A program made the position numbers and the translations under genes. Of a stretch of 64,000 nt of DNA, positions 1 through 64,000 are shown in pieces. The stretch comes from a phage. The notes beneath the pieces are model-generated. The model searched no databases. It had not been told where the DNA came from and saw nothing but the letters and a program-made list of their open reading frames with translations. The DNA is taken from sequence record NC_100327.1, one strand, 5' to 3'. How positions within the stretch are numbered: the stretch's first letter is position 1; the number at the start of each line of letters is the position of its first letter.

Positions 1-127
1 GGCGGACGAAATGGGAATACTTCTCATTCTTATAACAATTCTCAAATATCAAGGCAGTGAGGCAAATTAATAGGCTAGGCCGTTCACACAGTGGCACAAC
101 ATTTGCAACCTATCTTGTGGGAGTGAA

Positions 128-161
128 TGAGAATACCTATCATTGTGAGAATAGTTATCAT
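128..161. repeat. Two tandem copies of a 16-bp motif GAGAAY-N3-TATCATT
   Basis: gagaatacctatcatt at 128-143 and gagaatagttatcatt at 146-161; the same motif recurs at 11440-11455 and 11576-11591. Confidence 0.5.
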
Positions 162-494
162 TACGGGCAATTTAACATAATACCCATTATGCGCACCACT
201 GGCGATACATACAGGGATTGATAACATGGGTTACTGTTTACGCACATAACAATTATATTTCTTATTATTTGTGGGGGATATAGTTAGCAGCCAATAGATT
301 AGATATTGACCTGCAGACTTCTGACCGTCCAGACGTCTAAACGCCCACACAACAAGGATTATACATACAACACTGAATGTAAACAGGACCGCAAAAATGC
401 TACCATACAAGCTTGTAAATTTTTCATGCAGCACTTGACAAAGAGGAGAAAAACTTGTCTGACATAATGTGACCTAACTGACACAACATGACAC

Positions 495-590
495 TTTTAC
501 ACACCTATTAGTTTACACACTGGATTGTTTACATTCCTGATTGTTCACATGCTAACCATTTACATGATTGACTGTTTACACACCGATAAT
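495..590. repeat. Array of six direct repeats, core TTTACA(C/T)A, about 16-bp period (iteron-like; resembles DnaA-box 9-mer TTWTNCACA)
   Basis: Cores read at about 495, 512, 528, 544, 559 and 575; lies in a non-coding region. Confidence 0.5.
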
Positions 591-591
591 C

Positions 592-845
592 AGCCATGCC
601 ATTCGTTTGCATGACAATAATTATACATGACAATAATCGCACTGATTATAATTAGCATGACATAATATAAAAGCAGGGCAACTATTAGCAGATCTATAGT
701 TGCCTTGCTTGTTATGTCATAATTAACTAAATACAAGGCAACTATGATCTGATTAATAGTTTGCAGACAAACTATCACGGGGGTGATGGTTACTGCTTTT
801 ATATTATGTCGCGACTCCGTCGCGCCATGCCATTCGTTTGCATAG
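592..845. repeat. Pair of 20-bp direct repeats flanking a palindrome-rich segment
   Basis: gccatgccattcgtttgcat at 592-611 and 826-845; between them ggcaactat...atagttgcc palindromes and catgacaataat repeats. Confidence 0.5.
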
Positions 846-1449
846 TTGCCTTATTGTTACGAATAAAACAATTGCATTGTTAATGATTTCTTATCTTTCT
901 CTTAGTCATCTAATGATTCCAGTCAGTATAGTAATGTACAGTAAACATTAGACGACTAAAGATTTCTCTGTTTATTATAACTCACCGTTATAATTTCGAG
1001 CTGTTTACGAAAAATGTTGACATCCTAGCCGATTTATGTTATGCAGTTTACACGAATAATTATTTTATGCAGGTATTGACTATTCCGTTATTCTATGGTT
1101 GGAATAAATACTTAGCAGGCTATAGACTGGTGAGCGTACGTAAATTCTGAGATCTGGCGGCTATAGTTATACTCGATTTTTCACGTAGAACACGCTTTTG
1201 TGGTTATGTAAGTGCATGACTTATAAAGATTTTTAGTTGTTGACAAGATATTGGAGATGTGCATCAGGTTAAAATTTGTGCAATAGCGGCATTACGTGCA
1301 ATTTTGGAAGGTAAAACGGGTAAAAATGGCCTTGCTACCACACAATGAAAAATTATGCAATAGTTATTTTCCATGTATATTTGTACAGTGTGTGGGATTG
1401 ATGGCTCGTCAATTATTCCACTTGCCAGGTAGGGCCGTTTATGGTAGGA

Positions 1450-1486
1450 AAAGAGAAGACAAAAAGAAAGGGGCTTTAAGCCCCTG
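1450..1486 (-). terminator. Rho-independent terminator ending the early gene block
   Basis: Minus-strand hairpin aggggcttaaagcccct followed by TTTCTTTTTGTCTT, directly after the 1505-1768 stop. Confidence 0.6.
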
Positions 1487-1504
1487 ACCGTTCATCTTGT
1501 TGTA

Positions 1505-1768
1505 TTATTTGTTGCTCATCCAGTTTTCCCAAGCTGCCTGATAATCTGCCTCACTACGGCGGATCTCTTCTTGTTCTTCAAGTCGGATCTCTTCTTCCAG
1601 GTACCCCAAGATGTCAGCCTTTTTGGTCTGGCGTAGCATCCAGTCATCTTTTTTGCGGGTAAAGATCTTATAAGCTTTCTCGCAAACCTCTTTTTTGCTA
1701 CCTTTCTGGACTTCCAGAACACGATAAGCCATATATTGAACTAGTTTGAGCTGGTCAAGACGTTTCAT
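1505..1768 (-). CDS. hypothetical early protein (87 aa)
   Basis: ORF-track ORF; RBS AAGAGGAAAAACATC before the ATG; terminator downstream. Confidence 0.5.
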   Translation of the reverse strand: MKRLDQLKLVQYMAYRVLEVQKGSKKEVCEKAYKIFTRKKDDWMLRQTKKADILGYLEEEIRLEEQEEIRRSEADYQAAWENWMSNK

Positions 1769-1830
1769 GATGTTTTTCCTCTTTATGTGGTTTTTGTTTA
1801 GTGGGCCTTTTGGCCCGTGTCATTATCTTA

Positions 1831-2103
1831 TTACTTACGGCGGCAGAATTCAAGCGTTTTTAATTGATAATCTTCCTCAGCCTGGAGTACAACCGCCTCG
1901 ATCATTTCGTTGGCATTGTTGAAGCCATACCATTTAGCGAACTCATCCGCACCACCTTCGTGATCATGTTCTGCGTTCATCGCTTCCACGAAATGGAATT
2001 CAAGATTATTGAGATAAGGGCTTGATGTTCCGTCCTCTTTTTCGATGAGATCCCAAATAGCATTAAAACGTGATTCGACTTCTTGATTAATCCAGCTTGA
2101 CAT
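1831..2103 (-). CDS. hypothetical early protein (90 aa)
   Basis: ORF-track ORF; RBS AGAGAGGAAAACATT; promoter plus GC-rich leader element upstream. Confidence 0.5.
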   Translation of the reverse strand: MSSWINQEVESRFNAIWDLIEKEDGTSSPYLNNLEFHFVEAMNAEHDHEGGADEFAKWYGFNNANEMIEAVVLQAEEDYQLKTLEFCRRK

Positions 2104-2212
2104 AATGTTTTCCTCTCTTCTGGTTGTTGTGTGGGCACTTTTGCCCCTTCAAGATAAATGTTACCCCACCACCTGGCAGATGTCAACGGTTTTTATAGTT
2201 CTTATATGACAG

Positions 2213-2250
2213 GCAGGCCCGGTGATTGTCTCCCCCGTCGCCAGGTGCCT
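2213..2250 (-). promoter_or_regulatory. Conserved GC-rich promoter-proximal element, copy A (GGCAGGCACC..GACGGGGGAGACAATCACCGGGCCTGCC)
   Basis: Lies just downstream of the promoter at 2262-2289; near-identical copies at 11383-11420 and 11527-11568, each just downstream of a promoter. Confidence 0.5.
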
Positions 2251-2261
2251 GCCGTGTAATA

Positions 2262-2289
2262 AGTATAACAAAAAACAGGACCATTGCAA
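2262..2289 (-). promoter_or_regulatory. sigma70-type promoter (TTGCAA, 16 bp, TATACT)
   Basis: Hexamers read on the minus strand upstream of 1831-2103. Confidence 0.45.
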
Positions 2290-2313
2290 GCCCTGTTTTC
2301 TAGTTAATAAGGA

Positions 2314-2505
2314 TTATATTTTTTCGCCTATGTAGTCCGGTCGGTTTTTCTCTGTCATGCGCTTTAGCAATTCTTGCATGTTACTTATGGCTTGTAGTGT
2401 ATCCTCTTCCAGACTTGAATCAACATAATCAGGATCGTCTATGACCTTTCTATGATTATGATAACGCAGTACCGCCAATACCTTTCTAACTTGTTCAACA
2501 TTCAT
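2314..2505 (-). CDS. hypothetical protein (63 aa)
   Basis: ORF-track ORF tiling the minus-strand early block. Confidence 0.4.
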   Translation of the reverse strand: MNVEQVRKVLAVLRYHNHRKVIDDPDYVDSSLEEDTLQAISNMQELLKRMTEKNRPDYIGEKI

Positions 2506-2517
2506 TTTTATCGCTCT

Positions 2518-2652
2518 TTAAAACAAGGTGCCAACCGTTTCTAGTAGATCACTGACCACCAGGACAATACTGATCAGCACATATCTAACCATAAGGGGAA
2601 AGAGCGCCAGCGATCCCGCCACAATCCCCAAGGTAATGATTATCTTTTTCAC
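2518..2652 (-). CDS. small hydrophobic membrane peptide (44 aa, GTG start overlapping upstream stop as GTGA)
   Basis: Hand translation VKKIIITLGIVAGSLALFPLMVRYVLISIVLVVSDLLETVGTLF; two hydrophobic segments; fills the gap between 2505 and 2649; not in ORF track. Confidence 0.35.
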   Translation of the reverse strand: MKKIIITLGIVAGSLALFPLMVRYVLISIVLVVSDLLETVGTLF

Positions 2653-2939
2653 GGTTGACGGTTAACGTAAGCTTTACCGTTCACGGTTATGGGTAGATCC
2701 TCCAGGTCTGGATCTTCCTTAAGGTCGCGAGCAAGCTCACCGCACCGGATACCCTCGAATCCGTAGTACTCTGTTGTACCGTCATTAAAAGTTTTAGCGG
2801 CAAGGCATAAGCGATAAGTAACCCCGATTTGATTGACGGCATGGATATCCGTTAGATCAACCTCTTTTGCCAGCTCTTTAGCCATTACAGGCGCATTAAG
2901 TCCAACAACCAGGGCAACTACTGCGATCATCTTTTTCAT
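2649..2939 (-). CDS. small secreted/periplasmic protein with N-terminal signal peptide
   Basis: N-terminus MKKMIAVVALVVGLNAPVMA-KE is a typical Sec signal with an AxA cleavage site. Confidence 0.55.
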   Translation of the reverse strand: MKKMIAVVALVVGLNAPVMAKELAKEVDLTDIHAVNQIGVTYRLCLAAKTFNDGTTEYYGFEGIRCGELARDLKEDPDLEDLPITVNGKAYVNRQP

Positions 2940-3030
2940 TGTGTCTATCCTCTTTCTGCTACGTTTAAGGCGGCGGTAACCGCCTGTTTATGATTTATTG
3001 GTTAATTTTCAGGTATCGCTATAAATTAAA

Positions 3031-3255
3031 CTATGCTGTACGCTCAACTATAACAACGGTTTGAGGGATCTCACCTTCCACCACTATCAAGGCCTTTTTC
3101 TGCGTGATGGATATCTTTACCCGTTGCAGCGTGGCGGTGAAGTCTTTCATTTCGTCACGTGGTGTTTTAGTGCAATGCCAGATCTCAGGCTTACCTATTT
3201 GCAAGCCGCGTAAAAATTCTGTTTTACCTGTCTTATTCGTGATCATTTGATTCAC
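3031..3255 (-). CDS. hypothetical protein (74 aa)
   Basis: ORF-track ORF tiling the early block. Confidence 0.4.
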   Translation of the reverse strand: MNQMITNKTGKTEFLRGLQIGKPEIWHCTKTPRDEMKDFTATLQRVKISITQKKALIVVEGEIPQTVVIVERTA

Positions 3256-3256
3256 C

Positions 3257-3460
3257 TTAACCGATACCGTGGGAAGATAGGATCATGTTAGCCATAGTTG
3301 CAACCACTCCAACCGATAATGCCAGGCCAACTACTACAACCGTGAAAATTTTCTCTAACATGATTCTACCCTCATTAATGGGCGTTGCCTTATTGCCCCG
3401 CCCTACGAAATACAGTCTATCAAGTAATAAACTATTGTCAAGATTTATTTTACTTCCCAA
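3257..3460 (-). CDS. hypothetical small membrane protein; true start probably the internal ATG near 3361
   Basis: Track start is TTG; an ATG with RBS GAGGG (aatgagggtagaatcATG) would give a 34-aa hydrophobic peptide MLEKIFTVVVVGLALSVGVV... Confidence 0.35.
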   Translation of the reverse strand: MGSKINLDNSLLLDRLYFVGRGNKATPINEGRIMLEKIFTVVVVGLALSVGVVATMANMILSSHGIG

Positions 3461-3919
3461 ACGGAAAATTCACTACCTGGCGGAATCATCTTTTTAATCT
3501 TGTTTGCTGCTGCTACCAGATCCACGGCTTGTACTGTAATAATATAACCAATTGTCGAGGCTGTTGCGTTGAAAGTTTTCATTAAATTACCCTCATTAAT
3601 GGCGGGAAGTATTCCCGCGCTATGTAGTACACTTTACCAGATTGTTGACTGTTGTCAAACTATTTTAACGATAATCATCATATGCTTTATTGACCTGGCG
3701 AATATAACATTCAAAAGCTAGATCAATAGATTTATATTCACGGATATATTCACCATAGGAAACCACATACATTTCTATAGCTTCCTCATATGCGAGGAGA
3801 ATAGAATCTAAGCCTACGATCTCAGTCTTTGCAATAATAGCCATGATTTTTATCCTCTTTGTGGTTGGTGGGGCTTGTTGCCCCCTTTGATTTATATTCT
3901 ACAGTCTTATAAGGTCATG

Positions 3920-4153
3920 TCAACTATTTTCAAAAAATTTTTCTGCTGTAATATTTTTCCCGGTAGGGTTCGCTACTTTCAAAATTTTATCATGCACCGG
4001 ACGCCCGAAAGAATAAGATCCGTATACAGTAAACCAATAATTGCCGTCAGGCTGTACTATTACCGCCGCATGTGGTACGCCTTTTTCGTTTTTGCTGACA
4101 AAATAGATCACATTGCCATTAATAGCCTCGGCGCGTTTAATTTGTTCCATCAT
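3920..4153 (-). CDS. hypothetical protein (77 aa)
   Basis: ORF-track ORF; RBS TAGGTGA upstream; GC hairpin in 5' UTR. Confidence 0.45.
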   Translation of the reverse strand: MMEQIKRAEAINGNVIYFVSKNEKGVPHAAVIVQPDGNYWFTVYGSYSFGRPVHDKILKVANPTGKNITAEKFFENS

Positions 4154-4215
4154 GATGATTCACCTATCTTTATTTTTCATAGTTTCAGGAGGGGGCCTTT
4201 TCGGCCCCGCCAGGT

Positions 4216-4500
4216 TTATTTATTGATAGCGTGCAGCGGGAAAGGTACGCCAGGTTGATAGATAACCTTTACAACCTCATCAGGACAAAAGAAATTGCAG
4301 AACTCACCGCAATAGGCCTCATCCTCTTTCAACTCTTCATCAACATACTCAAAAAAGTAGTCGATGCTTGGATAATCTTGCCCTGGGTTATAGTCAACCA
4401 TTGTCAGGACTAGTTCAAGATCGTTGCGTAGGATATGCATACCCGCTTTTAAGTATTTTGCTTCCATTTTCACTACATCGCCAACGGTAACAATAGCCAT
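4216..4500 (-). CDS. hypothetical protein (94 aa)
   Basis: ORF-track ORF; RBS ATAGGAG before the ATG; promoter at 4561-4590. Confidence 0.5.
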   Translation of the reverse strand: MAIVTVGDVVKMEAKYLKAGMHILRNDLELVLTMVDYNPGQDYPSIDYFFEYVDEELKEDEAYCGEFCNFFCPDEVVKVIYQPGVPFPLHAINK

Positions 4501-4560
4501 GGTTTTAACTCCTATCTATCCGGTTAATGATTGGAGGCCTCGCCGCCCCCCCGACACCCT

Positions 4561-4590
4561 TTATTATCCATATTGTAGGACTTGATGCAA
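4561..4590 (-). promoter_or_regulatory. sigma70-type promoter (TTGCAT ... ATAATA) with AT-rich upstream region
   Basis: Read on the minus strand upstream of 4216-4500, downstream of the terminator at 4636-4673. Confidence 0.4.
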
Positions 4591-4635
4591 GTACTTCTTT
4601 AAAAATTTTTTAAGCGCCTTGGGGGCCGCTGTAAC

Positions 4636-4673
4636 GCCAAAATAATAAAGGCTATGCGGTTGCATAGCCTTTA
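4636..4673 (-). terminator. Rho-independent terminator
   Basis: Minus-strand hairpin aaaggctatgcaaccgcatagccttt followed by ATTATTTTGG, just after the 4708-5058 stop. Confidence 0.6.
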
Positions 4674-4707
4674 TGTGATTATATCGCTGCAGGCCCTGCC
4701 AGGGGCC

Positions 4708-5058
4708 TTATTTTGCATTCTTTCCTATATTGCCGCTACGGTACCAGCGTTTACGGTGAAAATGGTAATAATCACCATCGGCATTAAACATCAGATGATT
4801 TTCAATAACCAGCTTACGAAGGTGGGCCGGATCTTGTTCCATTCTTGCCAGATTCTGGCGGCTGTTACGTAAGCGGATAAATTCTATATTCAGGCCGTTG
4901 ATTGCAGCATGGATGTCAAAGTAACCACCTTTGAGACGTTCACGCATGGCGTTAAGCTCAACACAATATACAGATTTCTCACAAATCAAGGTATTAGCCA
5001 GGGCGCGGACCTGGGCAAGGGGGTTAAGCTCATTAAGGTAATATAGTTTTACTTTCAT
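4708..5058 (-). CDS. hypothetical protein (116 aa)
   Basis: ORF-track ORF; probably co-transcribed with 5076-5396. Confidence 0.5.
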   Translation of the reverse strand: MKVKLYYLNELNPLAQVRALANTLICEKSVYCVELNAMRERLKGGYFDIHAAINGLNIEFIRLRNSRQNLARMEQDPAHLRKLVIENHLMFNADGDYYHFHRKRWYRSGNIGKNAK

Positions 5059-5075
5059 AAAATCACCTGCTGAAA

Positions 5076-5396
5076 TTAGTTTGAGAAAACATCGTTCACA
5101 ATAGCGATCACAATGCCGCCCACCTTGTCACGGTCAACAATGCACAAATCACCATAGATCATGTGGTAGTCTGGATGATCTTTGACGGAATAGTCGATAA
5201 GTGTTTTCTTGTCATCCAGCTTACTAACTTCCATTCTCATAACGATATGAGAATCATCAAAGGCATTATTCCGAAAAGTCATAACCTGACCGCCAGGGCA
5301 CCCGGTGATTTCCACCTCCACGCCGTCTACGATCTGACCATCAAAGAAATAAAGATTATTAGCCTGGATAAACATGATCATTACTCCTTTTTGCAC
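5076..5396 (-). CDS. hypothetical protein; likely start is the ATG at 5375 (MFIQANN...)
   Basis: RBS AAGGAG lies 8 nt before the ATG at 5375; the track start is an upstream GTG. Confidence 0.5.
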   Translation of the reverse strand: MQKGVMIMFIQANNLYFFDGQIVDGVEVEITGCPGGQVMTFRNNAFDDSHIVMRMEVSKLDDKKTLIDYSVKDHPDYHMIYGDLCIVDRDKVGGIVIAIVNDVFSN

Positions 5397-5417
5397 TGAT
5401 TATTTTAACAGGGTTTA

Positions 5418-5447
5418 AATTTACTTTATTGATGGCCCTGGAGTCAA
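5418..5447 (-). promoter_or_regulatory. sigma70-type promoter (TTGACT ... TAAATT) inside a palindromic element
   Basis: -35 sits in the palindrome gatggccctggagtcaaggccatc; part of a repeated 45-bp element also at 9155-9200 and 9776-9820. Confidence 0.45.
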
Positions 5448-5466
5448 GGCCATCTAAAAATAAATT

Positions 5467-5667
5467 TTACAGGCCTACAATCTCTTTAATTCGTTTTACT
5501 GCTGCCTCAGCGCCTTGAGGGTAAAAATTATGGTAACCAATCACGCGAGTGATACTAATCGCCGTTTGATGATCTTCATAATCACCTTTAAAGATTTCTT
5601 GACCGTCAATCAGCACGGCAATTTTTTCTTCTTTTTTGAAGTTAATAACGCGGATATTGTTGCTCAT
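5467..5667 (-). CDS. hypothetical protein (66 aa)
   Basis: ORF-track ORF; RBS AAAGGAG; 5' hairpin ggggagacactcccc; promoter at 5727-5755. Confidence 0.45.
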   Translation of the reverse strand: MSNNIRVINFKKEEKIAVLIDGQEIFKGDYEDHQTAISITRVIGYHNFYPQGAEAAVKRIKEIVGL

Positions 5668-5726
5668 TTTGTTTCTCCTTTTGGAACTTTGTCTATGCGG
5701 TGGGGAGTGTCTCCCCGTTGATTGTT

Positions 5727-5755
5727 ATTATCCACATTCCGGGACCGGATTGCAA
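5727..5755 (-). promoter_or_regulatory. sigma70-type promoter (TTGCAA, 17 bp, GATAAT)
   Basis: Read on the minus strand; followed by a 5' hairpin and RBS of 5467-5667. Confidence 0.45.
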
Positions 5756-5954
5756 CACCCCGGAAGAATTTTTTTTTTTTTTAAAGATAGGCCCCCATGA
5801 TCGGGGGGCCGTTCTTAGTTACTTACAGCGATAAAGTACATCCCTACCCCTAACAATATTTCAAGGGCGATGATCTCAAGCCATACCATAACACGGCGCG
5901 CCTTATCGGTGCGGGGCTTATCCTTGGGTGTCATCGTCTCCCCCTTTCCCCCTG

Positions 5955-6194
5955 TTAGTAGTGACGTGGTTTACAATGGCCCCCAGGAGTACCATCACTA
6001 CGCACACCACAAGAAAAATTATCTCTGTCGTTGTTCGATCCATTGTTATAAAATTCCTCAAGATCAGGCTTGAAAATAAAGCGTTCGTTATTGAATCCAT
6101 CACGCCAGGCGGCTGGCTTCAAATCTTCACTAAAGGGATTAATTAACGTGGCATTATTTAAACGGTTGGCCCACATATTTTCTATTCCTCTCAA
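5955..6194 (-). CDS. hypothetical protein (79 aa)
   Basis: ORF-track ORF; same-strand tiling. Confidence 0.4.
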   Translation of the reverse strand: MRGIENMWANRLNNATLINPFSEDLKPAAWRDGFNNERFIFKPDLEEFYNNGSNNDRDNFSCGVRSDGTPGGHCKPRHY

Positions 6195-6525
6195 ATAGGC
6201 GATCCGCCTCAGTTAAACATATCTCATGGGCTTGATCTCTGGTTTTAGCCTCATCGAAAACTTGTTGTGCCAGGCTGCAGCGTAGGGAGACTGGAAGATC
6301 ACTATAATAGGCGTTGACAAACGTTTGAGCGTCGTACAGGTCTGAAAATACTTTACCCTTTCTATTATTCCCCTTGTCAACAATTGCAAGGATAACAAGT
6401 ACAATAGTTGCAACCACCCCCAGGAAAATAGATATAATAAACCATAAAAAGGCGGATCTACCCATCTTGCCAGCGATCCAGGCGTTGAACAAGGCAACTA
6501 CTACAGCCAAAATAATAAATTCCAT
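6154..6525 (-). CDS. membrane protein with two N-terminal transmembrane helices; start ATG at 6525 (MEFIILAVVV...)
   Basis: RBS AAAGAGG before the ATG at 6525; hydrophobic stretches EFIILAVVVALFNAWIA and FLWFIISIFLGVVATIVLVILAIV. Confidence 0.5.
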   Translation of the reverse strand: MEFIILAVVVALFNAWIAGKMGRSAFLWFIISIFLGVVATIVLVILAIVDKGNNRKGKVFSDLYDAQTFVNAYYSDLPVSLRCSLAQQVFDEAKTRDQAHEICLTEADRLFERNRKYVGQPFK

Positions 6526-6589
6526 TCTATGTACCTCTTTTGCAGTTCTGTTTAACAATAAGGCGGCAAATATGCCGCCTGTTACCTGA

Positions 6590-6970
6590 TTAAAAATTAT
6601 CGCCGTAAATCTTTCCGCTTTCTGCCCACACCACCACGCGGGGCATGTTATCCCATACGTCTTGTTTTAGATTGAGCGCGTGCAATTCTTCGGTGGTGCC
6701 CATACCGGGCACGGGCTGATTGTATACTGCAAAACGACCACCCGCATAGTCATAGGCCAGGGTTAAATCACACTGGATCATCTTTTTGATCATGGCGTTG
6801 AGCATAGCGTTAGCCGCATACTGGTCACGTTTTAGGGGCAACTCTTTGATTAGTTTGCGATAGTTTTCAATGTGATCGCACACTGTTTCACGTGGAAGAT
6901 CTTTCATATCTTCACGGAATGTAACCAGGTTAAACATAACGGTGTCAATAGCCTTGGTAGTGTTTTTCAT
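6590..6970 (-). CDS. hypothetical protein (126 aa)
   Basis: ORF-track ORF; promoter at 7024-7051 and 5' hairpin at 6995-7014. Confidence 0.5.
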   Translation of the reverse strand: MKNTTKAIDTVMFNLVTFREDMKDLPRETVCDHIENYRKLIKELPLKRDQYAANAMLNAMIKKMIQCDLTLAYDYAGGRFAVYNQPVPGMGTTEELHALNLKQDVWDNMPRVVVWAESGKIYGDNF

Positions 6971-7023
6971 AATGTTTTCCTCTTTGTTTTGTGTGGGGCA
7001 AACGTCTTGCCCCCTTGAGTTTT

Positions 7024-7051
7024 AATATAGCAGGTTTTTAGGTTATTGCAA
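7024..7051 (-). promoter_or_regulatory. sigma70-type promoter (TTGCAA, 16 bp, TATATT)
   Basis: Read on the minus strand; transcript would start just before the hairpin ggggcaaacgtcttgcccc. Confidence 0.4.
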
Positions 7052-7059
7052 CACTTTAT

Positions 7060-7683
7060 TTATGAAAAAGTCATCTCGCCATATTCATCCACATCAAACC
7101 GCCAATCATTGGCCTCAATAAGGCCGATCAGGTTTTCGGTAGTAAACTGTTCAAGATAGGCCTCCTCCAGGTCTACGTAAACCTTGCGGGATAGCTCCCG
7201 TACCGTCTCGGTGATCAGCTCTTCCAGGTCTTCCACTTTGTTTTCTTGTTTGGCGGTCAGATCTAGCCAGGCGGTATCAATGTATCCGCTTACAGTGTTT
7301 TCGTGACTATAGCGGCTATATGGATCACGCTCAACACTGGCTGATAACTCGCCATCGTGCATTGTGCCGAACAAGTGACGAATTGATCGGAACTTGGTCA
7401 GGGCCCTTACTTTACGCAAAAATTTTTCTAAATCCACGTTTTCAGCACTGATTGACGCGCCGTCACCCTGGCACCAAAAGCCTGACCAATGTACTTCGGT
7501 ATCTTCAAGGCCATACTCTGGAAAAACATATTCTTTATAGTATTCAATTACACTTTCTGCAAAAAAGTTATCCCCGCTGTGTTCTTCTCTTTCGCGGACC
7601 ATTTCAACGGCTTTTTCTTTTTGTTCGTCGGTCAGCACGTCGAAAGATAAATTGTAACCTGCGGTAATGTTAACGGTGGTCAT
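7060..7683 (-). CDS. hypothetical protein (207 aa)
   Basis: ORF-track ORF; RBS AGGAGAAAATATC before the ATG; promoter and 5' hairpin upstream. Confidence 0.55.
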   Translation of the reverse strand: MTTVNITAGYNLSFDVLTDEQKEKAVEMVREREEHSGDNFFAESVIEYYKEYVFPEYGLEDTEVHWSGFWCQGDGASISAENVDLEKFLRKVRALTKFRSIRHLFGTMHDGELSASVERDPYSRYSHENTVSGYIDTAWLDLTAKQENKVEDLEELITETVRELSRKVYVDLEEAYLEQFTTENLIGLIEANDWRFDVDEYGEMTFS

Positions 7684-7739
7684 GATATTTTCTCCTATTT
7701 TCTTTGTTAGTGGCGGGAAGTTTTCCCGCCTGTGTGTTT

Positions 7740-7767
7740 AAGTATACTTATTGAGGCTTACTTGTCA
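7740..7767 (-). promoter_or_regulatory. sigma70-type promoter (TTGACA, 16 bp, TATACT)
   Basis: Read on the minus strand; followed by 5' hairpin ggcgggaaaacttcccgcc (7712-7730) and RBS. Confidence 0.5.
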
Positions 7768-8018
7768 ACACTATTTTTTAAATTATTGTGGCGTAAAATG
7801 TTTAGAATCTCTTCAACGTCATCAACACGGCGGCAATTTTTAAACGCTACCAATTGCCCCCGGATCTTAATCACTGGGCGGCCTTGCCAGTGCCCCTGGA
7901 GAAAGCGCGCTTTAACTTTATCGGTGGAACTATCACGCCACCAAACGGCCTTATTATTGCAGTAGTAAAAATTATTCAGGACAACATCGACTTTATCAAA
8001 ATTTTTTAATTTACGCAT
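7758..8018 (-). CDS. hypothetical protein (86 aa)
   Basis: ORF-track ORF; RBS AAAGGGG; promoter at 8054-8082. Confidence 0.5.
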   Translation of the reverse strand: MRKLKNFDKVDVVLNNFYYCNNKAVWWRDSSTDKVKARFLQGHWQGRPVIKIRGQLVAFKNCRRVDDVEEILNILRHNNLKNSVDK

Positions 8019-8053
8019 GGCGTTTACCCCTTTCTTCTTGCTTTGATGTGGTT

Positions 8054-8082
8054 AGTATATCCAGGCGATTCCAAGGTGTCAA
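8054..8082 (-). promoter_or_regulatory. sigma70-type promoter (TTGACA, 17 bp, TATACT)
   Basis: Both hexamers read on the minus strand upstream of 7758-8018. Confidence 0.5.
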
Positions 8083-8252
8083 GCTTTAAATAAAAGATAT
8101 TTTTAACACCATAAAACGGTCCTGGGTGATGTTTTCAGGCTAAGAAAGGGGATTGCATAGGTAGGGGCTTTTGTGGCGTTTGTGGTGCCAACCAGGGGCG
8201 CTATTCGTAGGATAGAAATAAAAAGCCCCGCACAATGGCGGGGCGTTGGTTG

Positions 8253-8474
8253 TTATTTGCCTTTGTGGCGGTATCGTTCCGCCTGTCGTTCACGTTCCAA
8301 AAGCAGGCCCGGTAATTTGCGATCATAGTGATTCCTCCAGATCTTCCCGAACCTTTTCGGTTTATTCAGTTTATTGTTACGCTGGCGGCGTTCCGGCAGC
8401 TCTTCGGAATCGTGGGGGCGCTTTACAATTTTTTCGAAATTAATTTTCATAAATTTCCCCTTTACTAATTTCAA
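8253..8474 (-). CDS. hypothetical basic protein (73 aa)
   Basis: ORF-track ORF; Lys/Arg-rich. Confidence 0.4.
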   Translation of the reverse strand: MKLVKGKFMKINFEKIVKRPHDSEELPERRQRNNKLNKPKRFGKIWRNHYDRKLPGLLLERERQAERYRHKGK

Positions 8475-8793
8475 TATTTGCCTGAATCGCCCGGATACGA
8501 CGTTTTATGACCTCCTGATCCTTGCAATCATATCCCCAAAAGTCTACGATCTTTGCGCCTCCGGCCTTTAGGCGGTATAGTGTTTCCTGCATCTTGTAAG
8601 CTGGGATCGGTCGCGGTGTTACCTGGTCGCCTCTCTCATCTTTGTACTTGATTATGTAGTCTTCGTTGTCGTTGAATACCCAAAATGGGTATTCTGTGAG
8701 CGCGTTGCTATCTTTTTCGTTTTTAGATTGGATCTTGTTTACAATTAAAGCCGTAGCAATAGCGCCAATAATAAAACTAGCCCCGCTGATCAT
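8440..8793 (-). CDS. membrane-anchored protein; start ATG at 8793 (MISGASFIIGAIATALIV...)
   Basis: RBS AAAGGAGAAAG before the ATG at 8793; N-terminal transmembrane helix. Confidence 0.5.
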   Translation of the reverse strand: MISGASFIIGAIATALIVNKIQSKNEKDSNALTEYPFWVFNDNEDYIIKYKDERGDQVTPRPIPAYKMQETLYRLKAGGAKIVDFWGYDCKDQEVIKRRIRAIQANIEISKGEIYEN

Positions 8794-8867
8794 GTACTTT
8801 CTCCTTTCATGGTGTTGATAAATTATCTTTATAGATGGCCCTGCAGCCAGGACCACCGAAAAAATAA

Positions 8868-9113
8868 CTATTTCACAATGCCTACAAAACAGATCCCGCC
8901 TTCACCTATATAAGCAATATCGGTCACTTTATAACTTGTCAAGATCTGCTTATTTAGTTCATTAATAAAATCGGTCATTGCGTTGGTGTAGTTGTCTTCC
9001 GTGTCTAAGGCATAATCCCAGGTGTACACCTTTTTACGTCCGAAGCCTTTTACCATGATACGGGCGCTTTTGGTGTTGGTAGGGGCATAATATTTGGTGA
9101 TTAGTGCTGCCAT
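8868..9113 (-). CDS. hypothetical protein (81 aa)
   Basis: ORF-track ORF; RBS TAGGAG; promoter at 9155-9184. Confidence 0.45.
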   Translation of the reverse strand: MAALITKYYAPTNTKSARIMVKGFGRKKVYTWDYALDTEDNYTNAMTDFINELNKQILTSYKVTDIAYIGEGGICFVGIVK

Positions 9114-9154
9114 GGTTTTAACTCCTATGCATTAGTTCAGTGTTAACAGTATAA

Positions 9155-9184
9155 AGTTTACTTTATTGATGGCCCTGGTGTCAA
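9155..9184 (-). promoter_or_regulatory. sigma70-type promoter (TTGACA ... TAAACT) inside palindrome gatggccctggtgtcaaggccatc
   Basis: Second copy of the 45-bp palindromic promoter element. Confidence 0.45.
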
Positions 9185-9202
9185 GGCCATCTAAAAATAA
9201 GC

Positions 9203-9544
9203 TTACTCGTTTTCTTCCAGCTCCGCAAGCTCTTCTTTTGCTTCTTCTAACTCTGTCTGTAATTCCTGGTATTCTTCATCGTCCTCAATATCCAGGCTGT
9301 CGATGTAGTCGCTAAATCCGCAGCGGTAAGCGATAGGATCTAGCTCCTTGAGGATACGCGACGGAAGAAAAGAAATGTTTCCGATCATAATTTCGCCGTA
9401 GATCTCGTCTAACCATTCATCATAGTTTTCGTCGTACTTGTCCTCGTCGATTTCAAAGTTATCGATCTTATTCTCAAGGTCTGCGATCTGTTTTTTCAGT
9501 TCAGCGATCTGCATAGCTTTTTCTGAGGCGGTCATAGTAGTCAT
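9203..9544 (-). CDS. highly acidic coiled-coil protein (113 aa)
   Basis: ORF-track ORF; very Asp/Glu-rich; RBS AAAAGGAGAAAAAC; promoter at 9596-9623. Confidence 0.5.
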   Translation of the reverse strand: MTTMTASEKAMQIAELKKQIADLENKIDNFEIDEDKYDENYDEWLDEIYGEIMIGNISFLPSRILKELDPIAYRCGFSDYIDSLDIEDDEEYQELQTELEEAKEELAELEENE

Positions 9545-9595
9545 GGTGTTTTTCTCCTTTTGTGTGTTCTGGGAAGTTTTCCCGTTTATGTGCTT

Positions 9596-9623
9596 ATTAT
9601 ATCGATTTAAGTTAGCTTGTCAA
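9596..9623 (-). promoter_or_regulatory. sigma70-type promoter (TTGACA, 16 bp, TATAAT)
   Basis: Consensus hexamers on the minus strand; 5' hairpin then RBS of 9203-9544. Confidence 0.55.
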
Positions 9624-9626
9624 TTA

Positions 9627-9743
9627 AAAGTTTAAGAAAAATTTTGCGACACCGTTGGCGCTACCCATCAACATTTGCGCCAGGATGTACCCAATGATGC
9701 AAACGATGATGGTTACCTTTGTGTGCTGGCGTGTAGTGCTCAT
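9627..9743 (-). CDS. small hydrophobic membrane peptide (39 aa)
   Basis: Hand translation MSTTRQHTKVTIIVCIIGYILAQMLMGSANGVAKFFLNF; RBS GGAGG; own promoter at 9776-9805; not in ORF track. Confidence 0.35.
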
Positions 9744-9775
9744 CTTTAAGCCTCCTTTTCCGCTCAACTGTGGTT

Positions 9776-9805
9776 AGTTTACTTTATTGATGGCCCTGGT
9801 GTCAA
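9776..9805 (-). promoter_or_regulatory. sigma70-type promoter (TTGACA ... TAAACT) inside palindrome gatggccctggtgtcaaggccatc
   Basis: Third copy of the 45-bp palindromic promoter element. Confidence 0.45.
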
Positions 9806-9823
9806 GGCCATCTAAAAATAAAC

Positions 9824-10219
9824 TCAATAAGTTTTTAGTACTTTCCCGTCCAATCTGTCAAGCTGGATCTCGATAGCTGCAGAAAACCTATTGTAAACCA
9901 CATCGCCCAGGGAGTCCAGCCAATCTATGACGTTATATACCTGCTCTTTATTCTTGCAAGTCCGGATCCGTTTCATTACGTAAGACGGATCAATATTAGC
10001 GCTCTCGTTGTTGTGGTCCTGCGCCTGGCCTGCTGCGCTAGTTATAGATTTTACAACCACCTGAAAGGGCTTTAAGGTGCCTTTTGCGTTCATCTCACGC
10101 GCTTTTGCGGCGCGGTTGTTATATGTTACACAACGGCGGCAAATGTTGACCAAATGCATATCAATAATTTTTTCATCGTTTGCCAGTTCGTTCATGATGC
10201 GGCGTACGTTCTTATTCAT
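9824..10219 (-). CDS. hypothetical protein (131 aa)
   Basis: ORF-track ORF; promoter at 10268-10297 and 5' hairpin gcgggaaacattcccgcc. Confidence 0.5.
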   Translation of the reverse strand: MNKNVRRIMNELANDEKIIDMHLVNICRRCVTYNNRAAKAREMNAKGTLKPFQVVVKSITSAAGQAQDHNNESANIDPSYVMKRIRTCKNKEQVYNVIDWLDSLGDVVYNRFSAAIEIQLDRLDGKVLKTY

Positions 10220-10267
10220 GATCTTTTTCCTTTGTGCTGGCGGGAAACATTCCCGCCTTTTGTGTCT

Positions 10268-10297
10268 AGTTTACTTAAATTTTGCAGCGTGTCAATG
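10268..10297 (-). promoter_or_regulatory. sigma70-type promoter (TTGACA ... TAAACT)
   Basis: Read on the minus strand upstream of 9824-10219. Confidence 0.45.
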
Positions 10298-10301
10298 ATT
10301 T

Positions 10302-10700
10302 TTATTCGTGGGCGCATGTTACAATGTGTTTTTTATAGCCCAGGTGGTCAGCAAGTGCCGACAAAAACTTTTCTTCGTAGATCCAGCCGTCGGCAGTGAT
10401 CCCCATAGCATTTAATGCGCTCTCAAGTGCTGCGTTAGCTTTATCGTAACCGTGACCGCTCGCCTTGCCGCCAGTATAACCGTACTTATTGTTCTTGTTG
10501 TCGTGAATCCAAAACACGCAGTAGTGAGTGTTCCCGCTGGCGGCGGCATAATACCGGATCTCAGCTACTTCGTGCAAATTATTGTCATCGTCCAGGCCCA
10601 CCAGATTATAAGCCTTGTAAAATCCACGATCACGGCGGCAGTTCTTGACATCAGAAAAAGAAAAGTCCGCATTATCAAAATTAAAGGTAGTGGTTTTCAT
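10302..10700 (-). CDS. hypothetical protein (132 aa)
   Basis: ORF-track ORF; RBS AAGAGGATAAAATC; promoter at 10733-10761. Confidence 0.5.
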   Translation of the reverse strand: MKTTTFNFDNADFSFSDVKNCRRDRGFYKAYNLVGLDDDNNLHEVAEIRYYAAASGNTHYCVFWIHDNKNNKYGYTGGKASGHGYDKANAALESALNAMGITADGWIYEEKFLSALADHLGYKKHIVTCAHE

Positions 10701-10732
10701 GATTTTATCCTCTTAGTGTCTTTTGTGCTTTT

Positions 10733-10761
10733 AGTGTATTTGGTGTCGGACTATATGTCAA
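10733..10761 (-). promoter_or_regulatory. sigma70-type promoter (TTGACA, 17 bp, TACACT)
   Basis: Read on the minus strand upstream of 10302-10700. Confidence 0.45.
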
Positions 10762-10764
10762 TAC

Positions 10765-10962
10765 TTATTTTTTATTAAACCAGTGGTTGATCTGTCCTTT
10801 TGTCAGGGCGCAACGATTAAGCTGTTGCCGGGTATAGCTCTGACCGCGACGGAATTTATAAAGGCCTTGCCCGTTGTTGATGGTTACGTCCACCTGGCAA
10901 ACCATTTGATCGGTGACCACCTGGCGAGTGTTGCGACGTACTTTGATCCCGTATGCGTTCAT
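10765..10962 (-). CDS. hypothetical basic protein; start ATG at 10962 (MNAYGIKVRR...)
   Basis: RBS AAAGAGGA before the ATG; the track start lies inside promoter 11013-11040, so the true start is downstream. Confidence 0.45.
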   Translation of the reverse strand: MNAYGIKVRRNTRQVVTDQMVCQVDVTINNGQGLYKFRRGQSYTRQQLNRCALTKGQINHWFNKK

Positions 10963-11012
10963 AAATTTATCCTCTTTACTGGTTAGTGCGGTGTTGTTCA
11001 CCTTGTAGGGTA

Positions 11013-11040
11013 ATAATACCATGATTAACCTTGTTGTCAA
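11013..11040 (-). promoter_or_regulatory. sigma70-type promoter (TTGACA, 16 bp, TATTAT)
   Basis: Read on the minus strand upstream of 10765-10962. Confidence 0.5.
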
Positions 11041-11339
11041 CGATTATTTTAAATTATTTTTATGATAGAATCCACCTGCCGCCCCCGCCAGGTTAACCAC
11101 CATTTTTTCGTACTCTTCTTTATGTTCCCGCGCTTCTGTATCATTAATCACTACATTTCCAGGTGAGTAGCATTACCTTTCATTTTTGTACCTCCTCTTC
11201 AATTGTTTACCCTACAGCATGGGCCTACCAGGTTTGCAAGATTTCACCCTCTCCCACCTGGTCAGTTAGGTCCTGCCAGGCTGGCCCCGCCAGGTTGCAG
11301 CGGTTAGCGCATCAGGTTAGAAAAATTTTTTGAAAAGTG

Positions 11340-11368
11340 TTGACAGCGGCCCCGACAGGTGGCACAAT
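11340..11368 (+). promoter_or_regulatory. sigma70-type promoter (TTGACA, 17 bp, CACAAT) reading into the non-coding region
   Basis: Plus-strand hexamers; GC-rich element copy B begins about 15 nt downstream. Confidence 0.4.
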
Positions 11369-11382
11369 ATACCTATCGAAAG

Positions 11383-11420
11383 GACGGCAGGCACCGGTGA
11401 CGGGGGAGACAACCACCAGG
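11383..11420 (+). promoter_or_regulatory. Conserved GC-rich promoter-proximal element, copy B
   Basis: ggacggcaggcaccggtgacgggggagacaaccaccagg; followed at 11440-11455 by GAGAACGGTTATCATT. Confidence 0.5.
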
Positions 11421-11483
11421 GATGAGCGCTGCATAAAATGAGAACGGTTATCATTATCATTTAAAAATTTATGCAAAAAATCC

Positions 11484-11511
11484 TTGCTTTCTTTGTCCTG
11501 TGTGATACTAT
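11484..11511 (+). promoter_or_regulatory. candidate sigma70-type promoter (TTGCTT, 16 bp, TACTAT; overlapping TATAAT)
   Basis: Plus-strand hexamers just upstream of GC-rich element copy C. Confidence 0.35.
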
Positions 11512-11526
11512 AATAACAAGCCGGGG

Positions 11527-11568
11527 CAACAGGGGCCGGGAGACAATCACCGGGCCTGCCCGTTATTC
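11527..11568 (+). promoter_or_regulatory. Conserved GC-rich promoter-proximal element, copy C
   Basis: caacaggggccgggagacaatcaccgggcctgcc; followed at 11576-11591 by GAGAATGATTATCATT. Confidence 0.5.
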
Positions 11569-11707
11569 TGCAAACGAGAATGATTATCATTCAAGATTCT
11601 AAATGAGAACTCCTCGCATTTAATAAATTTAATTAGCACGCTAATTACCCTCCGTAACAATTTACTATAAAATAGTATCCACTAAAATATTCCCATATAG
11701 AAATTTT

Positions 11708-11884
11708 AAAAATCCATTTCTGAAAACGAAAAATCGATTTCGTCCCCAAAAATTTCAGGTTGAGAGCCGGAACGATTTCCAGAAAATCCGATTCAGAAAA
11801 CGAAAAACAGATCGAGTACTGAGAAATTTATCGAGAAAAATTTTCAGAAAATCCAAGCCCTGAAATGAAAAGTAGATCGAGTAC
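11708..11884. repeat. Iteron-like array of three about 40-bp direct repeats (core GAAAATCC..GAAAACGAAAAA..GATCGAGTAC)
   Basis: Units at about 11708-11742, 11781-11819 and 11845-11884; related partial copies near 12059-12100 and 12140-12160. Confidence 0.5.
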
Positions 11885-12196
11885 CTGGAAAGCTGCACCG
11901 CAACTTCAAGATAGCGGTTAGATTGTTACCATAGAAGGTCAAGGGTAAGTGGAGGAAGTTCTAGTAGAGGGAGGTTAGCATGTGTGGGAAATCTATAATG
12001 GTGGCCTGGAATATGGTGCAAACGATAGAATGAGTTATTCAGCTTGTCGCGCCTACTCTGAAAAATCCATTTTAGTTTTCGATCCATTTTCTGATTTTCT
12101 AAGAATTTTAAAATATCCAGCCCGGTGAAATATCAAAAGGAGGAAATCCATTTTAGAAATCCCCCTTATACTTGATATGCCAGGAATTTTCAAGTA

Positions 12197-12526
12197 TCAG
12201 TTGTCTTTGTTTTTAGGTTTGTACATGCGCAGAGGTATGGTCTTTGTAACATTCCATTTCCTCAACCCTTCCCAGCTCCAGTTGTGGGCGTGGTATCCGG
12301 TTATGCATGCACTACTGGAGTGATCGTAAGCATAAGAGAACGCTAAGCGCACCAGGTGGGGCCAGTCCTTCCATGGTTGTGGACCGTAAGCTTTTCTCCA
12401 ACACCGACACAAACTAAATGTCTCAAGGATAGGAAGGATAACAAATCCATACACCGCCACCAGAATAGCCAGCGCAATGATTGTCAGGAATACATACCCT
12501 GCAGTTGAAATGATGATCTCTGTCAT
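12197..12526 (-). CDS. membrane protein (109 aa)
   Basis: ORF-track ORF; hydrophobic N-terminal segment. Confidence 0.45.
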   Translation of the reverse strand: MTEIIISTAGYVFLTIIALAILVAVYGFVILPILETFSLCRCWRKAYGPQPWKDWPHLVRLAFSYAYDHSSSACITGYHAHNWSWEGLRKWNVTKTIPLRMYKPKNKDN

Positions 12527-12720
12527 TTGTCCTCCCCTTTCTTACGAATATAGATGTGAGAGCCTGCCTGTATATAAATTTCTCGACCATCTTCTGCAAA
12601 GATATGAAATACACGATCACCTTCGTACTCGATACGAGATATTTTCATAATGGTCTTTCCACCTGGGATACGGATCTCGTCCCCCACAGCGATGTTCCAT
12701 GCAGATTTAAGCTTAAACAT
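12523..12720 (-). CDS. hypothetical protein; likely start ATG at 12720 (MFKLKSAW...)
   Basis: RBS AAGGAAGG before the internal ATG; the track start would overlap the upstream gene by 74 nt. Confidence 0.4.
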   Translation of the reverse strand: MFKLKSAWNIAVGDEIRIPGGKTIMKISRIEYEGDRVFHIFAEDGREIYIQAGSHIYIRKKGEDK

Positions 12721-12958
12721 CTGCACCTTCCTTTGGGAGCTCGAACTCTGGCATAGCCATATACGCCACAACAGGGTTGTAATCAAAGTAGAAATGACCG
12801 TTAATTATCCCAGTTTTGTGAGCATAGTCACCAGATCCTGCAAGAACAACCTCGCAAACTCCGAAATCAACCTTGCCATTCTCATCTGCCATGGCTACAA
12901 TATACTTTCCTAGAGGCATGTTTTTAACGCCGTCTACAAATGTCCACCCTTTGTTCAT
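12713..12958 (-). CDS. hypothetical protein (81 aa)
   Basis: ORF-track ORF. Confidence 0.45.
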   Translation of the reverse strand: MNKGWTFVDGVKNMPLGKYIVAMADENGKVDFGVCEVVLAGSGDYAHKTGIINGHFYFDYNPVVAYMAMPEFELPKEGADV

Positions 12959-12979
12959 AACTTTATCTCCTGGACTTTC

Positions 12980-13312
12980 TTAAGGTAACCAGTAAACAAT
13001 TTCGCCTTTCAGTTCCATGTCGTTACCGACATAGATTTTCCAGCCATCCATTTTAGCCACTGCAGGAGTGAAGTCCGAAGAACCACTAACCTCTTTCCAA
13101 GTCCCGTAGTCAGGTTGCCAGATATAGAATCCACCTTCCTTGTCCCATGCTCCATATACCACATCGAGCAGGTTGCCCATTGCAACAATAGTAGGCCGTG
13201 GGAATAATACATCTACAGATGCACCACAATTTCGGGTAGATTTTAAATTACAATCCCAAAAGATGTCTGCCAGTGTGGCGGCAATAGCTTTACGTCTTTC
13301 CAATGTTACCAT
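12980..13312 (-). CDS. hypothetical protein (110 aa)
   Basis: ORF-track ORF. Confidence 0.45.
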   Translation of the reverse strand: MVTLERRKAIAATLADIFWDCNLKSTRNCGASVDVLFPRPTIVAMGNLLDVVYGAWDKEGGFYIWQPDYGTWKEVSGSSDFTPAVAKMDGWKIYVGNDMELKGEIVYWLP

Positions 13313-13322
13313 GGCACGATAC

Positions 13323-13514
13323 TCACTTGTTGTTAAGAAGTTCTAAAACTTTCTGTTTTACTTTGTCAAGGTCTGTGGATTCAAAAACTGTACGATATCC
13401 CCAACTTTGCCCATAGGAGTGACTGCAATCCCCGTAGCACCATTGCTCAATTTGATAGTATTCAAGGAACGGGTGCTGTCTAACTATGATACCATCCCGG
13501 TTAAAAATTACCAT
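13323..13514 (-). CDS. hypothetical protein (63 aa)
   Basis: ORF-track ORF. Confidence 0.4.
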   Translation of the reverse strand: MVIFNRDGIIVRQHPFLEYYQIEQWCYGDCSHSYGQSWGYRTVFESTDLDKVKQKVLELLNNK

Positions 13515-13577
13515 AATACATCACCCTCTGTTAGTTTATGCGTATATTATACACTGCAGTTTTCAGATGTCAACCTC

Positions 13578-13829
13578 TTACAGATTGCTCCAGTACAATC
13601 GGCATTTACATTTTGGGCAATGAGGTTCTTTTATGTAGTAACCGTCAGTCTTTGGAACACTTTTTGGTGCAGTTTTAAGATTGTACCTGGTAAAACATCG
13701 GAAGCAGGTTACCTCTCCCACCTGTTGATCGTTGATCCACTCACCGGAGTAAAGTTCTTTCTTGTTTCTCATAATTCTCTCCCAAATCCTCTGCAATCTT
13801 ATACCAAAATCTCCAGCCAGAAAGCACAA
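13578..13829 (-). CDS. small zinc-ribbon-like protein (CxxC ... CxxC)
   Basis: Two Cys pairs (CFRC and CPKC); true start may be the internal ATG (MRNKKELYSGEW...). Confidence 0.45.
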   Translation of the reverse strand: MCFLAGDFGIRLQRIWERIMRNKKELYSGEWINDQQVGEVTCFRCFTRYNLKTAPKSVPKTDGYYIKEPHCPKCKCRLYWSNL

Positions 13830-14023
13830 GGGAACACTTTGAGGATTGAATCTTTACTTGGCTCGGAAGTTCTTTTTCCGTATGGTAGGTAGAAATACCC
13901 TCCTGCAGATTCGAATATAGCTCCTTCGGTTGTATCTACCACAGCAAGAATTAAGATTTTAGTCTCCACAGTGCTCTCCTCTCTTAGTTGTCGTGGAAAC
14001 TATATCACCTCAGAAGATGGTCG

Positions 14024-14482
14024 TCAACACTTTTTGTACTCCACCACGACAATATCTATGTCGAAAGTGGCAAGGTTAATAACGTCCTCTACGTGTTCCC
14101 ACTTCAAACCGCCTATGCCGCACCCGATCTTAGGGATGTAGAATGGTAAAGTCGATCCGCTGAATACTTCATTGACTAGCTCAAAGCCTTTCAGGATTGA
14201 GAAATACTCAGCATTAGGTCCTGGGTAGAACTGGGTATATAGATTGATTCCGTAGACAATACCTATCGGAGATAAGTGCTCCCATCGGGAGAACGCACCC
14301 AGTTTACTTAGGCAACCGTATCTAGTCTCTTTGTCGGCTGACAGTGCTTGAGGAAACTCACGGGCAATCTGTTTTGCTATACCCTTGCCCATTGTGTGGA
14401 AGCAGTTACAACCGTGGATCAGGTGACCAGCACCGCTCTTAAAAAGGGAGATTAAATCTCCCTCTACAGTATCAATAATCAC
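14024..14482 (-). CDS. macro-domain protein (ADP-ribose binding/processing); probable GTG start at 14482
   Basis: N-terminal block GDLISLF...HLIHGCNCFHTMGKGIAKQI and C-terminal IPKIGCGIGGL match the macro-domain pattern; RBS GAGGAG lies 10 nt before the GTG; the track start at 14563 would overlap the upstream gene. Confidence 0.55.
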   Translation of the reverse strand: MIIDTVEGDLISLFKSGAGHLIHGCNCFHTMGKGIAKQIAREFPQALSADKETRYGCLSKLGAFSRWEHLSPIGIVYGINLYTQFYPGPNAEYFSILKGFELVNEVFSGSTLPFYIPKIGCGIGGLKWEHVEDVINLATFDIDIVVVEYKKC

Positions 14483-14897
14483 GGTAAGCCAGCTCCTCTT
14501 CCGCAATTTCAAAAAACTCAGTCCAGCACTGTGGCATATTGGAGTTACCGAAGTGGCTTTCATAGTAAAGGTTCTTACCGCTAGGAAGGTAGAAATCTGT
14601 TACCTCATAAAATCCACAATCGTCGCACTCACCTTCTTCAAACTTGGCCTTAACCTTAATACCGAGGAAGGTGAAAAGTTTATGGACATCTTCAGTTTCG
14701 AACTCCCAGGGAATGTTGTTTTCCGCATCGGTGTAGAACTGGATCAGCAGACCATTGTCCAGTTTACCAAAATACTCTGTGAAGTAACTTCCTTCCCAGA
14801 AATCTTTATGACAAATAATATCCATGCGTTTGCCCATAATAATGGTGTGAGCGTTTTGGGCATCGTCACGAATCAGTTTTGGCATTTCATAGATCAT
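14472..14897 (-). CDS. hypothetical protein (141 aa)
   Basis: ORF-track ORF. Confidence 0.5.
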   Translation of the reverse strand: MIYEMPKLIRDDAQNAHTIIMGKRMDIICHKDFWEGSYFTEYFGKLDNGLLIQFYTDAENNIPWEFETEDVHKLFTFLGIKVKAKFEEGECDDCGFYEVTDFYLPSGKNLYYESHFGNSNMPQCWTEFFEIAEEELAYRDY

Positions 14898-14965
14898 CTT
14901 AGTTCTCCTGGTTCAACAGGTGGTGGCGCTACAGGAAGATCATAAAACATAGCTATCACAGTCTC

Positions 14966-15163
14966 TTACACAGGAATTGCTTCAAACAGGCCGTTATCTA
15001 TACCGTCCTTCAGATAGAGATTATATTCTATGTCGGTATCTGTGTAAAGGGCAGCATCCAGCATTCTATCTGTGAGTCCATCCATTGGGTGGATAAACCA
15101 CCACCCACGCCAGTCAAAGTAACAGCCTGGTGCATCTTCTCTTACACGGATTCGATAAATCAT
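14966..15163 (-). CDS. hypothetical protein (65 aa)
   Basis: ORF-track ORF. Confidence 0.4.
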   Translation of the reverse strand: MIYRIRVREDAPGCYFDWRGWWFIHPMDGLTDRMLDAALYTDTDIEYNLYLKDGIDNGLFEAIPV

Positions 15164-15259
15164 GGGCAGTGGCCTCCTGTTAGTTATACATCCCAGTTTT
15201 CTTCGTTCATCACGTCCTCCCGTTCTATGAAGTTATAATTGCACACCTTTCAATCTGTG

Positions 15260-15676
15260 TCAACAGAAAACTTCAACAAACTCTTCCACAGTTTTAATGT
15301 CGTGGGAAAAAGGTTTACGGCTATAACGGGCAATAGCACTATCAACCACCGCCCGGTACTCTAAATCTTCAGAGTATTTCATGAAGCATTGTAGCGTCTC
15401 TGGACAGATAGCTAAATAGCTCCACCACCCTTCTTCAGATTGGTAGTCGAATCCCATACTCTCCAACCATGAAGCATATACTCCTGCACCCTCAAGCCAG
15501 TGAGTATTTTCATCCAGAAACTTGTTAATAGACATGTGAGCTTCTAAGCATTTATCTAGCTCTTTTCCGTTAACCAGCCACGCACTGACCGTGGCGCATC
15601 CAAGGTCTACAGATTGAGTTGACAGGTTGTATTGGTCATAGTTCTCAGGTTTAACAATGATATCTTCTAATGTCAT
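15260..15676 (-). CDS. hypothetical protein (138 aa)
   Basis: ORF-track ORF; RBS AAGGAG after the terminator at 15690-15725. Confidence 0.5.
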   Translation of the reverse strand: MTLEDIIVKPENYDQYNLSTQSVDLGCATVSAWLVNGKELDKCLEAHMSINKFLDENTHWLEGAGVYASWLESMGFDYQSEEGWWSYLAICPETLQCFMKYSEDLEYRAVVDSAIARYSRKPFSHDIKTVEEFVEVFC

Positions 15677-15689
15677 TTTTCAGATCTCC

Positions 15690-15725
15690 TTATACAAAAA
15701 TGCCCCACCCTTTCGGGCAGGGGCT
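15690..15725 (-). terminator. Rho-independent terminator after the SSB-like gene
   Basis: GC-rich hairpin (plus-strand tgccccaccctttcgggcagggg) followed by a U-run on the minus strand; near-identical copy at 26570-26602. Confidence 0.5.
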
Positions 15726-15739
15726 ATGTTAACTAATTG

Positions 15740-16966
15740 TTAAAAAGGGATGTCATCATCAAAGGAGTACTGTGCTGGATTCTGATCCATTGGGTCATCT
15801 TCCTCATCATTTACAGGAGGAGCGTCTACAGTGTTTTGCTGTGGAGCTGCTTCCTGTTTGGTAGCCTGAGGTTCTTGATGGTCAGTTGACCCAGCACCGT
15901 TCTTGATCCAATCGTACAACGGCTCAGCCAGATTAGTCAAGACATCTTTTGCTTCTGCAGTAATTGCCGCTGCAAAATCATCAACTTTCGTTTTCTTGTC
16001 AATACGGCGACAAGCGTTCAACACCGCATTACCGACACTGGCACCTACTTCATCTTCAGTTCGGTTGGTGGCCTGAGCATACTCTTTCTTAAGCTCAATG
16101 GTGACTACGTGCAGTGTTTTAGCCACGCCCAGTGGGTCGTCTACCTTAAACCCGCGATCCAGGATGATCTGCAACGCATTGATGCTATGCCCCGTTTCCA
16201 CACCGATAGGGTCGTAAGAGGATTTACGCTTGCCACCGGAGCCTTGAGTGCCGTTCTCTGCCTTAGGGGGGTAGGCTTTGAAACCACTGATAATGTTTCC
16301 GGTGTCTTTGTCAACAATGGCTGCAACACGACCACCTACCACCAGATCTTTAAGCTGCTCATCGGTGACAACCATAGCACCTTCGCCAATCTTGTGGTCA
16401 TTGACAGTAACCACGTTGCCAACAATCTGAGTCACATCGCCATAGATGCGTAAAACGTCCTGATTGGCATTCTGCTGAGGTTTCTGCTTCTGGCCTTGTG
16501 ATTGTGCACCTTGTTGCTGTTTTTGCTGCTGAGTCGCTGCTGGAGCCTCTCCTGCACCCAGCTTGACCATCTTAGCCAGTGAGCCTTTGTAATAGGTCTT
16601 ACCGTTATGCTCGTTTGCCTTCAAAGGGATATTTACGATCCATCCCGGCGTTACGGTTTCCCACTTGTCATCAATTTTAACAGAGACAGAGTCTTGATGA
16701 CCAGGTTTAAGCAGCTTATCACCCATGCTGATCCAAACTTCTTCACCACCTTGAAGCAGGTTATCAGAGGAATCCAGTTCAGAAATCAGTAAAGAGATGG
16801 TGTGGCTGGATTCAATTTTCTTACCTTGCCACACAGTGGTTTTAATACCTGTTGTAGGATCAGCACCTTTGATAGGCTTGATGCTGACACGTTTAATCAT
16901 GCCGTGAGCCAGTAAAACAGTTTCACGCGGATTCATCGGGTTAGCGAATTGTTGAATAACGCTCAT
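15740..16966 (-). CDS. putative ssDNA-binding/recombination protein with SSB-type acidic C-terminal tail
   Basis: Ends in DDDIPF, matching the E. coli SSB C-terminal tip; Gln-rich linker; sits next to the replication module. Confidence 0.5.
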   Translation of the reverse strand: MSVIQQFANPMNPRETVLLAHGMIKRVSIKPIKGADPTTGIKTTVWQGKKIESSHTISLLISELDSSDNLLQGGEEVWISMGDKLLKPGHQDSVSVKIDDKWETVTPGWIVNIPLKANEHNGKTYYKGSLAKMVKLGAGEAPAATQQQKQQQGAQSQGQKQKPQQNANQDVLRIYGDVTQIVGNVVTVNDHKIGEGAMVVTDEQLKDLVVGGRVAAIVDKDTGNIISGFKAYPPKAENGTQGSGGKRKSSYDPIGVETGHSINALQIILDRGFKVDDPLGVAKTLHVVTIELKKEYAQATNRTEDEVGASVGNAVLNACRRIDKKTKVDDFAAAITAEAKDVLTNLAEPLYDWIKNGAGSTDHQEPQATKQEAAPQQNTVDAPPVNDEEDDPMDQNPAQYSFDDDIPF

Positions 16967-17331
16967 TATTTGTCTCCTTGTTCTTCGTTAGTGTTTGCCG
17001 TGTGTGCAAACCCTGCTTGAATTAATTTGTCCTGAACTTGAGCCAACAGCCCCATTGCAAAACTTGTGGTCCCAGAGAGGGCCATCAGCATATCTCGTTG
17101 TTGAGCTACCCAACCTAAGGCATAGTCCAAACGACGATATTTTTCTTCTTCACGCAGAGCTTGAAATAATTGTTCAGCCTCTGGTTGTTGTGTTAGCTCC
17201 TGAAGTCTTCCCATGAAAGAAGAAAGCACTAGCAAAAGAGACACTTGATCTTTACTTAACCCTAAGAAAAATTCTTGAGGTTGTTCTTGCTCGTTCATCG
17301 CAACCGACTCTTGATCGTTCATTTGTTCCAT
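16966..17331 (-). CDS. hypothetical acidic protein (121 aa)
   Basis: ORF-track ORF; start overlaps the upstream stop. Confidence 0.45.
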   Translation of the reverse strand: MEQMNDQESVAMNEQEQPQEFFLGLSKDQVSLLLVLSSFMGRLQELTQQPEAEQLFQALREEEKYRRLDYALGWVAQQRDMLMALSGTTSFAMGLLAQVQDKLIQAGFAHTANTNEEQGDK

Positions 17332-17414
17332 TATGGAATCTCCGATTTTATTTGAACAACATAGAAGGAGACACTATTTTAGCATCCCCTTCTGTAAATT
17401 ACAATAGGTATTTG

Positions 17415-17660
17415 TTAGCCAATCACTTCGAAAGTTCCCCAATTCCCGTCCAGCAGGCAGGTGATCGGATCCCCATCGTCGTCAAAGATTTCAAAGTTTT
17501 CAGCATCCAGGATGTGGCCCTCGAACACAATACTTTCGTCGCCACCACCAGAGATAACAGCGTATTCCTTACCTTGAGTCAAGTTTTGACACCCTTTGCC
17601 ACCAAAACCTACTTCAACACAACGTACTTTCTGTCCTGCGCGAGCAACTACTTCAGTCAT
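17415..17660 (-). CDS. hypothetical protein (81 aa)
   Basis: ORF-track ORF. Confidence 0.45.
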   Translation of the reverse strand: MTEVVARAGQKVRCVEVGFGGKGCQNLTQGKEYAVISGGGDESIVFEGHILDAENFEIFDDDGDPITCLLDGNWGTFEVIG

Positions 17661-17677
17661 CTTAAGGTCTCCTGATA

Positions 17678-17998
17678 TTAATCGTCAAGTTCAAAATAGA
17701 TTTTAACAGCTTCATCGAAGATTGGAATCCCGATGTTGTTGATAAGCTGCCAAACTACCATATCTTTACCTGGATCTGGGAGAATGTCAACCTTTCTCCA
17801 TGCGCTGTATACCCAGTTCGGACCGCCTTCTGCACTAACTGGCAGATTTTCACCAGCCTCCTGTAGATACTTATACAGCAAAAGATATTCTGGATACTCC
17901 AGAACACTGTCCTCTGTAGTATATAGCAGTTCACGGTATACTTTTAAGAACCCTGCTGGGGTGATGTTTTCAGTCTTCATTTGCTGCTTCTCCTGCAT
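17678..17998 (-). CDS. hypothetical protein (106 aa)
   Basis: ORF-track ORF. Confidence 0.45.
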   Translation of the reverse strand: MQEKQQMKTENITPAGFLKVYRELLYTTEDSVLEYPEYLLLYKYLQEAGENLPVSAEGGPNWVYSAWRKVDILPDPGKDMVVWQLINNIGIPIFDEAVKIYFELDD

Positions 17999-18359
17999 TC
18001 ATCAGATCTGCCATAGCGTCACCCACGAAGAGAACAACCACATCGTTTACCGCGTCAGCATCATCTTTGTTGACGTTGCTGAATTTAGGACACACAGCAA
18101 TAATCATATAGACACCGTTACCCACCTGAACTGTCCGTGTGGTGCACATCATGGCGGTATTTGTGCCTTCTTTGAAGGCGAAGCCTTGAAGACGCTCCTC
18201 TAGAGTGTTACCGGTAGACTTCAGAAGCGCCAGCTCGTCCAAGGCATAGATGATATCTCCGGAAGTTAGTGTTGCCTTGCCATCAGACACCATAATCACT
18301 CCATCAGCACCGTCAAGCTTAGAGGCTTCAAAGATATCAATATCCCAAATATTTTTCAT
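17970..18359 (-). CDS. hypothetical protein (129 aa)
   Basis: ORF-track ORF. Confidence 0.45.
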   Translation of the reverse strand: MKNIWDIDIFEASKLDGADGVIMVSDGKATLTSGDIIYALDELALLKSTGNTLEERLQGFAFKEGTNTAMMCTTRTVQVGNGVYMIIAVCPKFSNVNKDDADAVNDVVVLFVGDAMADLMNAGEAANED

Positions 18360-18691
18360 TACGCTTCCTCGTCATCTAAGTAATCATCAAGAGAGGTGAA
18401 GATTTCACCGAAGTATTCTAAGATTTCTAGCTCCCGTGTGGTGCAGCAAACATAATCGCCTTGGTCGTCCTTAATAGTGGCCTCTTTACCAAGAATATCT
18501 ACTTCAAGTTCATCGTTCAGCAGGACGGCCCCTGTGTAAACTTTGTCAGCTGTGCAGTCCCGAAAAGCAGAGTCCTTCTCCAGATAGTCTGGCTTAACCT
18601 TGGCTTTAATTCGTTGGTATTGTTTGGTCATTGTTGTGGTCCCCTTTCGTTTTGATAGGACCATTGTATTAGGTCCTATCGCTGTTGTCAA
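18359..18691 (-). CDS. hypothetical protein, paralog of 18695-18949
   Basis: Shares DSAFRDCT...GD.V.CT..E pattern with the neighbouring gene. Confidence 0.5.
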   Translation of the reverse strand: MTTAIGPNTMVLSKRKGTTTMTKQYQRIKAKVKPDYLEKDSAFRDCTADKVYTGAVLLNDELEVDILGKEATIKDDQGDYVCCTTRELEILEYFGEIFTSLDDYLDDEEA

Positions 18692-18694
18692 GTA

Positions 18695-18949
18695 TTAATG
18701 TTCAGGTTTTACAAAAACGACTTCATTAACAGTGCACCAGACAGAGTCTCCTTCATCATCTTTAAAGGTAAGGCACTGTGCTGAGTTTTCCAGCTCATCG
18801 ATCTCTTCTTGTGATAAAGGGGCCCCTTCTTCCAGAAGGGCTTTTACCAGAGGGTTCTCACAAAACTCTGCTTCATAAATTGCACCGACTGTGCAATCTT
18901 TAAAAGCTCGGTCATTTGCAACGCATTCTGGCTTCAAAGTAATTTTCAT
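18695..18949 (-). CDS. hypothetical protein, paralog of 18359-18691
   Basis: DRAFKDCT ... EGDSVWCTVNE aligns with the neighbour. Confidence 0.5.
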   Translation of the reverse strand: MKITLKPECVANDRAFKDCTVGAIYEAEFCENPLVKALLEEGAPLSQEEIDELENSAQCLTFKDDEGDSVWCTVNEVVFVKPEH

Positions 18950-19025
18950 CTTGGCAGTCTCCTTAGTTATTTAAAAATCAACGCTCTGTTTGTGTGAAGC
19001 ATCTTATATCTAATCTTACTTCTTG

Positions 19026-19424
19026 TCAATGGCTATTTTCAATCAGCCACACAGGGTCGAGGTAAATTTGTTGGCGTGTTGCCCAATGACAAACTTCATT
19101 GTACATCTGAATCTCTTTGTCTGTCAATTCACGAATAGGCTCATCTATACCCTCATTTTTGTGGTAATCCCAGTCGGCATCGATTTCCCACAGCCATGAC
19201 TTGTTGTCACCACGCTTACGCACACAAAAGTCACCTGGACGGCCTGCCAATGCATTTAAGAACTCGTTCTCCGCTCGCTCTTGGAGAATACTAAGGAGCA
19301 AAACGTTAGAACATGACCGTAGAATATGCTTCAGCTCACAATCATCAATCTCAACTTCAATACGTTGTTTGACTGTGTGGGTACCTTTTACTAACATCCT
19401 ACCTCCTCTAAACGAACTCTGCAA
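19026..19424 (-). CDS. hypothetical protein (132 aa; start uncertain)
   Basis: ORF-track ORF. Confidence 0.45.
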   Translation of the reverse strand: MQSSFRGGRMLVKGTHTVKQRIEVEIDDCELKHILRSCSNVLLLSILQERAENEFLNALAGRPGDFCVRKRGDNKSWLWEIDADWDYHKNEGIDEPIRELTDKEIQMYNEVCHWATRQQIYLDPVWLIENSH

Positions 19425-19602
19425 GAGTTGTGTTGTTCACTGCACCGCAGTAAATGGAGTATCCCAGCCCATTAGAGTGCAGAAACCACGGCGTTCCGAA
19501 ATTATCTTTCACGTAGACATCGCCGTTGCTTGTAAAGGGCCAATATTCTTCGCCAAGGGTAAAATACCTACTCATACCTTCAGCAAGATACTTTACTTTC
19601 AT
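19408..19602 (-). CDS. small protein, member of a three-gene tandem paralog family
   Basis: Shares F..G..Y.V....D..G..WF pattern with 19599-19826 and 19823-20197. Confidence 0.45.
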   Translation of the reverse strand: MKVKYLAEGMSRYFTLGEEYWPFTSNGDVYVKDNFGTPWFLHSNGLGYSIYCGAVNNTTLAEFV

Positions 19603-19826
19603 AGGTCCTCTTCTACAGCTACAAACTTGGCAAGCAGGGTGGTTCCGTAGATATGATACTCACCGTTTGCCAGATGGGAGATAAACCAGGCAATCCCTTC
19701 CTCGTCTTTAATCATCTTGTTTGCACGATTTTTATCGTAATAAACCTCGTAGGTCTTTCCTTCTTTAAAGAATGACAGGTCTGTCATCTTTTCTTCTACA
19801 AAGGTAGCTTTAACCAAAGTCGTCAT
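19599..19826 (-). CDS. small protein, tandem paralog family member
   Basis: FFKEGKTYEVYYD...IKDEEGIAWF pattern; start/stop overlap with neighbours. Confidence 0.45.
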   Translation of the reverse strand: MTTLVKATFVEEKMTDLSFFKEGKTYEVYYDKNRANKMIKDEEGIAWFISHLANGEYHIYGTTLLAKFVAVEEDL

Positions 19827-20197
19827 TGATCGGTCTCCTTCTTGTTAAGTCTGAATACTGCAATAATAGCATTCCCAAGGTGCAGTGTCAAGTCATTTCC
19901 AAGATACCACAGCATCCCACGGTCATCTTTAATGAAAGGGTAACAATCTGGTGCCTTCCAGACATTGTACACTTTCCCAACCTGAAAGAAATCAGGCCCT
20001 GTTGGGATTTTGGTGCCAGGCCACACTTGAGATACCTGAACACACTCCACCTGCATAATAACAGGAATGGTCATGGATGTAAATGTTTTTGTTGGCTCTA
20101 CTACCATAAAAGTCTCCTCTTTGCTCAACAACACTTCCATGTGTTGATAGTTTACATTAGTGACAATCACCCCAATTACGACCACACAAGTATTCAC
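19823..20197 (-). CDS. small protein, tandem paralog family member (start probably downstream of the track start)
   Basis: FFQVGKVYNVWK...IKDDRGMLWY pattern; the track start overlaps the polymerase 3' end. Confidence 0.45.
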   Translation of the reverse strand: MNTCVVVIGVIVTNVNYQHMEVLLSKEETFMVVEPTKTFTSMTIPVIMQVECVQVSQVWPGTKIPTGPDFFQVGKVYNVWKAPDCYPFIKDDRGMLWYLGNDLTLHLGNAIIAVFRLNKKETDQ

Positions 20198-22934
20198 CTG
20201 TGATCTGGAACGGGACTCCCATCATTTTAGAAGCTTGCCAGAAGCAATGTACCACCATTTCGCCCACAGGACTCCAGATAAGTTCAAGCTTTCCGTCATC
20301 GTTCAAGATAGGATCGTACACCGTGTTTCCGTCTCTGTCAACCACTTCGTTTCCGTTTTCATCCTTGCGTGCCTTTTTGTACTTATGACCGTCGAACACA
20401 TGAAGTTTGGCCTCCTGCTCTGCCTTAAATGCTTCCAATTCTTCAATTGTGTCGAAGGTGTACACAGTCTTATACTTCGGTGTGTCAGGTACTTGAAGCT
20501 GATATTCGTCATGGTAATAGATAATACGACGAACACCTTCATCGTACCACCCACGCTTCACCATTTGGTGGTGCATAAGTATCCCAACCAAGTCACACAG
20601 CGATGCACCACCATTCTGTTGGTATGCATTAAGTAAAGAGTGTTTAGATCGGGTCCAGATGGCATGACCATCAAAAGAGTAGATAAACTTCTTACCCGTT
20701 GCTTCCCAGAATTTCTCCAGATCCTCTTTGCGCCCCTTAAGACCGGGGTTGGCATCCCAAAGTGCATCGATCACCCTTTGCCCCAACTCTGGGGAGATAT
20801 CCAGCATATCTGCAACTTTATCTTTTTGTGCCCCGTACATAACCCCATACGTGATAGGTTTACCGTCGTTACGAGACACCTCTCTGCCTGCTACTTTTGT
20901 ATATGCCTCAGCATTGTTTTGGTGTGCGTCCCCGTTACTTACAACATCATAGTACAAGCCGTTGTCGAACTCAAAGGCACCCCAAGCCCCGATAAGCTGC
21001 TCTAAGTTGGACCCGTCAATACCGATCTCAAAGTATCCAGGAGGAACACCCCACAAGCTACGCATCTCTTTACCCATAACCACTTTAGGAGATGGTTTAG
21101 GCATGTTTGCACAAATACTGTGTTTCTGTCGGGAAGTGTTTGTTAATCCAGAGCTTTTAGCAGGAAGCTTATGGTCAATCTTCAAACGTGGGTGATTAAG
21201 AAGACCAGTATCAACCTTATCCTCCTTGATTGGATCAAGGACCGATCTGCGGTTTCGCAATGATAACCACAAGACGATATCTTTAGCCATCTCTCCGTTC
21301 AATTTTTCAAGATTCGGACATAGGTGTCCAAACGTATCTTTCAGTTGCGGAGAAGTAATAAGTGCCCTGGCTTTTCTGCGTATTTTCCCGAACACTTCCT
21401 TTTTAATCCTTTCGGAGTTAGGAAAGCTTCGGAACTTGTGCACTGTTGTCTGAAACTTAGCATCAGTTTTGTTCCAGAAGTTGATAATTAGGTCACAATA
21501 CTCTGACTCTAAAAGCTCGTCCATGTATGCATATACTCGTGCATCAACATCTGCATCAGGTAGAGCTTTCTTCTTGCTGTCCTTAGTTACATCCTTAGTT
21601 CTCCACATTGTCGGAAGCCAACCAGCACTGATCAGGTATCGCTTAATGTCGTCCTGATTGCTGATTTTCATAGGTATCTTGCAATCAGGCATTCGCTTCT
21701 GCTGCAGATCACTTATTGCCTGATCCATCAGCTCTTTAGGTAAAGGTTGTGGTGTGGAGGTGCCCTTAATATAACCTCTCAAGAAATCAGCCATCTTGTC
21801 GGGGTCTTTGCAGCCCATCTCTTCGCACCATTTTATCCCCATCTTGCTGACATCTCCTGTGGAGGTAAATGCTCGCTTAGGCGGGGCTTTGAATTCTAAA
21901 GCGCTCATGTCTACAGGATAGCCAAGCTTATCTTTTAACCATTTCCAACCATTATTGGAGATTGTCCCATCTTGGTTAAACGGCTTTTCAGGGAACTTGG
22001 GCCGCTGAGACATTGACAACTCTTTTAAAGGAAGTTGTGGTTCAACACGATCAGCGATCTCTTTCATCCACGCATCGCAGCGGTCACGTAAAGCAATAGC
22101 CCCATCTATGTCGAAATACACACCCTGTCGAGCCTGCAGCTCCATCAGGAAATGCTGCAGCATGCCTCGGCGTAATGCATTCTTCCAGGTAATCTTCTTG
22201 AATCCTTTAGGCTTCTCTTTGGCAGGGTCATACATAAAGTTCTGCATGTCAGATTTGCCGTAGAATACACCTTTTGATTCCGCTACCAACTCTTTCCAGA
22301 GCAACTCCTGGATGATAACGTCCTCGAACACACGATCCACATATTTCCACAGCGGAAGATCGCGCCAGTCATCAATTTGAACTTTCTGGTTACCAAGGGC
22401 GTAGCCCCATGCCATAAGGCCGTGAGGACCAACAGGTTGCATTTTCTTAGTAACCGGGTTGAATACAGCGTCCGGACAACCTTTTGGTAAAGGGCGATCA
22501 GGCCACAAGATTCGGCTCATAGCCAACGTATCAAACAGGTTAACCTGGTGGTCGTTGATAGTCCCCATGCATTTAGGATCACGGAACATATCAAAATGAA
22601 TACCGGATAATCTTTCCATTAGCATAAAGTCATAACTGTAGCAGTTATGGCAGTTCAAAGCTGTTGGTGACCAGTCAGAATTGCCTGTAAGCCAACCTTC
22701 CAACTCCGAAAAATCTGCTATGCGAACTTCAAAATCTTTATAAAGAGTTTTCTTTGCCAGAATGAAGTTCTTAGCCTTTTCTATATCCTCCTCGGAGTAG
22801 TGTGTGCGGTCATTTAGAGGAAGGAACAGCATAAAACGGTTCTTATTCAGCTCTTTAAACAGACCGCAGTGATAATAAAGATCTGGGTCTTCCAAAAGCC
22901 CTGAGGCCTCCAGATCGAAGCACCAATTACTCAT
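20157..22934 (-). CDS. DNA polymerase, family A (T7-like), with N-terminal 3'-5' exonuclease
   Basis: Exo I motif FDLEASG at residues 6-12; motif A GIDGSNLEQL; motif B RNDGKPITYGVMYGA; motif C YYHDEYQLQV. Confidence 0.85.
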   Translation of the reverse strand: MSNWCFDLEASGLLEDPDLYYHCGLFKELNKNRFMLFLPLNDRTHYSEEDIEKAKNFILAKKTLYKDFEVRIADFSELEGWLTGNSDWSPTALNCHNCYSYDFMLMERLSGIHFDMFRDPKCMGTINDHQVNLFDTLAMSRILWPDRPLPKGCPDAVFNPVTKKMQPVGPHGLMAWGYALGNQKVQIDDWRDLPLWKYVDRVFEDVIIQELLWKELVAESKGVFYGKSDMQNFMYDPAKEKPKGFKKITWKNALRRGMLQHFLMELQARQGVYFDIDGAIALRDRCDAWMKEIADRVEPQLPLKELSMSQRPKFPEKPFNQDGTISNNGWKWLKDKLGYPVDMSALEFKAPPKRAFTSTGDVSKMGIKWCEEMGCKDPDKMADFLRGYIKGTSTPQPLPKELMDQAISDLQQKRMPDCKIPMKISNQDDIKRYLISAGWLPTMWRTKDVTKDSKKKALPDADVDARVYAYMDELLESEYCDLIINFWNKTDAKFQTTVHKFRSFPNSERIKKEVFGKIRRKARALITSPQLKDTFGHLCPNLEKLNGEMAKDIVLWLSLRNRRSVLDPIKEDKVDTGLLNHPRLKIDHKLPAKSSGLTNTSRQKHSICANMPKPSPKVVMGKEMRSLWGVPPGYFEIGIDGSNLEQLIGAWGAFEFDNGLYYDVVSNGDAHQNNAEAYTKVAGREVSRNDGKPITYGVMYGAQKDKVADMLDISPELGQRVIDALWDANPGLKGRKEDLEKFWEATGKKFIYSFDGHAIWTRSKHSLLNAYQQNGGASLCDLVGILMHHQMVKRGWYDEGVRRIIYYHDEYQLQVPDTPKYKTVYTFDTIEELEAFKAEQEAKLHVFDGHKYKKARKDENGNEVVDRDGNTVYDPILNDDGKLELIWSPVGEMVVHCFWQASKMMGVPFQITGEYLCGRNWGDCH

Positions 22935-23203
22935 ACTGTCTCCTCCTGTGTCTTCTCAGCATTCTTTCTTGCAGCTATTGCATCGTCCCTGTTCTTGAAG
23001 TATCCAAGGCATTTCCTTTTACCATCTACATAAATTCTGGCTACCCATCTTTCATGGGTTTTATCCCAATTCACCCCTGAGCAACCGCTGGTGTTATTAT
23101 ACTGCACGGCTCTTCCACTCTTGTGCGAAAAACCATTATCTTCGAAGAACTTTCTTGCCCACTCTGCCTCTTCAAAAGTTCTGTACTGGCCTAGCCAGAC
23201 CTT
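22931..23203 (-). pseudogene. Out-of-frame C-terminal AP2-domain extension of the HNH endonuclease gene
   Basis: The -1 frame after the HNH stop translates as KVWLGQYRTFEEAEWARKFFEDNGF ... GVNWDKTHERWVARIYVDGKRKCLGYFKNRDDAIAARKNAE, two AP2-type segments; its TGA overlaps the polymerase ATG as ATGA. Confidence 0.55.
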
Positions 23204-23664
23204 TCACCTACAGAGTCTGTGCCTTGAGCTACCCATGCCTCTCTTTCTTCAGAATAGTGCACCCCGACCCTGCCAGATTTGTTGTTGCTACGAGGTATCT
23301 TGCAACTTTTCTTTTTGTTATCTGTAGGTTCGAGTAGTTGCAAATTTTGAATACTGTTGTCAGCCACACCACCTGTTTCCCTTATCTCCTTGATGTGGTC
23401 AACCTCATACCCTTCCGGTACAGGACCGTTAAACATTTCCCAGATTATAACGTGGGCACCTTTAGTGCAATGCTTTCCTAGACTAACCACAGGCCTGCCA
23501 TCAGCATCTTGCCCCTTGTCAGCTCTGGAGCCTGCTGAAGTTTTAACATATCCTACACCGCTGCCTGCCAGAATGTCTATCTTCCAAAAAAGATTTTGAC
23601 CGTCATACTCCAATATTTCTGACCACAAGTGATTAGCTACACAGTGATCTCTGAACTCGTTCAT
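23191..23664 (-). CDS. HNH homing endonuclease with AP2-type DNA-binding domain start
   Basis: HNH-like block EVDHIKEIRETGGVADNSIQNLQLL; C-terminal SGRVGVHYSEEREAWVAQ begins an AP2 domain that continues out of frame. Confidence 0.7.
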   Translation of the reverse strand: MNEFRDHCVANHLWSEILEYDGQNLFWKIDILAGSGVGYVKTSAGSRADKGQDADGRPVVSLGKHCTKGAHVIIWEMFNGPVPEGYEVDHIKEIRETGGVADNSIQNLQLLEPTDNKKKSCKIPRSNNKSGRVGVHYSEEREAWVAQGTDSVGERSG

Positions 23665-23722
23665 AAAGTGTTCTCCTTAAAGGGGAGGCGGTTGTACTAC
23701 CCCTCCCACTCTTGGTTAAACA

Positions 23723-24838
23723 TTAAAAAGGCGTTTCATCATCCTCAAAACCAGGGACCTGGTCAGAGGATGGATCATCGTACTGGAGGTCTTCCTGCGT
23801 GTCAACAGGCTTAACAGTAGGAGTTACAACCTTATCAGCCACAACCTTGCCCATAGGTGTTTCTACAACTGCATGCTCCTGATCCTCAAACATAGCCTGA
23901 GGTCTCCAAACAACCTCCCCACCTTCTCCGTCTGTAAACATTTGCATTTCTTTGTCCCAGTACCAATTACTGGCATCATGGAACTTACCTGTGTGCGGGT
24001 CCATAACCAAAGTGTCAGCAATACCTAGAGTTTTTGCTGGACGGTTTTTAAGACCTACCAGACGGACACGTCCACGAGAACGATCCACCATTTCTTCGGC
24101 CTCGACACCTATGACTACCCAACTCAACTGTTCAAGCCCAGCCGATCCTCGCAAATTCTCTTTTCGCACAGGATACCAGAAAGGTAATGGGTTACCATCC
24201 TTGTCCTTAGGGGGCACAATCTCTGTACGTTTGAGGTGAGCGATCACCAAGATAAACACGTTAAACTGCTTACAAAACGCAGCCAGTTGGGTCATAGCCA
24301 TGTCCAGTTCTTTTCGCTCATCCTTAACATTAAGCCCTGAAATTACCATGGACAGGTGATCCAGCACAATATAACGACAATGGTACAGGCAAACCATTTG
24401 CTTAAGCTTGGTAATCAACTCGTCCACTGGAATAGACCCGAAATGTTTGAACACTTTGATTTTTCCAGCTTTTGCCCATGATTGGTGAATCTCTGCGTGT
24501 TCTTGATCAGTTAAAAACTGGCTAGGATCTTCAACAAACTCTTTAACATCAAACCCTAACTGGTTTGCATACAAGGAGTTAATTGCTTCCTCTGGGCCCT
24601 CCTCAAGATGAATCATGCATAGACGATCATCCTCTTCGTAATCATCAGCCTTTGGACATGTCGGGTCCATTAGGTATCTTGCAATACAGTGTTCCAGTTT
24701 TTTAGCTACAGTTGTTTTACCGCCTCCTGATGGACCTGTAAGCATTACGAGTGTCCCTTTGTGCAAGCCTTTTAGCATTTTTTGCAGTTTTGGGAACTCT
24801 GCGCTGATATCTACCCCGTTGGAAGTCTTTTTCCGCAA
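23723..24838 (-). CDS. replicative DNA helicase (DnaB/T7 gp4 helicase-domain type) with acidic C-terminal tail
   Basis: Walker A LTGPSGGGKTT; YIVLDHLSMV block; ends DDETPF. Confidence 0.8.
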   Translation of the reverse strand: MRKKTSNGVDISAEFPKLQKMLKGLHKGTLVMLTGPSGGGKTTVAKKLEHCIARYLMDPTCPKADDYEEDDRLCMIHLEEGPEEAINSLYANQLGFDVKEFVEDPSQFLTDQEHAEIHQSWAKAGKIKVFKHFGSIPVDELITKLKQMVCLYHCRYIVLDHLSMVISGLNVKDERKELDMAMTQLAAFCKQFNVFILVIAHLKRTEIVPPKDKDGNPLPFWYPVRKENLRGSAGLEQLSWVVIGVEAEEMVDRSRGRVRLVGLKNRPAKTLGIADTLVMDPHTGKFHDASNWYWDKEMQMFTDGEGGEVVWRPQAMFEDQEHAVVETPMGKVVADKVVTPTVKPVDTQEDLQYDDPSSDQVPGFEDDETPF

Positions 24839-24858
24839 AGATTCGATAGAGAAGTCTT

Positions 24859-25701
24859 CTAAATCCGATACAGCATCCGGTACATACTTACAGGATGCCG
24901 GAACATGTTTACAATATCTTCCAGCTTTTTAGCCTTCAGCATGTCACGGATATCTTTTACACCGTCAGGATCGTTTACTTCACCAGGGTACTCTACGTGG
25001 TAAACGTTATCAGCCATCAAAAATGCTGCGATATTGTGCGTAGCCTCAACACCTTTAATGACGTGTTTTTGCTTCTCTACCTCGTTAGCTGCATCGTTAT
25101 CCATTGCCAGCACAACTGTTCCATAGCTACGGATAAACTTCTCATTGTTTGCAAAAGTATCTACTGCGTTTGCACATCCGCAGTTAATTCCAACAAAAGG
25201 TAGGCAGGGTTTTCCTGCCAGATCACCACCGTTGATAACTGCATCGATCCCGTCCTGTACCTCTTTAGCCCACTGCTTCACCTTTGCCGGGGCTTTAGCG
25301 TTGGTGAGAATCCCTTTTACTTGTATCTGATATGCAGCCTGCCATGCTGCAATAACATCACCTTCTCCCTCGCAAACGTTAATCTGCTTACGGTTGTTGG
25401 AAGATGCACACAGCTTTTGACCAAACATCTGGGAGTTAGCCTTTACGATGCCAACAACGGAGAAATGGCCCCTTTGCTCTTTAGGAATCGTCCAGTCGCG
25501 CTTTTTGAAACCGGACAGATTTCCGTAGCGGTCGTAATATGGGAAATATGTTGCAGTGACTGTCACACCGTCTTCTTGGGACAATGCTGATCGCACACCA
25601 AAATATTGTGCAGCCATCAGACCGATATTTTGTTGTGGGACAGGGACAATTTTAGTATTTTCTAAAACAGTCTCTACAGTTTCAAACTTCTTTTTCATCA
25701 C
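24859..25701 (-). CDS. DNA primase (TOPRIM domain, T7 gp4 primase-like)
   Basis: TOPRIM motifs NVCEGEGD and VLAMDNDAAN; directly upstream of the helicase; no zinc-binding domain seen. Confidence 0.75.
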   Translation of the reverse strand: MMKKKFETVETVLENTKIVPVPQQNIGLMAAQYFGVRSALSQEDGVTVTATYFPYYDRYGNLSGFKKRDWTIPKEQRGHFSVVGIVKANSQMFGQKLCASSNNRKQINVCEGEGDVIAAWQAAYQIQVKGILTNAKAPAKVKQWAKEVQDGIDAVINGGDLAGKPCLPFVGINCGCANAVDTFANNEKFIRSYGTVVLAMDNDAANEVEKQKHVIKGVEATHNIAAFLMADNVYHVEYPGEVNDPDGVKDIRDMLKAKKLEDIVNMFRHPVSMYRMLYRI

Positions 25702-25790
25702 GATAGTCTCGTTTCACACTTCCCCCACTTTTATACTTAGTTGCTTTCGGGTTTGGCTCACCGAAACGGTTGTATGCAGATGCCATAAAT

Positions 25791-26585
25791 TTACTTCCCA
25801 TTAATTCTGCTCCTTACTACAGGCTCGTTTGCTAAGAATACAGCTTTTGCCCAGCCACGTGGTGTGAGGCTTCGGATCATCTTCGTTCTTGCACTCTTCC
25901 CACCCAGCTTGGCGTGTTGCATGGAATACCCGCTAACCGCGTCAACTATTTGCGGGACAGGTTTTGTGGCCGGGATTATAAATCCATTACCTATCCAGCC
26001 GCAAGTTATTTTTGGATAGGCATCACGTGGAGCTATAAATTCAGGAAACCAGGGGTTTACATCATCCTCCGGTAAATACCCGCCATAGTCAGAAGGATGA
26101 AAACGGTAATCAGGTTTGCGCCACAGTGTGGACATAACACCAACAGGATTCTCTACATGCCACGGGCAATCGTAAATCTCTCCCAGCTCTTCCGCAACCC
26201 GAGCATCCTTTACAGCATTAATTTGGATCAAAGGATCCTTAGCCAGCTTTTTCTTAAAATGTGCAGCACCTGATACCGCTAAATGCGTGCACGGAGGAAA
26301 TGCAAGAATAAAGTCTGGAGCTGGATACATGCAAAAAGTTTCCTGAGGGAACCATGGGTCAATCCAATAATCCACATAGTGAATGTTAGGATGATCGGTT
26401 ATCACCTCTGCATAACTGCCGTGGTCAGCACCTTCTGCATTAAAGCACAGGCACAGGTACCCAGCTTTTGCCCAGTCAATAACTGCACCACCAGACCCGT
26501 CAAATAGACTCCACACAACACCTTTGTGGTAGTGTTCTTTGTAGATGAATTTCAATTTGCTGTCTCCTAATGCAAAAAGCCCCAC
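25791..26585 (-). CDS. DNA cytosine-C5 methyltransferase-like protein (short, non-canonical; start uncertain)
   Basis: Motif I LFDGSGG, motif IV FPPCT (PCQ-like), motif VI HVENPVG; only about 264 aa; an RBS AGGAGA plus TTG at about 26557 is an alternative start. Confidence 0.55.
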   Translation of the reverse strand: MGLFALGDSKLKFIYKEHYHKGVVWSLFDGSGGAVIDWAKAGYLCLCFNAEGADHGSYAEVITDHPNIHYVDYWIDPWFPQETFCMYPAPDFILAFPPCTHLAVSGAAHFKKKLAKDPLIQINAVKDARVAEELGEIYDCPWHVENPVGVMSTLWRKPDYRFHPSDYGGYLPEDDVNPWFPEFIAPRDAYPKITCGWIGNGFIIPATKPVPQIVDAVSGYSMQHAKLGGKSARTKMIRSLTPRGWAKAVFLANEPVVRSRINGK

Positions 26586-27090
26586 CCTTTCGGGCAGGGC
26601 CTAGTGTTAAACCCGGATACCTATTGTTATACTCGGTGGATACCAATGTCAAATCTAAATTTAAAATTTCTTGCATCTCATAATATGCGTCCAGGGTTAG
26701 ATACATTTCCCCATCCTTTTCTACATACTTGTCCAAGTGCTTGAGGCATTTCGGATAACTATCAAGTGCAGCTTTCAGGCACTCAAACTCTGTGCTGTTG
26801 ATGAATCCTTCCATCTTGGCTACCCGTTCTGGGGTAATGATAGCACTGTAGTGAGATTTAGCTTCCTGAATGCAATGGGTCCAAGCATCAACCTTCTCTT
26901 CGAAAAGTCCAAAGAACTTCTTTTTGGTGAGCTTCAGATTCTTTAAGTGCTTAAGCACTCGGTTGCCGATTACAGCCACATCACGAAACTTAAGAATCAC
27001 TTTGTCGATATCCTCGCGACCTATTTTCACAAAACAGGCCTTACACATTTCAGGGGAGGAATAACCAACTTTCCACATAAAATCTGACAT
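26500..27090 (-). CDS. hypothetical protein (196 aa; 3' end overlaps the terminator hairpin)
   Basis: ORF-track ORF; the C-terminal tail looks low-quality, so the true stop may differ. Confidence 0.45.
   Translation of the reverse strand: MSDFMWKVGYSSPEMCKACFVKIGREDIDKVILKFRDVAVIGNRVLKHLKNLKLTKKKFFGLFEEKVDAWTHCIQEAKSHYSAIITPERVAKMEGFINSTEFECLKAALDSYPKCLKHLDKYVEKDGEMYLTLDAYYEMQEILNLDLTLVSTEYNNRYPGLTLGPARKGGAFCIRRQQIEIHLQRTLPQRCCVESI
26570..26602 (-). terminator. Terminator-like hairpin, near-identical copy of 15690-15725
   Basis: Plus-strand gccccaccctttcgggcaggg; U-run then RBS AGGAGA on the minus strand. Confidence 0.4.
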
Positions 27091-27102
27091 ACCACCTTCT
27101 CC

Positions 27103-27498
27103 TTATTCCTTAAAAGCTATGATATCATAGGAACTTGCAGATGATTCTGGTGAAGAATGACTCCAGTCCAGGTCATCAGAATAGTCAGCGTACTGTGCGC
27201 CACTACGCAGTTTGTATTTTACCCACTTACCTGGTGCAGGGTTTTCACCACCTTCCCATACTTCCCAGCCTTCTGGCAGGCCGTCCTGAGCGTAGTCATC
27301 CACCTCACTAATGATCTTAGGGTTTGGCACCAAGATCCCCGCAGGCTCTTCCTTCCGGATAAGTGTCCACACAGCGTATGTGTCTGAGCAGGCGCATGAT
27401 AGCAAAGTATATCCACTATTCAGAACTTCTGCAAGCTCTTTTTCAGCATCTTCCAATTTGGTTAAGTGGTATTGGATAATCTTCACACCTGTAATCAT
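27103..27498 (-). CDS. hypothetical protein (131 aa)
   Basis: ORF-track ORF. Confidence 0.45.
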   Translation of the reverse strand: MITGVKIIQYHLTKLEDAEKELAEVLNSGYTLLSCACSDTYAVWTLIRKEEPAGILVPNPKIISEVDDYAQDGLPEGWEVWEGGENPAPGKWVKYKLRSGAQYADYSDDLDWSHSSPESSASSYDIIAFKE

Positions 27499-27803
27499 CA
27501 GAAACCTCCCACTTCTTCAGCAAATGCAGCTGCTGTCGTCGCTGCATCCAGATAGGACTCTAGTTCACGGGCTGCACGTTTGTAAATTGAGTGGCGCATA
27601 TCGTTTGGCAGTTGGTGGGAGTCCACCTCTTCACCGTTGTGGTAAACATGCACATCGGTGATTTGTCTAAATCCGTAACAGTCAACATCAGAATCCCGGC
27701 ACTCCGGATCTGGCAACTGAACAACTGCCTGAGCTTCCACAGTAAACATATCGTCAAGTTCGAAATCGATTTCAAAAGTGTATGGTTTATAACGTTTCAT
27801 CAT
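27498..27803 (-). CDS. hypothetical protein (101 aa)
   Basis: ORF-track ORF. Confidence 0.45.
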   Translation of the reverse strand: MMKRYKPYTFEIDFELDDMFTVEAQAVVQLPDPECRDSDVDCYGFRQITDVHVYHNGEEVDSHQLPNDMRHSIYKRAARELESYLDAATTAAAFAEEVGGF

Positions 27804-27816
27804 TTGATTGTACTCT

Positions 27817-29142
27817 TTATTGATCAGAATTATCTTTCGTAATTAAGGTCTGGGTAAGTTTGTAATAGCGGAAGCCACCGCCACCTTGCCAGCTTGCAGA
27901 CTTAGAAATACCACCTTGATCTTCACCATCAATCACTTTTTGCAAGCGAGGGATAATATGGGTATGACAATGATCACCCAGTTCGATCAAGATCCAACGT
28001 CTTTTCATCTTGTGGGCTACAGCAGCAGTAGTTCCCGAACCGCCGAATGAATCCAATACCAAATCACCTTCTCGCGTACACATTTCGAGAATCCGCTTCA
28101 AAAGCGCTTCTGGTTTTTTTCCATTTTTGAAACTAACGCCGCCTTCATTTGCTATCCCATTCCAACTAATGTCTGTCCAAACATCAGTTATTAGTTCCGC
28201 AGGTTGCATCTCACCGTCAATTTCCAAAAGCCTGTTGGAGTAAAAGACCATTTGCCTACCATTTGCGATATAAAATCCTTCAACATCCTCATTCGGATGT
28301 ACATAAACCTTATCCCTATCTTTCTTTGACTTCTCGATAGTTTCTTTTCTCTTTATTTTAGCGCCACCACCAATTGCAACAGATTGAAATACACGTTCTG
28401 CATTATCAATTGCGAATTGTGCTAATTCATCATCGAATGTGTCAGGCAGTTTTTTCTTAGCTTCTTTTGCATCTTTATAGCCATTGGCCTTTGCAAACGC
28501 ATCGGCAATACCGCACCACGTCCAATTTTTATAATGGTCATCCGGGTTTAATAGGTATTTGTTATATCCTGTATCATACCCTTTAGTTATATAGATTTTG
28601 TTAAGCGGTTTCTGGTTGCGATCTTTTGCATATACAAGCAAAAAGTTTGCTGTGGAGAAAACTGTGGCTCCTGTTGCCTTAAATCCCGAAGGGGAATTTG
28701 TGGTCATCGATATGGTATTTAACTGATTTGCACGACCAAAAATCTCGTCCATCAAAACTTTTAAATACGCCATTTCGCAACCATCTAAGTGAACGAATAT
28801 TACCCCATCATCACTCAGAAGATTACGAATTATTTCTAACCTATCCCTCATTAAGCCCAGCCAAATGGAATGCTCCAGACTATCATCGTAGTGCTCAAAA
28901 GCCCTTCCGGTATTGAATGGTGGGTCTATGTAAACACACTTCACTTTGCCTGCATACTCTTGCTCTAGCGCCTTCAATGCTAATAAGTTATCTCCAAAAA
29001 TCAGCTTATTATCAAAAATATCGTTTTCGGTAACTTTCTGGCTGTGGTAAGACTTGCTCGAATCTTCTAACAAAGTGTGCGGCTCTAGCTTTTTGCGCTC
29101 GTTTTTACCTATCCAGGTGAGTTCTAATTTGGTTTTGCTCAT
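27817..29142 (-). CDS. DNA methyltransferase, beta-class amino-MTase (probably N6-adenine; type III Mod-like)
   Basis: Motif IV VYIDPPFNTG near the N-terminus and motif I VLDSFGGSGTT near the C-terminus; no restriction partner seen. Confidence 0.8.
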   Translation of the reverse strand: MSKTKLELTWIGKNERKKLEPHTLLEDSSKSYHSQKVTENDIFDNKLIFGDNLLALKALEQEYAGKVKCVYIDPPFNTGRAFEHYDDSLEHSIWLGLMRDRLEIIRNLLSDDGVIFVHLDGCEMAYLKVLMDEIFGRANQLNTISMTTNSPSGFKATGATVFSTANFLLVYAKDRNQKPLNKIYITKGYDTGYNKYLLNPDDHYKNWTWCGIADAFAKANGYKDAKEAKKKLPDTFDDELAQFAIDNAERVFQSVAIGGGAKIKRKETIEKSKKDRDKVYVHPNEDVEGFYIANGRQMVFYSNRLLEIDGEMQPAELITDVWTDISWNGIANEGGVSFKNGKKPEALLKRILEMCTREGDLVLDSFGGSGTTAAVAHKMKRRWILIELGDHCHTHIIPRLQKVIDGEDQGGISKSASWQGGGGFRYYKLTQTLITKDNSDQ

Positions 29143-29203
29143 AGTTTGGTGCTCTCCTTAGTTTTTGTGGGGAGGAGTGCCTCCCCTTTAGACTCACATC
29201 TTA

Positions 29204-29545
29204 CTACTGAAGGTCTTCACAGTCAAGCTCAAAAAGAATCAAACTGTGCATGCCTGCAGAGAGATCGACACACCCTGCAACAATAAGGGTCTGATAGTAA
29301 GGTTCAGCACCCTCGATGTCTTCGTTAAAATCCACAACAAGATAGTCACCTTTGTTAAAGGTGTATTTGTCCGATGTAAACGCAAAACCTGCCCAGTCCC
29401 CTACTGCAGGATCTTTATCAGTCACCTTTGTCAGCAGTAGATCTTTTTCACGAGATCTTTTAGTAAAATCGTGAATCACAACATCCTTCTCTTCAGGAGT
29501 TGGATTGCCACACACGTAGTTAACTATATTTCTCCACAAACTCAT
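29204..29545 (-). CDS. hypothetical protein (113 aa)
   Basis: ORF-track ORF. Confidence 0.45.
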   Translation of the reverse strand: MSLWRNIVNYVCGNPTPEEKDVVIHDFTKRSREKDLLLTKVTDKDPAVGDWAGFAFTSDKYTFNKGDYLVVDFNEDIEGAEPYYQTLIVAGCVDLSAGMHSLILFELDCEDLQ

Positions 29546-30912
29546 ACGTCCCCCTCTTCTGCTCTGGTTTCAAAATCTTTCCTGACAATTTTGTCTAAGT
29601 CAGGAAAGGTTGTATTGTAAAACTCTACTACTCGCGGGTCAACAATAATGTCAACTTCTCTTAGTGGACGCAACAAGTTTATTCCTTGTATTGTCTTAAC
29701 TCGACTCAAAGCAACATACGTCATCCCAGGAGAGAAAGCTCCGTTCTTTCCAAGGTCCAGGTTGTAACAATCTAGCGTAAGTCCTTGACTTTTATGAGAT
29801 GTTACGGCGTACCCAGATTTCAGAGGGAGTTGCTTGTATGATCCAATCACTACCCTCTCTATAAACTTCTCCATCTTCCTTTCTGCAATGTTGTATCTTT
29901 GAGATGGCTTATACTCGTTATTCTCCCACAACCTTTGTTCTATGTCAACCTGTGTTCCATCTTCAAGCTCCACCACCACCGCCTTGTTCTTAAATTTAAC
30001 AATTGTGGCACGTGTTCCGTTAACATAATAAGGTACTTTGTGCGTCGGGTCAACATCGTTGGCGGTTATCATAACTTTCATGCCAATTTTCAACTTCATC
30101 TCCTGCTCAACTGGCAAGGTGGAGGGAAACTTACCCTTCATTTCACCAGTGTATACCTTCTCTGGGGCGTTGATGGCATCATAGAACCTTCTGTTTACTT
30201 CCTCTGCTTGTTTGTTGGTGGCGCAAATTGTGAGAGCATCTGTTGGTACACCACCTTTGTAACAGCGAGCATTAAGTTCTGCTACAACCTCTTTTATGCG
30301 ACGACCCTCACGAACACAGTTGAGCATTGTGGCAAATCGAATAGACTCCTGTCGGAACTGATCTATTAGGGCTATGTTGTGGAGGTCAAGCTCTTTCCAA
30401 GATTCGGTGTAGCAACACAGGTCCGTATGGTAGAAGTTGAAGTAGGCTTCCTTCTCCATAGAAGAGACAACAGGAGGTGCCTGGTAAAAATCGCCAAACA
30501 ATATGACCTGTATGCCTCCGAAAGGTTTGTCATTTTTTCGAAGGAAGCGGAGTTTCCTATCCATCTCTATAAACTTATCAGCACGGATCATAGAGATTTC
30601 ATCGATAATTAGGATGGTAAATGCCTTGCTTTTCAAAGGCTTTGCTGTTTTTGCCCTTATTGCGGTCCAGTCCGACTCCATGCTCACACCTGCTGCAAGA
30701 TCGAATGTTCGGTGTGCTGTTGCTCCATTAACGTTTAAAGCGGCTACCCCTGTCGGGGCAACCGTTATGCAAGAGTCTCCATACATTGACTGGATCATGT
30801 TGATGAGATACGTCTTCCCACAACCTGCAGGTCCTGAAACGAAGACATTCTCACCACTCATGATTGCAATGAGGGCAGCATCTGTGCCTACGTCATACTG
30901 CCCTTTTTCCAT
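29542..30912 (-). CDS. SF1B DNA helicase (Dda/RecD/Pif1-like)
   Basis: Walker A VFVSGPAGCGKTY; Walker B ILIIDEISM; C-terminal YVALSRVK block. Confidence 0.75.
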   Translation of the reverse strand: MEKGQYDVGTDAALIAIMSGENVFVSGPAGCGKTYLINMIQSMYGDSCITVAPTGVAALNVNGATAHRTFDLAAGVSMESDWTAIRAKTAKPLKSKAFTILIIDEISMIRADKFIEMDRKLRFLRKNDKPFGGIQVILFGDFYQAPPVVSSMEKEAYFNFYHTDLCCYTESWKELDLHNIALIDQFRQESIRFATMLNCVREGRRIKEVVAELNARCYKGGVPTDALTICATNKQAEEVNRRFYDAINAPEKVYTGEMKGKFPSTLPVEQEMKLKIGMKVMITANDVDPTHKVPYYVNGTRATIVKFKNKAVVVELEDGTQVDIEQRLWENNEYKPSQRYNIAERKMEKFIERVVIGSYKQLPLKSGYAVTSHKSQGLTLDCYNLDLGKNGAFSPGMTYVALSRVKTIQGINLLRPLREVDIIVDPRVVEFYNTTFPDLDKIVRKDFETRAEEGDV

Positions 30913-32117
30913 TACGCCTCCTCGTAGATAATGTCGATGATGTTACCATCACGGTCAACTACGTATTCAATCGGATCGCCATCTTTGCGTGATTCCGGTG
31001 CTGCTACGATTTCGTAGCGGCATGCACGGCACTTAGCACTGTTGTGTTGGTATGGCACACTAACCACATCCGCAGGGTCAACCATAACCATCATTACAGT
31101 GCCATAGCCCGCTGCATACTCTTTGCTGGCGCAGTGCAGGCCATAAGAACACGCAGCTTCCGGATCATCTTCTACAAAGTTACGAGGCATGGACACAAAA
31201 GCACCCTGGTATTGTGGAACTTTACCGCTGTGCCAATCCACCCACCTGCTCCCGTTAAACTGAACCCCCTTATAGCAAATGATTCGACCATCTTCTGCAA
31301 CCTGGATGTCATTAGCCTGCATGAAATCGTAGAGCATGTTCACAGATTTTGCAGACGGGTTGCGTAGCAGACGGACAAGGAATTTAACATATCGGTCGTC
31401 CAGTGTTCCATCTACATAATCTTCCTCAATTTTCTTTGCAATGGTGGATCGCATCTCTACACCGTAGTAGTAGAGCTTACCATCTTTCATGATCAGGTTG
31501 TCTGCAAGTGTGGTGAACTCATTCTTGCGTTCCAGCCAGACAAGGATTTCACCAATTGCCTCATCATATTCCTGAACAGAAATATGGTCGAAGACTTTCT
31601 GGTAAACTTCCTCACTTTCGCTGCGGCGAATTTCAAAAATGCCTTCGTTGCAGGTGATCTGGAGGAGTTCCCCGCAAATAACTACCAAAGGCTCGATGCT
31701 TCGAGACTGTTGCTGAGACACACTGCTCACCACTTCCAGCACCGGATCTTTGACTTCTACTAAAGGTTCTTCTGACTTGATTGCTACCCCAGTGACCCCC
31801 ACACCGTGAACAACACACAGTGGGTATACCACGCCCCAACGTTTAACGGAACCTTCACCTGAATCTAAGATCATGGCGTACTTACCGTTGTCTTCCAGTC
31901 CGTAGCGGAATAAACGGGCCTCTTCGCGGGTTTCAAAATCCTCACGGGTATAGCAGACACTGTCTCGGTCAGGATCAAACAGCTCTGGGGCACCTACTGC
32001 CAGTGTCCATGTTGTAGTACCTTTCTCAATAGCACATGTGAAACCCTTCTTCTCAAGTTCTGCACGGCGGTCGCGTGCTTCTTTACGAGTTTTGAAATGT
32101 TCGTAGATGAAAATCAT
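30912..32117 (-). CDS. rIIB: rIIB-like protein (assigned by position after rIIA-like gene)
   Basis: 401-aa ORF immediately downstream of, and coupled to, the rIIA-like gene; no motif read independently. Confidence 0.4.
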   Translation of the reverse strand: MIFIYEHFKTRKEARDRRAELEKKGFTCAIEKGTTTWTLAVGAPELFDPDRDSVCYTREDFETREEARLFRYGLEDNGKYAMILDSGEGSVKRWGVVYPLCVVHGVGVTGVAIKSEEPLVEVKDPVLEVVSSVSQQQSRSIEPLVVICGELLQITCNEGIFEIRRSESEEVYQKVFDHISVQEYDEAIGEILVWLERKNEFTTLADNLIMKDGKLYYYGVEMRSTIAKKIEEDYVDGTLDDRYVKFLVRLLRNPSAKSVNMLYDFMQANDIQVAEDGRIICYKGVQFNGSRWVDWHSGKVPQYQGAFVSMPRNFVEDDPEAACSYGLHCASKEYAAGYGTVMMVMVDPADVVSVPYQHNSAKCRACRYEIVAAPESRKDGDPIEYVVDRDGNIIDIIYEEA

Positions 32118-32127
32118 AGCTGTCTCC

Positions 32128-34110
32128 TTATTTGGTGTTATTCTTTGCGTCGATCAGTTCACGGTATTCAATCATAGCAGGAGTGTCCCAATATTTCAAG
32201 CCCACATGCTTCAAAAGTGGATATTTCTTTTCCAATCTTGCAATATAGGCCTTCCCGCACTTGACTCGGTTGGCGATTAAGATTTTGGCACGATGATTTA
32301 GCTCACTGTGCTTCCACGCGGTGTTACCTTCCCACTTGTGGAAATGTGGCCGATAATTTCCAAAATCTTGCATGGGGATAATTTTCCCTAATTGTCTATA
32401 CAGGCTGTCATATGAAGTTTCATTTGCTGCGCGAGTCAGTAAGAATTTCCAGGCGTCCTCTTTCAACAAATGTTCCACATTTTTCTCTGTAACATACTGG
32501 CAATCAGGATCAGTCCAAAGCAGACGAGATTCTGATACCAGGTACAGATCTTCCCCTTCAGGAATCTGGAGTGCCGCACGCACACGGTCATAATTTTGCT
32601 GGTAGATGTTACTTAGCTGTCCCAGCCAACAACTTCCACGTTGGATATCACCCTCATAAGGAATGCAGTGCTTAATCTTCTTGAACTCTGCCTTAGTAAT
32701 ACGCTCACGACGGAAGTAACCATCTTTCTCAAGTTTTTTAACCCAATACCCTGGCTCATAGTGAGTTTTTGTTTCACCTTTCTTTACAGGACGGCGAGGG
32801 AGCTCTGATAACAATTTGACCGTATCTGCAAAGAACGGGTGGTGTGCCGCTTCTTTAAACTCTTCCATCAGATCCGTGTTACGGCAATAGAAAACGTTGC
32901 GTCCGGTGATCTCGCTTAAGTAGTTACACTTATTTCGGTTATATTTGCCGTCTCCGTCGTTAAATACAAGGTATACACCTCGTAAGAACTCCGACTTTCC
33001 GTAACGAGCATAGCCTATGCGGCCTTTATTTAAGCCGCCAGCGAAAATTTCACAATCGCCTAAGTCGCCAAGCCCTGTTTCTTCCCAACGGTTCCACATA
33101 AAGTTTTTGCCGAAGATGTGTCCGAACACTCCACTGTTCTTCATCATCTCACGTGCTTCTGAGGATGTTTTTGCTGTCTCCAATTCCGCAACAACTTCTG
33201 CCCCACGAAGACGTATACCTTCTTTGACAAAGGCCTCCAGGCGATCCTGGAATCCACCATCGTCGTGCCCCTCTATGGTCCATTCGCGCCCAGGGTTAAT
33301 ATTGCAATCCCCGATAGGGATCTCTACACAGATTGCAGGGTAGTCTGTCAATGTTTCCAGAAACTTAGAGCGGTAAGGTTGGTGTCCCATCACCACACGG
33401 CTCTCATCAGAGCTGGTATAACCTTTCAGGATAGTCATTTTCCAACCATCTTTCTCGTAGCGATACTGCGCCTCAACCTTGTCACCTTCCAGCATCTTAC
33501 TGGTCATAGGGTCGGTAACGGTAAACGGAAACTTTGCATAGCGTAGGCATGACGCAATAGCAGTGCGATATTTCAGAACATGCTCTTTCTTAACATGGAA
33601 CTGAACTTTTACCCCGTTGTGCTCTTCAGTCTTTCGCTCGCGGATCTTGGTAACGTTTGGGATACCCTGATCCAAGAACAATAGATATGTGCTTTCAACA
33701 CCATTGTGCACACTGATAACATCGAAAGTGTCCACCATACTGAACGGAGCCTTTGAACCAACACCTTTATTACCTACCAGAGCGTTGCTGTTGCGCTTGG
33801 TTGACTCCCCGAGATTCATGAAAGTGTTGCGGACCATCTCTTCTGACATGCCCAATCCAACGTCCTGCACAAAGAAGTATGGTTCAAGGTCTGTAGGAGA
33901 GTGAATGATGATCGGTACATCACCCCGTCCAGACTCAACATGGGAGTCCACAGCATTGAAGATTGGTTCACGGCAGCTTGCCAGCACCTTATCTTCGTAA
34001 ATCCCTTTAATGATTAGCCCAAAAGTCTCTTTGTTCAGAGAAATTGAGCCCCTGGTGACCTCCATATTTCCGGTTAGTACTGCTTTAGTTTCATTACTGT
34101 TTACAATCAT
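32128..34110 (-). CDS. rIIA: rIIA-like protein with N-terminal GHKL/HATPase domain
   Basis: N box FNAVDSH, G1 box VQDVGLGM, G2 box GNKGVGSKA; 660 aa. Confidence 0.65.
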   Translation of the reverse strand: MIVNSNETKAVLTGNMEVTRGSISLNKETFGLIIKGIYEDKVLASCREPIFNAVDSHVESGRGDVPIIIHSPTDLEPYFFVQDVGLGMSEEMVRNTFMNLGESTKRNSNALVGNKGVGSKAPFSMVDTFDVISVHNGVESTYLLFLDQGIPNVTKIRERKTEEHNGVKVQFHVKKEHVLKYRTAIASCLRYAKFPFTVTDPMTSKMLEGDKVEAQYRYEKDGWKMTILKGYTSSDESRVVMGHQPYRSKFLETLTDYPAICVEIPIGDCNINPGREWTIEGHDDGGFQDRLEAFVKEGIRLRGAEVVAELETAKTSSEAREMMKNSGVFGHIFGKNFMWNRWEETGLGDLGDCEIFAGGLNKGRIGYARYGKSEFLRGVYLVFNDGDGKYNRNKCNYLSEITGRNVFYCRNTDLMEEFKEAAHHPFFADTVKLLSELPRRPVKKGETKTHYEPGYWVKKLEKDGYFRRERITKAEFKKIKHCIPYEGDIQRGSCWLGQLSNIYQQNYDRVRAALQIPEGEDLYLVSESRLLWTDPDCQYVTEKNVEHLLKEDAWKFLLTRAANETSYDSLYRQLGKIIPMQDFGNYRPHFHKWEGNTAWKHSELNHRAKILIANRVKCGKAYIARLEKKYPLLKHVGLKYWDTPAMIEYRELIDAKNNTK

Positions 34111-34607
34111 TTATTGCGCTCCTTGTAGTAGATATGACTCCCGAATTGAGCTGTCCTCTGCATCTTTTTTGCCCATTTCGGTCGTACTTTGGTTGTATGG
34201 TAGTGTGTTGCTCCACCTGTTATGTCCATAGCCATGTATGCAACATGGTTGTTATTATAGACCTTTAGAAGCATCTTTGCAAGACTTTTAGCGTGATCCC
34301 ATGAATCTTTTTCTGTCACCTTAAAAGTTTTGCCGTGGTTTGTCCACGAAAACTGGTTAGGTTGGTAGACAATCTTTCTTATAGTGTCTGGGTATTTGGG
34401 GTGAGATTTCCTGTTTAGTGTGGCAAACCCTGATGCCAGCATACCCATCGTGCCATCCCCTCTAGCCTCCCTGTAGATATTGCATGCCAGAATGTTTTCC
34501 TTAGTATCTGAGGGCTTGCAAGTATGATATACTTTTTGTTTTGGTGCTGCAACAACAGGCAGCGATAAAAGTGCGCTCAAAATAATAGCAAAGATCTTAA
34601 TTTTCAC
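34107..34607 (-). CDS. cell wall hydrolase, SleB family, with N-terminal signal peptide
   Basis: Signal MKIKIFAIILSALLSLPVVAA; NIYREARGD, ATLNRK and VYQPNQFSW blocks; GTG start overlapping the rIIA start region. Confidence 0.7.
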   Translation of the reverse strand: MKIKIFAIILSALLSLPVVAAPKQKVYHTCKPSDTKENILACNIYREARGDGTMGMLASGFATLNRKSHPKYPDTIRKIVYQPNQFSWTNHGKTFKVTEKDSWDHAKSLAKMLLKVYNNNHVAYMAMDITGGATHYHTTKVRPKWAKKMQRTAQFGSHIYYKERNK

Positions 34608-34614
34608 AATGACT

Positions 34615-34645
34615 CCAAATAGAAAATCCCCGCCGAAGCGGGGGA
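34615..34645 (-). terminator. Rho-independent terminator
   Basis: Hairpin ccccgccgaagcggggg followed by ATTTTCTATTT on the minus strand; same hairpin core as 61045-61076. Confidence 0.5.
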
Positions 34646-34656
34646 GGTCTTAGAAA

Positions 34657-35037
34657 TTAATCGTAGTGTGCCAAAATCTCTCCATCGTTGCAAGTTCCCT
34701 CTACAAAGTTATGAAGATTCATGCACTCATCTTGATAGAAGAATTTACCGCTTTTCAGCCGTAGGCCAAACAACTCCGCATCTCCACGATGGCAAGCCTC
34801 TACAAGTTCATAGATTTCATACGGCAACTCTCCGTCGTCATGGAAGAATCCAGCCTTATCGTTGACATAAATGAAGAAATAATCACTGCTATCGCAAGCG
34901 TCCAATATTTTAAACCAGATTTCATCTACATCTTTTTCTCGGATATCGATCACGCAAGTGGAGCTGCATTCGTACTCCTTCTCCGGCTCCTCGGTCAATA
35001 CCACCAGGTAGTTTCCCCGCTTACCTACTTTAGCCAT
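34657..35037 (-). CDS. hypothetical protein; start ATG at 35037 (MAKVGKRGNYLVV...)
   Basis: RBS AAGGGGGG before the ATG; this start avoids overlap with the AAA ATPase gene. Confidence 0.5.
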   Translation of the reverse strand: MAKVGKRGNYLVVLTEEPEKEYECSSTCVIDIREKDVDEIWFKILDACDSSDYFFIYVNDKAGFFHDDGELPYEIYELVEACHRGDAELFGLRLKSGKFFYQDECMNLHNFVEGTCNDGEILAHYD

Positions 35038-35047
35038 ACAACCCCCC

Positions 35048-36232
35048 TTAAGCTTTAGCCAAAATGGCGCTAAACTCTTCACCAAACTCTTTTACAATCT
35101 TCATCAGGTTTGGGTATGCTTTGATCAGCTGAGCAACAATCTTGTCACGCCCTTTACCGATAAGCAAGGCATTTCCTAAGGCATTAGGTTTCATCATCGC
35201 CATAAAGACTGAGAATACAAAATCTCGGTTCTCGTCCTTGAAGTTTTCCCAAAGGAAATCGAGGAAGTTTGCCACACAGCTGACAAGATCTTCGTCTGAG
35301 ATACTTGCATTTTCCATCATATTACGAATAGCGATACAACCTTCAGATCCAAGAATCCACAAAATGTCTGGCTGCTTAGGACCTACGTATTCTTTGCAGC
35401 CACCTGCCATAATCCGACCGATTTCCGGTAAATTGCGTTTCTTGGTGTGGTATGTCCAGATCTCTACCGCTGCAGTGTGACCAATAGCACCTTGCAGAAG
35501 AACACGGGCCATAGCGTCAGAAATAATACCGCTGTCAAAATCGTGCAAGATGTCAGATGCAGCAACCCAAGATCGTGGTGTGGCAAAAGATGGACAATTA
35601 ATCTCAGCCATAGCCTCATAATTATCAATAGCTGATGGAACTCTTTTCAGATACCCAATTACAGAGGAGTGAACCCCGTTGAGGAATGCGTAGTCCTCAA
35701 TAAACACCTCTGCATTGCTTGTAACCTCTACAATGATAAAACGGTTAGCCAGAGGGGCTTCGAGCGCCGAAAGAACCGCACCATCTGTAGAACGGTTACC
35801 CGCAGCCACAAAAACAGAACCCTTAGGGAATGCATAGGTGCCGCACTTGTGGTCAAGCATAATTTGCATTGCAACCTTTTGCAGGTAGTTATCTGCATGA
35901 GTGAGCTCATCCAGAAAGATAATTCCGCTCCAGTCAGGATCCGCAGGCCAAAATTCTGGAATTGCAAACACTGTACGTGTAGTTCCATCCGCTTCTACAG
36001 GGATAGGTAGCCCAGATAAGTCGGCAGGATCTTTATCTGACAGTCGCACGTCAACAAGGTTGTCATCTCGCTCACCGAACATATTATCAGCGATCTGCTT
36101 CATCACCTGGCTTTTACCCACACCCATTGGTCCCAAAATTAGGACAGATCGGCTATGACGTTGGGCAAACTGAATAATAGCTGGCAACTCACGGACAGTG
36201 ATTTGACCACTTTCGAATACGTTTCTTGACAT
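35048..36232 (-). CDS. AAA+ ATPase, MoxR/CbbQ-like
   Basis: Walker A VLILGPMGVGKSQ; Walker B IIFLDELTHA. Confidence 0.7.
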   Translation of the reverse strand: MSRNVFESGQITVRELPAIIQFAQRHSRSVLILGPMGVGKSQVMKQIADNMFGERDDNLVDVRLSDKDPADLSGLPIPVEADGTTRTVFAIPEFWPADPDWSGIIFLDELTHADNYLQKVAMQIMLDHKCGTYAFPKGSVFVAAGNRSTDGAVLSALEAPLANRFIIVEVTSNAEVFIEDYAFLNGVHSSVIGYLKRVPSAIDNYEAMAEINCPSFATPRSWVAASDILHDFDSGIISDAMARVLLQGAIGHTAAVEIWTYHTKKRNLPEIGRIMAGGCKEYVGPKQPDILWILGSEGCIAIRNMMENASISDEDLVSCVANFLDFLWENFKDENRDFVFSVFMAMMKPNALGNALLIGKGRDKIVAQLIKAYPNLMKIVKEFGEEFSAILAKA

Positions 36233-36501
36233 TAGTAAAAGTCCTCTACTTGTGTGTAAGTGTTTTCAAAGTTTTCCAAAACAGATATCACATCGAATCT
36301 GTCAATATCATACGTGACTCTCCAGTTGTACGCAACCCTTTCTGCTGTTGCCTCTTCTGGCGCTAGTCGTCTGCTGGCATAAAAGAGTGTTGGAGTACAC
36401 TTTCTTGCTTGCCCTCTAACTTTCCCATAATAATATCTGTGAATATCTTTGTCAAAATTTAACTCTTTTTCTGCACGAAGTTCATATTGCTGGTATAACA
36501 T
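36232..36501 (-). CDS. hypothetical protein (89 aa)
   Basis: ORF-track ORF. Confidence 0.45.
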   Translation of the reverse strand: MLYQQYELRAEKELNFDKDIHRYYYGKVRGQARKCTPTLFYASRRLAPEEATAERVAYNWRVTYDIDRFDVISVLENFENTYTQVEDFY

Positions 36502-36545
36502 CTCTACTACTCCTTAAGCAGCATCCTTGCCGCCATTCCTGCCCA

Positions 36546-36926
36546 CTAAAATGCAGTCCGAATCCAGACAAGGTTCTTATCTGCCCAATCATAGAGGCAA
36601 GTCATTGCACTATTGAATTGCTCACACGGAGGATAATCTTCTTCCATCTGGCGCATAGCAGAGCCTTGTGGGTAAAGCTCCCGTGCTGCAAACCACGCGT
36701 CGTAGTCATCAACGGTGTCGAAGTAGTATACAACATCCTCTAACTCAGGATCGAACTTTGAACTATCAGGATCCAGTTGTTCAGGGAACTTGGAGCGTAA
36801 CTTGCCAGCCACAATACTTGCCAACTCGCTAACATGCTTATTGTCCCACTCCACTAGCTTCCCATCTTCAGTGATGCGTCCTAACCACTGATCATGAAGG
36901 TCAACTGTTGTCTTCCACTGAGCCAT
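36546..36926 (-). CDS. hypothetical protein (126 aa)
   Basis: ORF-track ORF. Confidence 0.45.
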   Translation of the reverse strand: MAQWKTTVDLHDQWLGRITEDGKLVEWDNKHVSELASIVAGKLRSKFPEQLDPDSSKFDPELEDVVYYFDTVDDYDAWFAARELYPQGSAMRQMEEDYPPCEQFNSAMTCLYDWADKNLVWIRTAF

Positions 36927-36928
36927 TA

Positions 36929-37186
36929 TCAGTCCACCTCTTCTTCTCGTTGTAGTTCAAGATACCCGTAGGTCTGGACATCTTGAAGGGTGTGGAACTC
37001 CCCCTCTGCCGCTAAGGCACGAACAACTTGGCACAAAACCTTATGAGGAACTTCATCCAAACCTAGATTCAGTGCAGGAAACACCTTATCTAAGTCAACA
37101 AAATAAACGAACTGTAGCTCACCAGCTTCAAAAGGTGTATCTTCAATAAACATCTTCTCGGCATTAGTCAAGATCTGCACTTTCAT
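36929..37186 (-). CDS. hypothetical protein (85 aa)
   Basis: ORF-track ORF. Confidence 0.45.
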   Translation of the reverse strand: MKVQILTNAEKMFIEDTPFEAGELQFVYFVDLDKVFPALNLGLDEVPHKVLCQVVRALAAEGEFHTLQDVQTYGYLELQREEEVD

Positions 37187-37542
37187 TATTCTACCTCCTC
37201 TTCTTTTTCTTCGGCATTAGTTTCATGGCTACCCCACTCGGGAGTTTCCACCTCGATAGTAAACTCACGCACTACACGGTAATTGCCCATGAAGCGCTCT
37301 ACTTCGTCAAGGCTTATGGAGAGGCCATTGGCAACCAGGTCTGCAGCACCCTCTTCTACCAGGTAGTCCAGATTGGCTTCCAGAGCCTCAGGTTCAAACC
37401 CTGTCAATGCAATCAGATAACCTTCCCCTTCATCAGGGAGGACAATACAGCCCAATTGATTTTCTTTAAAAAGGCAGTGACCATCATTATTGATTGGGTG
37501 TTCATTGCAGTAAATAGCTGCACGATAAGTAACTTTAGACAT
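37186..37542 (-). CDS. hypothetical acidic protein; start ATG at 37542 (MSKVTYRA...) inside a 29-bp inverted repeat
   Basis: RBS TAAGGAG lies 9 nt before the ATG; the first 8 codons sit within repeat 37519-37547. Confidence 0.45.
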   Translation of the reverse strand: MSKVTYRAAIYCNEHPINNDGHCLFKENQLGCIVLPDEGEGYLIALTGFEPEALEANLDYLVEEGAADLVANGLSISLDEVERFMGNYRVVREFTIEVETPEWGSHETNAEEKEEEVE

Positions 37543-37547
37543 CGGTA
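37519..37547. repeat. 29-bp perfect inverted repeat, left copy
   Basis: Reverse complement of 39381-39409 (taccgatgtctaaagttacttatcgtgca); flanking bases differ. Confidence 0.7.
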
Positions 37548-37555
37548 AGGTCTCC

Positions 37556-37834
37556 TTAGGCAATTGTCATTTTACATTCTTGAAATTTTAACACAAGACG
37601 GTGATTGTGTCTAGTGTCTAAAAAGATTTTTTCAACCATCAGGCACACGGTATAACCGTCCATCTTGTTGACAACAAAATCTCCAGGATGAGGGAGGATG
37701 TCTCCCGGATTGGGGAAACATAGTCCACTCAGAAAGGCATCGTCAGTGGTGGACTTAATAGATTTCCACACACTGTCTGCCTGAACATGTTCACCGACGT
37801 AATATACATTACCACATGCCTTCATCATAGTCAA
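37556..37834 (-). CDS. hypothetical protein (92 aa)
   Basis: ORF-track ORF. Confidence 0.4.
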   Translation of the reverse strand: MTMMKACGNVYYVGEHVQADSVWKSIKSTTDDAFLSGLCFPNPGDILPHPGDFVVNKMDGYTVCLMVEKIFLDTRHNHRLVLKFQECKMTIA

Positions 37835-38730
37835 ACCCTCGCATAAATTAAACTTGTATCAGTATACTTCTTTAATGGGTAAATATCCTGTCCATAGATG
37901 CAATCATTAAACACCTCATCTACCCAAAGGCTACACTTATATCCCATCATTTCTAAAACACCCATCTCTTCTTCGGTAAACTTATCACCGCTCTTGCAAG
38001 ATGTCAATACCTCATTCTGAACTCTTGCTACCTCGAAGCGGTTATTGGCAATATCGCTATTGGCGATCAAATACTCACCTAGAGGGTGTGCGGCATTAAA
38101 GATGCACAGTGGACGGCTGACGTAATAGTCTCCAGGTGTATAAAAATTGTTGAGGTCTTTCACTAGAACATTCTTATCAGTCACTTCATTTATAACATCA
38201 TGCATATCGCACATCTTTATATGTTTGAGGATTCCATCCCCCATCACAAAATAAAAACTTGCTGAAACACTTTCGGCATAGATCTTACTAGATCCGTTGT
38301 AGTTGTATTTTACTCGGATGCTAACGGGGGTTTTTCCTGTCGCGTTAGCCATCATCCAAAGAAATGGCAGCTCATACTTCTCCTCTGAGGAAACAAAAGG
38401 TGAGGTAGCCAGAGATCGAAAACCTCCAGAGAAGTTGAAAGTTACAGAACCGCTCCGGCGGTATGATACCGCGTATTCTACTTTTATATCGACATACCCA
38501 TTGGAATAGGTGTGTCCTTCATTATCTAAATATGTCCACTTATCAGACCCAGATACCAATCTACGCTCAATAACCTTCATCACTATAGGAATTAATGGGT
38601 TGGTACAAACCGCTTTTGAAGTAGCTTTATCATCTAAAGCCTCGTAAATTGCAGAAAGGATGTCCCCAGCTGAAAGATTGGTTGTTATGTCCTGTTTCCA
38701 CCGCGTACTAAAACTGTTAAGATTTGCCAT
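37831..38730 (-). CDS. hypothetical protein (299 aa) in an AT-rich segment
   Basis: ORF-track ORF; RBS AGGAG; own promoter at 38771-38799. Confidence 0.5.
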   Translation of the reverse strand: MANLNSFSTRWKQDITTNLSAGDILSAIYEALDDKATSKAVCTNPLIPIVMKVIERRLVSGSDKWTYLDNEGHTYSNGYVDIKVEYAVSYRRSGSVTFNFSGGFRSLATSPFVSSEEKYELPFLWMMANATGKTPVSIRVKYNYNGSSKIYAESVSASFYFVMGDGILKHIKMCDMHDVINEVTDKNVLVKDLNNFYTPGDYYVSRPLCIFNAAHPLGEYLIANSDIANNRFEVARVQNEVLTSCKSGDKFTEEEMGVLEMMGYKCSLWVDEVFNDCIYGQDIYPLKKYTDTSLIYARV

Positions 38731-38770
38731 AAGTAAGTGCTCCTATGTTAGTTTTCTTTCGAATGGGTGC

Positions 38771-38799
38771 ACTATATTGTGGAGTTAGAGTAAAGTCAA
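38771..38799 (-). promoter_or_regulatory. sigma70-type promoter (TTGACT, 17 bp, TATAGT), divergent partner
   Basis: Read on the minus strand upstream of 37831-38730. Confidence 0.5.
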
Positions 38800-38812
38800 C
38801 ACGTTTTTGATG

Positions 38813-38841
38813 TTGACATCTGTTGAGACAATTGATAAGAT
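38813..38841 (+). promoter_or_regulatory. sigma70-type promoter (TTGACA, 17 bp, TAAGAT) for the plus-strand accessory block
   Basis: Plus-strand hexamers back-to-back with the minus-strand promoter. Confidence 0.45.
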
Positions 38842-38872
38842 TTCTTCACTTACAGAGCACGAGAGACGACTC

Positions 38873-39850
38873 ATGAATCTTGAAAAATATTATACACCAG
38901 AAGAGTTAGAGCGCTTGCTCAAAAAATATAGACGCAAACAGAATAACGCACGGAAACGAGATATAGAGTTCGACCTGTCATGGGAAGAATACCTCCTATT
39001 TGGTAAAAAACTTTTAGGAGATGGAGTATGCGACTATACCCTTATACCTTTTGACATGCACACAGATGAAAACGGGCTGGGGAATCCTTTCTACCCATCC
39101 CTGGAGCGGATAGATGATGAAGGTCCTTATGCGGTTGATAACTGTTGTGTGGTGGGATTGAGATGCAACTCTCTAAAGGACTGTCTGGTAGATAAAAAGA
39201 CTGCAGTCTTGATTAAAGACGAAACTGATCGAAAAATTGTCCAGCAGATGATGCTCCACCTGAGCGAAGAGCGTATGGAGAAATTGAAAGGTGATTATAC
39301 TTTTGAAGATTTCATCTTGCAATATGGAACGGAAGAGGATAAACTAGCACTCTTTGACGAAGAAGAGGAGGAAGATATGCTACCGATGTCTAAAGTTACT
39401 TATCGTGCACCCAAGAAGCACATTTCCGACATTGTAAACGAGCCTATCACAGAAGAGATTGAAGAAATGACGCAACAGGTGCATGAAGAGGAAAAAGAGA
39501 CTCAGGAGGTCGAAGAGGAGCTTACAGAAGAGGTTCCTGCACTACCTGATGATGTTGAGATTGCCAAAGCTTACACTTTCTATTGTCAAACGTTCTACGA
39601 TGTAGGTATGAAAGTTGATCTGTCGTTCAGCCAATTTAAGAGTTCGTATATTCGCAAATGCTGTGCTTTAACTGGTGAACGTCTTGGAGCTGGACTTAAA
39701 CCCCTGTTGGTGACCGACTGGAATAAAGGTTTCACTAAAGGAAACTTTATGGTAGTATCTCCGATTATGGAGAAAGCTATGACAGATCTTATGAAGACCA
39801 CCCGCATGACAATGACCGAGTTGGCAGGTATTTTCAAACACGTTAAATAA
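38873..39850 (+). CDS. hypothetical protein; the track ORF starts at 38807 but the ATG at 38873 is more likely
   Basis: The track N-terminus overlaps promoter hexamers; Cys cluster C..CC..C in the N-terminal half; internal MSKVTYRA coincides with the inverted repeat. Confidence 0.45.
   Translation: MNLEKYYTPEELERLLKKYRRKQNNARKRDIEFDLSWEEYLLFGKKLLGDGVCDYTLIPFDMHTDENGLGNPFYPSLERIDDEGPYAVDNCCVVGLRCNSLKDCLVDKKTAVLIKDETDRKIVQQMMLHLSEERMEKLKGDYTFEDFILQYGTEEDKLALFDEEEEEDMLPMSKVTYRAPKKHISDIVNEPITEEIEEMTQQVHEEEKETQEVEEELTEEVPALPDDVEIAKAYTFYCQTFYDVGMKVDLSFSQFKSSYIRKCCALTGERLGAGLKPLLVTDWNKGFTKGNFMVVSPIMEKAMTDLMKTTRMTMTELAGIFKHVK
39381..39409. repeat. 29-bp perfect inverted repeat, right copy
   Basis: Exact reverse complement of 37519-37547. 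Confidence 0.7.
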
Positions 39851-39862
39851 TGACAGGGGCCA

Positions 39863-41344
39863 ATGGCCCCTTCTGGAGTTTTAATGGATAGCAGAAGTTC
39901 AGAAATCATTGCCTCGCAGAAAGATGATGCCCTGAGAATGTTGCAGGCTGCACGTATGTATCTCCTTGAAAAGCTGCCGTTTTATGGCACACTACTGTCA
40001 GGGTTGCAGTTCGTAGAAAACCACACATGGTGCTCCACCATGGCAACCGACCATAAACGCATCTATTACAGTCCTGAGTTCATTATGGGATTGGCTGATG
40101 AACGCAAGGCTATTCTTAAGGCTTCTCTAACTGACGAGCAGTTTGAGATGGCTGAAGTTTTCTATTCCCCAAAATCTGTGAAAGAGGTGGCCTTCCTTCT
40201 GTCACATGAGGTGGGGCATATTATCTGTGATCACCTAGTCCGTGGTAAAAGCTTTGAGCCGGAACTGTTCAATATTGCTTGTGATCACGTTATCAACACA
40301 GGCCTTGTGGTTGACTTTAGCAAACCTCCTTGTGTTTTCTTCCCGAAGGGGAAAAGCACTACGTTCCTGAAAGGTAAGCCTTTTGGCTTCTTAGCCAGCT
40401 GCTACTGCGACATGAAGTTTCATGGATGGATTGCTGAGAACGTTTATGCAGTTCTTGATAAGCAAAGAGATCAGAATAACGGTAAAAGTAAGAACGGTAA
40501 AGGTGAGAACTCTCAAAGTGATAAGCGACAAACCGATGATCGCATGAGTGGGAACGGTGGCACCAGTGATAATCTTGGAAAGGCTATGGGGTATGATCAG
40601 CCACAACCTGTAATCAGCCAATCTGATAAAGATCAGGCCATGCAGGACTCTGGTGATATGCTGGAGGCAGCAATGCAAGCGTCCGGAGGCCGTTGCCCTG
40701 AGGCGGTGCGTGAGTTTGTCAAGAACAGAGGTAAGCCTGTAATCAACTATATAGACATCATTAAGCAACGTATGTTGTCTAAAAGAAAGGCCGAACTGAC
40801 CTACAGAAAACCTGGTCGCCGATCTGGGTCTTTGACCAGCACAATGCGAAAAGTTGGGGCTATAAACAAGAACCAGCACGTTATTGTTCCTGGTCGTAAT
40901 CCGGAAAACACTATAGATATTGTGGTGGCTTTAGACGTTTCTGGCTCGATCTCTCAAAGAACTTTAAAGAAAATGTTCAATGAAATCACCGGATTGTGCA
41001 ATCTGTATAAAGAGTTTAAGGTTACAATGTTCTGTTGGTCAACTGAGGTTGGAGAGGTTAAAGTATACACTCGCGGCAACATAGACGAGATGGTCAACTA
41101 TGAGGTCCACTCAACATGGGGCACAACAGCTGCTTGCGTGTTCGAGTATCTGGATGCCAACATACCTAATGCAAAAGATGTCATCGTCCTGACCGACCTA
41201 TACTTTGAGCATAACTTTGAACAAAAGGTTGTTGACAACAAGTGGAAAAAGTACGATACTCTATGGGTCCTCACTGAGGGGTATAATAAAAATTATATCC
41301 CGAGCTTTGGGAAAACTGTGGAATTAATCGAGTACGCTAAGTAA
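39863..41344 (+). CDS. putative zinc metallopeptidase (HExxH) with C-terminal von Willebrand factor A domain
   Basis: HEVGH in the N-terminal half; MIDAS-like DVSGSIS in the C-terminal half. Confidence 0.6.
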   Translation: MAPSGVLMDSRSSEIIASQKDDALRMLQAARMYLLEKLPFYGTLLSGLQFVENHTWCSTMATDHKRIYYSPEFIMGLADERKAILKASLTDEQFEMAEVFYSPKSVKEVAFLLSHEVGHIICDHLVRGKSFEPELFNIACDHVINTGLVVDFSKPPCVFFPKGKSTTFLKGKPFGFLASCYCDMKFHGWIAENVYAVLDKQRDQNNGKSKNGKGENSQSDKRQTDDRMSGNGGTSDNLGKAMGYDQPQPVISQSDKDQAMQDSGDMLEAAMQASGGRCPEAVREFVKNRGKPVINYIDIIKQRMLSKRKAELTYRKPGRRSGSLTSTMRKVGAINKNQHVIVPGRNPENTIDIVVALDVSGSISQRTLKKMFNEITGLCNLYKEFKVTMFCWSTEVGEVKVYTRGNIDEMVNYEVHSTWGTTAACVFEYLDANIPNAKDVIVLTDLYFEHNFEQKVVDNKWKKYDTLWVLTEGYNKNYIPSFGKTVELIEYAK

Positions 41345-41359
41345 GAGAGGAGGTTATTT

Positions 41360-41623
41360 ATGGCAACAGAGTTAAAATTTGCATCAAACCGTAAAACTAA
41401 GAAGTATCTGTCCTCAGTAGCTCCAGGCACTGTGGTGATGTTTGTTGATGAACTTGGGGATGTGAATACAGCACTTGTTGTAAAATCACATCCTGCAAAC
41501 ATATATGTTGGGGTATTTGACCTGTTCAGAAAGGTGTTTGTAGAACTGCCTCACAGTTTGGTTGTTACAGAAATGGATGCCTGCATAGAAATTCTTGGCG
41601 AAGTTATGGTGGAGGAACAATAA
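41360..41623 (+). CDS. small protein (87 aa), tandem paralog 1 of 4
   Basis: Aligns with the next gene (MAT..F.S..K.KK....GTVV....FDL....VTE.D..I.ILGE); stop/start overlap TAATG. Confidence 0.5.
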   Translation: MATELKFASNRKTKKYLSSVAPGTVVMFVDELGDVNTALVVKSHPANIYVGVFDLFRKVFVELPHSLVVTEMDACIEILGEVMVEEQ

Positions 41624-41886
41624 TGGCTACCAGCATTGTATTCAATTCTAAGGTGAAGAACAAAAAGCGTGCAGACAGTTTTCCGTGTGGGACCGTGGTA
41701 AGTTGCGACGGAGACGGCATTCAAAACATAGTTATGATTGTCAAAACAGGAGAACATTGTGTGTGGGGGTTCGATTTAGAAAATAATGAGTTGTACGATC
41801 TGCCGCCAAACATGAAAGTTACAGAGCTTGACACCAAAATTACCATCCTTGGAGAGACAAGCTATTCAAAAGAAGGAGGAGAATAA
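41623..41886 (+). CDS. small protein (87 aa), tandem paralog 2 of 4
   Basis: Same length and conserved blocks as paralog 1; translationally coupled. Confidence 0.5.
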   Translation: MATSIVFNSKVKNKKRADSFPCGTVVSCDGDGIQNIVMIVKTGEHCVWGFDLENNELYDLPPNMKVTELDTKITILGETSYSKEGGE

Positions 41887-42149
41887 TGACCACAAAAATC
41901 ACTATCGCAGAACCGAAAGCTAACACTCAGCCTATCGAAAAGTTTAAGTGCGGTGAGGTGGTAACATTCACACCAGATAATGAAGATGCTAAGATTTTCG
42001 CAATGGTCACAGCTGAGTGGATGTGTGACAACACCACACAGGTTCTGCGTTTTGACACCTATCTTACCGATGAAATCAGGAACGACAAGATTGTGACTGG
42101 TGTGGATACTGAGATTGTTTTCTACAAGAGCTTTTTAGAGGGTTTCTGA
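41886..42149 (+). CDS. small protein (87 aa), tandem paralog 3 of 4 (more divergent)
   Basis: Same length; CGEVV block; coupled start. Confidence 0.45.
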   Translation: MTTKITIAEPKANTQPIEKFKCGEVVTFTPDNEDAKIFAMVTAEWMCDNTTQVLRFDTYLTDEIRNDKIVTGVDTEIVFYKSFLEGF

Positions 42150-42150
42150 T

Positions 42151-42384
42151 ATGGCAAAAATTAGAAAATTATCTAGCAATCAGGTTGTGAAAGACTTCGA
42201 ATCTGGAGAGATTCTTTATGTTCGTGATGCAGATGACGAAGGTGAAGATCTCGTTATGTTGGTGGGGCACGCTGAGGACGGATGCATCCAAGCTGTTTTT
42301 CTTGAAACAGCTATGGTGCACTGGATAGAGCTGGACCTGAAAGCACGAAAACCTAAAGCAGAAATCCTGATTTACGAAGATTAA
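42151..42384 (+). CDS. small acidic protein (77 aa), probable divergent paralog 4
   Basis: Similar size and GEIL/LVMLV blocks; adjacent. Confidence 0.4.
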   Translation: MAKIRKLSSNQVVKDFESGEILYVRDADDEGEDLVMLVGHAEDGCIQAVFLETAMVHWIELDLKARKPKAEILIYED

Positions 42385-42400
42385 CAAAAAGGAGATAGCC

Positions 42401-42850
42401 GTGTTGAGCAAACGTGAATGCGACAGCATTAGCCTGAATTCTTATAAGAAACAATGGTTTGGGGTGGAAGTTTGCCGACTGCGGCTAGGCTCCTACCTGA
42501 ACTTCGTTTATTATGAGAGTGACAGTCGTATCGTTTCTTATGAAGTGTTCTACACTAAGAACACATTCGAACTGCGCCGTAAAGTAGATGGCGGGAGAAC
42601 TACCACCCAGAATAATTGGGAAACTATTCTGCCTCCAGATGTTATAGGAAGTCCCCTGAATGTATCTGAAGATGAAAATCTTATGGTTCATGCTATGATG
42701 GGACTTGACAGCTTAGAGCTGGCAATCTATGATATGTCCATCGAAGCAGTTAAGCTGGACTACATCGAAAACACTTTAGAGGAAGGTATCAAGAAGTTTC
42801 TCAGTGAGAAATTAAAAGACCACTTTCATAAGGAGCTATATCTGTTATGA
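42401..42850 (+). CDS. hypothetical protein (149 aa)
   Basis: ORF-track ORF. Confidence 0.45.
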   Translation: MLSKRECDSISLNSYKKQWFGVEVCRLRLGSYLNFVYYESDSRIVSYEVFYTKNTFELRRKVDGGRTTTQNNWETILPPDVIGSPLNVSEDENLMVHAMMGLDSLELAIYDMSIEAVKLDYIENTLEEGIKKFLSEKLKDHFHKELYLL

Positions 42851-43092
42851 AGACCCGTAAAGAACGTAACAAAATTTTACCTGGAGCTCTCGAACACCTG
42901 ATGAAGTGCAGATCTATTTGGCACTCTGCCAAGGAAGGGCAGAAGGTGGTTGTGGTTAGTGACAATACCAACCCGTTTGGAGATTATACCACCATGATGG
43001 CCCCATATGTCCGTGATGGCGTTGTAGAAGTGGTCCCTTACAACGGTTTGCATGAACGGCACTTTGAAAGCGCTTTGCTAGTGGAGCTATAG
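42847..43092 (+). CDS. hypothetical protein (81 aa)
   Basis: ORF-track ORF. Confidence 0.45.
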   Translation: MKTRKERNKILPGALEHLMKCRSIWHSAKEGQKVVVVSDNTNPFGDYTTMMAPYVRDGVVEVVPYNGLHERHFESALLVEL

Positions 43093-43094
43093 TC

Positions 43095-43661
43095 ATGGCG
43101 GTCAATGTGGCTTACAACACAGGAAAGCTTGACAGAGACATTGGGTGTCTTGTCCTTTCAGATACAGAAGAGTATTGGGGTTATGGGTTGCTGTCAGACC
43201 CACACCCGAGCAACCTTGTATCAACAGTGCTATACCGCTACGACCCTGTGCCAACGGTACACGACAAAGACATTCACGACCTTCGGATCAAGTGTCTGGA
43301 AGATCTGCTGAACAATGGTTGCAACGATCTGCGGGTAGCCAAGGAGAAGCTTACAAACATTCACAAAGAGGAAGTGATGAGTACCCTCAGTAAAAGATCA
43401 GTGCACAAAAAGATGATGCTGAACTTTGCAATGGGTATCTACATGGATGGGTATAAGGGAGGGGATCCGATCCTCAAGCTTCGCTGCCCGACACTGTGGG
43501 AAAGAGTGGTTGACAGTAAGGACGGTACTGCCCTGCTCGAACTCCACACTGCAGGTTGGATTTGGCGGTATGTAGACGGATACCCTCTGTGGGCATGTGG
43601 ACCTGGGGAATTTGTTGACAGACCTAGCGCGGTGGTGGACTTACTATTGCAGTTTGAATAA
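43095..43661 (+). CDS. hypothetical protein (188 aa)
   Basis: ORF-track ORF. Confidence 0.45.
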   Translation: MAVNVAYNTGKLDRDIGCLVLSDTEEYWGYGLLSDPHPSNLVSTVLYRYDPVPTVHDKDIHDLRIKCLEDLLNNGCNDLRVAKEKLTNIHKEEVMSTLSKRSVHKKMMLNFAMGIYMDGYKGGDPILKLRCPTLWERVVDSKDGTALLELHTAGWIWRYVDGYPLWACGPGEFVDRPSAVVDLLLQFE

Positions 43662-43718
43662 AAAGGTGAGTTATAAGGTATTCATACACCTACCAACAAT
43701 ACAACAGGAGAGACTAAG

Positions 43719-43994
43719 ATGACGAAAGAAGAGGCCGACGTATTAGATTTTGCACTAGAGGCTACGCAGGAGGCTTTGGTGTTAGCTTGGAAAATGAACC
43801 AGCGTGCTGCAGAATGCAACCGCCGCATCAATGAGATCTTGGGCATGTCTATGTATGATTTCACCATGTATGCCGGAGAGATTCCTGAATTAACTGCCGA
43901 GATGAATGATCTTGACGATAAAATTAATATCATTCTGAAGACAGCAGAAACAACTCACCAAACCGCCCGTAAATTTATCAACGAGAAGGTGTGA
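43719..43994 (+). CDS. hypothetical coiled-coil protein (91 aa)
   Basis: ORF-track ORF; RBS AGGAGAGA. Confidence 0.45.
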   Translation: MTKEEADVLDFALEATQEALVLAWKMNQRAAECNRRINEILGMSMYDFTMYAGEIPELTAEMNDLDDKINIILKTAETTHQTARKFINEKV

Positions 43995-44461
43995 ATATGG
44001 ACTACAGCTACTGCGGGGAAGAAGTCCCTTTTAATTACAGCAATCTTACCACGAGCAATCCATATGAGACTCGCCACGGCACGCACATCATTGCCATCGA
44101 CTTTGATGGAACGTTTAATGCGAGCCCTTTCATCTTCTCCAGCCTGATCAGGGATCTGAAGAAGGAGGGGTGGACAGTCTACCTTGTGACTTTCCGATTC
44201 ATTACTCAAGACAATGTAGACATTGAGTATTGGCGCAAGGAGCTCGATGTTGGTGTGTTCTACACAGGTGGTGTTCAGAAGGCAGCCTACCTGGCGCAGT
44301 TTGATATCTACCCAGATATCTGGATTGATGATTCTCCGGCATGTATTCCGGCTAAGAATCAGTTAGAGTTTGCAATGAAGGAGATTGAGTATAAGTCTGA
44401 GGCTAAGCGGAACGGATGGCCCTTTATTATTGAAGATTACCCAGATCCTGAACCGGAGTAA
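43991..44461 (+). CDS. HAD-superfamily phosphatase (putative nucleotidase)
   Basis: Motif I IIAIDFDGTF; later DIWIDDSP block. Confidence 0.55.
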   Translation: MNMDYSYCGEEVPFNYSNLTTSNPYETRHGTHIIAIDFDGTFNASPFIFSSLIRDLKKEGWTVYLVTFRFITQDNVDIEYWRKELDVGVFYTGGVQKAAYLAQFDIYPDIWIDDSPACIPAKNQLEFAMKEIEYKSEAKRNGWPFIIEDYPDPEPE

Positions 44462-44687
44462 GAGCCATGAGGCGAAGATATCATTACCTGATGTGGAAGT
44501 TATATCAAAATGCTGCCAAAGCCTATCATATCATGTTTGGCAATGACGATCACTACATCATGTTACATCTCACCGCTATTGAGCATCACAATGAGTGGAT
44601 TCATGCAATCGTGGCAGGTGATAAAGACTTTAAGTAAAGTATACCTCAAAAACGTATAGTGCGGCTTTCTAGACGGAGACTGATTAA

Positions 44688-45068
44688 ATGTGCAAGTGTA
44701 AATCCTATAATTGGAAAGTGAAAGGTGCCAAGCATCCAAATGTTATCGTTGATGTGCCTAAAAATCTTCGTGACGGCAAAAAACGTGTGTGCCTTGATAA
44801 GTGTATGGCTAAGCCTATCATGAGTTTGTGGGCAGCAGGTTTGAAAACGCTAAACTGCTGCTGTGGTCATAACAAAGATATTCCAAGCATCATTATCCCA
44901 GAAGATGCAGATCCTAAAGCTTATGCCAAAATACTGACCCGCTATCCCAGCACCTTCCTGATCGGAAAATGGTGTCACGATGAACTCCAATGGTGGATAG
45001 CCTATGGTAGTATAGGCACTACTTTTGGCTTCCCAGCTTTGTCAGAGCGCTATGTCAAAGTGTCATAA
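44688..45068 (+). CDS. Cys-rich hypothetical protein (126 aa)
   Basis: ORF-track ORF; CKCK and NCCCGH clusters suggest metal binding. Confidence 0.45.
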   Translation: MCKCKSYNWKVKGAKHPNVIVDVPKNLRDGKKRVCLDKCMAKPIMSLWAAGLKTLNCCCGHNKDIPSIIIPEDADPKAYAKILTRYPSTFLIGKWCHDELQWWIAYGSIGTTFGFPALSERYVKVS

Positions 45069-45172
45069 TAGAATTTAAGGCCTCAAACGAGGCCTGTGCC
45101 TTCATAAATTTCTCCACCCTGTGCGATTGCCTTCCTGAATAAAATACCCTCTCAGATCTCTTAAAATTAAGC

Positions 45173-45637
45173 TTGACACCACCACCAGATCTATATATAA
45201 TTCTCACCAACCAAACAGAGGAGATCGTCATGGATAATCTTGCAGATGTAAATGTCGAAATTGTTAAACTAAAGTTCTTGGGCTTTCGAGACCCTTATTC
45301 TTTAACAGCCATACTAATGGATACTCACTTCACACCAGGTAAAGAGTACACTGCCTTCCGTTATATTTGCGGAGATCACGAATCAGCTTACAGTGTGAAT
45401 ACAAACCTCGGAGAGGGATATTTCATCAGAGATATCACAGATCACTTGTGGGGTATGTGGGAGTTGGTGGAGGAAGAGAATAAATCCCTTCCTAAAGAGA
45501 TTTGGGTGCACACCTTCCACACAGGTAAGTTTGGAGGTACGGAACATAAGTCTATCCACTATGATGAAGAAAGTGCCATCAAACAACAAGCTGTGCTTGG
45601 TGGATCTATAGAAAAATTTGTTAAATGCGAGGACTGA
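45173..45637 (+). CDS. hypothetical protein (154 aa; start possibly the ATG at 45231)
   Basis: ORF-track ORF. Confidence 0.45.
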   Translation: MTPPPDLYIILTNQTEEIVMDNLADVNVEIVKLKFLGFRDPYSLTAILMDTHFTPGKEYTAFRYICGDHESAYSVNTNLGEGYFIRDITDHLWGMWELVEEENKSLPKEIWVHTFHTGKFGGTEHKSIHYDEESAIKQQAVLGGSIEKFVKCED

Positions 45638-45640
45638 GAA

Positions 45641-45841
45641 ATGGCTGATTTTTGTAAAGATTGCTCTGAAGAGTTGTTTGGCTTTGACTGCAAAGATTTG
45701 GAAGGTCTGATCACTGAGGATCAGTGGAAGGAAGGCTATGCAGCACCTGTTATTTGTGAAGGTTGTGGCTATACCTATGTTGACCATAAAGGTAAGCGCG
45801 TCAAGCCGTCTGAAGATGGGGCATGTTGGGAGTATTACTAA
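45641..45841 (+). CDS. small zinc-ribbon protein (66 aa)
   Basis: CKDC ... CEGC Cys pairs. Confidence 0.45.
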   Translation: MADFCKDCSEELFGFDCKDLEGLITEDQWKEGYAAPVICEGCGYTYVDHKGKRVKPSEDGACWEYY

Positions 45842-45846
45842 CTATA

Positions 45847-45880
45847 AAAAGAAAGGGGCCGTTTGGCCCCTTTTTATTTA
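45847..45880. terminator. Bidirectional rho-independent terminator between convergent blocks
   Basis: Hairpin aaaggggccgtttggcccctttttattt with U-runs on both strands. Confidence 0.7.
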
Positions 45881-45888
45881 CCCCCTTG

Positions 45889-48800
45889 TTAACGAGAAAA
45901 GGTTGCGTAGGCTTCTAGACGATACTGCTGGTCACCAGGGAACATAACACCTATAGAGGCTGTCCCTAGAATCCTGCCTTCCTTTCCAGACTCCATTCTG
46001 AACCCTACCCATCCTGAACTCCTTGCAGCCTCGATGTTGTCGCTATACCCGAAAGTGGCAAGATCGTCAACACCAGCCCCAAACAGCAACTGAAGCTGAC
46101 TTCTCGGAAGCCCTATAATTTCAGGAATATACGCACCAAAGTACACCATCTGCCCTACCTTAGGACCGCTGCCGTACTCCATCGGTTTGCTTGTAGAGAA
46201 AGTCTTCATACCAGAAGTACCTGCCGGATTAGGGTATGCCCCATTTGTTGCTGTACCTATCCACATTCTCCACTGTGGTGCCATCTGTTTGACAGTAAAA
46301 GATGTTGAAGACGTTTTGCGCCCTGCATCATCAGTAACTACAAACTTTATGGTGACATTCCCAGTAGCTTTAAATGTTACCAGCCCTGTGGCAGCATCCA
46401 CTGTTGCAATGTTGGTATTACTACTTTCCCAAGTCTTTCTAATACCGGATACGTTGGAAGGGGTAATAGAAGGTTCCTGCATCTGCAGTTTACCACCCAC
46501 AATCCCTATGCCGTTACCTGGATTATACAGCACACCAACCTCGTCTACAATGTTCCCTGCTTTGAGACTATACTTCCTTGAGAAGTTGTAGGTTCCGTTA
46601 TAAGTGTGTGTCCCTGAGAAGGTGACATCTGCCTTCCCGTAAGAGATGCAAACCAAAGCATACTTCCTGTCAGGCAACGTTTCTCCAGTCTCTGGGTGAG
46701 TTTTACCCACCTGGAACACGCTCGGGTCAGTAGAGTCGTGACTATCGCTAATGGAGCTTGGACCTCCCATCAACTGTGACAAACAATTCCTTACCCATGT
46801 CCAGTTATTATCACTGGAGAAGTCCACAGTCAAATCAAACACAACCCACTCATTCGGCTTCCACACAGGTGTTGCAATGGACTTGCCTACACCACCTCCT
46901 TGGAGTGTTGCCGACTGTTCGGTGATCAGGGCCGCATAGGCCAGAGTCCCTAAACTCAGAGTCTGGCTTGCTGTCCTCACTACCTTAGAATCAGCATCTG
47001 TGAAGTTGTTGATGATTTGGAATGTGCCATAAGTGTTTTTACAGGTAATTCTGGCGTTCAGCGTGTCAATCTTCCTCACATCTGCCATAGCAGTGTTAGA
47101 CACAGAGAAGTCAGAAGCTTTAGCTGAGTTTGCCGCAACAGCAGGATCAACGTTAAGAGTTGCGTTGAACTGACAGGCAGGGGTAACCAGCAGCTTGTTA
47201 TCACCTATTTGCTTCCATGAAATACTTTGGACAGGTAGATTCCATTTAATACCTGAGAAAACTTTAGCAACCCTTGGCCCCAAAGCTCCAGTCCTGTTGT
47301 CTTTACAGCACATAGACATGGTGATCGTTGACGGAGTTGCCTGACCGAACAATTCCTGTGCTTTTGCAGAGGACATAGTGTAGAAATTGTCCTTAACAAA
47401 CTCATCAGCGGCTAAAGATCCGTCAGCCCTCCACCACTGCACCTGGTACCCGGTCTTATCCCAGCCACCGACCTGCTTCAGGTCTTCCCAGGAGATTTCC
47501 AGATCCCCAGTGGTAGGGTTGATTGCAGCAGCCCCTGGTGTTCCAGAGGACCATAATGGGATATCGAACCACGCTGGTTTAGCAGACTGCACTGCGCTGG
47601 GACCTATTGCGGCAGCAAGTTGCTGGCCCATCAATACGCGAGCATCTTTCACCAGACCCCACTCGATCATAGACCCAGAGTAACCTTCTTTCTTGTAGGC
47701 TGAGGATCCGTTCAAATGGATGAGTCGGCTTGTGCCAAAGTTATGTGCTCCACCACCGTTGTCGTCTGCAAAATTGGTTATGATTCTATCCCTGATATTT
47801 TTCCATGCCCTGCCCCCAATCTCATAGTCATGGTCATAACATCTTTGCAGTGTTGTCCAGCAAATGATCGCCATCCTTCTACCATCGCTGAATCCAAAGG
47901 CCTGATCGTTAAGCTCTCTCCACAAGTAGCAGTTAGTGGTCCACATGGCCCTATGAATGTTAAACCAGTTTATAGATTTGGCTGAGTTGTCCCACTGAGT
48001 CCCAGGTAATTCAGGCCATACTGCATTAACCAGCATGTCTTCTGTTCCTGCATCAACCAAGAACCCTCTTACCTTCTTACCCATGCCTACCCTATCTTTT
48101 GCAATCCAACTGCCAAACAATCTCAGTTTTGGACCATAGACAACATCTTCCGGATGCTCAAAAGAAATATATTTTAGGTATATTGTAGGGTCACCATAGG
48201 TGCCATCACAAACAGCTTTGTGCATGTTCTCGCCAAGGTCTAGACGAAGTCCTGTTACAACTTTAGATGTGTCGGTGAATTTGTCTGTTAAATCAAACTC
48301 ATACCACCACCAACCTGCACCCAACAATACTTTCTTACAACGCTGTGCATCTGTATCAGATATTCTCTTATCACCTGCAAAAGGCGAGTCAGCAAACTGA
48401 TAGTGCAGAGCAATCTCAAAAGGATGTGTGGATGTCCCGTTTTCTGCAAGAACTTGTTTACCTATTAAGTCGCACTTAATGATCATCACAACACGTTTGT
48501 ACCCGTTTGTTACCGGAATTTGCATAGACATGGATGTCCCGTCCATGTTTGATCTCAGTGCAGTCATGATGATATAAGGGTCAACGGCATTGCCCAGAGT
48601 CTCAGGACCGGGGATTATCTTATACTTCTTGACCTGCCCCATGATGTAGTCACTTGCGTAAGTTGCCGCATTCAAGCAAGATCCCCCACCAGGTAACTCA
48701 CCAGGTCCCCAGAAAAATGCGCCGTAACAGTTGTAGAACCACTTGTTAGGATCGTATTTATTCTTGAAGGTCTGAACCTCGTTGGCCTGTTTTGTCAAGA

Positions 48801-51525
48801 AAACCTGCGTGTCTGTGAAGATTGCAGGGTTTACTCTCGCCTGTCTTGGAGGGTAACCTGTAGTTTGGTTAAACCACAAATTACAAGAGTAATCCCTCAT
48901 ATAGTCATAATCAGAGTATTTGTTTACATCTTCGTTCCAACACATGTTTAGGTTGGTACCGCCCATGCATACAATATATTCTGCGACATACTTATCACTT
49001 CTGGTAGGAATACCTATGAACCATCTGTTAACAGGCTCATCCCAAGCTGTGCGCTCATCTTTAACGCAGATAGCAATCCAGTCATGTGTTCCTGTTTTCT
49101 TGCACACATCTCGCTTCATACCATAGTAGAACTCTTTAGTATCCGGCTCAGGTGCATTTATCAGGTAACTCCATGCCTGATTTGCATAAGTTCCATTGGT
49201 GCGTGGATCATGATCAAAGGCATACATGATGATCCTTTCCCCACCAAGATGTTCGCCAAGAGTAACTTTGACATTCACATCGCCGTAACCGTTGCGAACA
49301 ACATCCATATTATCAATAGAGATACCTCTGGGCGTGTAGGCAATTTTCAGCGAGTTATCTTCACTAGTGCCGCCAAGTGTAATCCCTATGTTGTTTGTTG
49401 TCCCGTCGACATATCTTACTGTAGCTTCCCAGCGTATTCCGAAATATCCTGCATCATGGCTGACAATTTTCAGTGTACGAGCCCCAGAGCTAGGTTTTCC
49501 AGGATCAGGCCAAGGATCTGGATGTTCATGGACAGTCAACGATGTTCCGTTTTGCTCGTTGACCTGCAACATTTTACCGCCTCTGCCGTTAGGGTTGAAC
49601 TCCCACAAGGCTTGTGTTTTCACAACATTGTCATACGTGGTACGTCTCTGATCGTAGATCTCTTGAGTCACATCGTAGGTTACAGACCCGGCATCCATTC
49701 TATGGAGTCGTACCATATACGATGTATCGCCTTCTACAACAGGTTGAGCTGCGTTAAGCCCGAAGTATACAGTATCGTTGACATGGAACTGTTTGTTTCT
49801 ACCGACAGTATGCCACTTGCCGTTGGACGGATACGCAGGAACTATGGTGTTCCAGTTCAAAGTTCTTGTCGTATGGGTTCTGCCTGTGCCATGCTTGTCA
49901 TGATAGGTTATTTTTACAGAGTACAGGCCACGTCTGTTAACATTTCTGTTATACTGGGTAACAACAACTTCGTTGGCCCCACCGTGGTTCCAGTTGGTGG
50001 AGAATTGGTAATTTGCATCTGTAACAACCGTACCTGCAGCATTTACCAACTCAATCTTGTCAATAATGAACGTAGCCCCCTCTGGCTGAGGCTTCAATTT
50101 CATCTTGACCGTGTCACCAATGTAGATATTGCTAACACTACTAACACCATTAACGTCGAAAATATCATCAACGCCCCAACTGTCTACTGGGACATTTTTA
50201 TACCAATTCTCAGGAACCTCTGTGAACCCCTGACTATTAAGTCTGCCGCCAAACAGGTTATTAGAGCCTGCAAAACTTCCCCTTGGGATGCCTGACCACC
50301 AAAGTTTGCCATTAACAACAGTAAAGGTCCCTAAGAAACCTTCTCTGTGGATACCCTGGAAATAAACACTTTCTGTCCAGCTTACTGGCATCCGTTGCTC
50401 GACGTATTTAGCCGTAGCCAGAGCCTGATAGTGAATAAAATTAGCCCTAGGACTGTTGTTTGCAGATTGTGCACCAATATCATTGCACAGATTGCGAGAG
50501 AAGCCACGATACTGTTTGGTGCCATTATTGAAGAAAATGCCACTTGTGCCGTATCCACGAGCCATTATCACCTCATGGGTGTAGGTGATATTTAAGGAAC
50601 GCCATGTGTCATCTCCCCAGACGTCTTGCCCGTAGAATACGTTAACAAGCTGTTGGTCATCAGGTTTGTGCATCCTTTCTGTGGCTATAATTGCACCATT
50701 AGGTCCACACATGAACCCTTTCCATGTCTCGCCCACCGGGATGCCTTTAAACTGGTCAAGAGTCACATGCTCGGCTGGATAAACTAGTGTGTTTTTGCTG
50801 TTATTTCTTAAGAAATCGTAACCTGCAATCCAGAATCCGTTAGGACCACCAAAAATAACCGAGTTGTCATGAACTTCACAATTAATTCTTGGATTTTTCC
50901 AAGGACCTGTCTCTGGACTTTCAGATGTTTCACCGATCTTAACTGGAGTAGCGTGTTGACTTTTGTCAACATGAAGAGAGCCGTAAGTATTATTGCCAGA
51001 GCCGTACAGGTGAAGCATACCATCAGCCTCTGGTGCAGCAATTACCCACACTGTATTGTTTACGCCACCCATTACTTCAACAAGTCTCTCAGGATGGGTG
51101 TCCAAATGCAACCCTGTTACGATCTGTTCCGGCAAAGGTGTCCACTCTCTGACACAAACATCGTTTCCACCTGCTGCCTCCGATCCGATAAGACCAGCTG
51201 TGCAACCAATATAGAAAAATTTATTATCGAATGTGCGGATTACAAATGCACGGTCAGCTCTCCAAACATGGTCTACGTTCCAAGCTGCCTCATTAGGATA
51301 GTTTATTGTATCAAGATCTCCAGTCCGACACTCTCCGAACCTATTATAGCCAGTAATATTAAGCTGACCATCATCAAAAAGTATAGCTAAGCTATTTACA
51401 TAGGATACTGTGTTGCTTGTACCATCACTGTTGTCTATTGGGTATGACAGAACAGCAAGTTCCTTAATTCCACCCCTCTTATCGAGGAAATGACGACCAA
51501 GTTTTAGCAAAGGGATTGGAAGCAT
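45889..51525 (-). CDS. very large virion protein (1878 aa), putative tail fibre/host-specificity protein with Ig-like domain
   Basis: Single long ORF; Big_2-like segment near the C-terminus (ATVDAATGLVTFKATGNVTIKFVVTDDAGR); in the structural block. Confidence 0.55.
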   Translation of the reverse strand: MLPIPLLKLGRHFLDKRGGIKELAVLSYPIDNSDGTSNTVSYVNSLAILFDDGQLNITGYNRFGECRTGDLDTINYPNEAAWNVDHVWRADRAFVIRTFDNKFFYIGCTAGLIGSEAAGGNDVCVREWTPLPEQIVTGLHLDTHPERLVEVMGGVNNTVWVIAAPEADGMLHLYGSGNNTYGSLHVDKSQHATPVKIGETSESPETGPWKNPRINCEVHDNSVIFGGPNGFWIAGYDFLRNNSKNTLVYPAEHVTLDQFKGIPVGETWKGFMCGPNGAIIATERMHKPDDQQLVNVFYGQDVWGDDTWRSLNITYTHEVIMARGYGTSGIFFNNGTKQYRGFSRNLCNDIGAQSANNSPRANFIHYQALATAKYVEQRMPVSWTESVYFQGIHREGFLGTFTVVNGKLWWSGIPRGSFAGSNNLFGGRLNSQGFTEVPENWYKNVPVDSWGVDDIFDVNGVSSVSNIYIGDTVKMKLKPQPEGATFIIDKIELVNAAGTVVTDANYQFSTNWNHGGANEVVVTQYNRNVNRRGLYSVKITYHDKHGTGRTHTTRTLNWNTIVPAYPSNGKWHTVGRNKQFHVNDTVYFGLNAAQPVVEGDTSYMVRLHRMDAGSVTYDVTQEIYDQRRTTYDNVVKTQALWEFNPNGRGGKMLQVNEQNGTSLTVHEHPDPWPDPGKPSSGARTLKIVSHDAGYFGIRWEATVRYVDGTTNNIGITLGGTSEDNSLKIAYTPRGISIDNMDVVRNGYGDVNVKVTLGEHLGGERIIMYAFDHDPRTNGTYANQAWSYLINAPEPDTKEFYYGMKRDVCKKTGTHDWIAICVKDERTAWDEPVNRWFIGIPTRSDKYVAEYIVCMGGTNLNMCWNEDVNKYSDYDYMRDYSCNLWFNQTTGYPPRQARVNPAIFTDTQVFLTKQANEVQTFKNKYDPNKWFYNCYGAFFWGPGELPGGGSCLNAATYASDYIMGQVKKYKIIPGPETLGNAVDPYIIMTALRSNMDGTSMSMQIPVTNGYKRVVMIIKCDLIGKQVLAENGTSTHPFEIALHYQFADSPFAGDKRISDTDAQRCKKVLLGAGWWWYEFDLTDKFTDTSKVVTGLRLDLGENMHKAVCDGTYGDPTIYLKYISFEHPEDVVYGPKLRLFGSWIAKDRVGMGKKVRGFLVDAGTEDMLVNAVWPELPGTQWDNSAKSINWFNIHRAMWTTNCYLWRELNDQAFGFSDGRRMAIICWTTLQRCYDHDYEIGGRAWKNIRDRIITNFADDNGGGAHNFGTSRLIHLNGSSAYKKEGYSGSMIEWGLVKDARVLMGQQLAAAIGPSAVQSAKPAWFDIPLWSSGTPGAAAINPTTGDLEISWEDLKQVGGWDKTGYQVQWWRADGSLAADEFVKDNFYTMSSAKAQELFGQATPSTITMSMCCKDNRTGALGPRVAKVFSGIKWNLPVQSISWKQIGDNKLLVTPACQFNATLNVDPAVAANSAKASDFSVSNTAMADVRKIDTLNARITCKNTYGTFQIINNFTDADSKVVRTASQTLSLGTLAYAALITEQSATLQGGGVGKSIATPVWKPNEWVVFDLTVDFSSDNNWTWVRNCLSQLMGGPSSISDSHDSTDPSVFQVGKTHPETGETLPDRKYALVCISYGKADVTFSGTHTYNGTYNFSRKYSLKAGNIVDEVGVLYNPGNGIGIVGGKLQMQEPSITPSNVSGIRKTWESSNTNIATVDAATGLVTFKATGNVTIKFVVTDDAGRKTSSTSFTVKQMAPQWRMWIGTATNGAYPNPAGTSGMKTFSTSKPMEYGSGPKVGQMVYFGAYIPEIIGLPRSQLQLLFGAGVDDLATFGYSDNIEAARSSGWVGFRMESGKEGRILGTASIGVMFPGDQQYRLEAYATFSR

Positions 51526-51537
51526 TGTGTTCTCCAG

Positions 51538-51566
51538 ATAAGAAAACCGCCCCGTCAGGAGCGGTT
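51538..51566 (-). terminator. Terminator-like hairpin
   Basis: Minus-strand hairpin ccgctcctgacggggcgg followed by TTTTCTTAT. Confidence 0.4.
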
Positions 51567-51573
51567 AGATATA

Positions 51574-53319
51574 TTAACGTTGTGCAATTACTACGTCTAC
51601 AATATCACCAACACCACAATACGTTAATTGCAGCAAGGTAACACTGTTAGCCTTGTTGTTAATAACAGGTGTTGCCGACAGGATAGCATACTTATCGTGC
51701 AAAGTCACGTTGTGACCTACAGCATCCTGAATGACATAGATAACTGCAGTGAATGGATAAGGTTTATCTTCCGCTGATGTCCCAGGCCACTGTCCTATTG
51801 TAAAATCCCCTTTCGCGTGGACAACATACATGCTGGCCTGCCCGTTAGGTGTCCATGTCCCACTGGACGCGTCAACCTCCTCTAAGTCAAAATCTACCTT
51901 TCCTGCGTGGAAAGTAGGGGCAGTAATGGTTTTACCCGCCTCAATTTCTTGAGAGGTGGTTATCTTACCACTGGAGTTAATGCCATTACAGACAAAGTTG
52001 ACATTAGAGAAGTCTGGCAGCCACCCGGTCACTGTGCCGGATATTTCAAGGTTGTGAAGGTAGGTGGTGCCAGTCCCTGCGGCGTTTAAACTAACATCTC
52101 CATTTACCTGCAAGTTTCTGGTAATGTTGCAGTTTTCAGAGTTTGCAGTTGTTGCAGTTAAAGTGGTGGTGGTTAGCTCGGTAATTGTACCTTTATTGGC
52201 TGTAAGCCCTTCTCCTTCAAAAGTTGCACGCTCATTGACTCTTAGAGTATTCAGAGCTATATTTTGGATAGAGGCTGTACCTCGAATAACTACAGACCCG
52301 CCAACCTCCAAATCGCCATTTATCAATGCATCACCCGTGCTTTCAATATAGCTAGGGTAGATCATGGTGCCATCGACAGAGTATGTTATCCCTGTAACGG
52401 TACCTGTCACCTCAAGGTTCTTAACCCTGGTGGTCCCATCGACCTGCAATGTCGGTTCGGTTGCTGCCTTCATGGCATTACCACGAATGTACACGTAGTC
52501 AAAAAAGTTATTACCCAGACCATCAAAATGCACATCGTTATTATTGGCCACTGGTTTCCCAGAAGTTATAGTGTCAGCTATAACCCTGTGGGTGGACACT
52601 TCATGAGGTTGCAGCTCTGTACTTCTCCAGTCTGCATGCTTAGGATCGCTCCACGCAAAAGTAAGTGTAGAAGTATTTGCCGTGAGGATTAGATTCCTAA
52701 AGCGTGCAGTAGAATCTGCCCCATTAACAGGTCCATGTAAGGTAAGGGTGCCACCAACTATAGTGTTAGCGAGTTCTGTAAGACCTTTTACCACCAAAGA
52801 CCCTACAGTAACTTTCATCCCCTCCATGGCTTTAAATATGCTATCAACATAGTCAACAACAAACTCTGTGTTTGCTATGGACTCTGACTTATCGTCCATT
52901 GGAGGTGTAGGTACTCGTGGGTCACCTTCGAACCTCGGGCTGTTAAGTTTTGCGTAGTATTTTGCCATTACTGCAGAGTCGGTATATAATCTCCAGTTTG
53001 GAGATTGTGAAGGATCTGCTGGCATTCTAACCGGGTTAGATTTTGATGCTGCGGGAGCGTACCACCACTGAGGGCCTGTGTCCCCTTTAAACTCGTACAG
53101 CTGGTTAAAAACTGTTGTGGATGCACCATACGCCCAAGGGATCGGTGGCGTTTTAAAATAAAGGTTGTCAAGCATGGCTTTTCGTACCGTAGGGATGGTG
53201 GTCCCATCCTCTACGACAACTTCATCCACAGCGTTACCGTTGACAACCAAGTGCAAACGTTCAGAATCAACAATTACTTGATCTACCGCCTGCTCAAAGC
53301 TTGTCATGTCTTGCGCCAT
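51574..53319 (-). CDS. putative tail fibre/tailspike protein (581 aa)
   Basis: Repetitive beta-rich segments (LEVTGTVTG, LQVNGDVSL, LEISGTVTG); structural-block context. Confidence 0.45.
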   Translation of the reverse strand: MAQDMTSFEQAVDQVIVDSERLHLVVNGNAVDEVVVEDGTTIPTVRKAMLDNLYFKTPPIPWAYGASTTVFNQLYEFKGDTGPQWWYAPAASKSNPVRMPADPSQSPNWRLYTDSAVMAKYYAKLNSPRFEGDPRVPTPPMDDKSESIANTEFVVDYVDSIFKAMEGMKVTVGSLVVKGLTELANTIVGGTLTLHGPVNGADSTARFRNLILTANTSTLTFAWSDPKHADWRSTELQPHEVSTHRVIADTITSGKPVANNNDVHFDGLGNNFFDYVYIRGNAMKAATEPTLQVDGTTRVKNLEVTGTVTGITYSVDGTMIYPSYIESTGDALINGDLEVGGSVVIRGTASIQNIALNTLRVNERATFEGEGLTANKGTITELTTTTLTATTANSENCNITRNLQVNGDVSLNAAGTGTTYLHNLEISGTVTGWLPDFSNVNFVCNGINSSGKITTSQEIEAGKTITAPTFHAGKVDFDLEEVDASSGTWTPNGQASMYVVHAKGDFTIGQWPGTSAEDKPYPFTAVIYVIQDAVGHNVTLHDKYAILSATPVINNKANSVTLLQLTYCGVGDIVDVVIAQR

Positions 53320-53328
53320 GATTTCTCC

Positions 53329-53595
53329 TTAAGCTTTTTGCTCTTCGTTTTTAACGTGGTCAGGGTGCTGGCAACCCCACCGGAGCGAGATGAATTTGCT
53401 AATAAGCTGGGGGCAAGCTACTGAAGGCGCGTATATCCACGCATACCATTCAGGAAGCGTATCATTATACCCCATATGAATAAACACCCCAGTCATCACC
53501 GCCATGCCTATGTTCGACCATAGCTTAGTTTGGGACACTTTCGTAGGGTCATCAGATGCCGCAACCAGTCCCCATAAAAACTGAGTTAGTTTCAT
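53329..53595 (-). CDS. small membrane protein (88 aa)
   Basis: Hydrophobic segment NIGMAVMTGVFIHMGY; follows the fibre paralog. Confidence 0.35.
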   Translation of the reverse strand: MKLTQFLWGLVAASDDPTKVSQTKLWSNIGMAVMTGVFIHMGYNDTLPEWYAWIYAPSVACPQLISKFISLRWGCQHPDHVKNEEQKA

Positions 53596-53606
53596 TTACC
53601 CTCTTT

Positions 53607-54650
53607 TTAAGCATAAGATATAGTGATCCATTGACCATTTACAAGTTTTTGGATAGCACCTGTCCAGTAGTCACCTTGATAAGGGTGTTTATAAGCGTAG
53701 TTACCAGAGCACATCACATGCCCAGGGTAGACTCTTGACTCTCTGTAGGTGGTTTTGAAACGGTTTGCTATCCTTACATCATCAACCCCTCTGCTAGGCA
53801 TAGGAATAGTAAGGTTACCACTACTGTCTGCGCCGTTACCATTTACCCTGCGGACCACGTTTCTTCCACCAACTGTTGCGTATTGGCCCCTGACGGTTTC
53901 ATCGTTACAATCAACTCTTCCACCTATTTGAGCGCTTCCGCAGGATTGTTGTCCATTAATAGTGGCTCTTGGTATCGTGACCGCATTGGCATTTGCAGAG
54001 GAACTTTTTGCATCGTTGCATTCAAGATTCCCTTGGATAGCCAGTCTTGCACGGTTGGCAGTTATAGCATTGAGCTTCATAGCCGAAAACACAGGCTGCC
54101 CACCAGAAGGTTGAAATCTCCAACGGAACCCGTCTATTTGGTGAGAAGGATCATCAAGGTCTGTGCCGTCAGCACCACCGATGTTGTCCATAATCCAGAA
54201 ATCCATCGTCGTCTTGTCTGGAGTTATGGTGGTATATATTGCCGCATTGTCTGTTGACGCAGATGCAAACTCGATTCTTTGAAGACCTAAAGTTTGAGTC
54301 TGAGTCATTATGTCTCCAGACTTGTCAATATATAGATCGTCCATTTCTTCAGGCGAGTATACATTGAGAACTTGACGTGCAGCAGCTTTGTCTGGAACGT
54401 CTGCTAGATTATTAGTGACCCTTAAGAATCTATTATCCCATCCTGGGACAACATCTTCTGTTAGATGCTTTAACCACGCAGAAAGCATGTGAAGTTCAAA
54501 GTTAACAACTTCACATGCCACTCTTTGTGTCATATCCCAACCTTTCAATCTCTCTTCTTTTTTTGGTTGAGACTTATTCAACTCTCCCGTATTTTCAAGC
54601 ACAACATCCTGATTGGCCCAAATATCAAGAGGGATAACTGGTTTAGTCAT
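53607..54650 (-). CDS. tail fibre protein, paralog of 55665-56705
   Basis: Shared N-terminus (IPLDIWA) and C-terminus (QKLVNGQWITISYA) with a divergent middle. Confidence 0.5.
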   Translation of the reverse strand: MTKPVIPLDIWANQDVVLENTGELNKSQPKKEERLKGWDMTQRVACEVVNFELHMLSAWLKHLTEDVVPGWDNRFLRVTNNLADVPDKAAARQVLNVYSPEEMDDLYIDKSGDIMTQTQTLGLQRIEFASASTDNAAIYTTITPDKTTMDFWIMDNIGGADGTDLDDPSHQIDGFRWRFQPSGGQPVFSAMKLNAITANRARLAIQGNLECNDAKSSSANANAVTIPRATINGQQSCGSAQIGGRVDCNDETVRGQYATVGGRNVVRRVNGNGADSSGNLTIPMPSRGVDDVRIANRFKTTYRESRVYPGHVMCSGNYAYKHPYQGDYWTGAIQKLVNGQWITISYA

Positions 54651-54739
54651 CGCGTTCTCCTGAGAAAATTCCTTAGGACTATTTTAACACTTTAGAGAAC
54701 AAAATGCAAGAACGGAGTCCTTTCCGTTCTGACCTTTGT

Positions 54740-55054
54740 TTACCTTTTACTATGCTCTACGAGCATGTGCAAAATCTTTTGTACATCAGCTCGGATACCG
54801 GAGACATCTGTCCTGACATCCTGCTTAAGGTCGTTAATATCGGCCTCTAGCTTGCTTAACCGGGTCTCGATAACGGAATCAAGTTTATCTTTTGTAACCA
54901 TACTGTTTTTCACTAAGATGAGGTCTTTCTCCAGTTCATCCAACCTCTTGGAAATGCCTTTCCATTTGGTGTGCCACTGGTTGAAAGCCCATACACAGAT
55001 CGGGACAACGGTACCCATGCAGATACCGTACAATGCCGCCAAATCCAACTCCAC
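54740..55054 (-). CDS. small membrane/coiled-coil protein (104 aa)
   Basis: N-terminal transmembrane segment ALYGICMGTVVPICVWAF, then a coiled-coil. Confidence 0.35.
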   Translation of the reverse strand: MELDLAALYGICMGTVVPICVWAFNQWHTKWKGISKRLDELEKDLILVKNSMVTKDKLDSVIETRLSKLEADINDLKQDVRTDVSGIRADVQKILHMLVEHSKR

Positions 55055-55065
55055 AACACCTCCTC

Positions 55066-55650
55066 TTAGAGGGTAGGTCGCTCCGGGAAGAAAATGTCAG
55101 GGGCTTTAGATGTATCTATTTCAAGAAGTTTTACCCTGTACATTTTCAAATCTCTGATGTTACGTTTCTGGTCATCAGTAAGATCATATTCAAGGTCAAT
55201 CATGTCTTGATAGGCACCAATTCTAGCAGTAGCCCAAGCAAGTTCTGTCTCTATGACACCCTCTGCCTGTTGAACAAAGAATTCATTGTCTGTGACAAAT
55301 TCATCACCAACTAAACGCAAAGCGTCGTGGTGAAGCATAATGTTTTCTGGTACCTCTTCTTTTTTGGCGATAACCACACGAAGACCTGGAGCAGGCCATA
55401 AGGCATCAGGTTCTTCTGTAGATGTCTTAAGAATTCCCTTTTCGTCAACAAGTAGGAAGATACAACCCGGATTTTCTTGTCGTAATGTTCTTGACTGCAC
55501 ATACCAATCGCCATCATCATTACGTAAAAAATACCCAGTGTATGCGGTGTAGTCCTCAACCTCTTGAGGGGTCAGCTCTTTGGTTTCCTTGTTGGCGTGG
55601 TATTCGCCAGATCCCGGTTGGTAAAGTTTAAACTCTTGGAGTATTTTCAT
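55066..55650 (-). CDS. tail fibre assembly protein (Tfa-type chaperone)
   Basis: C-terminus LKMYRVKLLEIDTSKAPDIFFPERP matches the Tfa family signature; directly downstream of a fibre gene. Confidence 0.7.
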   Translation of the reverse strand: MKILQEFKLYQPGSGEYHANKETKELTPQEVEDYTAYTGYFLRNDDGDWYVQSRTLRQENPGCIFLLVDEKGILKTSTEEPDALWPAPGLRVVIAKKEEVPENIMLHHDALRLVGDEFVTDNEFFVQQAEGVIETELAWATARIGAYQDMIDLEYDLTDDQKRNIRDLKMYRVKLLEIDTSKAPDIFFPERPTL

Positions 55651-55664
55651 GCTAGTCCTCCGAT

Positions 55665-56705
55665 CTATGCATAATTAACAGTGATCCATTGACCATTTAC
55701 AAGTTTTTGTAAAGGTCCTGCCCAGTAAGTTGAACCACGCATCTCTTTTTTGTCACCGAAATGCCAGCCTGTGACAACGTAGCCATTGCGGATTGGAGAC
55801 TCAGAAACGCCGTCCACAAGTCTTGCACCGATTCTGATGTCTTGCACACCTGTCTGCGGGATAGTGATCGTTACATCACCGTTACCGTTAGCCGTCACCC
55901 CGTTCACAGAGCGCACCACATTTCTGTTACCGACAACACAGTGCTGGCTTCTTACAACCATACTGTCACAACTTGCACCACCATTAACATATACTGACCC
56001 AGCCGTCAACTGACTAGCCACATTACAGTTGGTGAATGTTGCGGTATTGCTGATAGTAAGGTTATTGCACCTCATGTTATCGACAACTTCAACATTGCCT
56101 ACCACTTTCAACAGCGCACGGTTAGCCGTGATCGCGTTAAGGTACATCAAAGTGAACTCCGGATTAATATCCGGTTGAGTTGGCTGGAATCTCCAACGAA
56201 ACGCATCTATTGTAGATGTGCCACCATCATCAAACGCCCCAGTATTATCACTTAACCCAAAGTCGAGAGTTGTCTTATCTGGGCCAATAGTTGTCTCTAT
56301 CCAAGCCTTATCTGTCTCGGCAGCTTTAAAGTTGATACGTTGCAAACCCAATGGGCCTGTCATTGTATCACCTGTAACTTTTACATACCTGGCGTCTGCC
56401 TCTTCCTTAGTAATAATCCCAAGGTTTCTACGGGCAACAGGAATGTTCAAAAGATCACTCAAGTTATTATCACGTACCAGATAACGGCCTTCTTGAGCGG
56501 GGATCTGCTCGTCAGCAATGTATTTTGCCCAAGTTCCGAGCATATTGAAAATATAGTTAAGTTCTTCACATGAGGGCTTTTGACCAAGATCCCAACCTTT
56601 TCTCCACAAATCATCAATCGGGCGTAGCCTGTTCTGTCTGTGGGTGTTAGGCAGAACCTGATCCTCCTCTGCCCAAATCTCTAATGGAAAACTAGGTTTT
56701 GACAT
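55665..56705 (-). CDS. tail fibre protein (346 aa)
   Basis: N-terminus FPLEIWAEED, C-terminus QKLVNGQWITVNYA; followed by the Tfa gene. Confidence 0.55.
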   Translation of the reverse strand: MSKPSFPLEIWAEEDQVLPNTHRQNRLRPIDDLWRKGWDLGQKPSCEELNYIFNMLGTWAKYIADEQIPAQEGRYLVRDNNLSDLLNIPVARRNLGIITKEEADARYVKVTGDTMTGPLGLQRINFKAAETDKAWIETTIGPDKTTLDFGLSDNTGAFDDGGTSTIDAFRWRFQPTQPDINPEFTLMYLNAITANRALLKVVGNVEVVDNMRCNNLTISNTATFTNCNVASQLTAGSVYVNGGASCDSMVVRSQHCVVGNRNVVRSVNGVTANGNGDVTITIPQTGVQDIRIGARLVDGVSESPIRNGYVVTGWHFGDKKEMRGSTYWAGPLQKLVNGQWITVNYA

Positions 56706-56717
56706 TTTATCTCCTGA

Positions 56718-58790
56718 TTATGAGAAGTCTGGCGGGACAACATCTTCTACATACCCTTTCAGAGCAACCTGCCCCATATGAAGCACGGTAGAATCTCTAG
56801 CGGTAACAGTGATGCTGTCAGACATTACTTGCGGGTATGCCCACACATACTGTTTTACCTCAGGGTATCTATACTCTATAGTTGCCATGTTTCCGCAAAT
56901 ACATCTCCATAAAAATTCTTGGTAATTCCTAGTTGGGTCGTAACCATATACCGGAGCAAGCTCTTTACTAGGAACGAACCCTGTAAGGTATTGTATTTCA
57001 GACGGTTGCCAACCTAACTTAACGATAGGTATGTTTACAGACTCTTTTGCCTTTTCAATACCTCCCTGCATCACCCAATCGTAGCACTCGGTGCAGAAGA
57101 AATCAAGAGCACCTGCTTCCTTTTTATATTGGTCAGCAAGGTTAAGCTTTTGCGTAAGCTCGGTTTCCATAATGGTTGGGAAAAACAGCAGAGCTGTCAT
57201 CTGAGCTGATGCAGCGTGTGCCTTTATTGCCTTTGAAATAGCAGCAATACGAGCGCCAAGCTTACCACGACAAAATGCTACATACTTATCGTAAACACCG
57301 CCAGTTTTAGGATCGTCAATAGTCCCAATATCTAATGCATACTCGCCTGTCTCATCATAAAACGCCTGTTTTGTAGGGTAATCATAAATACAAGGTCTAC
57401 GAGTATCGGTATTGTACCACCACCACGGTTCACCAACCTGCATAATCACTGGCAGGTTGTTTCTCATAGCGGCTGATGCAAAATTCTTAAATACTGCAGT
57501 AAGGAAATTCATACCCTCTTCAATGGTTGGAGACAGGAGGTAGCTACAAGGTGTATACCCTGTTTTAGCGTAGTTATCGTTCCAGTCTCTTTGGGTCCAT
57601 TCCAACGGGCAGGCATCGCTGAAAAGCTCAAAACTTACAGATTGCATAACGTCGAAGTTATGTCGTTTGGCATTGTACATAAAATCATCATGCCATTTAT
57701 AAGCTGCAGCGTTTAGCGCTCCTGTTCTGTTTATAGACCATTGGGTTCCTGACCATGTGTAGTCATAATAATGACTCATACCAACATAATGGTTTATGGT
57801 TCCGGTATAGCCCAGACGCTTGATATTGTTCAACACCCTTAAAGGGGACACGTTCCACATATCGTCATATGCGGTGCAGATCCCAACGTCGTGCTCTCTC
57901 ACCTGGATATTATTAAGTTGCATCATTTTCCAGCCTGTGTCTGGCTGAAGCAGATCTAGGCGCAACTCACACTCTACATTTTCCGTTCTTGGATCTGTGC
58001 TATTACTTACCCAGTCTTTAGGCATAAGTGGTATTAAAATCCTTCTCACCTGCCGAGGATCAACACCCATCATGTTGTTGTTCTGGTCCATCCCGACGCA
58101 GTCCTCAAAATCAATATGAATTTCTGCAACATTTTTATCCTCTGAGATGCTGACAGCATATTGAGCTAAAGGAACATAGATGATTGTGCCATCAACAAGG
58201 TCTACAGTCATAATCATCTTTTCAGGAGTGGAGAAGTTGCTGGCGTTGGTTATTGACATTCTGAACCAAAGCTTGGTGTTTCTCATCTCATAGTGATCAT
58301 CAAACCCAATACCGAAATGGTCATACTTGTCAACTGTTTCCCAAATGCACCCAGCCATACCTCCATATGTTCTTGACACTAAACGGTTAATACAACAGTT
58401 GTTATCTGCAACAATACAGGTACTTTCAGTCTGCTGAGTGGTTGTAACCCAATATCTTGGGTGAAACATTCTCTCCTCAACAGTATCCCAAGATATCCTG
58501 TCAAGATTCTCATCTGAAACTATTGTACATTTCGCCCTTTGTGTTCCAATCATCACTCCTTGAGATTTTGATGAAAACTCCATAAAGAAGCTTCTTGGCA
58601 ACCTGTTGGGTAATTTGTCAACAATTTCCACTGGGATCTCAATACTGGTTGCCCCAACTGGGATAGTTACATCGCCCTCAACATGATCATAATCTCTACC
58701 AGGAACGGCAGTATCCTGAACTGTGCGGTAATGAAACTGTGCAGCCATTGTAGAGTAATCACGGTAAGGTTTAAAAACAGCTGTTGCCAT
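56718..58790 (-). CDS. putative tail/baseplate-associated structural protein (690 aa)
   Basis: Long ORF in the structural operon; aromatic-rich. Confidence 0.4.
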   Translation of the reverse strand: MATAVFKPYRDYSTMAAQFHYRTVQDTAVPGRDYDHVEGDVTIPVGATSIEIPVEIVDKLPNRLPRSFFMEFSSKSQGVMIGTQRAKCTIVSDENLDRISWDTVEERMFHPRYWVTTTQQTESTCIVADNNCCINRLVSRTYGGMAGCIWETVDKYDHFGIGFDDHYEMRNTKLWFRMSITNASNFSTPEKMIMTVDLVDGTIIYVPLAQYAVSISEDKNVAEIHIDFEDCVGMDQNNNMMGVDPRQVRRILIPLMPKDWVSNSTDPRTENVECELRLDLLQPDTGWKMMQLNNIQVREHDVGICTAYDDMWNVSPLRVLNNIKRLGYTGTINHYVGMSHYYDYTWSGTQWSINRTGALNAAAYKWHDDFMYNAKRHNFDVMQSVSFELFSDACPLEWTQRDWNDNYAKTGYTPCSYLLSPTIEEGMNFLTAVFKNFASAAMRNNLPVIMQVGEPWWWYNTDTRRPCIYDYPTKQAFYDETGEYALDIGTIDDPKTGGVYDKYVAFCRGKLGARIAAISKAIKAHAASAQMTALLFFPTIMETELTQKLNLADQYKKEAGALDFFCTECYDWVMQGGIEKAKESVNIPIVKLGWQPSEIQYLTGFVPSKELAPVYGYDPTRNYQEFLWRCICGNMATIEYRYPEVKQYVWAYPQVMSDSITVTARDSTVLHMGQVALKGYVEDVVPPDFS

Positions 58791-59476
58791 TAACCCTCCT
58801 GTCTAGTTGCGTTTACTGTAATACTTTCACAATAAATGGTTGTGGTGTCCCAATCAGGTCTTACGTCAGGAACATATAGCAAAGTAGCCAGCCCACCAAC
58901 TCCGAATTGGTTTTCTTCCCACACTGATCCGAAGCCCAGAGCTGTAGAGTCCCCTTCAAAACCAAAAGCTTGCCCTTGCGATTCTGTAAGACGCAAATGA
59001 CAAGGCAATGGTAGCATATCTAAGATCTGATCGATAGACTGCAATATGTCAAAGCAAGTTTTTCTAATATTTATGTCAAACCTGAAGTTGTCTCCTTTCC
59101 ACGTATCGAAATTGTCTCTTCCGAACAATTGTCGCAAGGTGGAGATGACATCTTCGCGAGTCCCGCCCCTTGATGCTGCGGCCTGCTGAATAATTAGTGT
59201 GGCACGAAAATCAGCATCTGAAAGTCCATTCCTAAGAATACCAAGTTGATTACCAACTTCGTCAAGGTATCTTCCGCTGGCATTGTTAAGCAATCTTCCT
59301 TCAGCCAAACCTACCAGCATCTTATCAACATCCTCCAACCTTTTAAGGTATACGGTTAAGAATGTGACTAAATTAACCTTCTCAGCCAGAAAATCTCCAG
59401 GTAGGTAGTCAAGACCTCCCTGAACAAAATCTGGCAGAGTGTGGATGTGGTTAACATCCGACTTAATCTCTGCCAT
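58790..59476 (-). CDS. putative baseplate protein (228 aa)
   Basis: Coupled to flanking structural genes. Confidence 0.4.
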   Translation of the reverse strand: MAEIKSDVNHIHTLPDFVQGGLDYLPGDFLAEKVNLVTFLTVYLKRLEDVDKMLVGLAEGRLLNNASGRYLDEVGNQLGILRNGLSDADFRATLIIQQAAASRGGTREDVISTLRQLFGRDNFDTWKGDNFRFDINIRKTCFDILQSIDQILDMLPLPCHLRLTESQGQAFGFEGDSTALGFGSVWEENQFGVGGLATLLYVPDVRPDWDTTTIYCESITVNATRQEG

Positions 59477-59487
59477 ATCTCGACGCC

Positions 59488-60978
59488 TTAAATAGTTTGT
59501 TGGAAAGTTATATTACTTTCGTCGAGGTCAAACACCTCGGTCATGTTCGCAACAATATCGTTTGTAGTGTAAGCTTCATCAGAAGCTCCTACGGATTTAA
59601 CTTGAATTACCAGTCTATTAAATCTGCCTATTGACACAGCAGCGGATGCAGCACCGACCAATTGGATATTGTATAACGTATCTGCAACATCCAGTCCGTT
59701 AACAACCTGCAAAAGAGCCTCTACAATGGCATCTTTTTCGGTTGTGGAAAGCGCAGCACCGGAGTAGGTAATTCTTACATCCAAGCGGTAGGTATTTGCC
59801 TTGGAGTAATAAATTCTTTCAGTTTGACCGTCAGATGTAGTGACATCGTAGAAAATATTACCATAAGTCCTGTTCGTACAGGCTATAGTTTGGTAAAGTG
59901 CTTGGCAAATGTCCTCCGTTGCACCACCAAACACAACCACTTGGAACTTGTAAGGAGGTATACCTTTAGCATCAGTTTTATCAGTGTTGTTGGAGAACAC
60001 TCTCACTTTCTCAACACCTTTCACCTCGCTTACAGCGCTAAGGATTGCAGGACGGGTAGCCTTCGATGTTAACTGTTTTGTGCTGGAAGCTCTTAAGCGA
60101 TACTCTGAGTCTTTCTCAACATCCCTGCCCTCATTGAATCTTTCTCTGTTGGTAAGCTTGATAAATCCACTGGGAGTAGGTGACATTGTTGTCACGGTTT
60201 CTGCCTCTCTTGACAGCTCACCAGCCTCGTTAGCGATAACATCTAGGGTGATAGTTCTTTCCCCTACAATCGGAGATACTCTGAAATCTACCCTACTATT
60301 AAGTCCAACTTGATCAAGATTCGAATTGTACCCTATCCACAACGTTCCTGTCAACATATCGATCTGAATCAAATCGTCGTTCAACAGGGTTGTATTATCG
60401 ACAATGAACTGCTTAATCTCTCCGTAAAAGCTTGGCAGATCAGAGGAGTCCAGAGACTTATCTGTTAAAACCAGACTTTTTGTTTTGATACTTCCATCTG
60501 TCTGGTTGGTGATTTGAAAGTTGTATTTACCAATCCTTAGGTCTGGAGCATTTATTCTGTGGGCAATAAGATTCCCTGCCACCTGCACATCATTGCTAAG
60601 AACAAAGTTGCCACTATCCAGCGTATAAGTTTTGGAATCATAAATCATATTGTACGGCACAGTTGTGTTGATTGTCAACTGGCAGGTACCTGATGATTTA
60701 GAACGGCCTCTTCGGTAAATACCCTGTCTTCCAAGAAGCTCATCCAGGTAAATACCTTCTGCCCCATACAGCGTCTGTGATGCGTATACAGATGCTGCCA
60801 TAAGAATAAGTTGATACTCTCGCTCGTTGAAGATAGTGGTCAGCTTATCTGCAACGGAGTTACTCTGTACGTTGAAGTTTTCGCCAAAAGCACGGATCAG
60901 GCTTTGCTTAGTTTCAACGATTAGGTCATTTAGGGTTGGTATAACGAAACCAGCCTCTGTCAATCCATACTTAGCCAC
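59488..60978 (-). CDS. putative baseplate protein (496 aa, J-like by position)
   Basis: Lies between the hub/central-fibre gene and the fibre genes. Confidence 0.4.
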   Translation of the reverse strand: MAKYGLTEAGFVIPTLNDLIVETKQSLIRAFGENFNVQSNSVADKLTTIFNEREYQLILMAASVYASQTLYGAEGIYLDELLGRQGIYRRGRSKSSGTCQLTINTTVPYNMIYDSKTYTLDSGNFVLSNDVQVAGNLIAHRINAPDLRIGKYNFQITNQTDGSIKTKSLVLTDKSLDSSDLPSFYGEIKQFIVDNTTLLNDDLIQIDMLTGTLWIGYNSNLDQVGLNSRVDFRVSPIVGERTITLDVIANEAGELSREAETVTTMSPTPSGFIKLTNRERFNEGRDVEKDSEYRLRASSTKQLTSKATRPAILSAVSEVKGVEKVRVFSNNTDKTDAKGIPPYKFQVVVFGGATEDICQALYQTIACTNRTYGNIFYDVTTSDGQTERIYYSKANTYRLDVRITYSGAALSTTEKDAIVEALLQVVNGLDVADTLYNIQLVGAASAAVSIGRFNRLVIQVKSVGASDEAYTTNDIVANMTEVFDLDESNITFQQTI

Positions 60979-61044
60979 GTCACTCCTCCGGTATGAAAAT
61001 CTCTACAAGGTATTTTACCAAATTTTGTAACAATAGTCAATCTG

Positions 61045-61076
61045 AGCATAAAAATAAACCCCGCCGAAGCGGGGCT
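61045..61076 (-). terminator. Rho-independent terminator-like hairpin
   Basis: Hairpin ccccgccgaagcgggg followed by TTTATTTTTATG on the minus strand. Confidence 0.45.
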
Positions 61077-61083
61077 TTAAAGG

Positions 61084-64000
61084 TTAGTCGTGAGACTCGT
61101 TCCAAGGTCCCTGGAAGCTAGAGTTTGAACGACTTACTATCACAGTAGGACAGGAAATTGTGACACCTGTCACGCTCGACGTTGACCACGGTGTGTAAAT
61201 CTCGATAACAATGTCTATAGTTTGTTCACCAAGACCTGTTATCCCTACCGCACACATGCCGTTGTTGTCGTTAAAATACTTCTTGCCAGCAAGGATCTGA
61301 TGACCAGCTATCCATGCATTCAGTTGGGAGCTGGCAAGAGTACCATTCAGTTTAAAGAAGAATGTTACGTTCTTACCCTGACCTGAAACGTTATCTACGT
61401 ATCTCCACCTCCAACGGCAAACCCTTTGCTGGGAGTTATATACTGGAGCACAATCCCCGTAAGTCCTGTGTGCAACAATTGCACCTTCGAACTGGTTAGC
61501 ACGGATAACAGAAGCTTCTACACGACCACGGAAGGTACCTCCGGTTGCATCTATGGTGCCCCTAAAGCTACCATTATTGGCATAAACATCCCCACGGAAG
61601 GTACCACTAGTGGCGTTAACTGCCCCTGTGAAGTTACCAGAACTAGCGTTGATGTTGCCTTTCACCCACACATCCATAAATTGGGCGTGCCCGTTCTTGT
61701 TAATATACCAACCGTATTTATGGTACCCGTTGCCATCGTAGTTGTTTGACGAAATTTCTTGTGCAATCTTAGCAGAGGAGATCGTGCCATTCTCTATAAA
61801 AGCGTCTTTCAAGAACGCTTGGTTGTTCTTGATTGCGAAAGCAAGGGTTGCTGTTCCATTGCCAGGGTTGTATACCGCAAAATTGTTTGCGCTAACCATG
61901 AAGTAGGATTGAACTTGGCCTCCAGACCCTTCCATCCCCAACTGAATACCTGCAACATATTTATTCCCTGCGGAGTCTACCTGTATTTTTGTGCCCCATT
62001 GAGCATTTACTTTACCCTCTAAGTCGGTTACAGCCTTAGATGTTGTAGCTACTGCAGCCCTGATCTCAGACACATCCCCAACATCATCAATGATCTCCTG
62101 CTTAGCAACAGCAAGTTCTTGACGAATAGCTGACGCTGTGCCGTTGATAAGGTCCACAGTGGCTTTATTGGTATCGGAAATTGTAGCATCCAGCGCTGTT
62201 TTTGTGGAGGTCAGTTTTCCATCCAAAGCATCAATCGCTTGCTTGTTGGTAGAAATCTCCCCACGTGCAGAAGTTATCTGCTCTGACAGTGCAGATGTTT
62301 TCTGATTCAACAAGTCAGTGGTGGCCTTGTTGGTATTGGCAATCAAGGTGTTGAGGTCAGTTTTTGCGGTAGTTATCTTGCCGTCAAGGGTGGTATAGTT
62401 TTTAGATACCGTCGCGTTTGTCTGACTAATCTTTTGATCCAGAGTTTCAGATGTCCTGTTCAAAAGATCCACAGTGGCCTGGTTAGTGCTCAAGATGCTT
62501 GCGTCAAGTTCTGTTCTCTGAGTATTGATCTTACCATCCAGAGTTTTATCTCCGGCTAAATACCCGCTCTCAACTCCCTCTATCTGCTCTACCAGCTCAC
62601 CTTTGGCGGCAACCAATTTCTCATCTAAAGCCTCTGTCTTTTTGTTCAGAAGATCAGTAGTTGCTTTATTGGTTGTCTCAATCAGGGATGCCAATCTTCC
62701 ACTTTCAGTGTTCAGATCGTTGGTGAACTTGTTCTGTGCAGCAACAAGTTTCCTATCCAGCGCTGTGATATTGCCATTGACATCCTCAAACTTCTGAGTT
62801 GTCTCTGTAACTACCGCACCTATTCTGTCTCCAAGTTGCTGGAATGCCTCATCTACCCTACCATCCATGTACCTGTTAAGTTCTGTGACACGATTTTCAA
62901 CCTCTTCAATAGAGGAATCCAAAGTGCTCATCAACTCTTTATAAGTTTCTGTCTTTTTGAATTCAGCATCTATCTGAGGCATCAAATCCTCAATAGAGGT
63001 GTAGCAGCGTGCAGCGCATTCTACAAACTGAGAACTACCAAAAGCGTTTGTGGTTCGAATATACCAATAATAAACCTTATCGTTCTGCAGACCTTCAGAT
63101 GTCCAAGTTGAACCAACACCCATACGGGTGGCGTTTGAAGTAACGGTTGCATCACTGGTGTCGGGCAACCTTGTCATACCGGATGTCCAAAAGTCATACT
63201 GGGTGCTAACACTTGCTAAATCCCTACTATGCGGAATCAAGGTGATAGCAAAGTATCCTTGCTTAACCTCTACAGAAACCGGAGCTTCAGGTGCCTGAAT
63301 GTTAAACTCACAATACGCTTCTGGAGATACACCACCTTTATAAGATGTTGCAACAACAGTGGCTGTGTAGGAACCTTTAGTCAGACCTTCAACACGGACA
63401 AACTGCTCAACTGTCTGTGCTGTCCAAACAATCTCTCCGTTCTTTCTTACCTGCACAATATTTTGAGCGTAAGTCCCAACGTTGTCCCAGGCCAAAACAC
63501 CGTGAGTTACTTCCCCAGCTTGGAGAACGGAGTATCTGAAGTTTTGCGGCTGAGCTACACCGGACGGGGATATCGGAATATCTACATCGCCGGAATCCGG
63601 AAGTTGCCCTGTGGCATCATTCCACTCTTTAGCATCTTGACGAAGTTTTACCTTGACACCGCCCTTTTTGGTGAACTCCCATTCAAGAACCCTCATTTCT
63701 TGGCCCACGATACCAATACTTGGGAGGTCCATTGTAACATAACGGCCAGGCTTAAATTTAAAACCTCGCATATTGCAGGTGACTTCAATAATCCTGCCAG
63801 CTCTAGCACGTCTTAGGAAGATTGCAGAAACACGCTGAGCTTGATAAGGACTGGTAACAAAGCGATAATCTATATCGATTATCTTTCTTTCTCCATCCTT
63901 CTCTACCCACTCTGGGACAAATACTGATGGAAAATCTGTTTCAGAATACCCTTTAGTCGGACTGGTGAATCTGCCAGTTATTGTGTTGGATCTTTTGTCA
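61084..64000 (-). CDS. central tail fibre/host-specificity (J-like) protein, 5' end beyond the window
   Basis: The frame stays open upstream of the track ATG at 63771 to the window edge; FN3-like segment (YYWYIRTTNAFGSSQF) then coiled-coil repeats with recurring TDLLN. Confidence 0.55.
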   Translation of the reverse strand, partial: DKRSNTITGRFTSPTKGYSETDFPSVFVPEWVEKDGERKIIDIDYRFVTSPYQAQRVSAIFLRRARAGRIIEVTCNMRGFKFKPGRYVTMDLPSIGIVGQEMRVLEWEFTKKGGVKVKLRQDAKEWNDATGQLPDSGDVDIPISPSGVAQPQNFRYSVLQAGEVTHGVLAWDNVGTYAQNIVQVRKNGEIVWTAQTVEQFVRVEGLTKGSYTATVVATSYKGGVSPEAYCEFNIQAPEAPVSVEVKQGYFAITLIPHSRDLASVSTQYDFWTSGMTRLPDTSDATVTSNATRMGVGSTWTSEGLQNDKVYYWYIRTTNAFGSSQFVECAARCYTSIEDLMPQIDAEFKKTETYKELMSTLDSSIEEVENRVTELNRYMDGRVDEAFQQLGDRIGAVVTETTQKFEDVNGNITALDRKLVAAQNKFTNDLNTESGRLASLIETTNKATTDLLNKKTEALDEKLVAAKGELVEQIEGVESGYLAGDKTLDGKINTQRTELDASILSTNQATVDLLNRTSETLDQKISQTNATVSKNYTTLDGKITTAKTDLNTLIANTNKATTDLLNQKTSALSEQITSARGEISTNKQAIDALDGKLTSTKTALDATISDTNKATVDLINGTASAIRQELAVAKQEIIDDVGDVSEIRAAVATTSKAVTDLEGKVNAQWGTKIQVDSAGNKYVAGIQLGMEGSGGQVQSYFMVSANNFAVYNPGNGTATLAFAIKNNQAFLKDAFIENGTISSAKIAQEISSNNYDGNGYHKYGWYINKNGHAQFMDVWVKGNINASSGNFTGAVNATSGTFRGDVYANNGSFRGTIDATGGTFRGRVEASVIRANQFEGAIVAHRTYGDCAPVYNSQQRVCRWRWRYVDNVSGQGKNVTFFFKLNGTLASSQLNAWIAGHQILAGKKYFNDNNGMCAVGITGLGEQTIDIVIEIYTPWSTSSVTGVTISCPTVIVSRSNSSFQGPWNESHD

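Follow-up and report, generated by a model that had tools for sequence, protein, structure and literature searches.

Direct terminal repeat, short-repeat arrays and a large palindrome at the left genome end of an rV5-like Escherichia coli phage

To judge from related genomes, the first 1500 positions of the DNA analyzed here (64,000 nucleotides of a phage, record NC_100327.1; 'the window' below) are the left physical end of the genome of an rV5-like E. coli phage. They begin with the left copy of a 459-bp direct terminal repeat (DTR). Positions 460 to ~830, which are the flank of the concatemer junction, hold two arrays of short repeats and a near-perfect palindrome (Table 1). The region is mostly explained and does not represent a system of a new kind; its repeats are real, far beyond chance. 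The DTR was already known; the array that directly adjoins it (A-type), the palindrome and an inverted motif at the DTR boundaries are new here. We tentatively propose that these elements may form a concatemer-junction module of the T7 type, at which the genome ends are cut and the DTR is duplicated, a reading of which we are far from certain.

Table 1. Features of the left genome end, by position in the window
Feature	Position	Strand	Remark
DTR, left copy, 459 bp	1..459	.	Present as an exact repeat at the two ends of EdH4 and Gotham
Two tandem TGAGAAT-N3-TATCATT motifs, 18 bp apart	128..162	+	Imperfect palindromes resembling a Fur box
Most deeply conserved DTR block (ATTTAACATAATAC...TTATGCGCACC)	170..204	.	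Aligns beyond the genus
Conserved DTR right end: TTGACA, purine-rich run, CTTGTC up to the boundary	434..459	.	Layout identical in KPP-1, DP, PVP-SE1 and A73
A-type array, four TGAC(A/C) units (460, 470, 479, 489), period ~10 bp	460..494	-	Bottom strand TGTCA is the boundary motif
B-type array, six (G)TTYACA units (496, 512, 528, 544, 559, 575), period 16 bp	495..590	+	'DnaA-box-like' repeat of the first-pass annotation
20-bp exact direct repeat GCCATGCCATTCGTTTGCAT, first copy	593..612	+	Closes the arrays; kept in 18/18 genomes; alignment anchor
AT-rich stretch with CATGACAATAAT twice (610, 626) and CATGACATAAT (656)	610..658	.	Varies among relatives
Near-perfect palindrome, ~155 bp	655..830	.	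DNA fold -52.7 kcal/mol, z = -10.9
20-bp exact direct repeat GCCATGCCATTCGTTTGCAT, second copy	824..843	+	Immediately 3' of the palindrome
Conserved non-coding DNA	831..1465	.	Mean identity 93.7%
Intrinsic terminator of the leftward early gene block	1469..1485	-	Annotated in EdH4, Gotham and Murica; rV5 terminator t164

The genome end and its direct terminal repeat

About 119 Vequintavirus genomes (rV5-like, ~137 kb) match window positions 1-1500 at 92-99% identity. The records of two of them, EdH4 and Gotham, carry at both ends an exact 459-bp repeat corresponding to window positions 1-459 (95-96% identity). Because the right end of the window's own genome lies outside the 64 kb, we infer its DTR from relatives that are 95-99% identical. 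Base 1 of the window is also the first base of four records (EdH4, Gotham, YN3 and bov11CS3), which come from different laboratories in four countries, and the genome ends appear to be fixed and non-permuted, as is characteristic of T7-type ends. In the concatemer, ...GGAGTGCTGCCA stands directly 5' of base 1.

The first-pass annotation had listed a terminal-repeat region among the possible identities of this locus, and here the DTR proves it right. The mapping of physical ends, which it had proposed as a check, is already published for close relatives, with a DTR of 458/459 bp (PMC6563267, PMC7471380). Gotham has a defined repeat with one packaging start (PMC7471380), and for KPP-1 twofold coverage together with PhageTerm support is reported, its packaging being called T7-type (PMC9862379). 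For the type phage, rV5, a circularly permuted genome was reported, and the DTR, the arrays and the palindrome are absent from that description; the locus between genes 163 and 164 is drawn there as non-coding, without ORFs, and skew changes are noted at 104,425-105,475 (PMC3606486). Our literature search found neither a described function for region 1-1500 nor transcriptome data.

Among 15 relatives the mean identity of the DTR is 94.9%. Outside the genus, the Mydovirus DTR measures 514 bp according to two independent determinations, one in the KPP-1 paper and the other an annotated repeat_region of phage DP; the record of KP12 begins at the same base as this DTR. For Septuagintavirus A73 the DTR boundaries were set from motif similarity alone. 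The block at 170-204 aligns with both A73 (E = 0.004) and KPP-1 (E = 1e-4), and is also recognisable in PVP-SE1 (positions 1174-1205 of locus L084). Scanning IMG/VR for exact matches to the 15-mer CATTCGTTTGCATGA gave 59 loci, nearly all of them chance matches and just one (L028) from Vequintavirus; comparative data were therefore taken from GenBank phage records.

Boundary motif and short-repeat arrays

One short motif, 5'-TGYYA/RRC (the slash marks the boundary), occurs in inverted copies at the left and right ends of the DTR: the left one reads TGCCA/GGC on the top strand and the right one TGTCA/GAC on the bottom strand. The boundary of phage DP reads TGTTA/AAC. Over positions -5 to +3 the symmetry amounts to 6/8 in Vequintavirus (null P = 0.005) and 7/8 in KPP-1 (null P = 0.0006), these values referring to a motif of just 8 nt and to a span chosen after the sequences had been seen.

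Directly 5' of the 16-bp repeats lies the A-type array, which the first-pass annotation had missed. In 18/18 genomes its first unit starts at the base that immediately follows the DTR. Across the genus it comprises one to seven copies, spaced by 9-11 bp in 39 of 51 intervals. The bottom strand of the window carries TGYYA at 460, 479 and 489, as against one top-strand copy in 460-600; some relatives have additional top-strand copies to the left of the DTR. TGYYA is thus present on both flanks, in inverted orientation. Copies of CTGTTYAC lie within the DTR (234 and 379), and the right-end flank has its own repeat, CCTGAAGAG.

The B-type array had been described as six direct repeats at 16-bp spacing with the core TTTACA(C/T)A. 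All six are present, at intervals of 16, 16, 16, 15 and 16 bp, so that one interval departs from the description. TTTACA occurs in five units and TTCACA in one, and the longer core holds for three (TTTACACA), the others reading TTTACATT, TTCACATG and TTTACATG. The + strand of the window has 54 occurrences of TT(T/C)ACA, and the presence of six copies within 88 bp has a Poisson P of 2e-10; the autocorrelation of the array at shift 16 is 0.51. Genus-wide, the unit consensus is T.A..GTTYAC, 46 of 87 intervals measure 15-16 bp and the number of GTTYAC copies ranges from 1-2 (bov11CS3) to ~11 (JES2013).

The resemblance of the B-type units to DnaA boxes, noted in the first-pass annotation, would suggest a host DnaA-box cluster serving as a DnaA-dependent origin or as a DnaA titration site. 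The unit at 495-503 does match TTWTNCACA exactly, and those at 511 and 574 differ from it by one mismatch, but the other three have 3-4 mismatches. Among the 103 units found across the genus just 15 come within one mismatch, and in four genomes every unit has at least three. What is conserved is GTTYAC and not the CACA half of the DnaA box, the positions 3' of GTTYAC being unconserved. As far as sequence comparison can tell, the DnaA idea is largely refuted, and we regard such a cluster as highly improbable. The consensus sequences of PhoP, LexA, TyrR, OmpR and IHF were compared with GTTTACA by eye; none fits both the spacing and the two half-sites, and they were dropped.

It might be argued that the arrays have no sequence-specific function at all. 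They could be products of slippage or recombination beside a site that is nicked and resynthesised in each packaging round, with only the DTR and the palindrome being functional. Indeed, the two arrays together vary in length from 90 to 244 bp and are unalignable in 11 of 15 close relatives, whereas their surroundings are 94-100% conserved and the rest of the non-coding DNA is conserved like the neighbouring genes. The other flank of the DTR likewise has variable local duplications (GGAGYGCTGCC, one to three copies), and Mydovirus (KPP-1) and Seunavirus (PVP-SE1) have no array after the DTR. However, it is the spacers that vary while the cores are kept: GTTYAC positions carry 1.1-2.0 bits each, compared with 0.1-0.6 in most flanking positions (one reaches 1.0). 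Moreover, the periods of 9-11 bp and 15-16 bp are maintained genus-wide, and a minimal set of units is retained in 18/18 genomes. Arrays devoid of sequence-specific function are, in our judgment, improbable.

Palindrome and remaining non-coding DNA

The 20-bp direct repeat reported in the first-pass annotation exists, with coordinates that had been 1-2 nt off. Its two copies enclose the AT-rich stretch and the palindrome. The latter consists of an outer 18-bp inverted repeat (659-676/793-810) and inner arms (678-714/724-764), accompanied by a side hairpin (770-791) and a small hairpin (810-824). Several ggcaactat/atagttgcc palindromes had been noted earlier in this area. The elements themselves are there, with GGCAACTAT at 677 and 737, ATAGTTGCC at 696 and 842, and a degenerate copy at 756, but they are arms of the single ~155-bp palindrome, which had gone unrecognised. 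The outer inverted repeat is exact in 18/18 genomes, and variation is mostly confined to the apical loop, including a 32-bp insertion. Covariation analysis is precluded by the similarity of the sequences, which are 97-100% identical within the genus except for two genomes with the loop insertion. Since both strands fold equally well as RNA, and the main stems contain no G-T (G-U) pairs, symmetry at the DNA level is favoured.

Palindrome counterparts occur in three other Vequintavirinae genera. Those of KPP-1 (z = -10.0), A73 (z = -5.05) and PVP-SE1 occupy the same relative place and have a perfect closing stem of 16-21 bp, yet their sequences are dissimilar. In all three, as in the window, the palindrome is followed by a ...CGCGCCA motif and then by a direct-repeat element.

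The order of elements, six regular direct repeats, an AT-rich segment with short repeats of its own and a large palindrome, is also the classic layout of an iteron-type origin, and regular direct repeats do stand beside an AT-rich region suited to unwinding. An initiator of phage or host origin would bind the 16-bp repeats, melt the AT-rich 610-658 and load a gp4-like primase-helicase; the palindrome would be auxiliary, as in lambda ori, and the DTR would merely be a neighbour of the origin. Ranked by stability, the 150-bp windows that start at 850 and 611 are second and third from the bottom, respectively, in the 64 kb. A73 has the same order built from other repeats: three copies of CTCTTTGTGG, spaced by 20-23 bp, precede an AT-rich stretch and a palindrome. 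CTGTTYAC sites are scattered through the region, which holds four of the window's six copies (P = 1e-5), and the authors of the rV5 study were unable to place the origin by skew analysis (PMC3606486). Nevertheless, a range of 1-11 units and 90-244 bp among relatives is unlike known iteron origins, and sites spaced by 16 bp alternate between the two faces of the helix. The annotated replication genes are a helicase, a primase/helicase and a DNA polymerase, with no initiator among them (in 50 kb of phage CarlMeissner, where most genes are hypothetical), and the genes flanking the region fall in PHROGs of unknown function. T7-like replisomes classically initiate from transcripts and not from iterons, which also counts against an origin. 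Finally, an origin leaves unexplained that the A-type array begins precisely where the DTR ends and consists of repeats of the boundary motif. Overall, we consider an iteron-type origin doubtful.

Could the region instead control transcription? The tandem GAGAAY-N3-TATCATT motifs pointed out in the first-pass annotation are indeed found at 129 and 147; elsewhere in the 64 kb the motif occurs just twice, at 11440 and 11576. All four copies are on the + strand, and the latter two lie in the 11-kb non-coding hub, beside promoter-like sequences. Compared with the 19-bp Fur consensus GATAATGATAATCATTATC, the four sites match at 13/19 (129), 14/19 (147), 16/19 (11440) and 15/19 (11576) positions. 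Three of them are among the best four Fur-consensus matches in the 64 kb. Every copy has G, not T, at consensus position 3. KPP-1 and PVP-SE1 carry related copies of the motif. Such motifs might be operators for phage or host regulators, Fur-like boxes included, and the palindrome might be a bidirectional terminator or a roadblock against convergent transcription across the junction. Convergent gene blocks do flank the region, and the annotators of Alma and Murica called terminators within the palindrome. However, a promoter scan found no excess of sigma-70-like matches over shuffled sequence (7 observed, 7.4 expected), and Table S4 of the rV5 authors predicted no promoter here. The early block is already ended by the good terminator at 1469-1485, while a branched 155-bp palindrome with a perfect 18-bp closing stem far exceeds the size of a terminator. 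Regulation also does not explain arrays flush with the DTR boundary. Transcriptional control or insulation therefore seems quite improbable to us.

The conserved DNA beyond the palindrome contains isolated TTGACA hexamers at 1017 and 1239, AAAAWTTRTGCAATAG at 1271 and 1348, and an inverted repeat (902-923/938-959). These two hexamers and the one at 434 are perfect, but by eye none has a usable -10 element. The statement of the first-pass annotation that there is no credible gene holds: among the ORFs of at least 36 aa in 1-1500, none is both intact in 18/18 relatives and codon-like in its variable sites. The ORF at 838-951 was rejected as it is intact in 18/18 genomes but has its variable sites distributed 6/9/4 by codon position. 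Searches with Rfam covariance models gave no match at the gathering score (best E-values 0.54 and 0.64) and no tRNA was called.

A candidate end-forming module and known systems

An origin or a packaging site had both been offered for this locus. The anatomy favours packaging or end formation, tentatively, over the doubtful iteron-type origin. According to the proposed mechanism, replication would yield concatemers with one DTR copy per junction. At each boundary the terminase would nick 3' of TGYYA, on the top strand at the left one and on the bottom strand at the right one, so that both 3' ends would face into the repeat. Strand-displacement synthesis from both 3' ends would then copy the repeat, giving each daughter genome a full DTR; this is the staggered-nick scheme proposed for T7. 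The 10-bp-phased TGACA array, which repeats the boundary motif on one helix face, probably serves as a platform on which the cutting enzyme is loaded or positioned. Accessory roles, in binding and in structure, may fall to the 16-bp GTTYACA array and the ~155-bp palindrome, whose counterparts in T7 would be the array of short repeats and the hairpin-forming inverted repeat next to the terminal repeat. Because the 16-bp array is genus-specific and tolerates 1 to ~11 copies, it is better viewed as modulatory than as a precisely built machine. Since KPP-1 and PVP-SE1 lack an array after the DTR, the array cannot be essential to the conserved mechanism.

A broader generalization is that Vequintavirinae share a conserved cis module for making exact terminal repeats, made up of an inverted TGYYA/RRC pair of nick sites at the DTR boundaries and a large, perfectly paired palindrome 200-600 bp inside the left flank, the nick motif having been amplified in Vequintavirus into a helically phased array. 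In this general form we hold the idea to be unlikely.

These observations have practical consequences. About a hundred Vequintavirus records were deposited as arbitrary circular permutations. With the conserved end, ...TGCTGCCA/GGCGGACG..., and the 459-bp repeat as landmarks, they can be re-oriented and correctly compared. Phages of the rV5 type are common in therapy cocktails and in the BASEL collection, and cis elements for packaging matter for their engineering. The inverted boundary motif and the conserved palindrome provide concrete, testable sites for the generation of exact terminal repeats, a process poorly understood even in T7. If the palindrome acts as a hairpin or cruciform intermediate in DTR duplication, these phages would offer a second system, tractable in E. 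coli, for studying how T7-type repeats are duplicated.

Several known systems combine similar elements. The lambda origin contains four 19-bp iterons, an AT-rich segment and a palindrome. Shared with it is the succession of regular direct repeats, an AT-rich easily melted stretch and a palindrome. In contrast to lambda ori, the period here is 16 bp, close relatives have anywhere from 1 to 11 copies, an initiator gene turned up neither in the annotation nor among the neighbouring genes, and the array abuts the DTR boundary. In P1 pac the hexamer TGATC(A/G) is repeated seven times, and lambda cosB contains the R sites. As in these two, several copies of a short motif lie beside the cut site, the putative cut motif being repeated here in the A-type array, but P1 and lambda package by the headful or cohesive-end mode, whereas here the terminal repeats are direct and exact.

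The closest likeness is to T7, whose terminal repeat is flanked by short-repeat arrays, SRL and SRR. Both phages have a short, exact DTR without genes and an array of direct repeats beside it; in T7 the terminal repeat occupies 1-160, and ~12 CCTAAAG units with a 13-bp period follow at 175-340. Both also have an inverted repeat ~200 bp outside the terminal repeat, beyond the array: the palindrome at 659-810 lies 200-351 bp from the DTR boundary, and in T7 a distance of 190 bp separates the centre of the inverted repeat from the terminal repeat. The order at the right end of T7 is inverted repeat (centred at 39,588), short repeats, terminal repeat, the mirror image of DTR, arrays and palindrome here. 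The packaging of KPP-1, a member of the subfamily, was classed as T7-type by PhageTerm. Chung, Nardone and Hinkle reportedly proposed in 1990 that the T7 inverted repeat has a role in duplicating the terminal repeat, and the staggered-nick model is said to be that of Watson (1972). There are also differences. The phage here is a 137-kb myovirus without an RNA polymerase of its own, and its repeat is 459 bp long compared with 160 bp. It has two distinct arrays (10-bp and 16-bp periods) on one flank. The palindrome is ~155 bp long and nearly perfect, whereas the arms in T7 are 19 nt with 79% complementarity, and it stands on the left-end flank, in mirror-image orientation. Lastly, an inverted motif is common to both boundaries here, while the boundary symmetry of T7 is 1/8, and the T7 analogy is therefore anatomical only.

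Genome end and terminal repeat

A nucleotide search matched window 1-1500 to 119 phage records (85-99% identity), nearly all of them Vequintavirus (rV5-like myoviruses, ~137 kb), and found no nucleotide-level similarity outside this genus. GenBank entries MG0656xx comprise 18 'Campylobacter phage' records (host Campylobacter jejuni) that are 87-97% identical here to E. coli Vequintavirus; a wrong host label or mixed samples are likely. Window base 1 is the exact first base of the EdH4 and Gotham records and also that of YN3 and bov11CS3. Direct comparison of the left and right ends of the EdH4 and Gotham records revealed an exact 459-bp direct terminal repeat (DTR) at both ends of each, corresponding to window 1-459; Gotham is annotated with a repeat_region at 1-459 and a second copy at the right end. 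A terminal-repeat region, one of the roles proposed by the first-pass annotation, is thus borne out by the termini of related phages. The left junction in this comparison reads ...GGAGTGCTGCCA|GGCGGACG... and the right one ...GAAAAACTTGTC|TGACATAATG.... The Vequintavirus DTR is already published, as 459-bp terminal repeats with packaging from a single start in Gotham (PMC7471380) and as terminal redundancies of 458 bp in EdH4 and HdK5 (PMC6563267). The rV5 paper draws the locus as a 'non-coding' box and describes the genome as circularly permuted (PMC3606486). For the arrays, palindrome and boundary symmetry, we found no description in the searchable literature.

Records in another permutation show the non-coding stretch running ~1 kb further left of window base 1, with convergent gene blocks flanking the whole. 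Across 18 genomes no ORF persists with the substitution pattern expected of a coding sequence, in agreement with the earlier view that no credible gene is present. Judging by segment identities relative to the neighbouring genes (see table), non-coding DNA outside the arrays is conserved like protein-coding sequence. The leftward early block ends at an intrinsic terminator, the same as rV5 terminator t164.

At window 1486 to 1505, a further gene of 420 bp (139 aa, PHROG 12277, unknown function) lies between this terminator and the 87-aa gene's homologue in many relatives (JohannBauhin, LL12, JES2013, MaxTheCat, JEP1, Murica, typing phage 5, EmilHeitz, YN3, bov11CS3). It is missing from the window and from pangalan, EdH4, Gotham and Alma. 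Several records name the 87-aa protein 'DNA translocase FtsK'. Since a Pfam search gave no significant match and no function is known for its family, PHROG 11701, this name looks like a misannotation passed from record to record.

Features of the locus and related sites (window coordinates)
Feature	Position	Strand	Mean identity to relatives
DTR, left copy	1-459		94.9%
GAGAAY-N3-TATCATT	129, 147, 11440, 11576	+	
DTR-internal block	170-204		
Single CTGTTYAC or GTTTACA copies	234-245, 379-386, 1001-1008, 1046-1052		
Arrays	460-592		unalignable in 11/15
TGAC(A/C) units	460, 470, 479, 489		
TT[TC]ACA units	496, 512, 528, 544, 559, 575		
20-bp direct repeat	593-612, 824-843		
Palindrome, outer 18-bp inverted repeat	659-676/793-810		
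Palindrome segment	660-830		96.4%
Remaining non-coding segment	831-1465		93.7%
Two neighbouring genes			95-98%
AAAAWTTRTGCAA (also in hub)	1271, 1348		
Intrinsic terminator	1469-1485	-	
87-aa gene	1505-1768	-	
Fur-consensus match GGTAATGATTATCTTTTTC	2632-2650	-	
Hub	11300-11620		
Hub TTGACA	~11341	+	
Hub TTGCTT...TATAAT	~11485-11515	+	
Hub Fur-box-like sites	11440, 11576, ~11605 (degenerate)		

Repeat arrays, palindrome and dispersed motifs

The six direct repeats previously described as DnaA-box-like are present (six TT[TC]ACA within 88 bp, P = 2e-10 against the window-wide rate), but the core given for them, TTTACA(C/T)A, fits only three; the reported 20-bp direct repeat also exists. An overlooked array of TGAC(A/C) units opens on the first post-DTR base. 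We compared the arrays of 18 Vequintavirus genomes, representing 16 distinct versions, in which the distance from the DTR end to the conserved block GATAAGCCATGCCATTCGTTTGCATGA ranges from 90 to 244 bp. TGACAY units (1-7 copies by motif scan; spacing 9-11 bp in 39 of 51 intervals) always come first, followed by GTTYAC units (spacing 15-16 bp in 46 of 87 intervals), whose copy number is lowest in bov11CS3 (1-2) and highest in JES2013 (about 11). Unit cores are conserved across the genus, whereas spacers are not. Conserved spacing and cores, set against this copy range, make the 16-bp periodicity a genus property with copy number left free. The arrays are a hypervariable island; that they are functionless products of slippage seems improbable to us. 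The DnaA-box label did not survive comparison across the genus.

Single copies of the 16-bp array's unit are also dispersed within the DTR and in conserved non-coding sequence beyond it, and four of the six CTGTTYAC sites of the 64 kb fall in 1-1470 (P = 1e-5). GAC(A/T)GTTTACAC occurs once each in KPP-1 (Mydovirus) and PVP-SE1 (Seunavirus), so the array may have arisen by amplification of one ancestral site.

The ggcaactat/atagttgcc palindromes noted earlier are real but not separate, being arms of one ~155-bp near-perfect palindrome. It folds strongly as DNA (-52.7 kcal/mol, z = -10.9), and its two strands fold equally well as RNA (z = -9.2 and -8.9). G-T pairs are absent from the main stems, an indication that the symmetry is one of DNA. 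All 18 genomes keep the outer repeat exactly; most of what differs is in the apical loop, where LL12 and typing phage 5 have a 32-bp insertion.

GAGAAY-N3-TATCATT does recur in the 11-kb hub, and the window holds only the four tabulated copies. The hub is ~900 bp of non-coding DNA inside a block of minus-strand genes. Each of its promoter-like sites is followed by a GC-rich, hairpin-prone 60-90 nt and then by a Fur-box-like GAGAAY-N3-TATCATT site; the sites may belong to small RNA genes or form a regulated cluster of promoters. The joint-best window match to the 19-bp Fur consensus (16/19) sits where two small early genes meet.

Boundary symmetry and other genera

The two DTR boundaries are alike when each is read on the strand with its 3' end directed into the repeat: TGCCA|GGC (left, top strand) and TGTCA|GAC (right, bottom strand) in Vequintavirus, TGCTA|GAC and TGCTA|AAC, respectively, in KPP-1, and TGTTA|AAC at the right boundary (bottom strand) of phage DP. 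The symmetry scores are 6/8 in Vequintavirus (null P = 0.005) and 7/8 in KPP-1 (null P = 0.0006), P values that are optimistic because the 8-nt window was picked after sequence inspection; T7, with a score of 1/8, has no comparable symmetry. On the bottom strand, the TGACA array reads as this boundary motif recurring once per helical turn, and some relatives have additional top-strand copies left of the DTR.

KPP-1 has a DTR of 514 bp (PMC9862379), the boundaries of which are independently confirmed by the annotated 514-bp repeat of DP and the start of the KP12 record. The window, KPP-1, PVP-SE1 and A73 (Septuagintavirus) share a left-end motif (TGCTA|GACGGAC or TGCCA|GGC...), the DTR-internal block and a large element that lies 200-600 bp into the left flank, is closed by a perfect inverted repeat of 16-21 bp and precedes GTCGC...CGCGCCA. 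As these palindromes share no sequence, it is their structure that is conserved across genera. A purine-rich DTR right end starting with TTGACA is common to the window, KPP-1 and PVP-SE1 (A73 has a purine-rich run without TTGACA), and the AATGAKAAT...TTATCATT motif of the window also has copies in KPP-1 and PVP-SE1. Conservation across the subfamily does not extend to the arrays, which are missing from KPP-1 and PVP-SE1; in A73 there are three CTCTTTGTGG units spaced 20-23 bp apart.

The 20-100 bp before the left boundary vary among relatives through a local GGAGYGCTGCC duplication (one to three copies), and Alma, rV5_ev156 and JEP1 have unrelated insertions just left of it; both flanks are therefore indel hot spots around a stable DTR. 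In the concatemer, window base 1 is immediately preceded by the right-end flank, which is outside the window (2020-3000 of the pangalan record) and contains CCTGAAGAG four times (2372, 2785, 2821, 2923). PVP-SE1 repeats the same motif in its own right-end flank (GCCTGAAGAG, four copies, three in tandem at 23-24 bp) and KPP-1 also has it; this conserved repeat is a candidate terminase recognition site. Pangalan 2150-2440 holds a good plus-strand sigma-70-like promoter (TTGACA-16-TAAAAT) followed by ~250 nt of purine-rich, structured non-coding sequence with no Rfam match.

Possible function and comparison with T7

The best-supported reading, which we hold tentatively, is that the locus acts in cis as a concatemer-junction module. 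From nicks at the inverted boundary motifs, a polymerase would copy the DTR so that both daughter genomes receive it; the repeated boundary motif would position the cutting enzyme, with the 16-bp array and palindrome as accessory elements. An iteron-type origin, for which the order of repeats, AT-rich stretch and palindrome and the low duplex stability are suitable, is unlikely, as free array copy number, the array lying flush against the DTR boundary and the lack of a recognisable initiator fit it poorly. A purely regulatory role likewise appears improbable.

The concatemer-junction reading has a counterpart in T7. In the T7 record, about 12 CCTAAAG units, repeating every 13 bp, come after the terminal repeat (1-160), and the right end has an inverted repeat centred at 39,588, then short repeats, then the terminal repeat. 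The order here (DTR, arrays, palindrome) is the mirror image of that right end. Chung, Nardone and Hinkle reportedly proposed in 1990 that the T7 inverted repeat forms a hairpin intermediate in terminal-repeat duplication, and a staggered-nick model is said to go back to Watson in 1972. By its arrays, palindrome and boundary symmetry, the locus is placed in the T7-type terminal-repeat junction family and is not a new kind of system.

Follow-up and report, generated by a model that had tools for sequence, protein, structure and literature searches.

The block at positions 1505-11040 of the window, the whole 64,000-nt stretch of DNA that was analyzed, contains cassettes in which a promoter is coupled to a stem-loop, far above chance expectation. 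The block represents the variable early region of an rV5-like Escherichia coli phage made of composite regulatory cassettes. Each cassette combines a strong sigma-70 promoter, an AT-rich, UP-like stretch, and a single GC-rich stem-loop with a leader that is rich in A/C and poor in G/U, a strong Shine-Dalgarno sequence, and a small gene whose function is unknown. The design resembles one known from T4-like phages and has apparently gone undescribed in the rV5-like group.

Phage affiliation and promoters

The window belongs to an rV5-like coliphage (Vequintavirus), with 97-98% identity to published genomes. In a PHROG scan of nine proteins encoded in the block, all nine matched only families of unknown function. 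On the minus strand of the block, 13 near-consensus sigma-70 promoters (at least 10 of 12 consensus positions) were found, and none reached this threshold on the plus strand. Twelve of the 13 were intergenic and lay immediately 5' of a Shine-Dalgarno sequence and ATG, the exception being 7999, within a gene; an earlier note's count of at least twelve such promoters before small genes was thus confirmed. The promoter set tested for hairpins comprised 16 intergenic promoters matching at least 9 of 12 positions and one weak candidate (4590, 8/12). These 17 are designated below by their -35 boxes: P11040, P10761, P10295, P9805, P9623, P9184, P8082, P7768, P7051, P5755, P5447, P4590, P3923, P3658, P3441, P2289, and P2186. 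All features described below are given as read on the minus strand unless stated otherwise.

Hairpins downstream of the promoter

In nine units, possibly ten, a GC-rich hairpin follows the promoter, and an A/C-rich leader then connects it to the Shine-Dalgarno sequence and ATG (class A). The hairpin starts 10-12 nt past the -10 hexamer in all cases, although only 3.2% of 3-nt windows in the block contain such a hairpin start. The probability of at least 8 of 17 promoters sharing a fixed offset was 2e-8, or 0.01 when any offset from 0 to 20 was permitted. The distance from promoter to hairpin is constant, whereas that from hairpin to start codon ranges from 18 to 34 nt. With the transcription start predicted 7 nt past the -10 box, 4-6 nt would precede each class A hairpin, and the Shine-Dalgarno sequence is mostly unpaired in the predicted leaders. 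The earlier note had placed a 5' hairpin on most transcripts; the hairpins exist, but "most" was an overstatement, as a downstream hairpin accompanies about 55% of promoters.

The P10295 unit (10219-10295) has its promoter at 10268-10295 (TTGACA, 16 nt, TAAACT) and its hairpin at 10239-10257 (GGCGGGAATGTTTCCCGCC, -13.1 kcal/mol), followed by the A/C-rich leader, Shine-Dalgarno sequence, and ATG (10219) of gene 9824-10219. P9623 (unit 9544-9623) is a perfect promoter at 9596-9623 (TTGACA, 16 nt, TATAAT) with a weak hairpin at 9571-9583 (GGGAAAACTTCCC, -4.0 kcal/mol) and gene 9203-9544 (ATG 9544). The hairpin given as an example in the earlier note, ggcgggaagttttcccgcc, was located at 7712-7730 (-13.1 kcal/mol), that wording being its plus-strand reading; it belongs to P7768 (unit 7683-7768; promoter 7741-7768) and precedes gene 7060-7683 (ATG 7683). 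P7051 (unit 6970-7051; promoter 7024-7051, TTGCAA, 16 nt, TATATT) carries a hairpin at 6995-7013 (-11.1 kcal/mol) before gene 6590-6970 (ATG 6970). Directly past a terminator at 5790-5810 lies P5755 (unit 5667-5755; promoter 5727-5755, TTGCAA, 17 nt, GATAAT), with a hairpin at 5702-5716 (-9.0 kcal/mol) and gene 5467-5667 (ATG 5667).

Four further units lie at lower coordinates. They are P3923 (unit 3844-3923; promoter 3896-3923; hairpin 3870-3884, -9.1 kcal/mol; gene 3665-3844, ATG 3844), P3658 (unit 3582-3658; promoter 3631-3658; hairpin 3602-3618, -9.8 kcal/mol; gene 3445-3582, ATG 3582), P3441 (unit 3361-3441; promoter 3414-3441; hairpin 3380-3403, -13.4 kcal/mol; gene 3257-3361, ATG 3361), and P2186 (unit 2103-2186; promoter 2158-2186; hairpin 2133-2146, -6.8 kcal/mol; gene 1831-2103, ATG 2103). 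The P3441 hairpin is preceded by a cross-genus motif, cgtaGGGCGG. The possible tenth member, P4590 (unit 4500-4590), was read from the sequence; its weak promoter (8/12 matches; TTGCAT 4585-4590, 16 nt, GATAAT 4563-4568) is followed after 12 nt by a hairpin core at about 4533-4550 and by gene 4216-4500 (ATG 4500).

A 49-nt repeat with the stem-loop at the -35 box

Three promoters (P9805, P9184, and P5447) lie in a 49-nt repeat whose stem-loop contains the -35 box, upstream of the predicted start (class B). In unit 9743-9824 (repeat 9776-9824, ATG 9743), the stem-loop at 9789-9812 encloses the -35 box TTGACA (9800-9805), and the -10 box TAAACT ends at 9776. The -35 box is similarly surrounded by stem-loop 9168-9191 in unit 9113-9203 (repeat 9155-9203, ATG 9113) and, as TTGACT, by stem-loop 5431-5454 in unit 5375-5466 (repeat 5418-5466, ATG 5375). 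A degenerate copy (unit 8793-8869, repeat 8821-8869, ATG 8793) has lost the -35 box and still retains the stem (8834-8857) with G.U pairs. In all 28 class B copies compared, the 10-bp stem is perfect and includes 1-3 G.U pairs, which maintain pairing on the sense strand only, although these copies form one repeat family and represent few independent events. This pattern suggests selection on the stems at the RNA level, on the sense strand, for class B only.

Promoters without hairpins, hairpins without promoters, and terminators

Three promoters lacked a real hairpin: P11040 (11013-11040; gene start 10962), where only ggtgaacaacacc (-3 kcal/mol) was seen, P10761 (10733-10761; leader of 26 nt, ATG 10700), and P8082 (8054-8082; ATG 8018). 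Conversely, four intergenic hairpins had no convincing promoter (class C). One at 6561-6580, 35 nt 5' of ATG 6525, has a weak T-rich tail; those at 4192-4208 (5' of ATG 4153) and 2968-2985 (5' of ATG 2939) have neither promoter nor U-tract. The fourth, at 1803-1816 (ATG 1768), has a weak promoter (8/12) 8 nt upstream and an A/C-rich leader and Shine-Dalgarno sequence downstream.

Hairpin terminators with T-runs also occur in the block. A canonical intrinsic terminator before P8082 (8225-8244) has 7 G-C pairs followed by TTTTTATTT, another at 4645-4674 has a 13-bp stem followed by TATTTTGG, and the terminator closing the block (1469-1485) consists of AGGGGCTTAAAGCCCCT followed by TTCTTTTTGT. 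A promoter-coupled terminator spans 2262-2302; its stem-loop (2269-2302) holds the -35 box TTGCAA of P2289 in the loop, a T6 run occupies the spacer, and the -10 box TATACT ends at 2262. The terminator-like hairpin at 5790-5810 is followed by TATCTTT and an A14 run. The tails of class A and B hairpins are A/C-rich (mean of 1.3 T per 8 nt past the stem); because they lack U-tracts, the promoter-linked hairpins are not canonical terminators.

Conservation and shuffling of the cassettes

The rV5-like group as a whole (Vequintavirinae and Stephanstirmvirinae) shares the promoter-linked stem-loop. In this group, 60 of 80 promoter windows contained a hairpin of -9 kcal/mol or below, compared with 53 of 210 windows chosen at random (odds ratio 8.9, p = 1e-14). 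Their positions fall into discrete classes, and the favored class depends on the genus: in related phages the stem-loop is found in the spacer or surrounds either the -10 or the -35 box, and in Certrevirus and other genera it lies upstream of the start site. Only sequence-neutral slots of a promoter are occupied: the -35 or the -10 box may fall in the loop, or the stem-loop may lie in the spacer or downstream from about +4. Among 95 distinct units, the most frequent offset is 10 nt, seen in 44. The constant offset could stem from shared ancestry of the cassettes, or mark the first position harmless to promoter melting.

The conserved feature is hairpin structure, not sequence, with pairing retained in many different stems. 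In one orthologous hairpin compared across FFH2, S127, and ECP2303, substitutions keep or restore pairing. A motif, cac(a/g)taGGGCGG, is common to ESCO13, phi92, CR3, SSE121, and the window. Class A stems are nearly all Watson-Crick paired, with no sense/antisense asymmetry (11 against 20; p = 0.24), and the G.U pairs of downstream hairpins have no sense-strand bias.

Where relatives have gained, lost, or replaced genes, the joints fall inside the cassettes. At P3658 the joint is the -35 box (TTGACAACA), 3' of which the cassette is replaced in relatives. A deletion in S127 is joined in the leader/Shine-Dalgarno region, and S127 also carries an additional gene cassette inserted at the -35 box of P8082. 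Joints also lie at 8095, between two -35/UP stretches, and beside the promoter-coupled terminator at 2273-2305. The earlier note had described the stem-loops as systematic and possibly designed; the repeated units are real, but with joints lying within them they are better read as inherited, shuffled cassettes. Whether as a by-product or not, the conserved cassettes may supply homology for the shuffling of gene modules, as proposed for T4-type phages.

Comparison with known elements

The nearest concept on record is the promoter-early stem-loop (PeSL), a promoter and stem-loop shuffling cassette of the T4-type phages RB49/phi1, PST, and nt-1 (Arbiol et al., 2010, PMC2839356; Comeau et al., 2014, PMC4122927). 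In both systems, an early sigma-70 promoter close to consensus has an AT-rich stretch upstream and a GC stem-loop (often a G-run, loop, and C-run) adjoining it, together with a Shine-Dalgarno sequence and start codon; both recur in short gaps of a variable region, between small genes of unknown function, and show insertion, deletion, and replacement joints within cassettes between close relatives. They differ in phage lineage, rV5-like rather than T4-like, and in placement: the commonest hairpin of the window lies downstream of the predicted start (about +4 to +22), in the unit's own 5' leader, whereas in RB49 the PeSL stem-loop occupies the space between the -35 box and the -10 box or overlies the latter, and in PST it is upstream of the promoter. 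Moreover, most hairpins of the window lack U-tracts, and its copies, except for the 49-nt class B repeat, are less similar to one another than those of the ~100-bp PeSL consensus.

Promoter-coupled terminators, in which a stem-loop doubles as the -35 region and a T-tract lies just 5' of the -10 box, have been described as widespread in bacteria (Fletcher et al., 2026, bioRxiv 10.64898/2026.08.19.745784). This is exactly how the element at 2262-2302 is laid out. Class B shares the -35 box inside the stem-loop but has no T-tract past the stem, and hairpins downstream of the predicted start, as in class A, are not described in that study.

A promoter map of rV5 lists 33 promoters and 20 terminators (Kropinski et al., 2013, PMC3606486). 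This map and that of Certrevirus (Buttimer et al., 2020, PMC7344957) likewise show sigma-70-like promoters with UP-like stretches, concentrated among short hypothetical early genes, but neither paper mentions stem-loops tied to promoters. Some promoter-tied stem-loops carry a terminator annotation in the EdH4 record.

Possible function of the stem-loops

The best-supported mechanism, which we infer with roughly even confidence, is that the stem-loop works in RNA as a nuclease barrier and 5'-proximal stabilizer rather than as a terminator. A class A hairpin would lie 3-6 nt from the predicted 5' end of the unit's own mRNA and hinder 5'-end-dependent attack, that is, RppH conversion followed by RNase E entry or scanning. 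On read-through transcripts from upstream promoters, hairpins of classes A, B, and C would block 3' exonucleases or mark processed ends, so that each small cistron would receive a protected boundary, and the A/C-rich leader would keep the ribosome-binding site unpaired. Action on the transcript of the unit itself, for instance as a 5'-proximal stabilizer, fits the promoter-fixed offset, the conserved structure, the tails without U-tracts, and the downstream hairpin still present at five of eight promoters that follow a terminator. These observations favor the mRNA stabilization proposed in the earlier note, but only in part: the stem-loops lie elsewhere, upstream, in relatives, and the downstream hairpins show no sense bias of G.U pairs. 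Stem-loops in the spacer or at the -10 or -35 box of relatives are absent from the unit's own transcript, so a 5'-terminal stabilizer is not the whole story; likewise, their location upstream of the start in Certrevirus and other genera means that 5' protection is not a universal role. With 4-6 unpaired nucleotides predicted at the 5' end, the units are a borderline case for classical 5'-end protection; Emory and co-workers in 1992 reportedly placed such a length at or beyond its limit. No start sites, 3' ends, or half-lives for any rV5-like phage were found in the literature searched.

An unlikely alternative, put forward and in part demonstrated for T4-type PeSLs, is that the stem-loops are attenuators or terminators of transcription from the upstream cassette that insulate the small genes, their position relative to the promoter only reflecting tight packing. 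There is usually one hairpin per intergenic gap, whether a promoter is present or absent, and genera differ in whether it sits at the -35 box, in the spacer, at the -10 box, or at +5. One RB49 PeSL stem-loop cut downstream lacZ expression as strongly as rrnB T1 (PMC2839356), promoter-coupled terminators are reportedly widespread in bacteria (bioRxiv 10.64898/2026.08.19.745784) with one clear case at 2262-2302, and EdH4 annotators labeled two class A hairpins as terminators. However, the T-poor class A and B tails, the use of canonical T-run terminators where ends are expected, the hairpins at promoters directly past a terminator, and an offset tied to the promoter rather than to the upstream stop codon all argue against it. 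We find it improbable, to a greater degree, that the palindromes act at the DNA level only, as recombination or template-switch hot spots or as hitch-hikers with duplicated cassettes. Loop inversions between orthologs (GACGT at P7051 vs. ACGTC in ECP2303; the P10295 loop in DrSchubert) are a signature of DNA hairpin-mediated template switching, and the near-perfect Watson-Crick palindromes without strand bias, the joints within cassettes, and the clear relatedness of many copies agree with it. Yet the mapped joints fall in -35/UP and leader/Shine-Dalgarno regions rather than in stems, unrelated stem sequences share position and stability, class B keeps G.U pairs in the sense strand only, and the hairpins are maintained across two phage subfamilies.

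Sites for a phage or host protein (boxB/nut-like antitermination, a translational repressor, or a DNA operator at +4 to +22 silencing early promoters) seem still less probable. The promoter-proximal, fixed position, the recurrence in several genera of one dominant subfamily (GCGGGAA-N3-TTCCCGC, its loops being of the AAT(G/A)G type), and terminators in the block that would need read-through suit such sites; against them, one genome holds diverse stems (GGCGGGAA, GGGGCAAG, GGGGAG, GGGGC, GGGCA) and loops (AAC, TGT, GACGT, ACA, AACAA, AAAG), the loop can be inverted in orthologs, no Rfam match was obtained, and a block has more than ten sites vs. one or two in nut-type systems. Termination of antisense transcription is very improbable, even though a consensus scan called plus-strand terminator-like sites at 7712-7730, 10239-10257, 6995-7013, 3870-3884, 2968-2985, and 9570-9584. 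Several hairpins have T/G-rich tails on the plus strand, complementary to the A/C-rich initial transcribed region; most tails are interrupted (TGTGTGTT, CTTGAGTT), the complementary tail in ESCO13 and phi92 (CTACGTGATAC) is not T-rich, and no strong plus-strand promoter is directed into the block.

For the nuclease-barrier reading, precedents are known, as 5' hairpins stabilize E. coli mRNAs and impede RppH (reviewed in PMC3997798). Those of the ompA/papA type act by hindering RppH and 5'-end-dependent RNase E (Emory, Bouvet and Belasco, 1992, reviewed in PMC3997798). Like the ompA and papA leaders and hairpins engineered onto bla (PMC3997798), the phage units combine a stable hairpin of any sequence very near the 5' end with an unstructured leader and a strong ribosome-binding site; unlike them, the phage element, whose 5' ends are only predicted, occurs in tandem on about ten small genes.

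Promoters and hairpins of the early block

The consensus scan of the early block (1505-11040) at a threshold of at least 10 of 12 positions returned 13 minus-strand promoters and no plus-strand site. Twelve of the 13 were intergenic and located directly 5' of a Shine-Dalgarno sequence and an ATG. At a threshold of at least 9 of 12 positions there were 16 intergenic promoters, or 17 with a weak candidate at 4590 (8/12), and AT-rich runs were read from the sequence upstream of every -35 box.

The intergenic gaps were sorted into four classes, A to D. Class A comprised nine units, perhaps ten, with the order promoter, GC-rich hairpin, A/C-rich leader, Shine-Dalgarno sequence and ATG; named by the positions of their -35 boxes, these were P10295, P9623 (with a weak hairpin), P7768, P7051, P5755, P3923, P3658, P3441 and P2186; the weak candidate is P4590. 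The class A hairpin started 10-12 nt past the -10 hexamer, and this distance was constant, whereas the distance from hairpin to ATG varied from 18 to 34 nt. The copies had their hexamers, hairpin type (63-76%) and leader style in common, and no 100-bp consensus. Class B (three units and a degenerate fourth) was a 49-nt repeat with a 10-bp stem around the -35 hexamer, and therein the copies were 92-98% identical, except for the fourth (71%). Class C consisted of four gaps in which a hairpin was followed by leader and Shine-Dalgarno sequence, without a convincing promoter, and class D of three promoters without a real hairpin. Hairpins at the promoters of the window were positioned downstream in 9-10 cases and around the -35 box in three, with one further case having the layout of a promoter-coupled terminator.

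With a cut-off of -6.5 kcal/mol or stronger, hairpins started in 3.2% of 3-nt windows on the minus strand of the block. The repeated units of promoter, hairpin, ribosome-binding site and small gene described in the earlier note proved to be real, given the 13 strong promoters and a probability of 2e-8 that at least 8 of 17 promoters carry a hairpin at an offset of 10-12 nt (still 0.01 when offsets anywhere from 0 to 20 are counted). Strong promoter-like sites at 13-64 kb of the window mostly lacked such a hairpin. The note had also held that most transcripts begin just before a hairpin; the hairpins themselves were borne out, but about 55% of the promoters carry one downstream, and all start sites are predicted. 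The observation is statistically solid but more heterogeneous than first described.

In classes A, B and C, the leaders between hairpin and Shine-Dalgarno sequence were nearly free of G and U (e.g., acacaaaacaaagagg and accaaccacaaagagg), a bias confined to the sense strand. Such a leader would leave the ribosome-binding site accessible and might thereby favour translation. In addition, the annotated start ATG of the EdH4 gene at 10765-11022 falls inside the spacer of P11040; a better fit is the ATG at 10962, with its good Shine-Dalgarno sequence, and this is the annotated start in the related phages DrSchubert, FFH2 and S127.

Gene content and relatives

The phage is a Vequintavirus and not a T4-like myovirus. 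The block was 97-98% identical over its full length to Escherichia phages pangalan, nimi and EdH4, the last of which has the coordinates of the window, and more than 70 further records (genus Vequintavirus, rV5-like phages) spanned at least 80% of it. Twenty-two records carry the name "Campylobacter phage" (MG0656xx, with C. jejuni as host); they were 93-96% identical to the block, and their host labels look doubtful. The block contained approximately 28 small minus-strand genes encoding 34-207 amino acids. Nine of the largest proteins matched only PHROG families of unknown function, and no Pfam domain above the curated cut-off was found in the nine block proteins scanned. The rV5 genome paper reported 33 sigma-70-type promoters and 20 terminators genome-wide, and the hairpins behind the promoters go unmentioned in it (PMC3606486).

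Terminators and a possible promoter-coupled terminator

Rho-independent terminators were rejected as the identity of the class A and B hairpins, whose tails are A/C-rich (e.g., actaacaaag, agcacaaagg and aataaagtaa) without a U-tract; over 95 distinct units from all loci, the first 8 nt after the stem held a mean of 1.3 T. Two "terminator" features of the EdH4 record (positions 3871-3885 and 10218-10236) correspond to class A hairpins without U-tracts, and these labels are doubtful. Canonical minus-strand terminators, a hairpin followed by a T-run, were identified at 8225-8244, 4645-4674, 2269-2302 and 1469-1485, and weaker terminator-like hairpins on the same strand at 5790-5810 and 6561-6580. 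An uninterrupted run of 14 A (5769-5782, minus strand) lies between the hairpin at 5790-5810 and P5755.

In the stem-loop at 2269-2302, the loop contains the -35 box TTGCAA; a T6 run in the spacer and the -10 box TATACT follow. Promoter-coupled terminators are defined by a stem-loop on the -35 box, a T-tract just 5' of the -10 box and a 3' end approximately 10 bp upstream of the start site (Fletcher et al., 2026). Their sequence layout was matched at 2262-2302, whereas class B shares with them only the coincidence of stem-loop and -35 box.

Distribution in the wider rV5-like family

BLAST searches with single units gave matches in 116-120 records, all of them Vequintavirus, so the cassettes cannot be followed from genus to genus by sequence similarity; the link between genera was instead established in loci that were retrieved by way of a shared protein and then scanned. 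Phapecoctavirus ESCO13 and Justusliebigvirus phi92 have the same architecture 5' of mostly unrelated small genes, with hairpins starting 10-11 nt past the -10 box and gtatcac(a/g)taGGGCGG as a recurrent motif of the initial transcribed sequence. The early blocks of more distant relatives, namely Klebsiella phage KP13-16, Cronobacter phage CR3, Salmonella phage SSE121 and Pectobacterium phage CB7, were fetched via the early protein gp231 of phi92. In these blocks the promoter-linked stem-loop was usually not in the downstream position: it lay within the 17-nt spacer in CR3 and CB7 (e.g., ttgacGCCGGGacggtTCCCGGCttataat) and had its arms on both sides of the -10 hexamer in KP13-16 and SSE121, the downstream type with the same cacataGGGCG motif being found in a minority of units. 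In the Escherichia phages the downstream position is a distinctive trait. Across seven phages, a hairpin of -9 kcal/mol or stronger was present in 60 of 80 promoter windows, compared with 53 of 210 windows drawn at random from these blocks (odds ratio 8.9, p = 1e-14). Within a sigma-70 promoter, stem-loops were confined to the sequence-neutral slots: around the -35 box or the -10 box, with the box in the loop, in the spacer, or downstream from about +4. The Certrevirus paper reported promoters and not stem-loops (PMC7344957).

Gene replacement at the cassettes

A comparison of gene content with six Vequintavirus relatives, a small sample in which the joints were read directly, revealed four sites of difference. 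At P3658, homology covers the UP stretch and the -35 box (TTGACAACA), past which FFH2 and ECP2303 have another spacer, another hairpin (AGGTGGTAGAATGATCCGCCACCT) and another gene of 81 amino acids. S127 has lost the gene at P3658, with the joint in the leader and Shine-Dalgarno sequence (agaagagg.aaaca..ATGaaa), and it carries an extra promoter-plus-gene cassette at the -35 box of P8082, bounded by repeated ttttatttaaagcTTGACA; the insertion joint at 8095 lies between two -35/UP stretches. In ECP2303, an extra gene adjoins the composite terminator-promoter at 2273-2305. The joints at the four sites match the idea, developed for the promoter-early stem-loop (PeSL) cassettes of T4-type phages, that conserved regulatory cassettes would provide the homology for modular shuffling.

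Two orthologous hairpins differed by inversion of the loop with the stem kept. The P7051 hairpin (6995-7013) has the loop GACGT, which is ACGTC at position 7448 of ECP2303, and the P10295 hairpin (10239-10257) has ATGT, which at 10277 of DrSchubert is ACAT with the loss of 1 nt. An inverted loop on a retained stem is a hallmark of template switching in palindromic DNA.

Selection on the stem-loops

All 28 class B copies in the window and the six relatives had a perfect 10-bp stem with one to three G.U pairs in the sense RNA, which become C.A mismatches on the antisense strand. Folding energies were -16.3 kcal/mol for the sense and -12.4 kcal/mol for the antisense strand, and -16.4 versus -7.6 kcal/mol for the fourth copy, which has lost its -35 box and retained the stem. 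Variation was confined to the loop. Because G.U pairs occur in the sense RNA only and the stem outlives the -35 box, the class B stem-loop, which is located upstream of its own start site, appears to be selected as sense RNA in read-through transcripts, independently of the promoter, in this one repeat family.

The class A stems consist nearly entirely of Watson-Crick pairs and are diverse in sequence at the same position, and no sense-strand bias was detected in two sense-versus-antisense comparisons (11 vs 20 in one, p = 0.24 in the other). Orthologous hairpins of FFH2, S127 and ECP2303 contained a few changes that preserve or restore pairing; together with the diverse stems at the same position, these indicate that structure and not sequence is maintained. 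No consensus structure was obtained from 47 class A hairpins with MAFFT and RNAalifold because the stems and loops differ in length, and a hairpin-blind flank pattern used against IMG/VR for unbiased orthologues found one contig only.

Possible role of the hairpins

For class A, a role on the unit's own transcript is favoured by the promoter-anchored offset, which is kept in units with unrelated initial transcribed sequences, by the downstream hairpins at five of the eight promoters that follow a terminator, and by the predicted leaders (42-53 nt), in which the hairpin forms and most of the Shine-Dalgarno sequence stays unpaired. In E. coli, mRNAs are stabilized by 5' hairpins, which impede RppH (PMC3997798). 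The predicted unpaired 5' stretch here is 4-6 nt for a start 7 nt past the -10 box and 2-4 nt for a start 8-9 nt past it; no transcriptome or start-site map of Vequintavirinae was found in the literature searched. Richards and Belasco (2019) reportedly showed that structures also obstruct the scanning of RNase E from the 5' end, so that protection would work even with a few unpaired nucleotides. The borderline length of 4-6 unpaired nt, the promoterless class C and the upstream position of stem-loops in other genera argue against a purely 5'-terminal role. The earlier proposal of a 5' stabilizer or processing signal is therefore partly supported: the anchored offset and the hairpins after terminators speak for it, and the upstream positions elsewhere and class C against it.

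The most economical reading, to which we give about an even chance, is a nuclease-barrier hairpin at each intercistronic boundary. Such a hairpin would lie close to the 5' end of transcripts that start in the unit or are processed there, would act as a 3' barrier on those reading through from upstream, and would be fitted into any promoter slot that can accommodate it. That the stem-loops act instead as attenuators seems unlikely; the missing U-tracts argue against efficient intrinsic termination. A role of the palindromes at the DNA level only is less probable still: the lack of a sense-strand bias in class A and the inverted loops speak for it, the G.U pairs of class B for sense RNA. We regard protein-binding sites as improbable, and a single DNA operator was rejected on account of the diversity of the stems. 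Termination of antisense (plus-strand) transcripts seems very improbable. Among known elements, lambda-type nut/boxB sites, which have a conserved GNRA-like pentaloop with boxA and occur once or twice after early promoters, were rejected in view of variable and invertible loops, more than 10 sites and no Rfam match; a scan of 1-13000 against Rfam (E up to 1) yielded nothing beyond a chance-level match to Clostridium-PBP (36.8 bits, gathering score 94.4). Likewise rejected were RNase III sites (the stems have just 5-10 bp), CsrA sites (GGA occurs in stems, not in loops) and N4-type hairpin promoters (the sigma-70 boxes are evident, and a virion RNA polymerase is absent).

The nuclease-barrier reading might be extended to a phage-encoded stimulus of decay. 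The ORF at 38807-39850 (plus strand) had weak PHROG matches to the Srd anti-sigma factor and to a decoy of host sigma-70, in line with the Srd-like gp11 reported for rV5 (PMC3606486), and a match to a PHROG family labelled HNH endonuclease (E = 8e-113). It is the first ORF of a plus-strand unit, which is separated from a long minus-strand unit by divergent back-to-back promoters at 38799 (minus) and 38813 (plus). According to the passage of PMC4980113 that cites Qi et al. (2015), T4 Srd stimulates RNase E on host mRNA. By analogy, the phage would speed RNase E-dependent decay of host mRNA, while its early messages, primary or processed, would escape by a 5' hairpin that blocks 5'-end sensing or scanning, and newly acquired genes would be protected on arrival by the same cassettes. 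That a stem-loop 3-6 nt from the 5' end serves as such a self-marking is a speculative and rather improbable proposal.

Comparison with PeSL cassettes

Because the phage is a Vequintavirus, its cassettes are not PeSLs (known from RB49/phi1, PST and nt-1) by descent, but they appear to work like them. Shared features are a near-consensus sigma-70 early promoter with an AT-rich stretch 5' of the -35 box, a stable stem-loop adjoining or overlapping the promoter (in a preferred position unlike that in RB49), a small gene whose Shine-Dalgarno sequence and start codon close the element on its 3' side, repetition of the element throughout a variable region in which genes of unknown function abound, and joints of insertion, deletion or replacement inside the elements (four sites in a small sample). 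PeSL copies are conserved over approximately 100 bp; here the 49-nt class B repeat is conserved in sequence, and class A has no consensus of that length. PeSLs are further characterized by a stem-loop that terminates or attenuates transcription and by mini-circles arising through recombination between elements; efficient intrinsic termination is unlikely here given the missing U-tracts. The cassettes are PeSL-like by anatomy and apparent function and are undescribed for the rV5-like lineage in the literature searched. Strong host-type early promoters in rV5-like phages, 5' hairpin stabilizers and promoter-stem-loop cassettes were already known, and the comparative observation is sound and no surprise for specialists.

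If the hairpins work as proposed, rV5-like phages, which are common therapy and typing phages and are also represented in the BASEL collection, would use a portable expression cassette that sets how each small early gene is transcribed and translated and how stable its message is, and that supplies homology for gene swaps between phages. This would carry the PeSL idea beyond T4-like phages into two more subfamilies, explain the strong variability of early regions, correct database annotations of hairpins as terminators, and offer compact natural parts (promoter, 5' hairpin and ribosome-binding site) for engineering in E. coli.

Other repeats around the block

A GC-rich element of approximately 45 nt (GGCAGGCACC.GG.GACGGGGGAGACAAYCACC.GGG...) was present in three copies, at 2213-2252 (minus), about 11385-11425 (plus) and about 11525-11570 (plus), the minus-strand copy and the two plus-strand copies flanking the early block in inverted orientation. 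Each lies just 3' of a promoter-like site (P2289, minus; TTGACA at 11340, plus; TATAAT near 11510, plus) without an ORF. The first copy folds to -24.4 kcal/mol (z = -3.25), and the folding of the other two was not significant. It might represent a small RNA or some other cis element.

The region 1-1500 is non-coding and dense in short repeats, with GTGTAAAC-like and CAAGGCAACTATAG-like words, two occurrences of GCCATGCCATTCGTTTGCAT (593-612 and 824-843) and an inverted repeat (659-676/793-810). This region may correspond to the box marked "non-coding" on the rV5 map, and is possibly an origin or terminal region. The motif TGAGAAYRGTTATCATTA, which could be a protein-binding site, occurs as a tandem pair at the left end (128-163) and at 11439-11456 and about 11575-11592, where it adjoins two of the GC-rich elements. 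Further, three direct repeats of approximately 57 nt (family D2, 63-74% identity), spaced 65-74 nt apart, are located at 11696-11891 in the non-coding gap upstream of the block.

Follow-up and report, generated by a model that had tools for sequence, protein, structure and literature searches.

A conserved 12-nt core downstream of early sigma70-type promoters in rV5-like phages is probably part of a regulatory signal

The put RNA of phage HK022 is a two-stem structure of about 65 to 70 nt that acts on RNA polymerase without a protein. The ops element used by RfaH is a 12-nt sequence, GGCGGTAGCGTG, that is read on the non-template strand of the leader. Transcript-primed origins are exemplified by oriE, oriF and oriG of T4, phi1.1A/B of T7, and RNA II of ColE1. 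A lambdoid nut site has a boxB with a stem of about 5 bp and a GNRA-like pentaloop (GAAAA or GACAA), a boxA a few nucleotides to its 5' side, and a phage N protein whose RNA-binding motif is arginine-rich. In P22, the boxB elements carry a GACAA pentaloop, as GCGCU-GACAA-AGCGC in nutL and as ACCGC-C-GACAA-C-GCGGU in nutR (both checked in NC_002371), and in nutR a C.C mismatch flanks the loop. The PeSLs of T4-type phages are stem-loops located between or over the -35 and -10 boxes, and they terminate upstream transcription (PMC2839356, PMC4122927). We compare with these systems a short element found past three sigma70-type promoters in a 64,000-nt stretch of phage DNA (NC_100327.1; the whole stretch is called the window here). 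The 12-nt core of the element is GAGACAAnCACC. Judged by its sequence, the element is probably a real regulatory signal with a putative function, because it is conserved in hundreds of relatives and in one unrelated phage without being a described RNA family.

More than 120 phage records matched positions 1800-2600 and 11000-12000 of the window by megablast, at 85-99.9% identity. All were rV5-like coliphages of about 136 kb (Vequintavirus; pangalan, EdH4, nomine, and others), and by this similarity the source of the window is an rV5-like Vequintavirus. The first 14 kb form an early region of small minus-strand ORFs, and the minus strand of this region contains numerous sigma70-like promoters and intrinsic terminators. 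For rV5, 33 promoters have been predicted and the replication origin is undefined; apart from that origin, the rV5 paper mentions just a 'non-coding' box (PMC3606486). A tRNA and tmRNA scan of the window found no match.

The window begins within a 2.6-kb 'non-coding' region of rV5-like phages (104013-106618 in the rV5 record, equal to 12614-15219 in L105). Positions 1 to about 650 belong to this region, which extends upstream of the window and is the site where two transcription units converge. It contains the repeats GTAAACAG/GTGAACAG (at least eight times), CAAGGCAACTAT, and GCAAACGAATGGCATGGC (twice), together with palindromic boxes, and it is a further candidate for an origin or packaging locus. 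About 17 records named as Campylobacter phages (MG0656xx) are about 96% identical to E. coli rV5-like phages, and PQ002170, a Salmonella phage with a Seunavirus-like sequence, is filed under Demerecviridae. These names look like labelling or contamination problems in public records.

An earlier note on this DNA had claimed three copies of a motif with a 35-nt consensus, each near a sigma70-type promoter. All three copies were confirmed with slightly moved bounds (Table 1), and each starts 11 to 17 nt past a sigma70-type -10 box. The 35-nt consensus stood at full length in copy A. The other two copies match it in part, copy B in the 5' half (GGCAGGCACC..G.GACGGGGGAGACAA) and copy C in the 3' half (GAGACAATCACCGGGCCTGCC). 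The 14-mer GGGAGACAAYCACC has exactly three matches in the window, at 2221-2234 on the minus strand and at 11404-11417 and 11538-11551 on the plus strand. When up to two mismatches were allowed, it had 5 matches against 0.75 expected, a number reached in none of 100 shuffles. Likewise, GAGACAANCACC with at most one mismatch had 6 matches against 1.1 expected (0 of 100 shuffles). All copies, including those in other phages described below, have the same orientation relative to their promoters, with 23 to 37 nt from the -10 box to the core, and copy B lies 6 to 8 nt farther from its -10 box. Copies B and C, with their promoters and the following box, are tandem duplicates about 135 nt apart, seen as repeat families D1, D6, and D7.

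Table 1. Coordinates of the motif copies and neighbouring features in the window, and predicted stems
Feature	Sequence or composition	Position	Strand	Remark
Motif copy A	GGCAGGCACCUGGCGACGGGGGAGACAAUCACCGGGCCUGCC	2212..2253	-	core 2221-2232; fold -24.4 kcal/mol, z -3.0
Promoter P_A	TTGCAA-16-TATACT with TG extension	2262..2289	-	promoter scan
Terminator-like hairpin	14-bp stem and T run	2269..2302	-	loop contains P_A -35 box
Promoter P2	TTGACA-17-TAACAT	2158..2186	-	separates copy A from next gene (ATG at 2103)
Five copies of a repeat	GCCCCGCCAGGTT	11078..11361	.	upstream of and inside P_B; families D2, D3
Promoter P_B	TTGACA-17-CACAAT	11340..11368	+	promoter scan
Motif copy B		11386..11431	+	core 11406-11417
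Palindromic box 1	ATGAGAACGGTTATCAT	11438..11454	.	16/19 matches to Fur-box consensus
Promoter P_C	TTGCTT-16-TACTAT (TGaTACTAT), TG extension	11484..11511	+	by eye; kept in relatives
Motif copy C	GGGGCAACAGGGGCCGGGAGACAAUCACCGGGCCUGCCCG	11523..11562	+	core 11540-11551
Palindromic boxes 2 and 3	ACGAGAATGATTATCAT; ATGAGAACTCCTCGCAT	11574..11619 (11574-11590, 11603-11619)	.	repeat family D1
AT-rich stretch	28% GC	11600..11750	.	downstream of copy C and boxes; resembles DNA-unwinding element
Stem, PcCB7V	AUAGCGGG/CCCGCUAU
Stem, phiWec186	AUGGCG/CGUCAU
Stem, L085	GCGGGCA/UGCCCGC
Stem, window	GGCAGGC/GCCUGCC
Stem, rV5 after CC-to-GG change	CAGGCACC/GGUGCCUG

Copy A is at the head of the last module of leftward early genes, and the gene that follows it has an RB49 homolog according to the rV5 annotation. 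The predicted P2 transcript opens with a small hairpin of its own at 2133-2147. The boxes of P_C (TTGCTT at 11484-11489 and TACTAT at 11506-11511) are absent from the list of the promoter scanner, and a TATAAT at 11509-11514 overlaps the -10 region of this promoter. A fourth, weak match at 5702-5715 on the minus strand is not a copy of the motif; it is a plain 5' hairpin, GGGGAG-aca-CUCCCC, after another promoter. Small G/C hairpins directly follow other early promoters on the minus strand, at 5690-5725 (GGGGAG-aca-CUCCCC) and at 2133-2147 (GGGGCA-aaag-UGCCC). These cases suggest that early transcripts of this phage commonly carry a hairpin at the 5' end.

Minus-strand genes flank a 700-nt gap (11040-11755) that holds copies B and C, which run in the opposite direction to these genes. 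The gap contains three repeat families, palindromic boxes, other short repeats, and a stretch with 28% GC. Translational control, one of the roles proposed in the earlier note, is unlikely at B and C, because no plus-strand ORF lies downstream of either copy. An antisense ORF overlapping both (11312-11590 on the minus strand, 92 codons) is annotated as a protein in rV5 (ORF198) and in Gotham (F10B_0202). It is interrupted by two in-frame stops in a relative (L057/L115) and is probably not a gene.

The palindromic boxes have the consensus AAATGAGAAnnnTTMTCATT and are found at 11-27, 127-143, and 145-161 in addition to the three positions in Table 1. All matches with at most one mismatch are inside two non-coding regions of the window. 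The boxes resemble the E. coli Fur box (15 to 16 of 19 positions), with the half-site TGAGAAT and not TGATAAT. Because changes in the half-sites are uncompensated, the boxes resemble DNA sites for a protein more than they do RNA hairpins. The box AAATGAGAATGATTCTCATTTG and variants of it also occur in chee24, a T5-like Escherichia phage (L180), at 917-938 and 1273-1400. There they lie in the untranslated Repeat Region 3/injection-stop region of a T5-type left terminal repeat, and paired DnaA boxes adjoin. The palindromes of T5 Repeat Region 3 have no assigned function, and Fur is not mentioned for them (Davison, bioRxiv 10.1101/866236). The occurrence of the box in unrelated coliphage families suggests that it is a putative host protein site.

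In other genera (phi92-like phages and Certrevirus), the C-type copy adjoins arrays of three to six boxes that are followed by lineage-specific long repeats, and these loci are non-coding gaps of 700 to 800 nt. Because the B/C region is non-coding and repeat-rich and has Fur-box-like palindromes and an AT-rich stretch, it looks like it has the anatomy of a replication origin or of a comparable cis-acting locus. Stephanstirmvirinae have, between a small plus-strand gene and the C-type promoter, one more promoter (TTGACA..TATACT) and, after it, a GC-rich segment that is conserved (..GGGGCUAACAUACCAGGGGCACUGG..GGUCGAUCGCCGG..; 1270-1440 in L104; 481-560 in L165 and L166). This segment may be another non-coding RNA. 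The small plus-strand gene upstream of these C-type copies has no Pfam family and no homolog in the window.

We found the element throughout a wide set of related phages. A 49-nt query with copy A matched 168 phage records, with two to four places per Vequintavirus genome. At 81-85% identity, it also matched Certrevirus (CR3, CR8, CR9, and Pectobacterium and Enterobacter phages), Seunavirus, and a Klebsiella Stephanstirmvirinae phage. The C-type copy with its first box matched 435 records, with Phapecoctavirus, Justusliebigvirus, Henunavirus, and Mydovirus among them; the poorest matches, such as those in T5-like phages, cover the box part alone. The core is near-invariant in Vequintavirinae and Stephanstirmvirinae, and the flanks diverge. 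It is kept in Vequintavirus, Certrevirus, Seunavirus, Henunavirus, Mydovirus, Phapecoctavirus, Justusliebigvirus, and Klebsiella phages. When 42 distinct copies were aligned, the invariant columns were confined to the core, G-AGAC-AA-n-CAC-C, whose central base varies. In the 5' arm, unrelated G-rich sequences replace one another in different lineages, all with a run of at least three G and nearly all with GGGG or longer.

A sigma70-type promoter precedes every copy. The distance from the -10 box to the core, read from the retrieved sequences, is 25 to 31 nt in the rV5 supergroup (mostly 27 to 31), with unrelated sequences in between, and 33 to 37 nt for copy B. Synteny identifies copy A and the CR3-type locus as orthologs (CR3 gp153 corresponds to window 2317-2493, and gp151 to 3034-3255). 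Certrevirus has two loci about 10 kb apart that face away from each other, like A and C in the window. Past the CR3-type ortholog of copy A come boxes and a non-coding stretch of about 400 nt. The CR3-type copies contain ACCGRACCTG repeated 30 bp apart (three helical turns), and KP13-26 has the same G/A change in both repeats.

Rfam 15 gave no match at gathering thresholds over the whole window, and at E <= 10 over 11000-11900 it gave chance-level matches only. Literature searches by sequence strings and by phage group found no relevant description of the element. No copy of the motif was found in E. coli genomes, and the GTDB genomes had only chance matches within apparent coding sequence. 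At least two of the GTDB matches translate, by eye, to an FTGET.TG stretch, which we take to be an aldehyde-dehydrogenase motif. With no E. coli copy and with GTDB matches that are coding or due to chance, the element appears to be confined to phages. Pattern scans of IMG/VR and metagenomes returned mostly chance matches in GC-rich DNA, save for rV5-group contigs and one unrelated contig. Conservation in related genomes had been set beforehand as a test of the element, and it was found in two phage subfamilies and in one unrelated phage. The element appears to be either old or transferred between lineages.

The unrelated contig, IMGVR_UViG_3300027123_000194, is viral and 46.8 kb long, and it has seven distinct copies (for example, CCUGAGAACGGGGGAGACAAUCACCGGGG). 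Each is 23 to 24 nt after a TATAAT or TATACT box. Most are arranged as terminator, P1, motif, AT-rich spacer, P2, and gene, and the layout at copy A is alike. A second promoter and then a gene follow six of the seven copies. The remaining copy would give a short non-coding RNA, because it faces a convergent gene and a terminator. The cassette, found in L043, L069, L145, and L175, consists of a terminator, an extended -10 promoter, the motif, a spacer of GTAAC/GTAAAC repeats, a consensus second promoter, and a transcript starting with ATCAAGAC. We found no GenBank phage relative of this contig, and 10 kb of it, compared with rV5-group DNA, gave no common protein. A comparison of its proteins with PHROGs was uninformative.

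The proposal that the element can fold into a GC stem was borne out for copy A, which folds well (z about -3 to -4). The fold was marginal for copy C (z -1.25) and failed for copy B, which has no stem in the window (z 0.0). Copy B in the window reads CACCAGGG in place of the CACCGGGG of its relatives, and this G-to-A change removes the predicted stem. Folds more stable than shuffles were found for the PcCB7V/KaOmega type (z -3 to -4), for L085, and, in most relatives, for copy B (z about -2 to -2.5). The CR3-type, phiWec186-type, and unrelated-contig copies had no excess stability over shuffles, and the folding stability of the antisense strand was similar. The predicted stem often begins at the first transcribed nucleotides, and its sequence differs by lineage (Table 1). 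If transcription is assumed to start 7 nt after the -10 box, a stem starting within 0 to 2 nt of the RNA 5' end is predicted for the A, PcCB7V, and phiWec186 types.

In copy A of rV5 and Gotham, a register shift preserves an 8-bp stem despite a CC-to-GG change, and in L118 a CUUGG/CCGGG pairing is retained solely via G.U pairs. In the predicted folds, these variants would preserve pairing only if read as RNA. A pairing-probability profile of the 42 distinct copies gave values of 0.02 to 0.18 for ACAA and 0.80 to 0.82 for the CC of CACC, and about three quarters of the copies have ACAA unpaired and CACC paired. However, the covariance analysis across homologous phages that the earlier note had proposed did not support a common stem. 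RNAalifold found no consensus structure, and in two explicit helix registers 54-55% of cells pair, which is not above slid controls or shuffles. Because the folding evidence is mixed, the robust feature is the conserved sequence at a fixed leader position. The models suggest that the core is often, not provably always, shown on a small G/C hairpin.

How does the element compare with the described systems? Against the boxB of P22, the motif reads GGGGA-GACAA-(U/A/C)CACC, and its GACAA matches the P22 pentaloop. Like nut, it occurs in several copies per genome, in sense orientation after early promoters. However, its stem sequence is conserved and does not covary, and it starts at about +10 in a large virulent myovirus, whereas nut is tens of nucleotides downstream. 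GACAA is present in nearly all copies, with ACAA predicted to be unpaired; the closing base varies without covariation. Because the base after GACAA may be U, A, or C, a boxB-like closing pair is not conserved. Searching 64 kb for boxA (CGCUCUUUA-like, at most one mismatch) gave 16 matches against 11 expected, none of them close to a motif copy on the matching strand. The 450 ORFs of the window (about 64 of the approximately 137 kb of the genome) included no credible one for an N-like arginine-rich protein. With no boxA, no N-like protein in 64 kb, and a variable closing position, we do not class the motif as nut; by analogy, it may work like a nut site.

Like put and ops, the element would be a conserved, orientation-dependent leader signal of selected units that is read by polymerase or by a riding factor. 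However, the conserved part is just about 13 to 35 nt, shorter than put. The core reads GAGACAAnCACC and is not an ops element; its sequence resembles neither the ops consensus nor, going by its description, put. As with PeSLs, there are repeated, recombination-prone composites of early promoter and stem-loop between small early genes. The terminator-like hairpin at 2269-2302 and P_A fit a PeSL-type terminator/promoter composite, and CR3, KP13-26, and GE_vB_MG have the same arrangement of terminator hairpin and promoter. In contrast, the motif itself is not a PeSL; it lies past the -10 box, would be transcribed, and has a core that is conserved but not palindromic. At B and C, as at transcript-primed origins, a promoter directs a predicted non-coding RNA into repeats and an AT-rich segment. 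This layout is not found at copy A, and unlike such origins, copy A and the contig copies precede genes.

We tentatively prefer the reading that the element is a transcribed leader signal of selected early sigma70 promoters, read co-transcriptionally like nut, put, or ops. Transcription would begin about 7 nt past the -10 box, so that the first 45 nt or so of the RNA would carry the element, with a G-rich segment on the 5' side of the core and, in most copies of the rV5 group, the C-rich segment CGGnCCUGCC on the 3' side. In most copies, the predicted RNA fold places (G)AGACAA in a loop closed by the G-rich/CACC pairing. The signal would be read before RNA polymerase has moved more than about 50 nt from the promoter, and the reader may be a phage factor, a host factor, or the polymerase itself. 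The signal may take the form of nascent RNA or of the exposed non-template strand, as at nut, put, and ops. The outcome would be an altered downstream behaviour of the transcription complex, such as read-through or persistence. B and C would send non-coding transcription into the iteron-bearing, AT-rich, origin-like region. A co-transcriptional leader signal fits all copies, including copy A and those in the unrelated phage. Several results count against it. No single helix register exceeds the controls, fold stability is near background in several lineages and alike on the antisense strand, and no clear terminator that requires read-through follows B or C. In addition, three promoters have the element against 33 predicted in rV5 (PMC3606486).

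A bolder reading is a doubtful possibility. In this reading, GAGACAAnCACC would be the recognition core of a new class of promoter-proximal phage signal, which would load a factor on E. coli RNA polymerase through a nascent-RNA hairpin or non-template element, or would seed a persistent RNA-DNA hybrid. The rV5/phi92 supergroup and at least one unrelated lineage would share it, and it would link an iteron-bearing replication origin of the rV5 group to early transcription. The motif is absent from Rfam and from the searched literature, and there is a fair chance of mechanistic novelty.

It is rather unlikely that the element is primarily an origin-associated primer or R-loop leader, with a non-coding transcript that enters the iterons and AT-rich unwinding region and activates the origin or primes the leading strand. 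This would suit B and C, which run opposite to the flanking minus-strand genes in their 700-nt gap without a downstream ORF, amid three repeat families, boxes, and the 28%-GC stretch. It would also suit the ancestral state of both loci: C-type copies elsewhere adjoin their three to six boxes and long repeats in 700- to 800-nt gaps, and the CR3-type ortholog of copy A precedes boxes and about 400 nt of non-coding DNA. The run of at least three G in every version of the 5' arm is consistent with such a leader, and the rV5 origin has never been mapped (PMC3606486). However, copy A and six of the seven contig copies precede a second promoter and a gene rather than iterons, seven origins within 47 kb are implausible, and the C-rich 3' half of the RNA disfavours R-loops. 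The origin leader and the co-transcriptional signal are compatible, because a processivity signal could serve the transcriptional activation of an origin. We consider it unlikely that the duplex core, at about +20 to +35, is an operator or roadblock where a phage or host protein blocks promoter escape or elongation. Primary sequence is indeed conserved rather than structure, the distance to the -10 box is near-fixed, and the motif is adjoined by palindromes that are seen as protein-binding. The ACCGRACCTG repeats of the CR3 type, 30 bp apart with a matched G/A change in KP13-26, also point this way. However, the core is asymmetric and has no dyad, its orientation to the promoter is constant, and copy B is 6 to 8 nt farther from its -10 box. 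Moreover, the same core in a phage with no shared proteins in the sampled DNA means that an operator would need a host protein, and E. coli genomes have no copy of the motif.

Conservation of the loop sequence where structure is often lost makes it improbable that the element is a generic 5'-terminal stabiliser hairpin of the ompA type, acting against 5'-end-dependent decay, with a similarity left over from duplication. Such a stabiliser requires structure, and B and C have no translated product to stabilise. It does agree with the strong stems (z -3 to -4) that pair the first transcribed nucleotides in copy A and the PcCB7V type, and with the small 5' hairpins after other promoters of the window (5702-5720; 2133-2147). 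A leader peptide, in which the conserved nucleotides encode ..GGD(K/N)HR(T/A)CP(L/S)F.., is very improbable. A 28-codon AUG frame has an identical length in KP13-26, GE_vB_MG, and P7_Pc, with several differences that are synonymous by eye; its AUG is a few nucleotides from the predicted start, and it stops at a UGA inside the first box. However, in none of A, B, and C of the window does the predicted transcript supply a start codon for this frame, C-type copies are closed by an in-frame stop 2 to 12 codons upstream, no Shine-Dalgarno sequence is present, and chance open frames are common in GC-rich DNA. In Klebsiella, Salmonella, and Pectobacterium phages (1508-1594 in L098 and L099; L100), the CR3-type 28-codon frame, MAPDAGGDKHRTCP(L/S)FR..., runs across the motif. 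CR3 has an additional G that shifts this frame, and an upstream AUG restores it. The 28-codon frame may be a real micro-ORF, or GC-rich sequence may have produced it by chance.

Other candidates were rejected. A CsrA GGA site and a RegB GGAG site were ruled out because the phiWec186-type copies read GCGAGACAA. For seed pairing to a target, the window has no complementary site, and the central base of the core is variable. The likeness of ..GAACCUGCGG.. and AUCACC to the 3' end of 16S rRNA occurs in one copy only and was judged coincidental.

The rV5-like and phi92-like phages are widely used as candidates for therapy and biocontrol. A 12-nt signal that stays intact across genera amid changing surroundings, and that has the same placement relative to promoters in an unrelated phage, marks a specific putative interaction, either with a small phage factor or with the transcription machinery of the host. 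If the element is only a stabiliser or an operator, it would still be of use in annotation, by disposing of spurious ORFs such as rV5 ORF198. If it is a loading site or an R-loop seed, it would join nut, put, ops, and Q-binding sites as a new cis element and would indicate where the origin of this group of phages lies.
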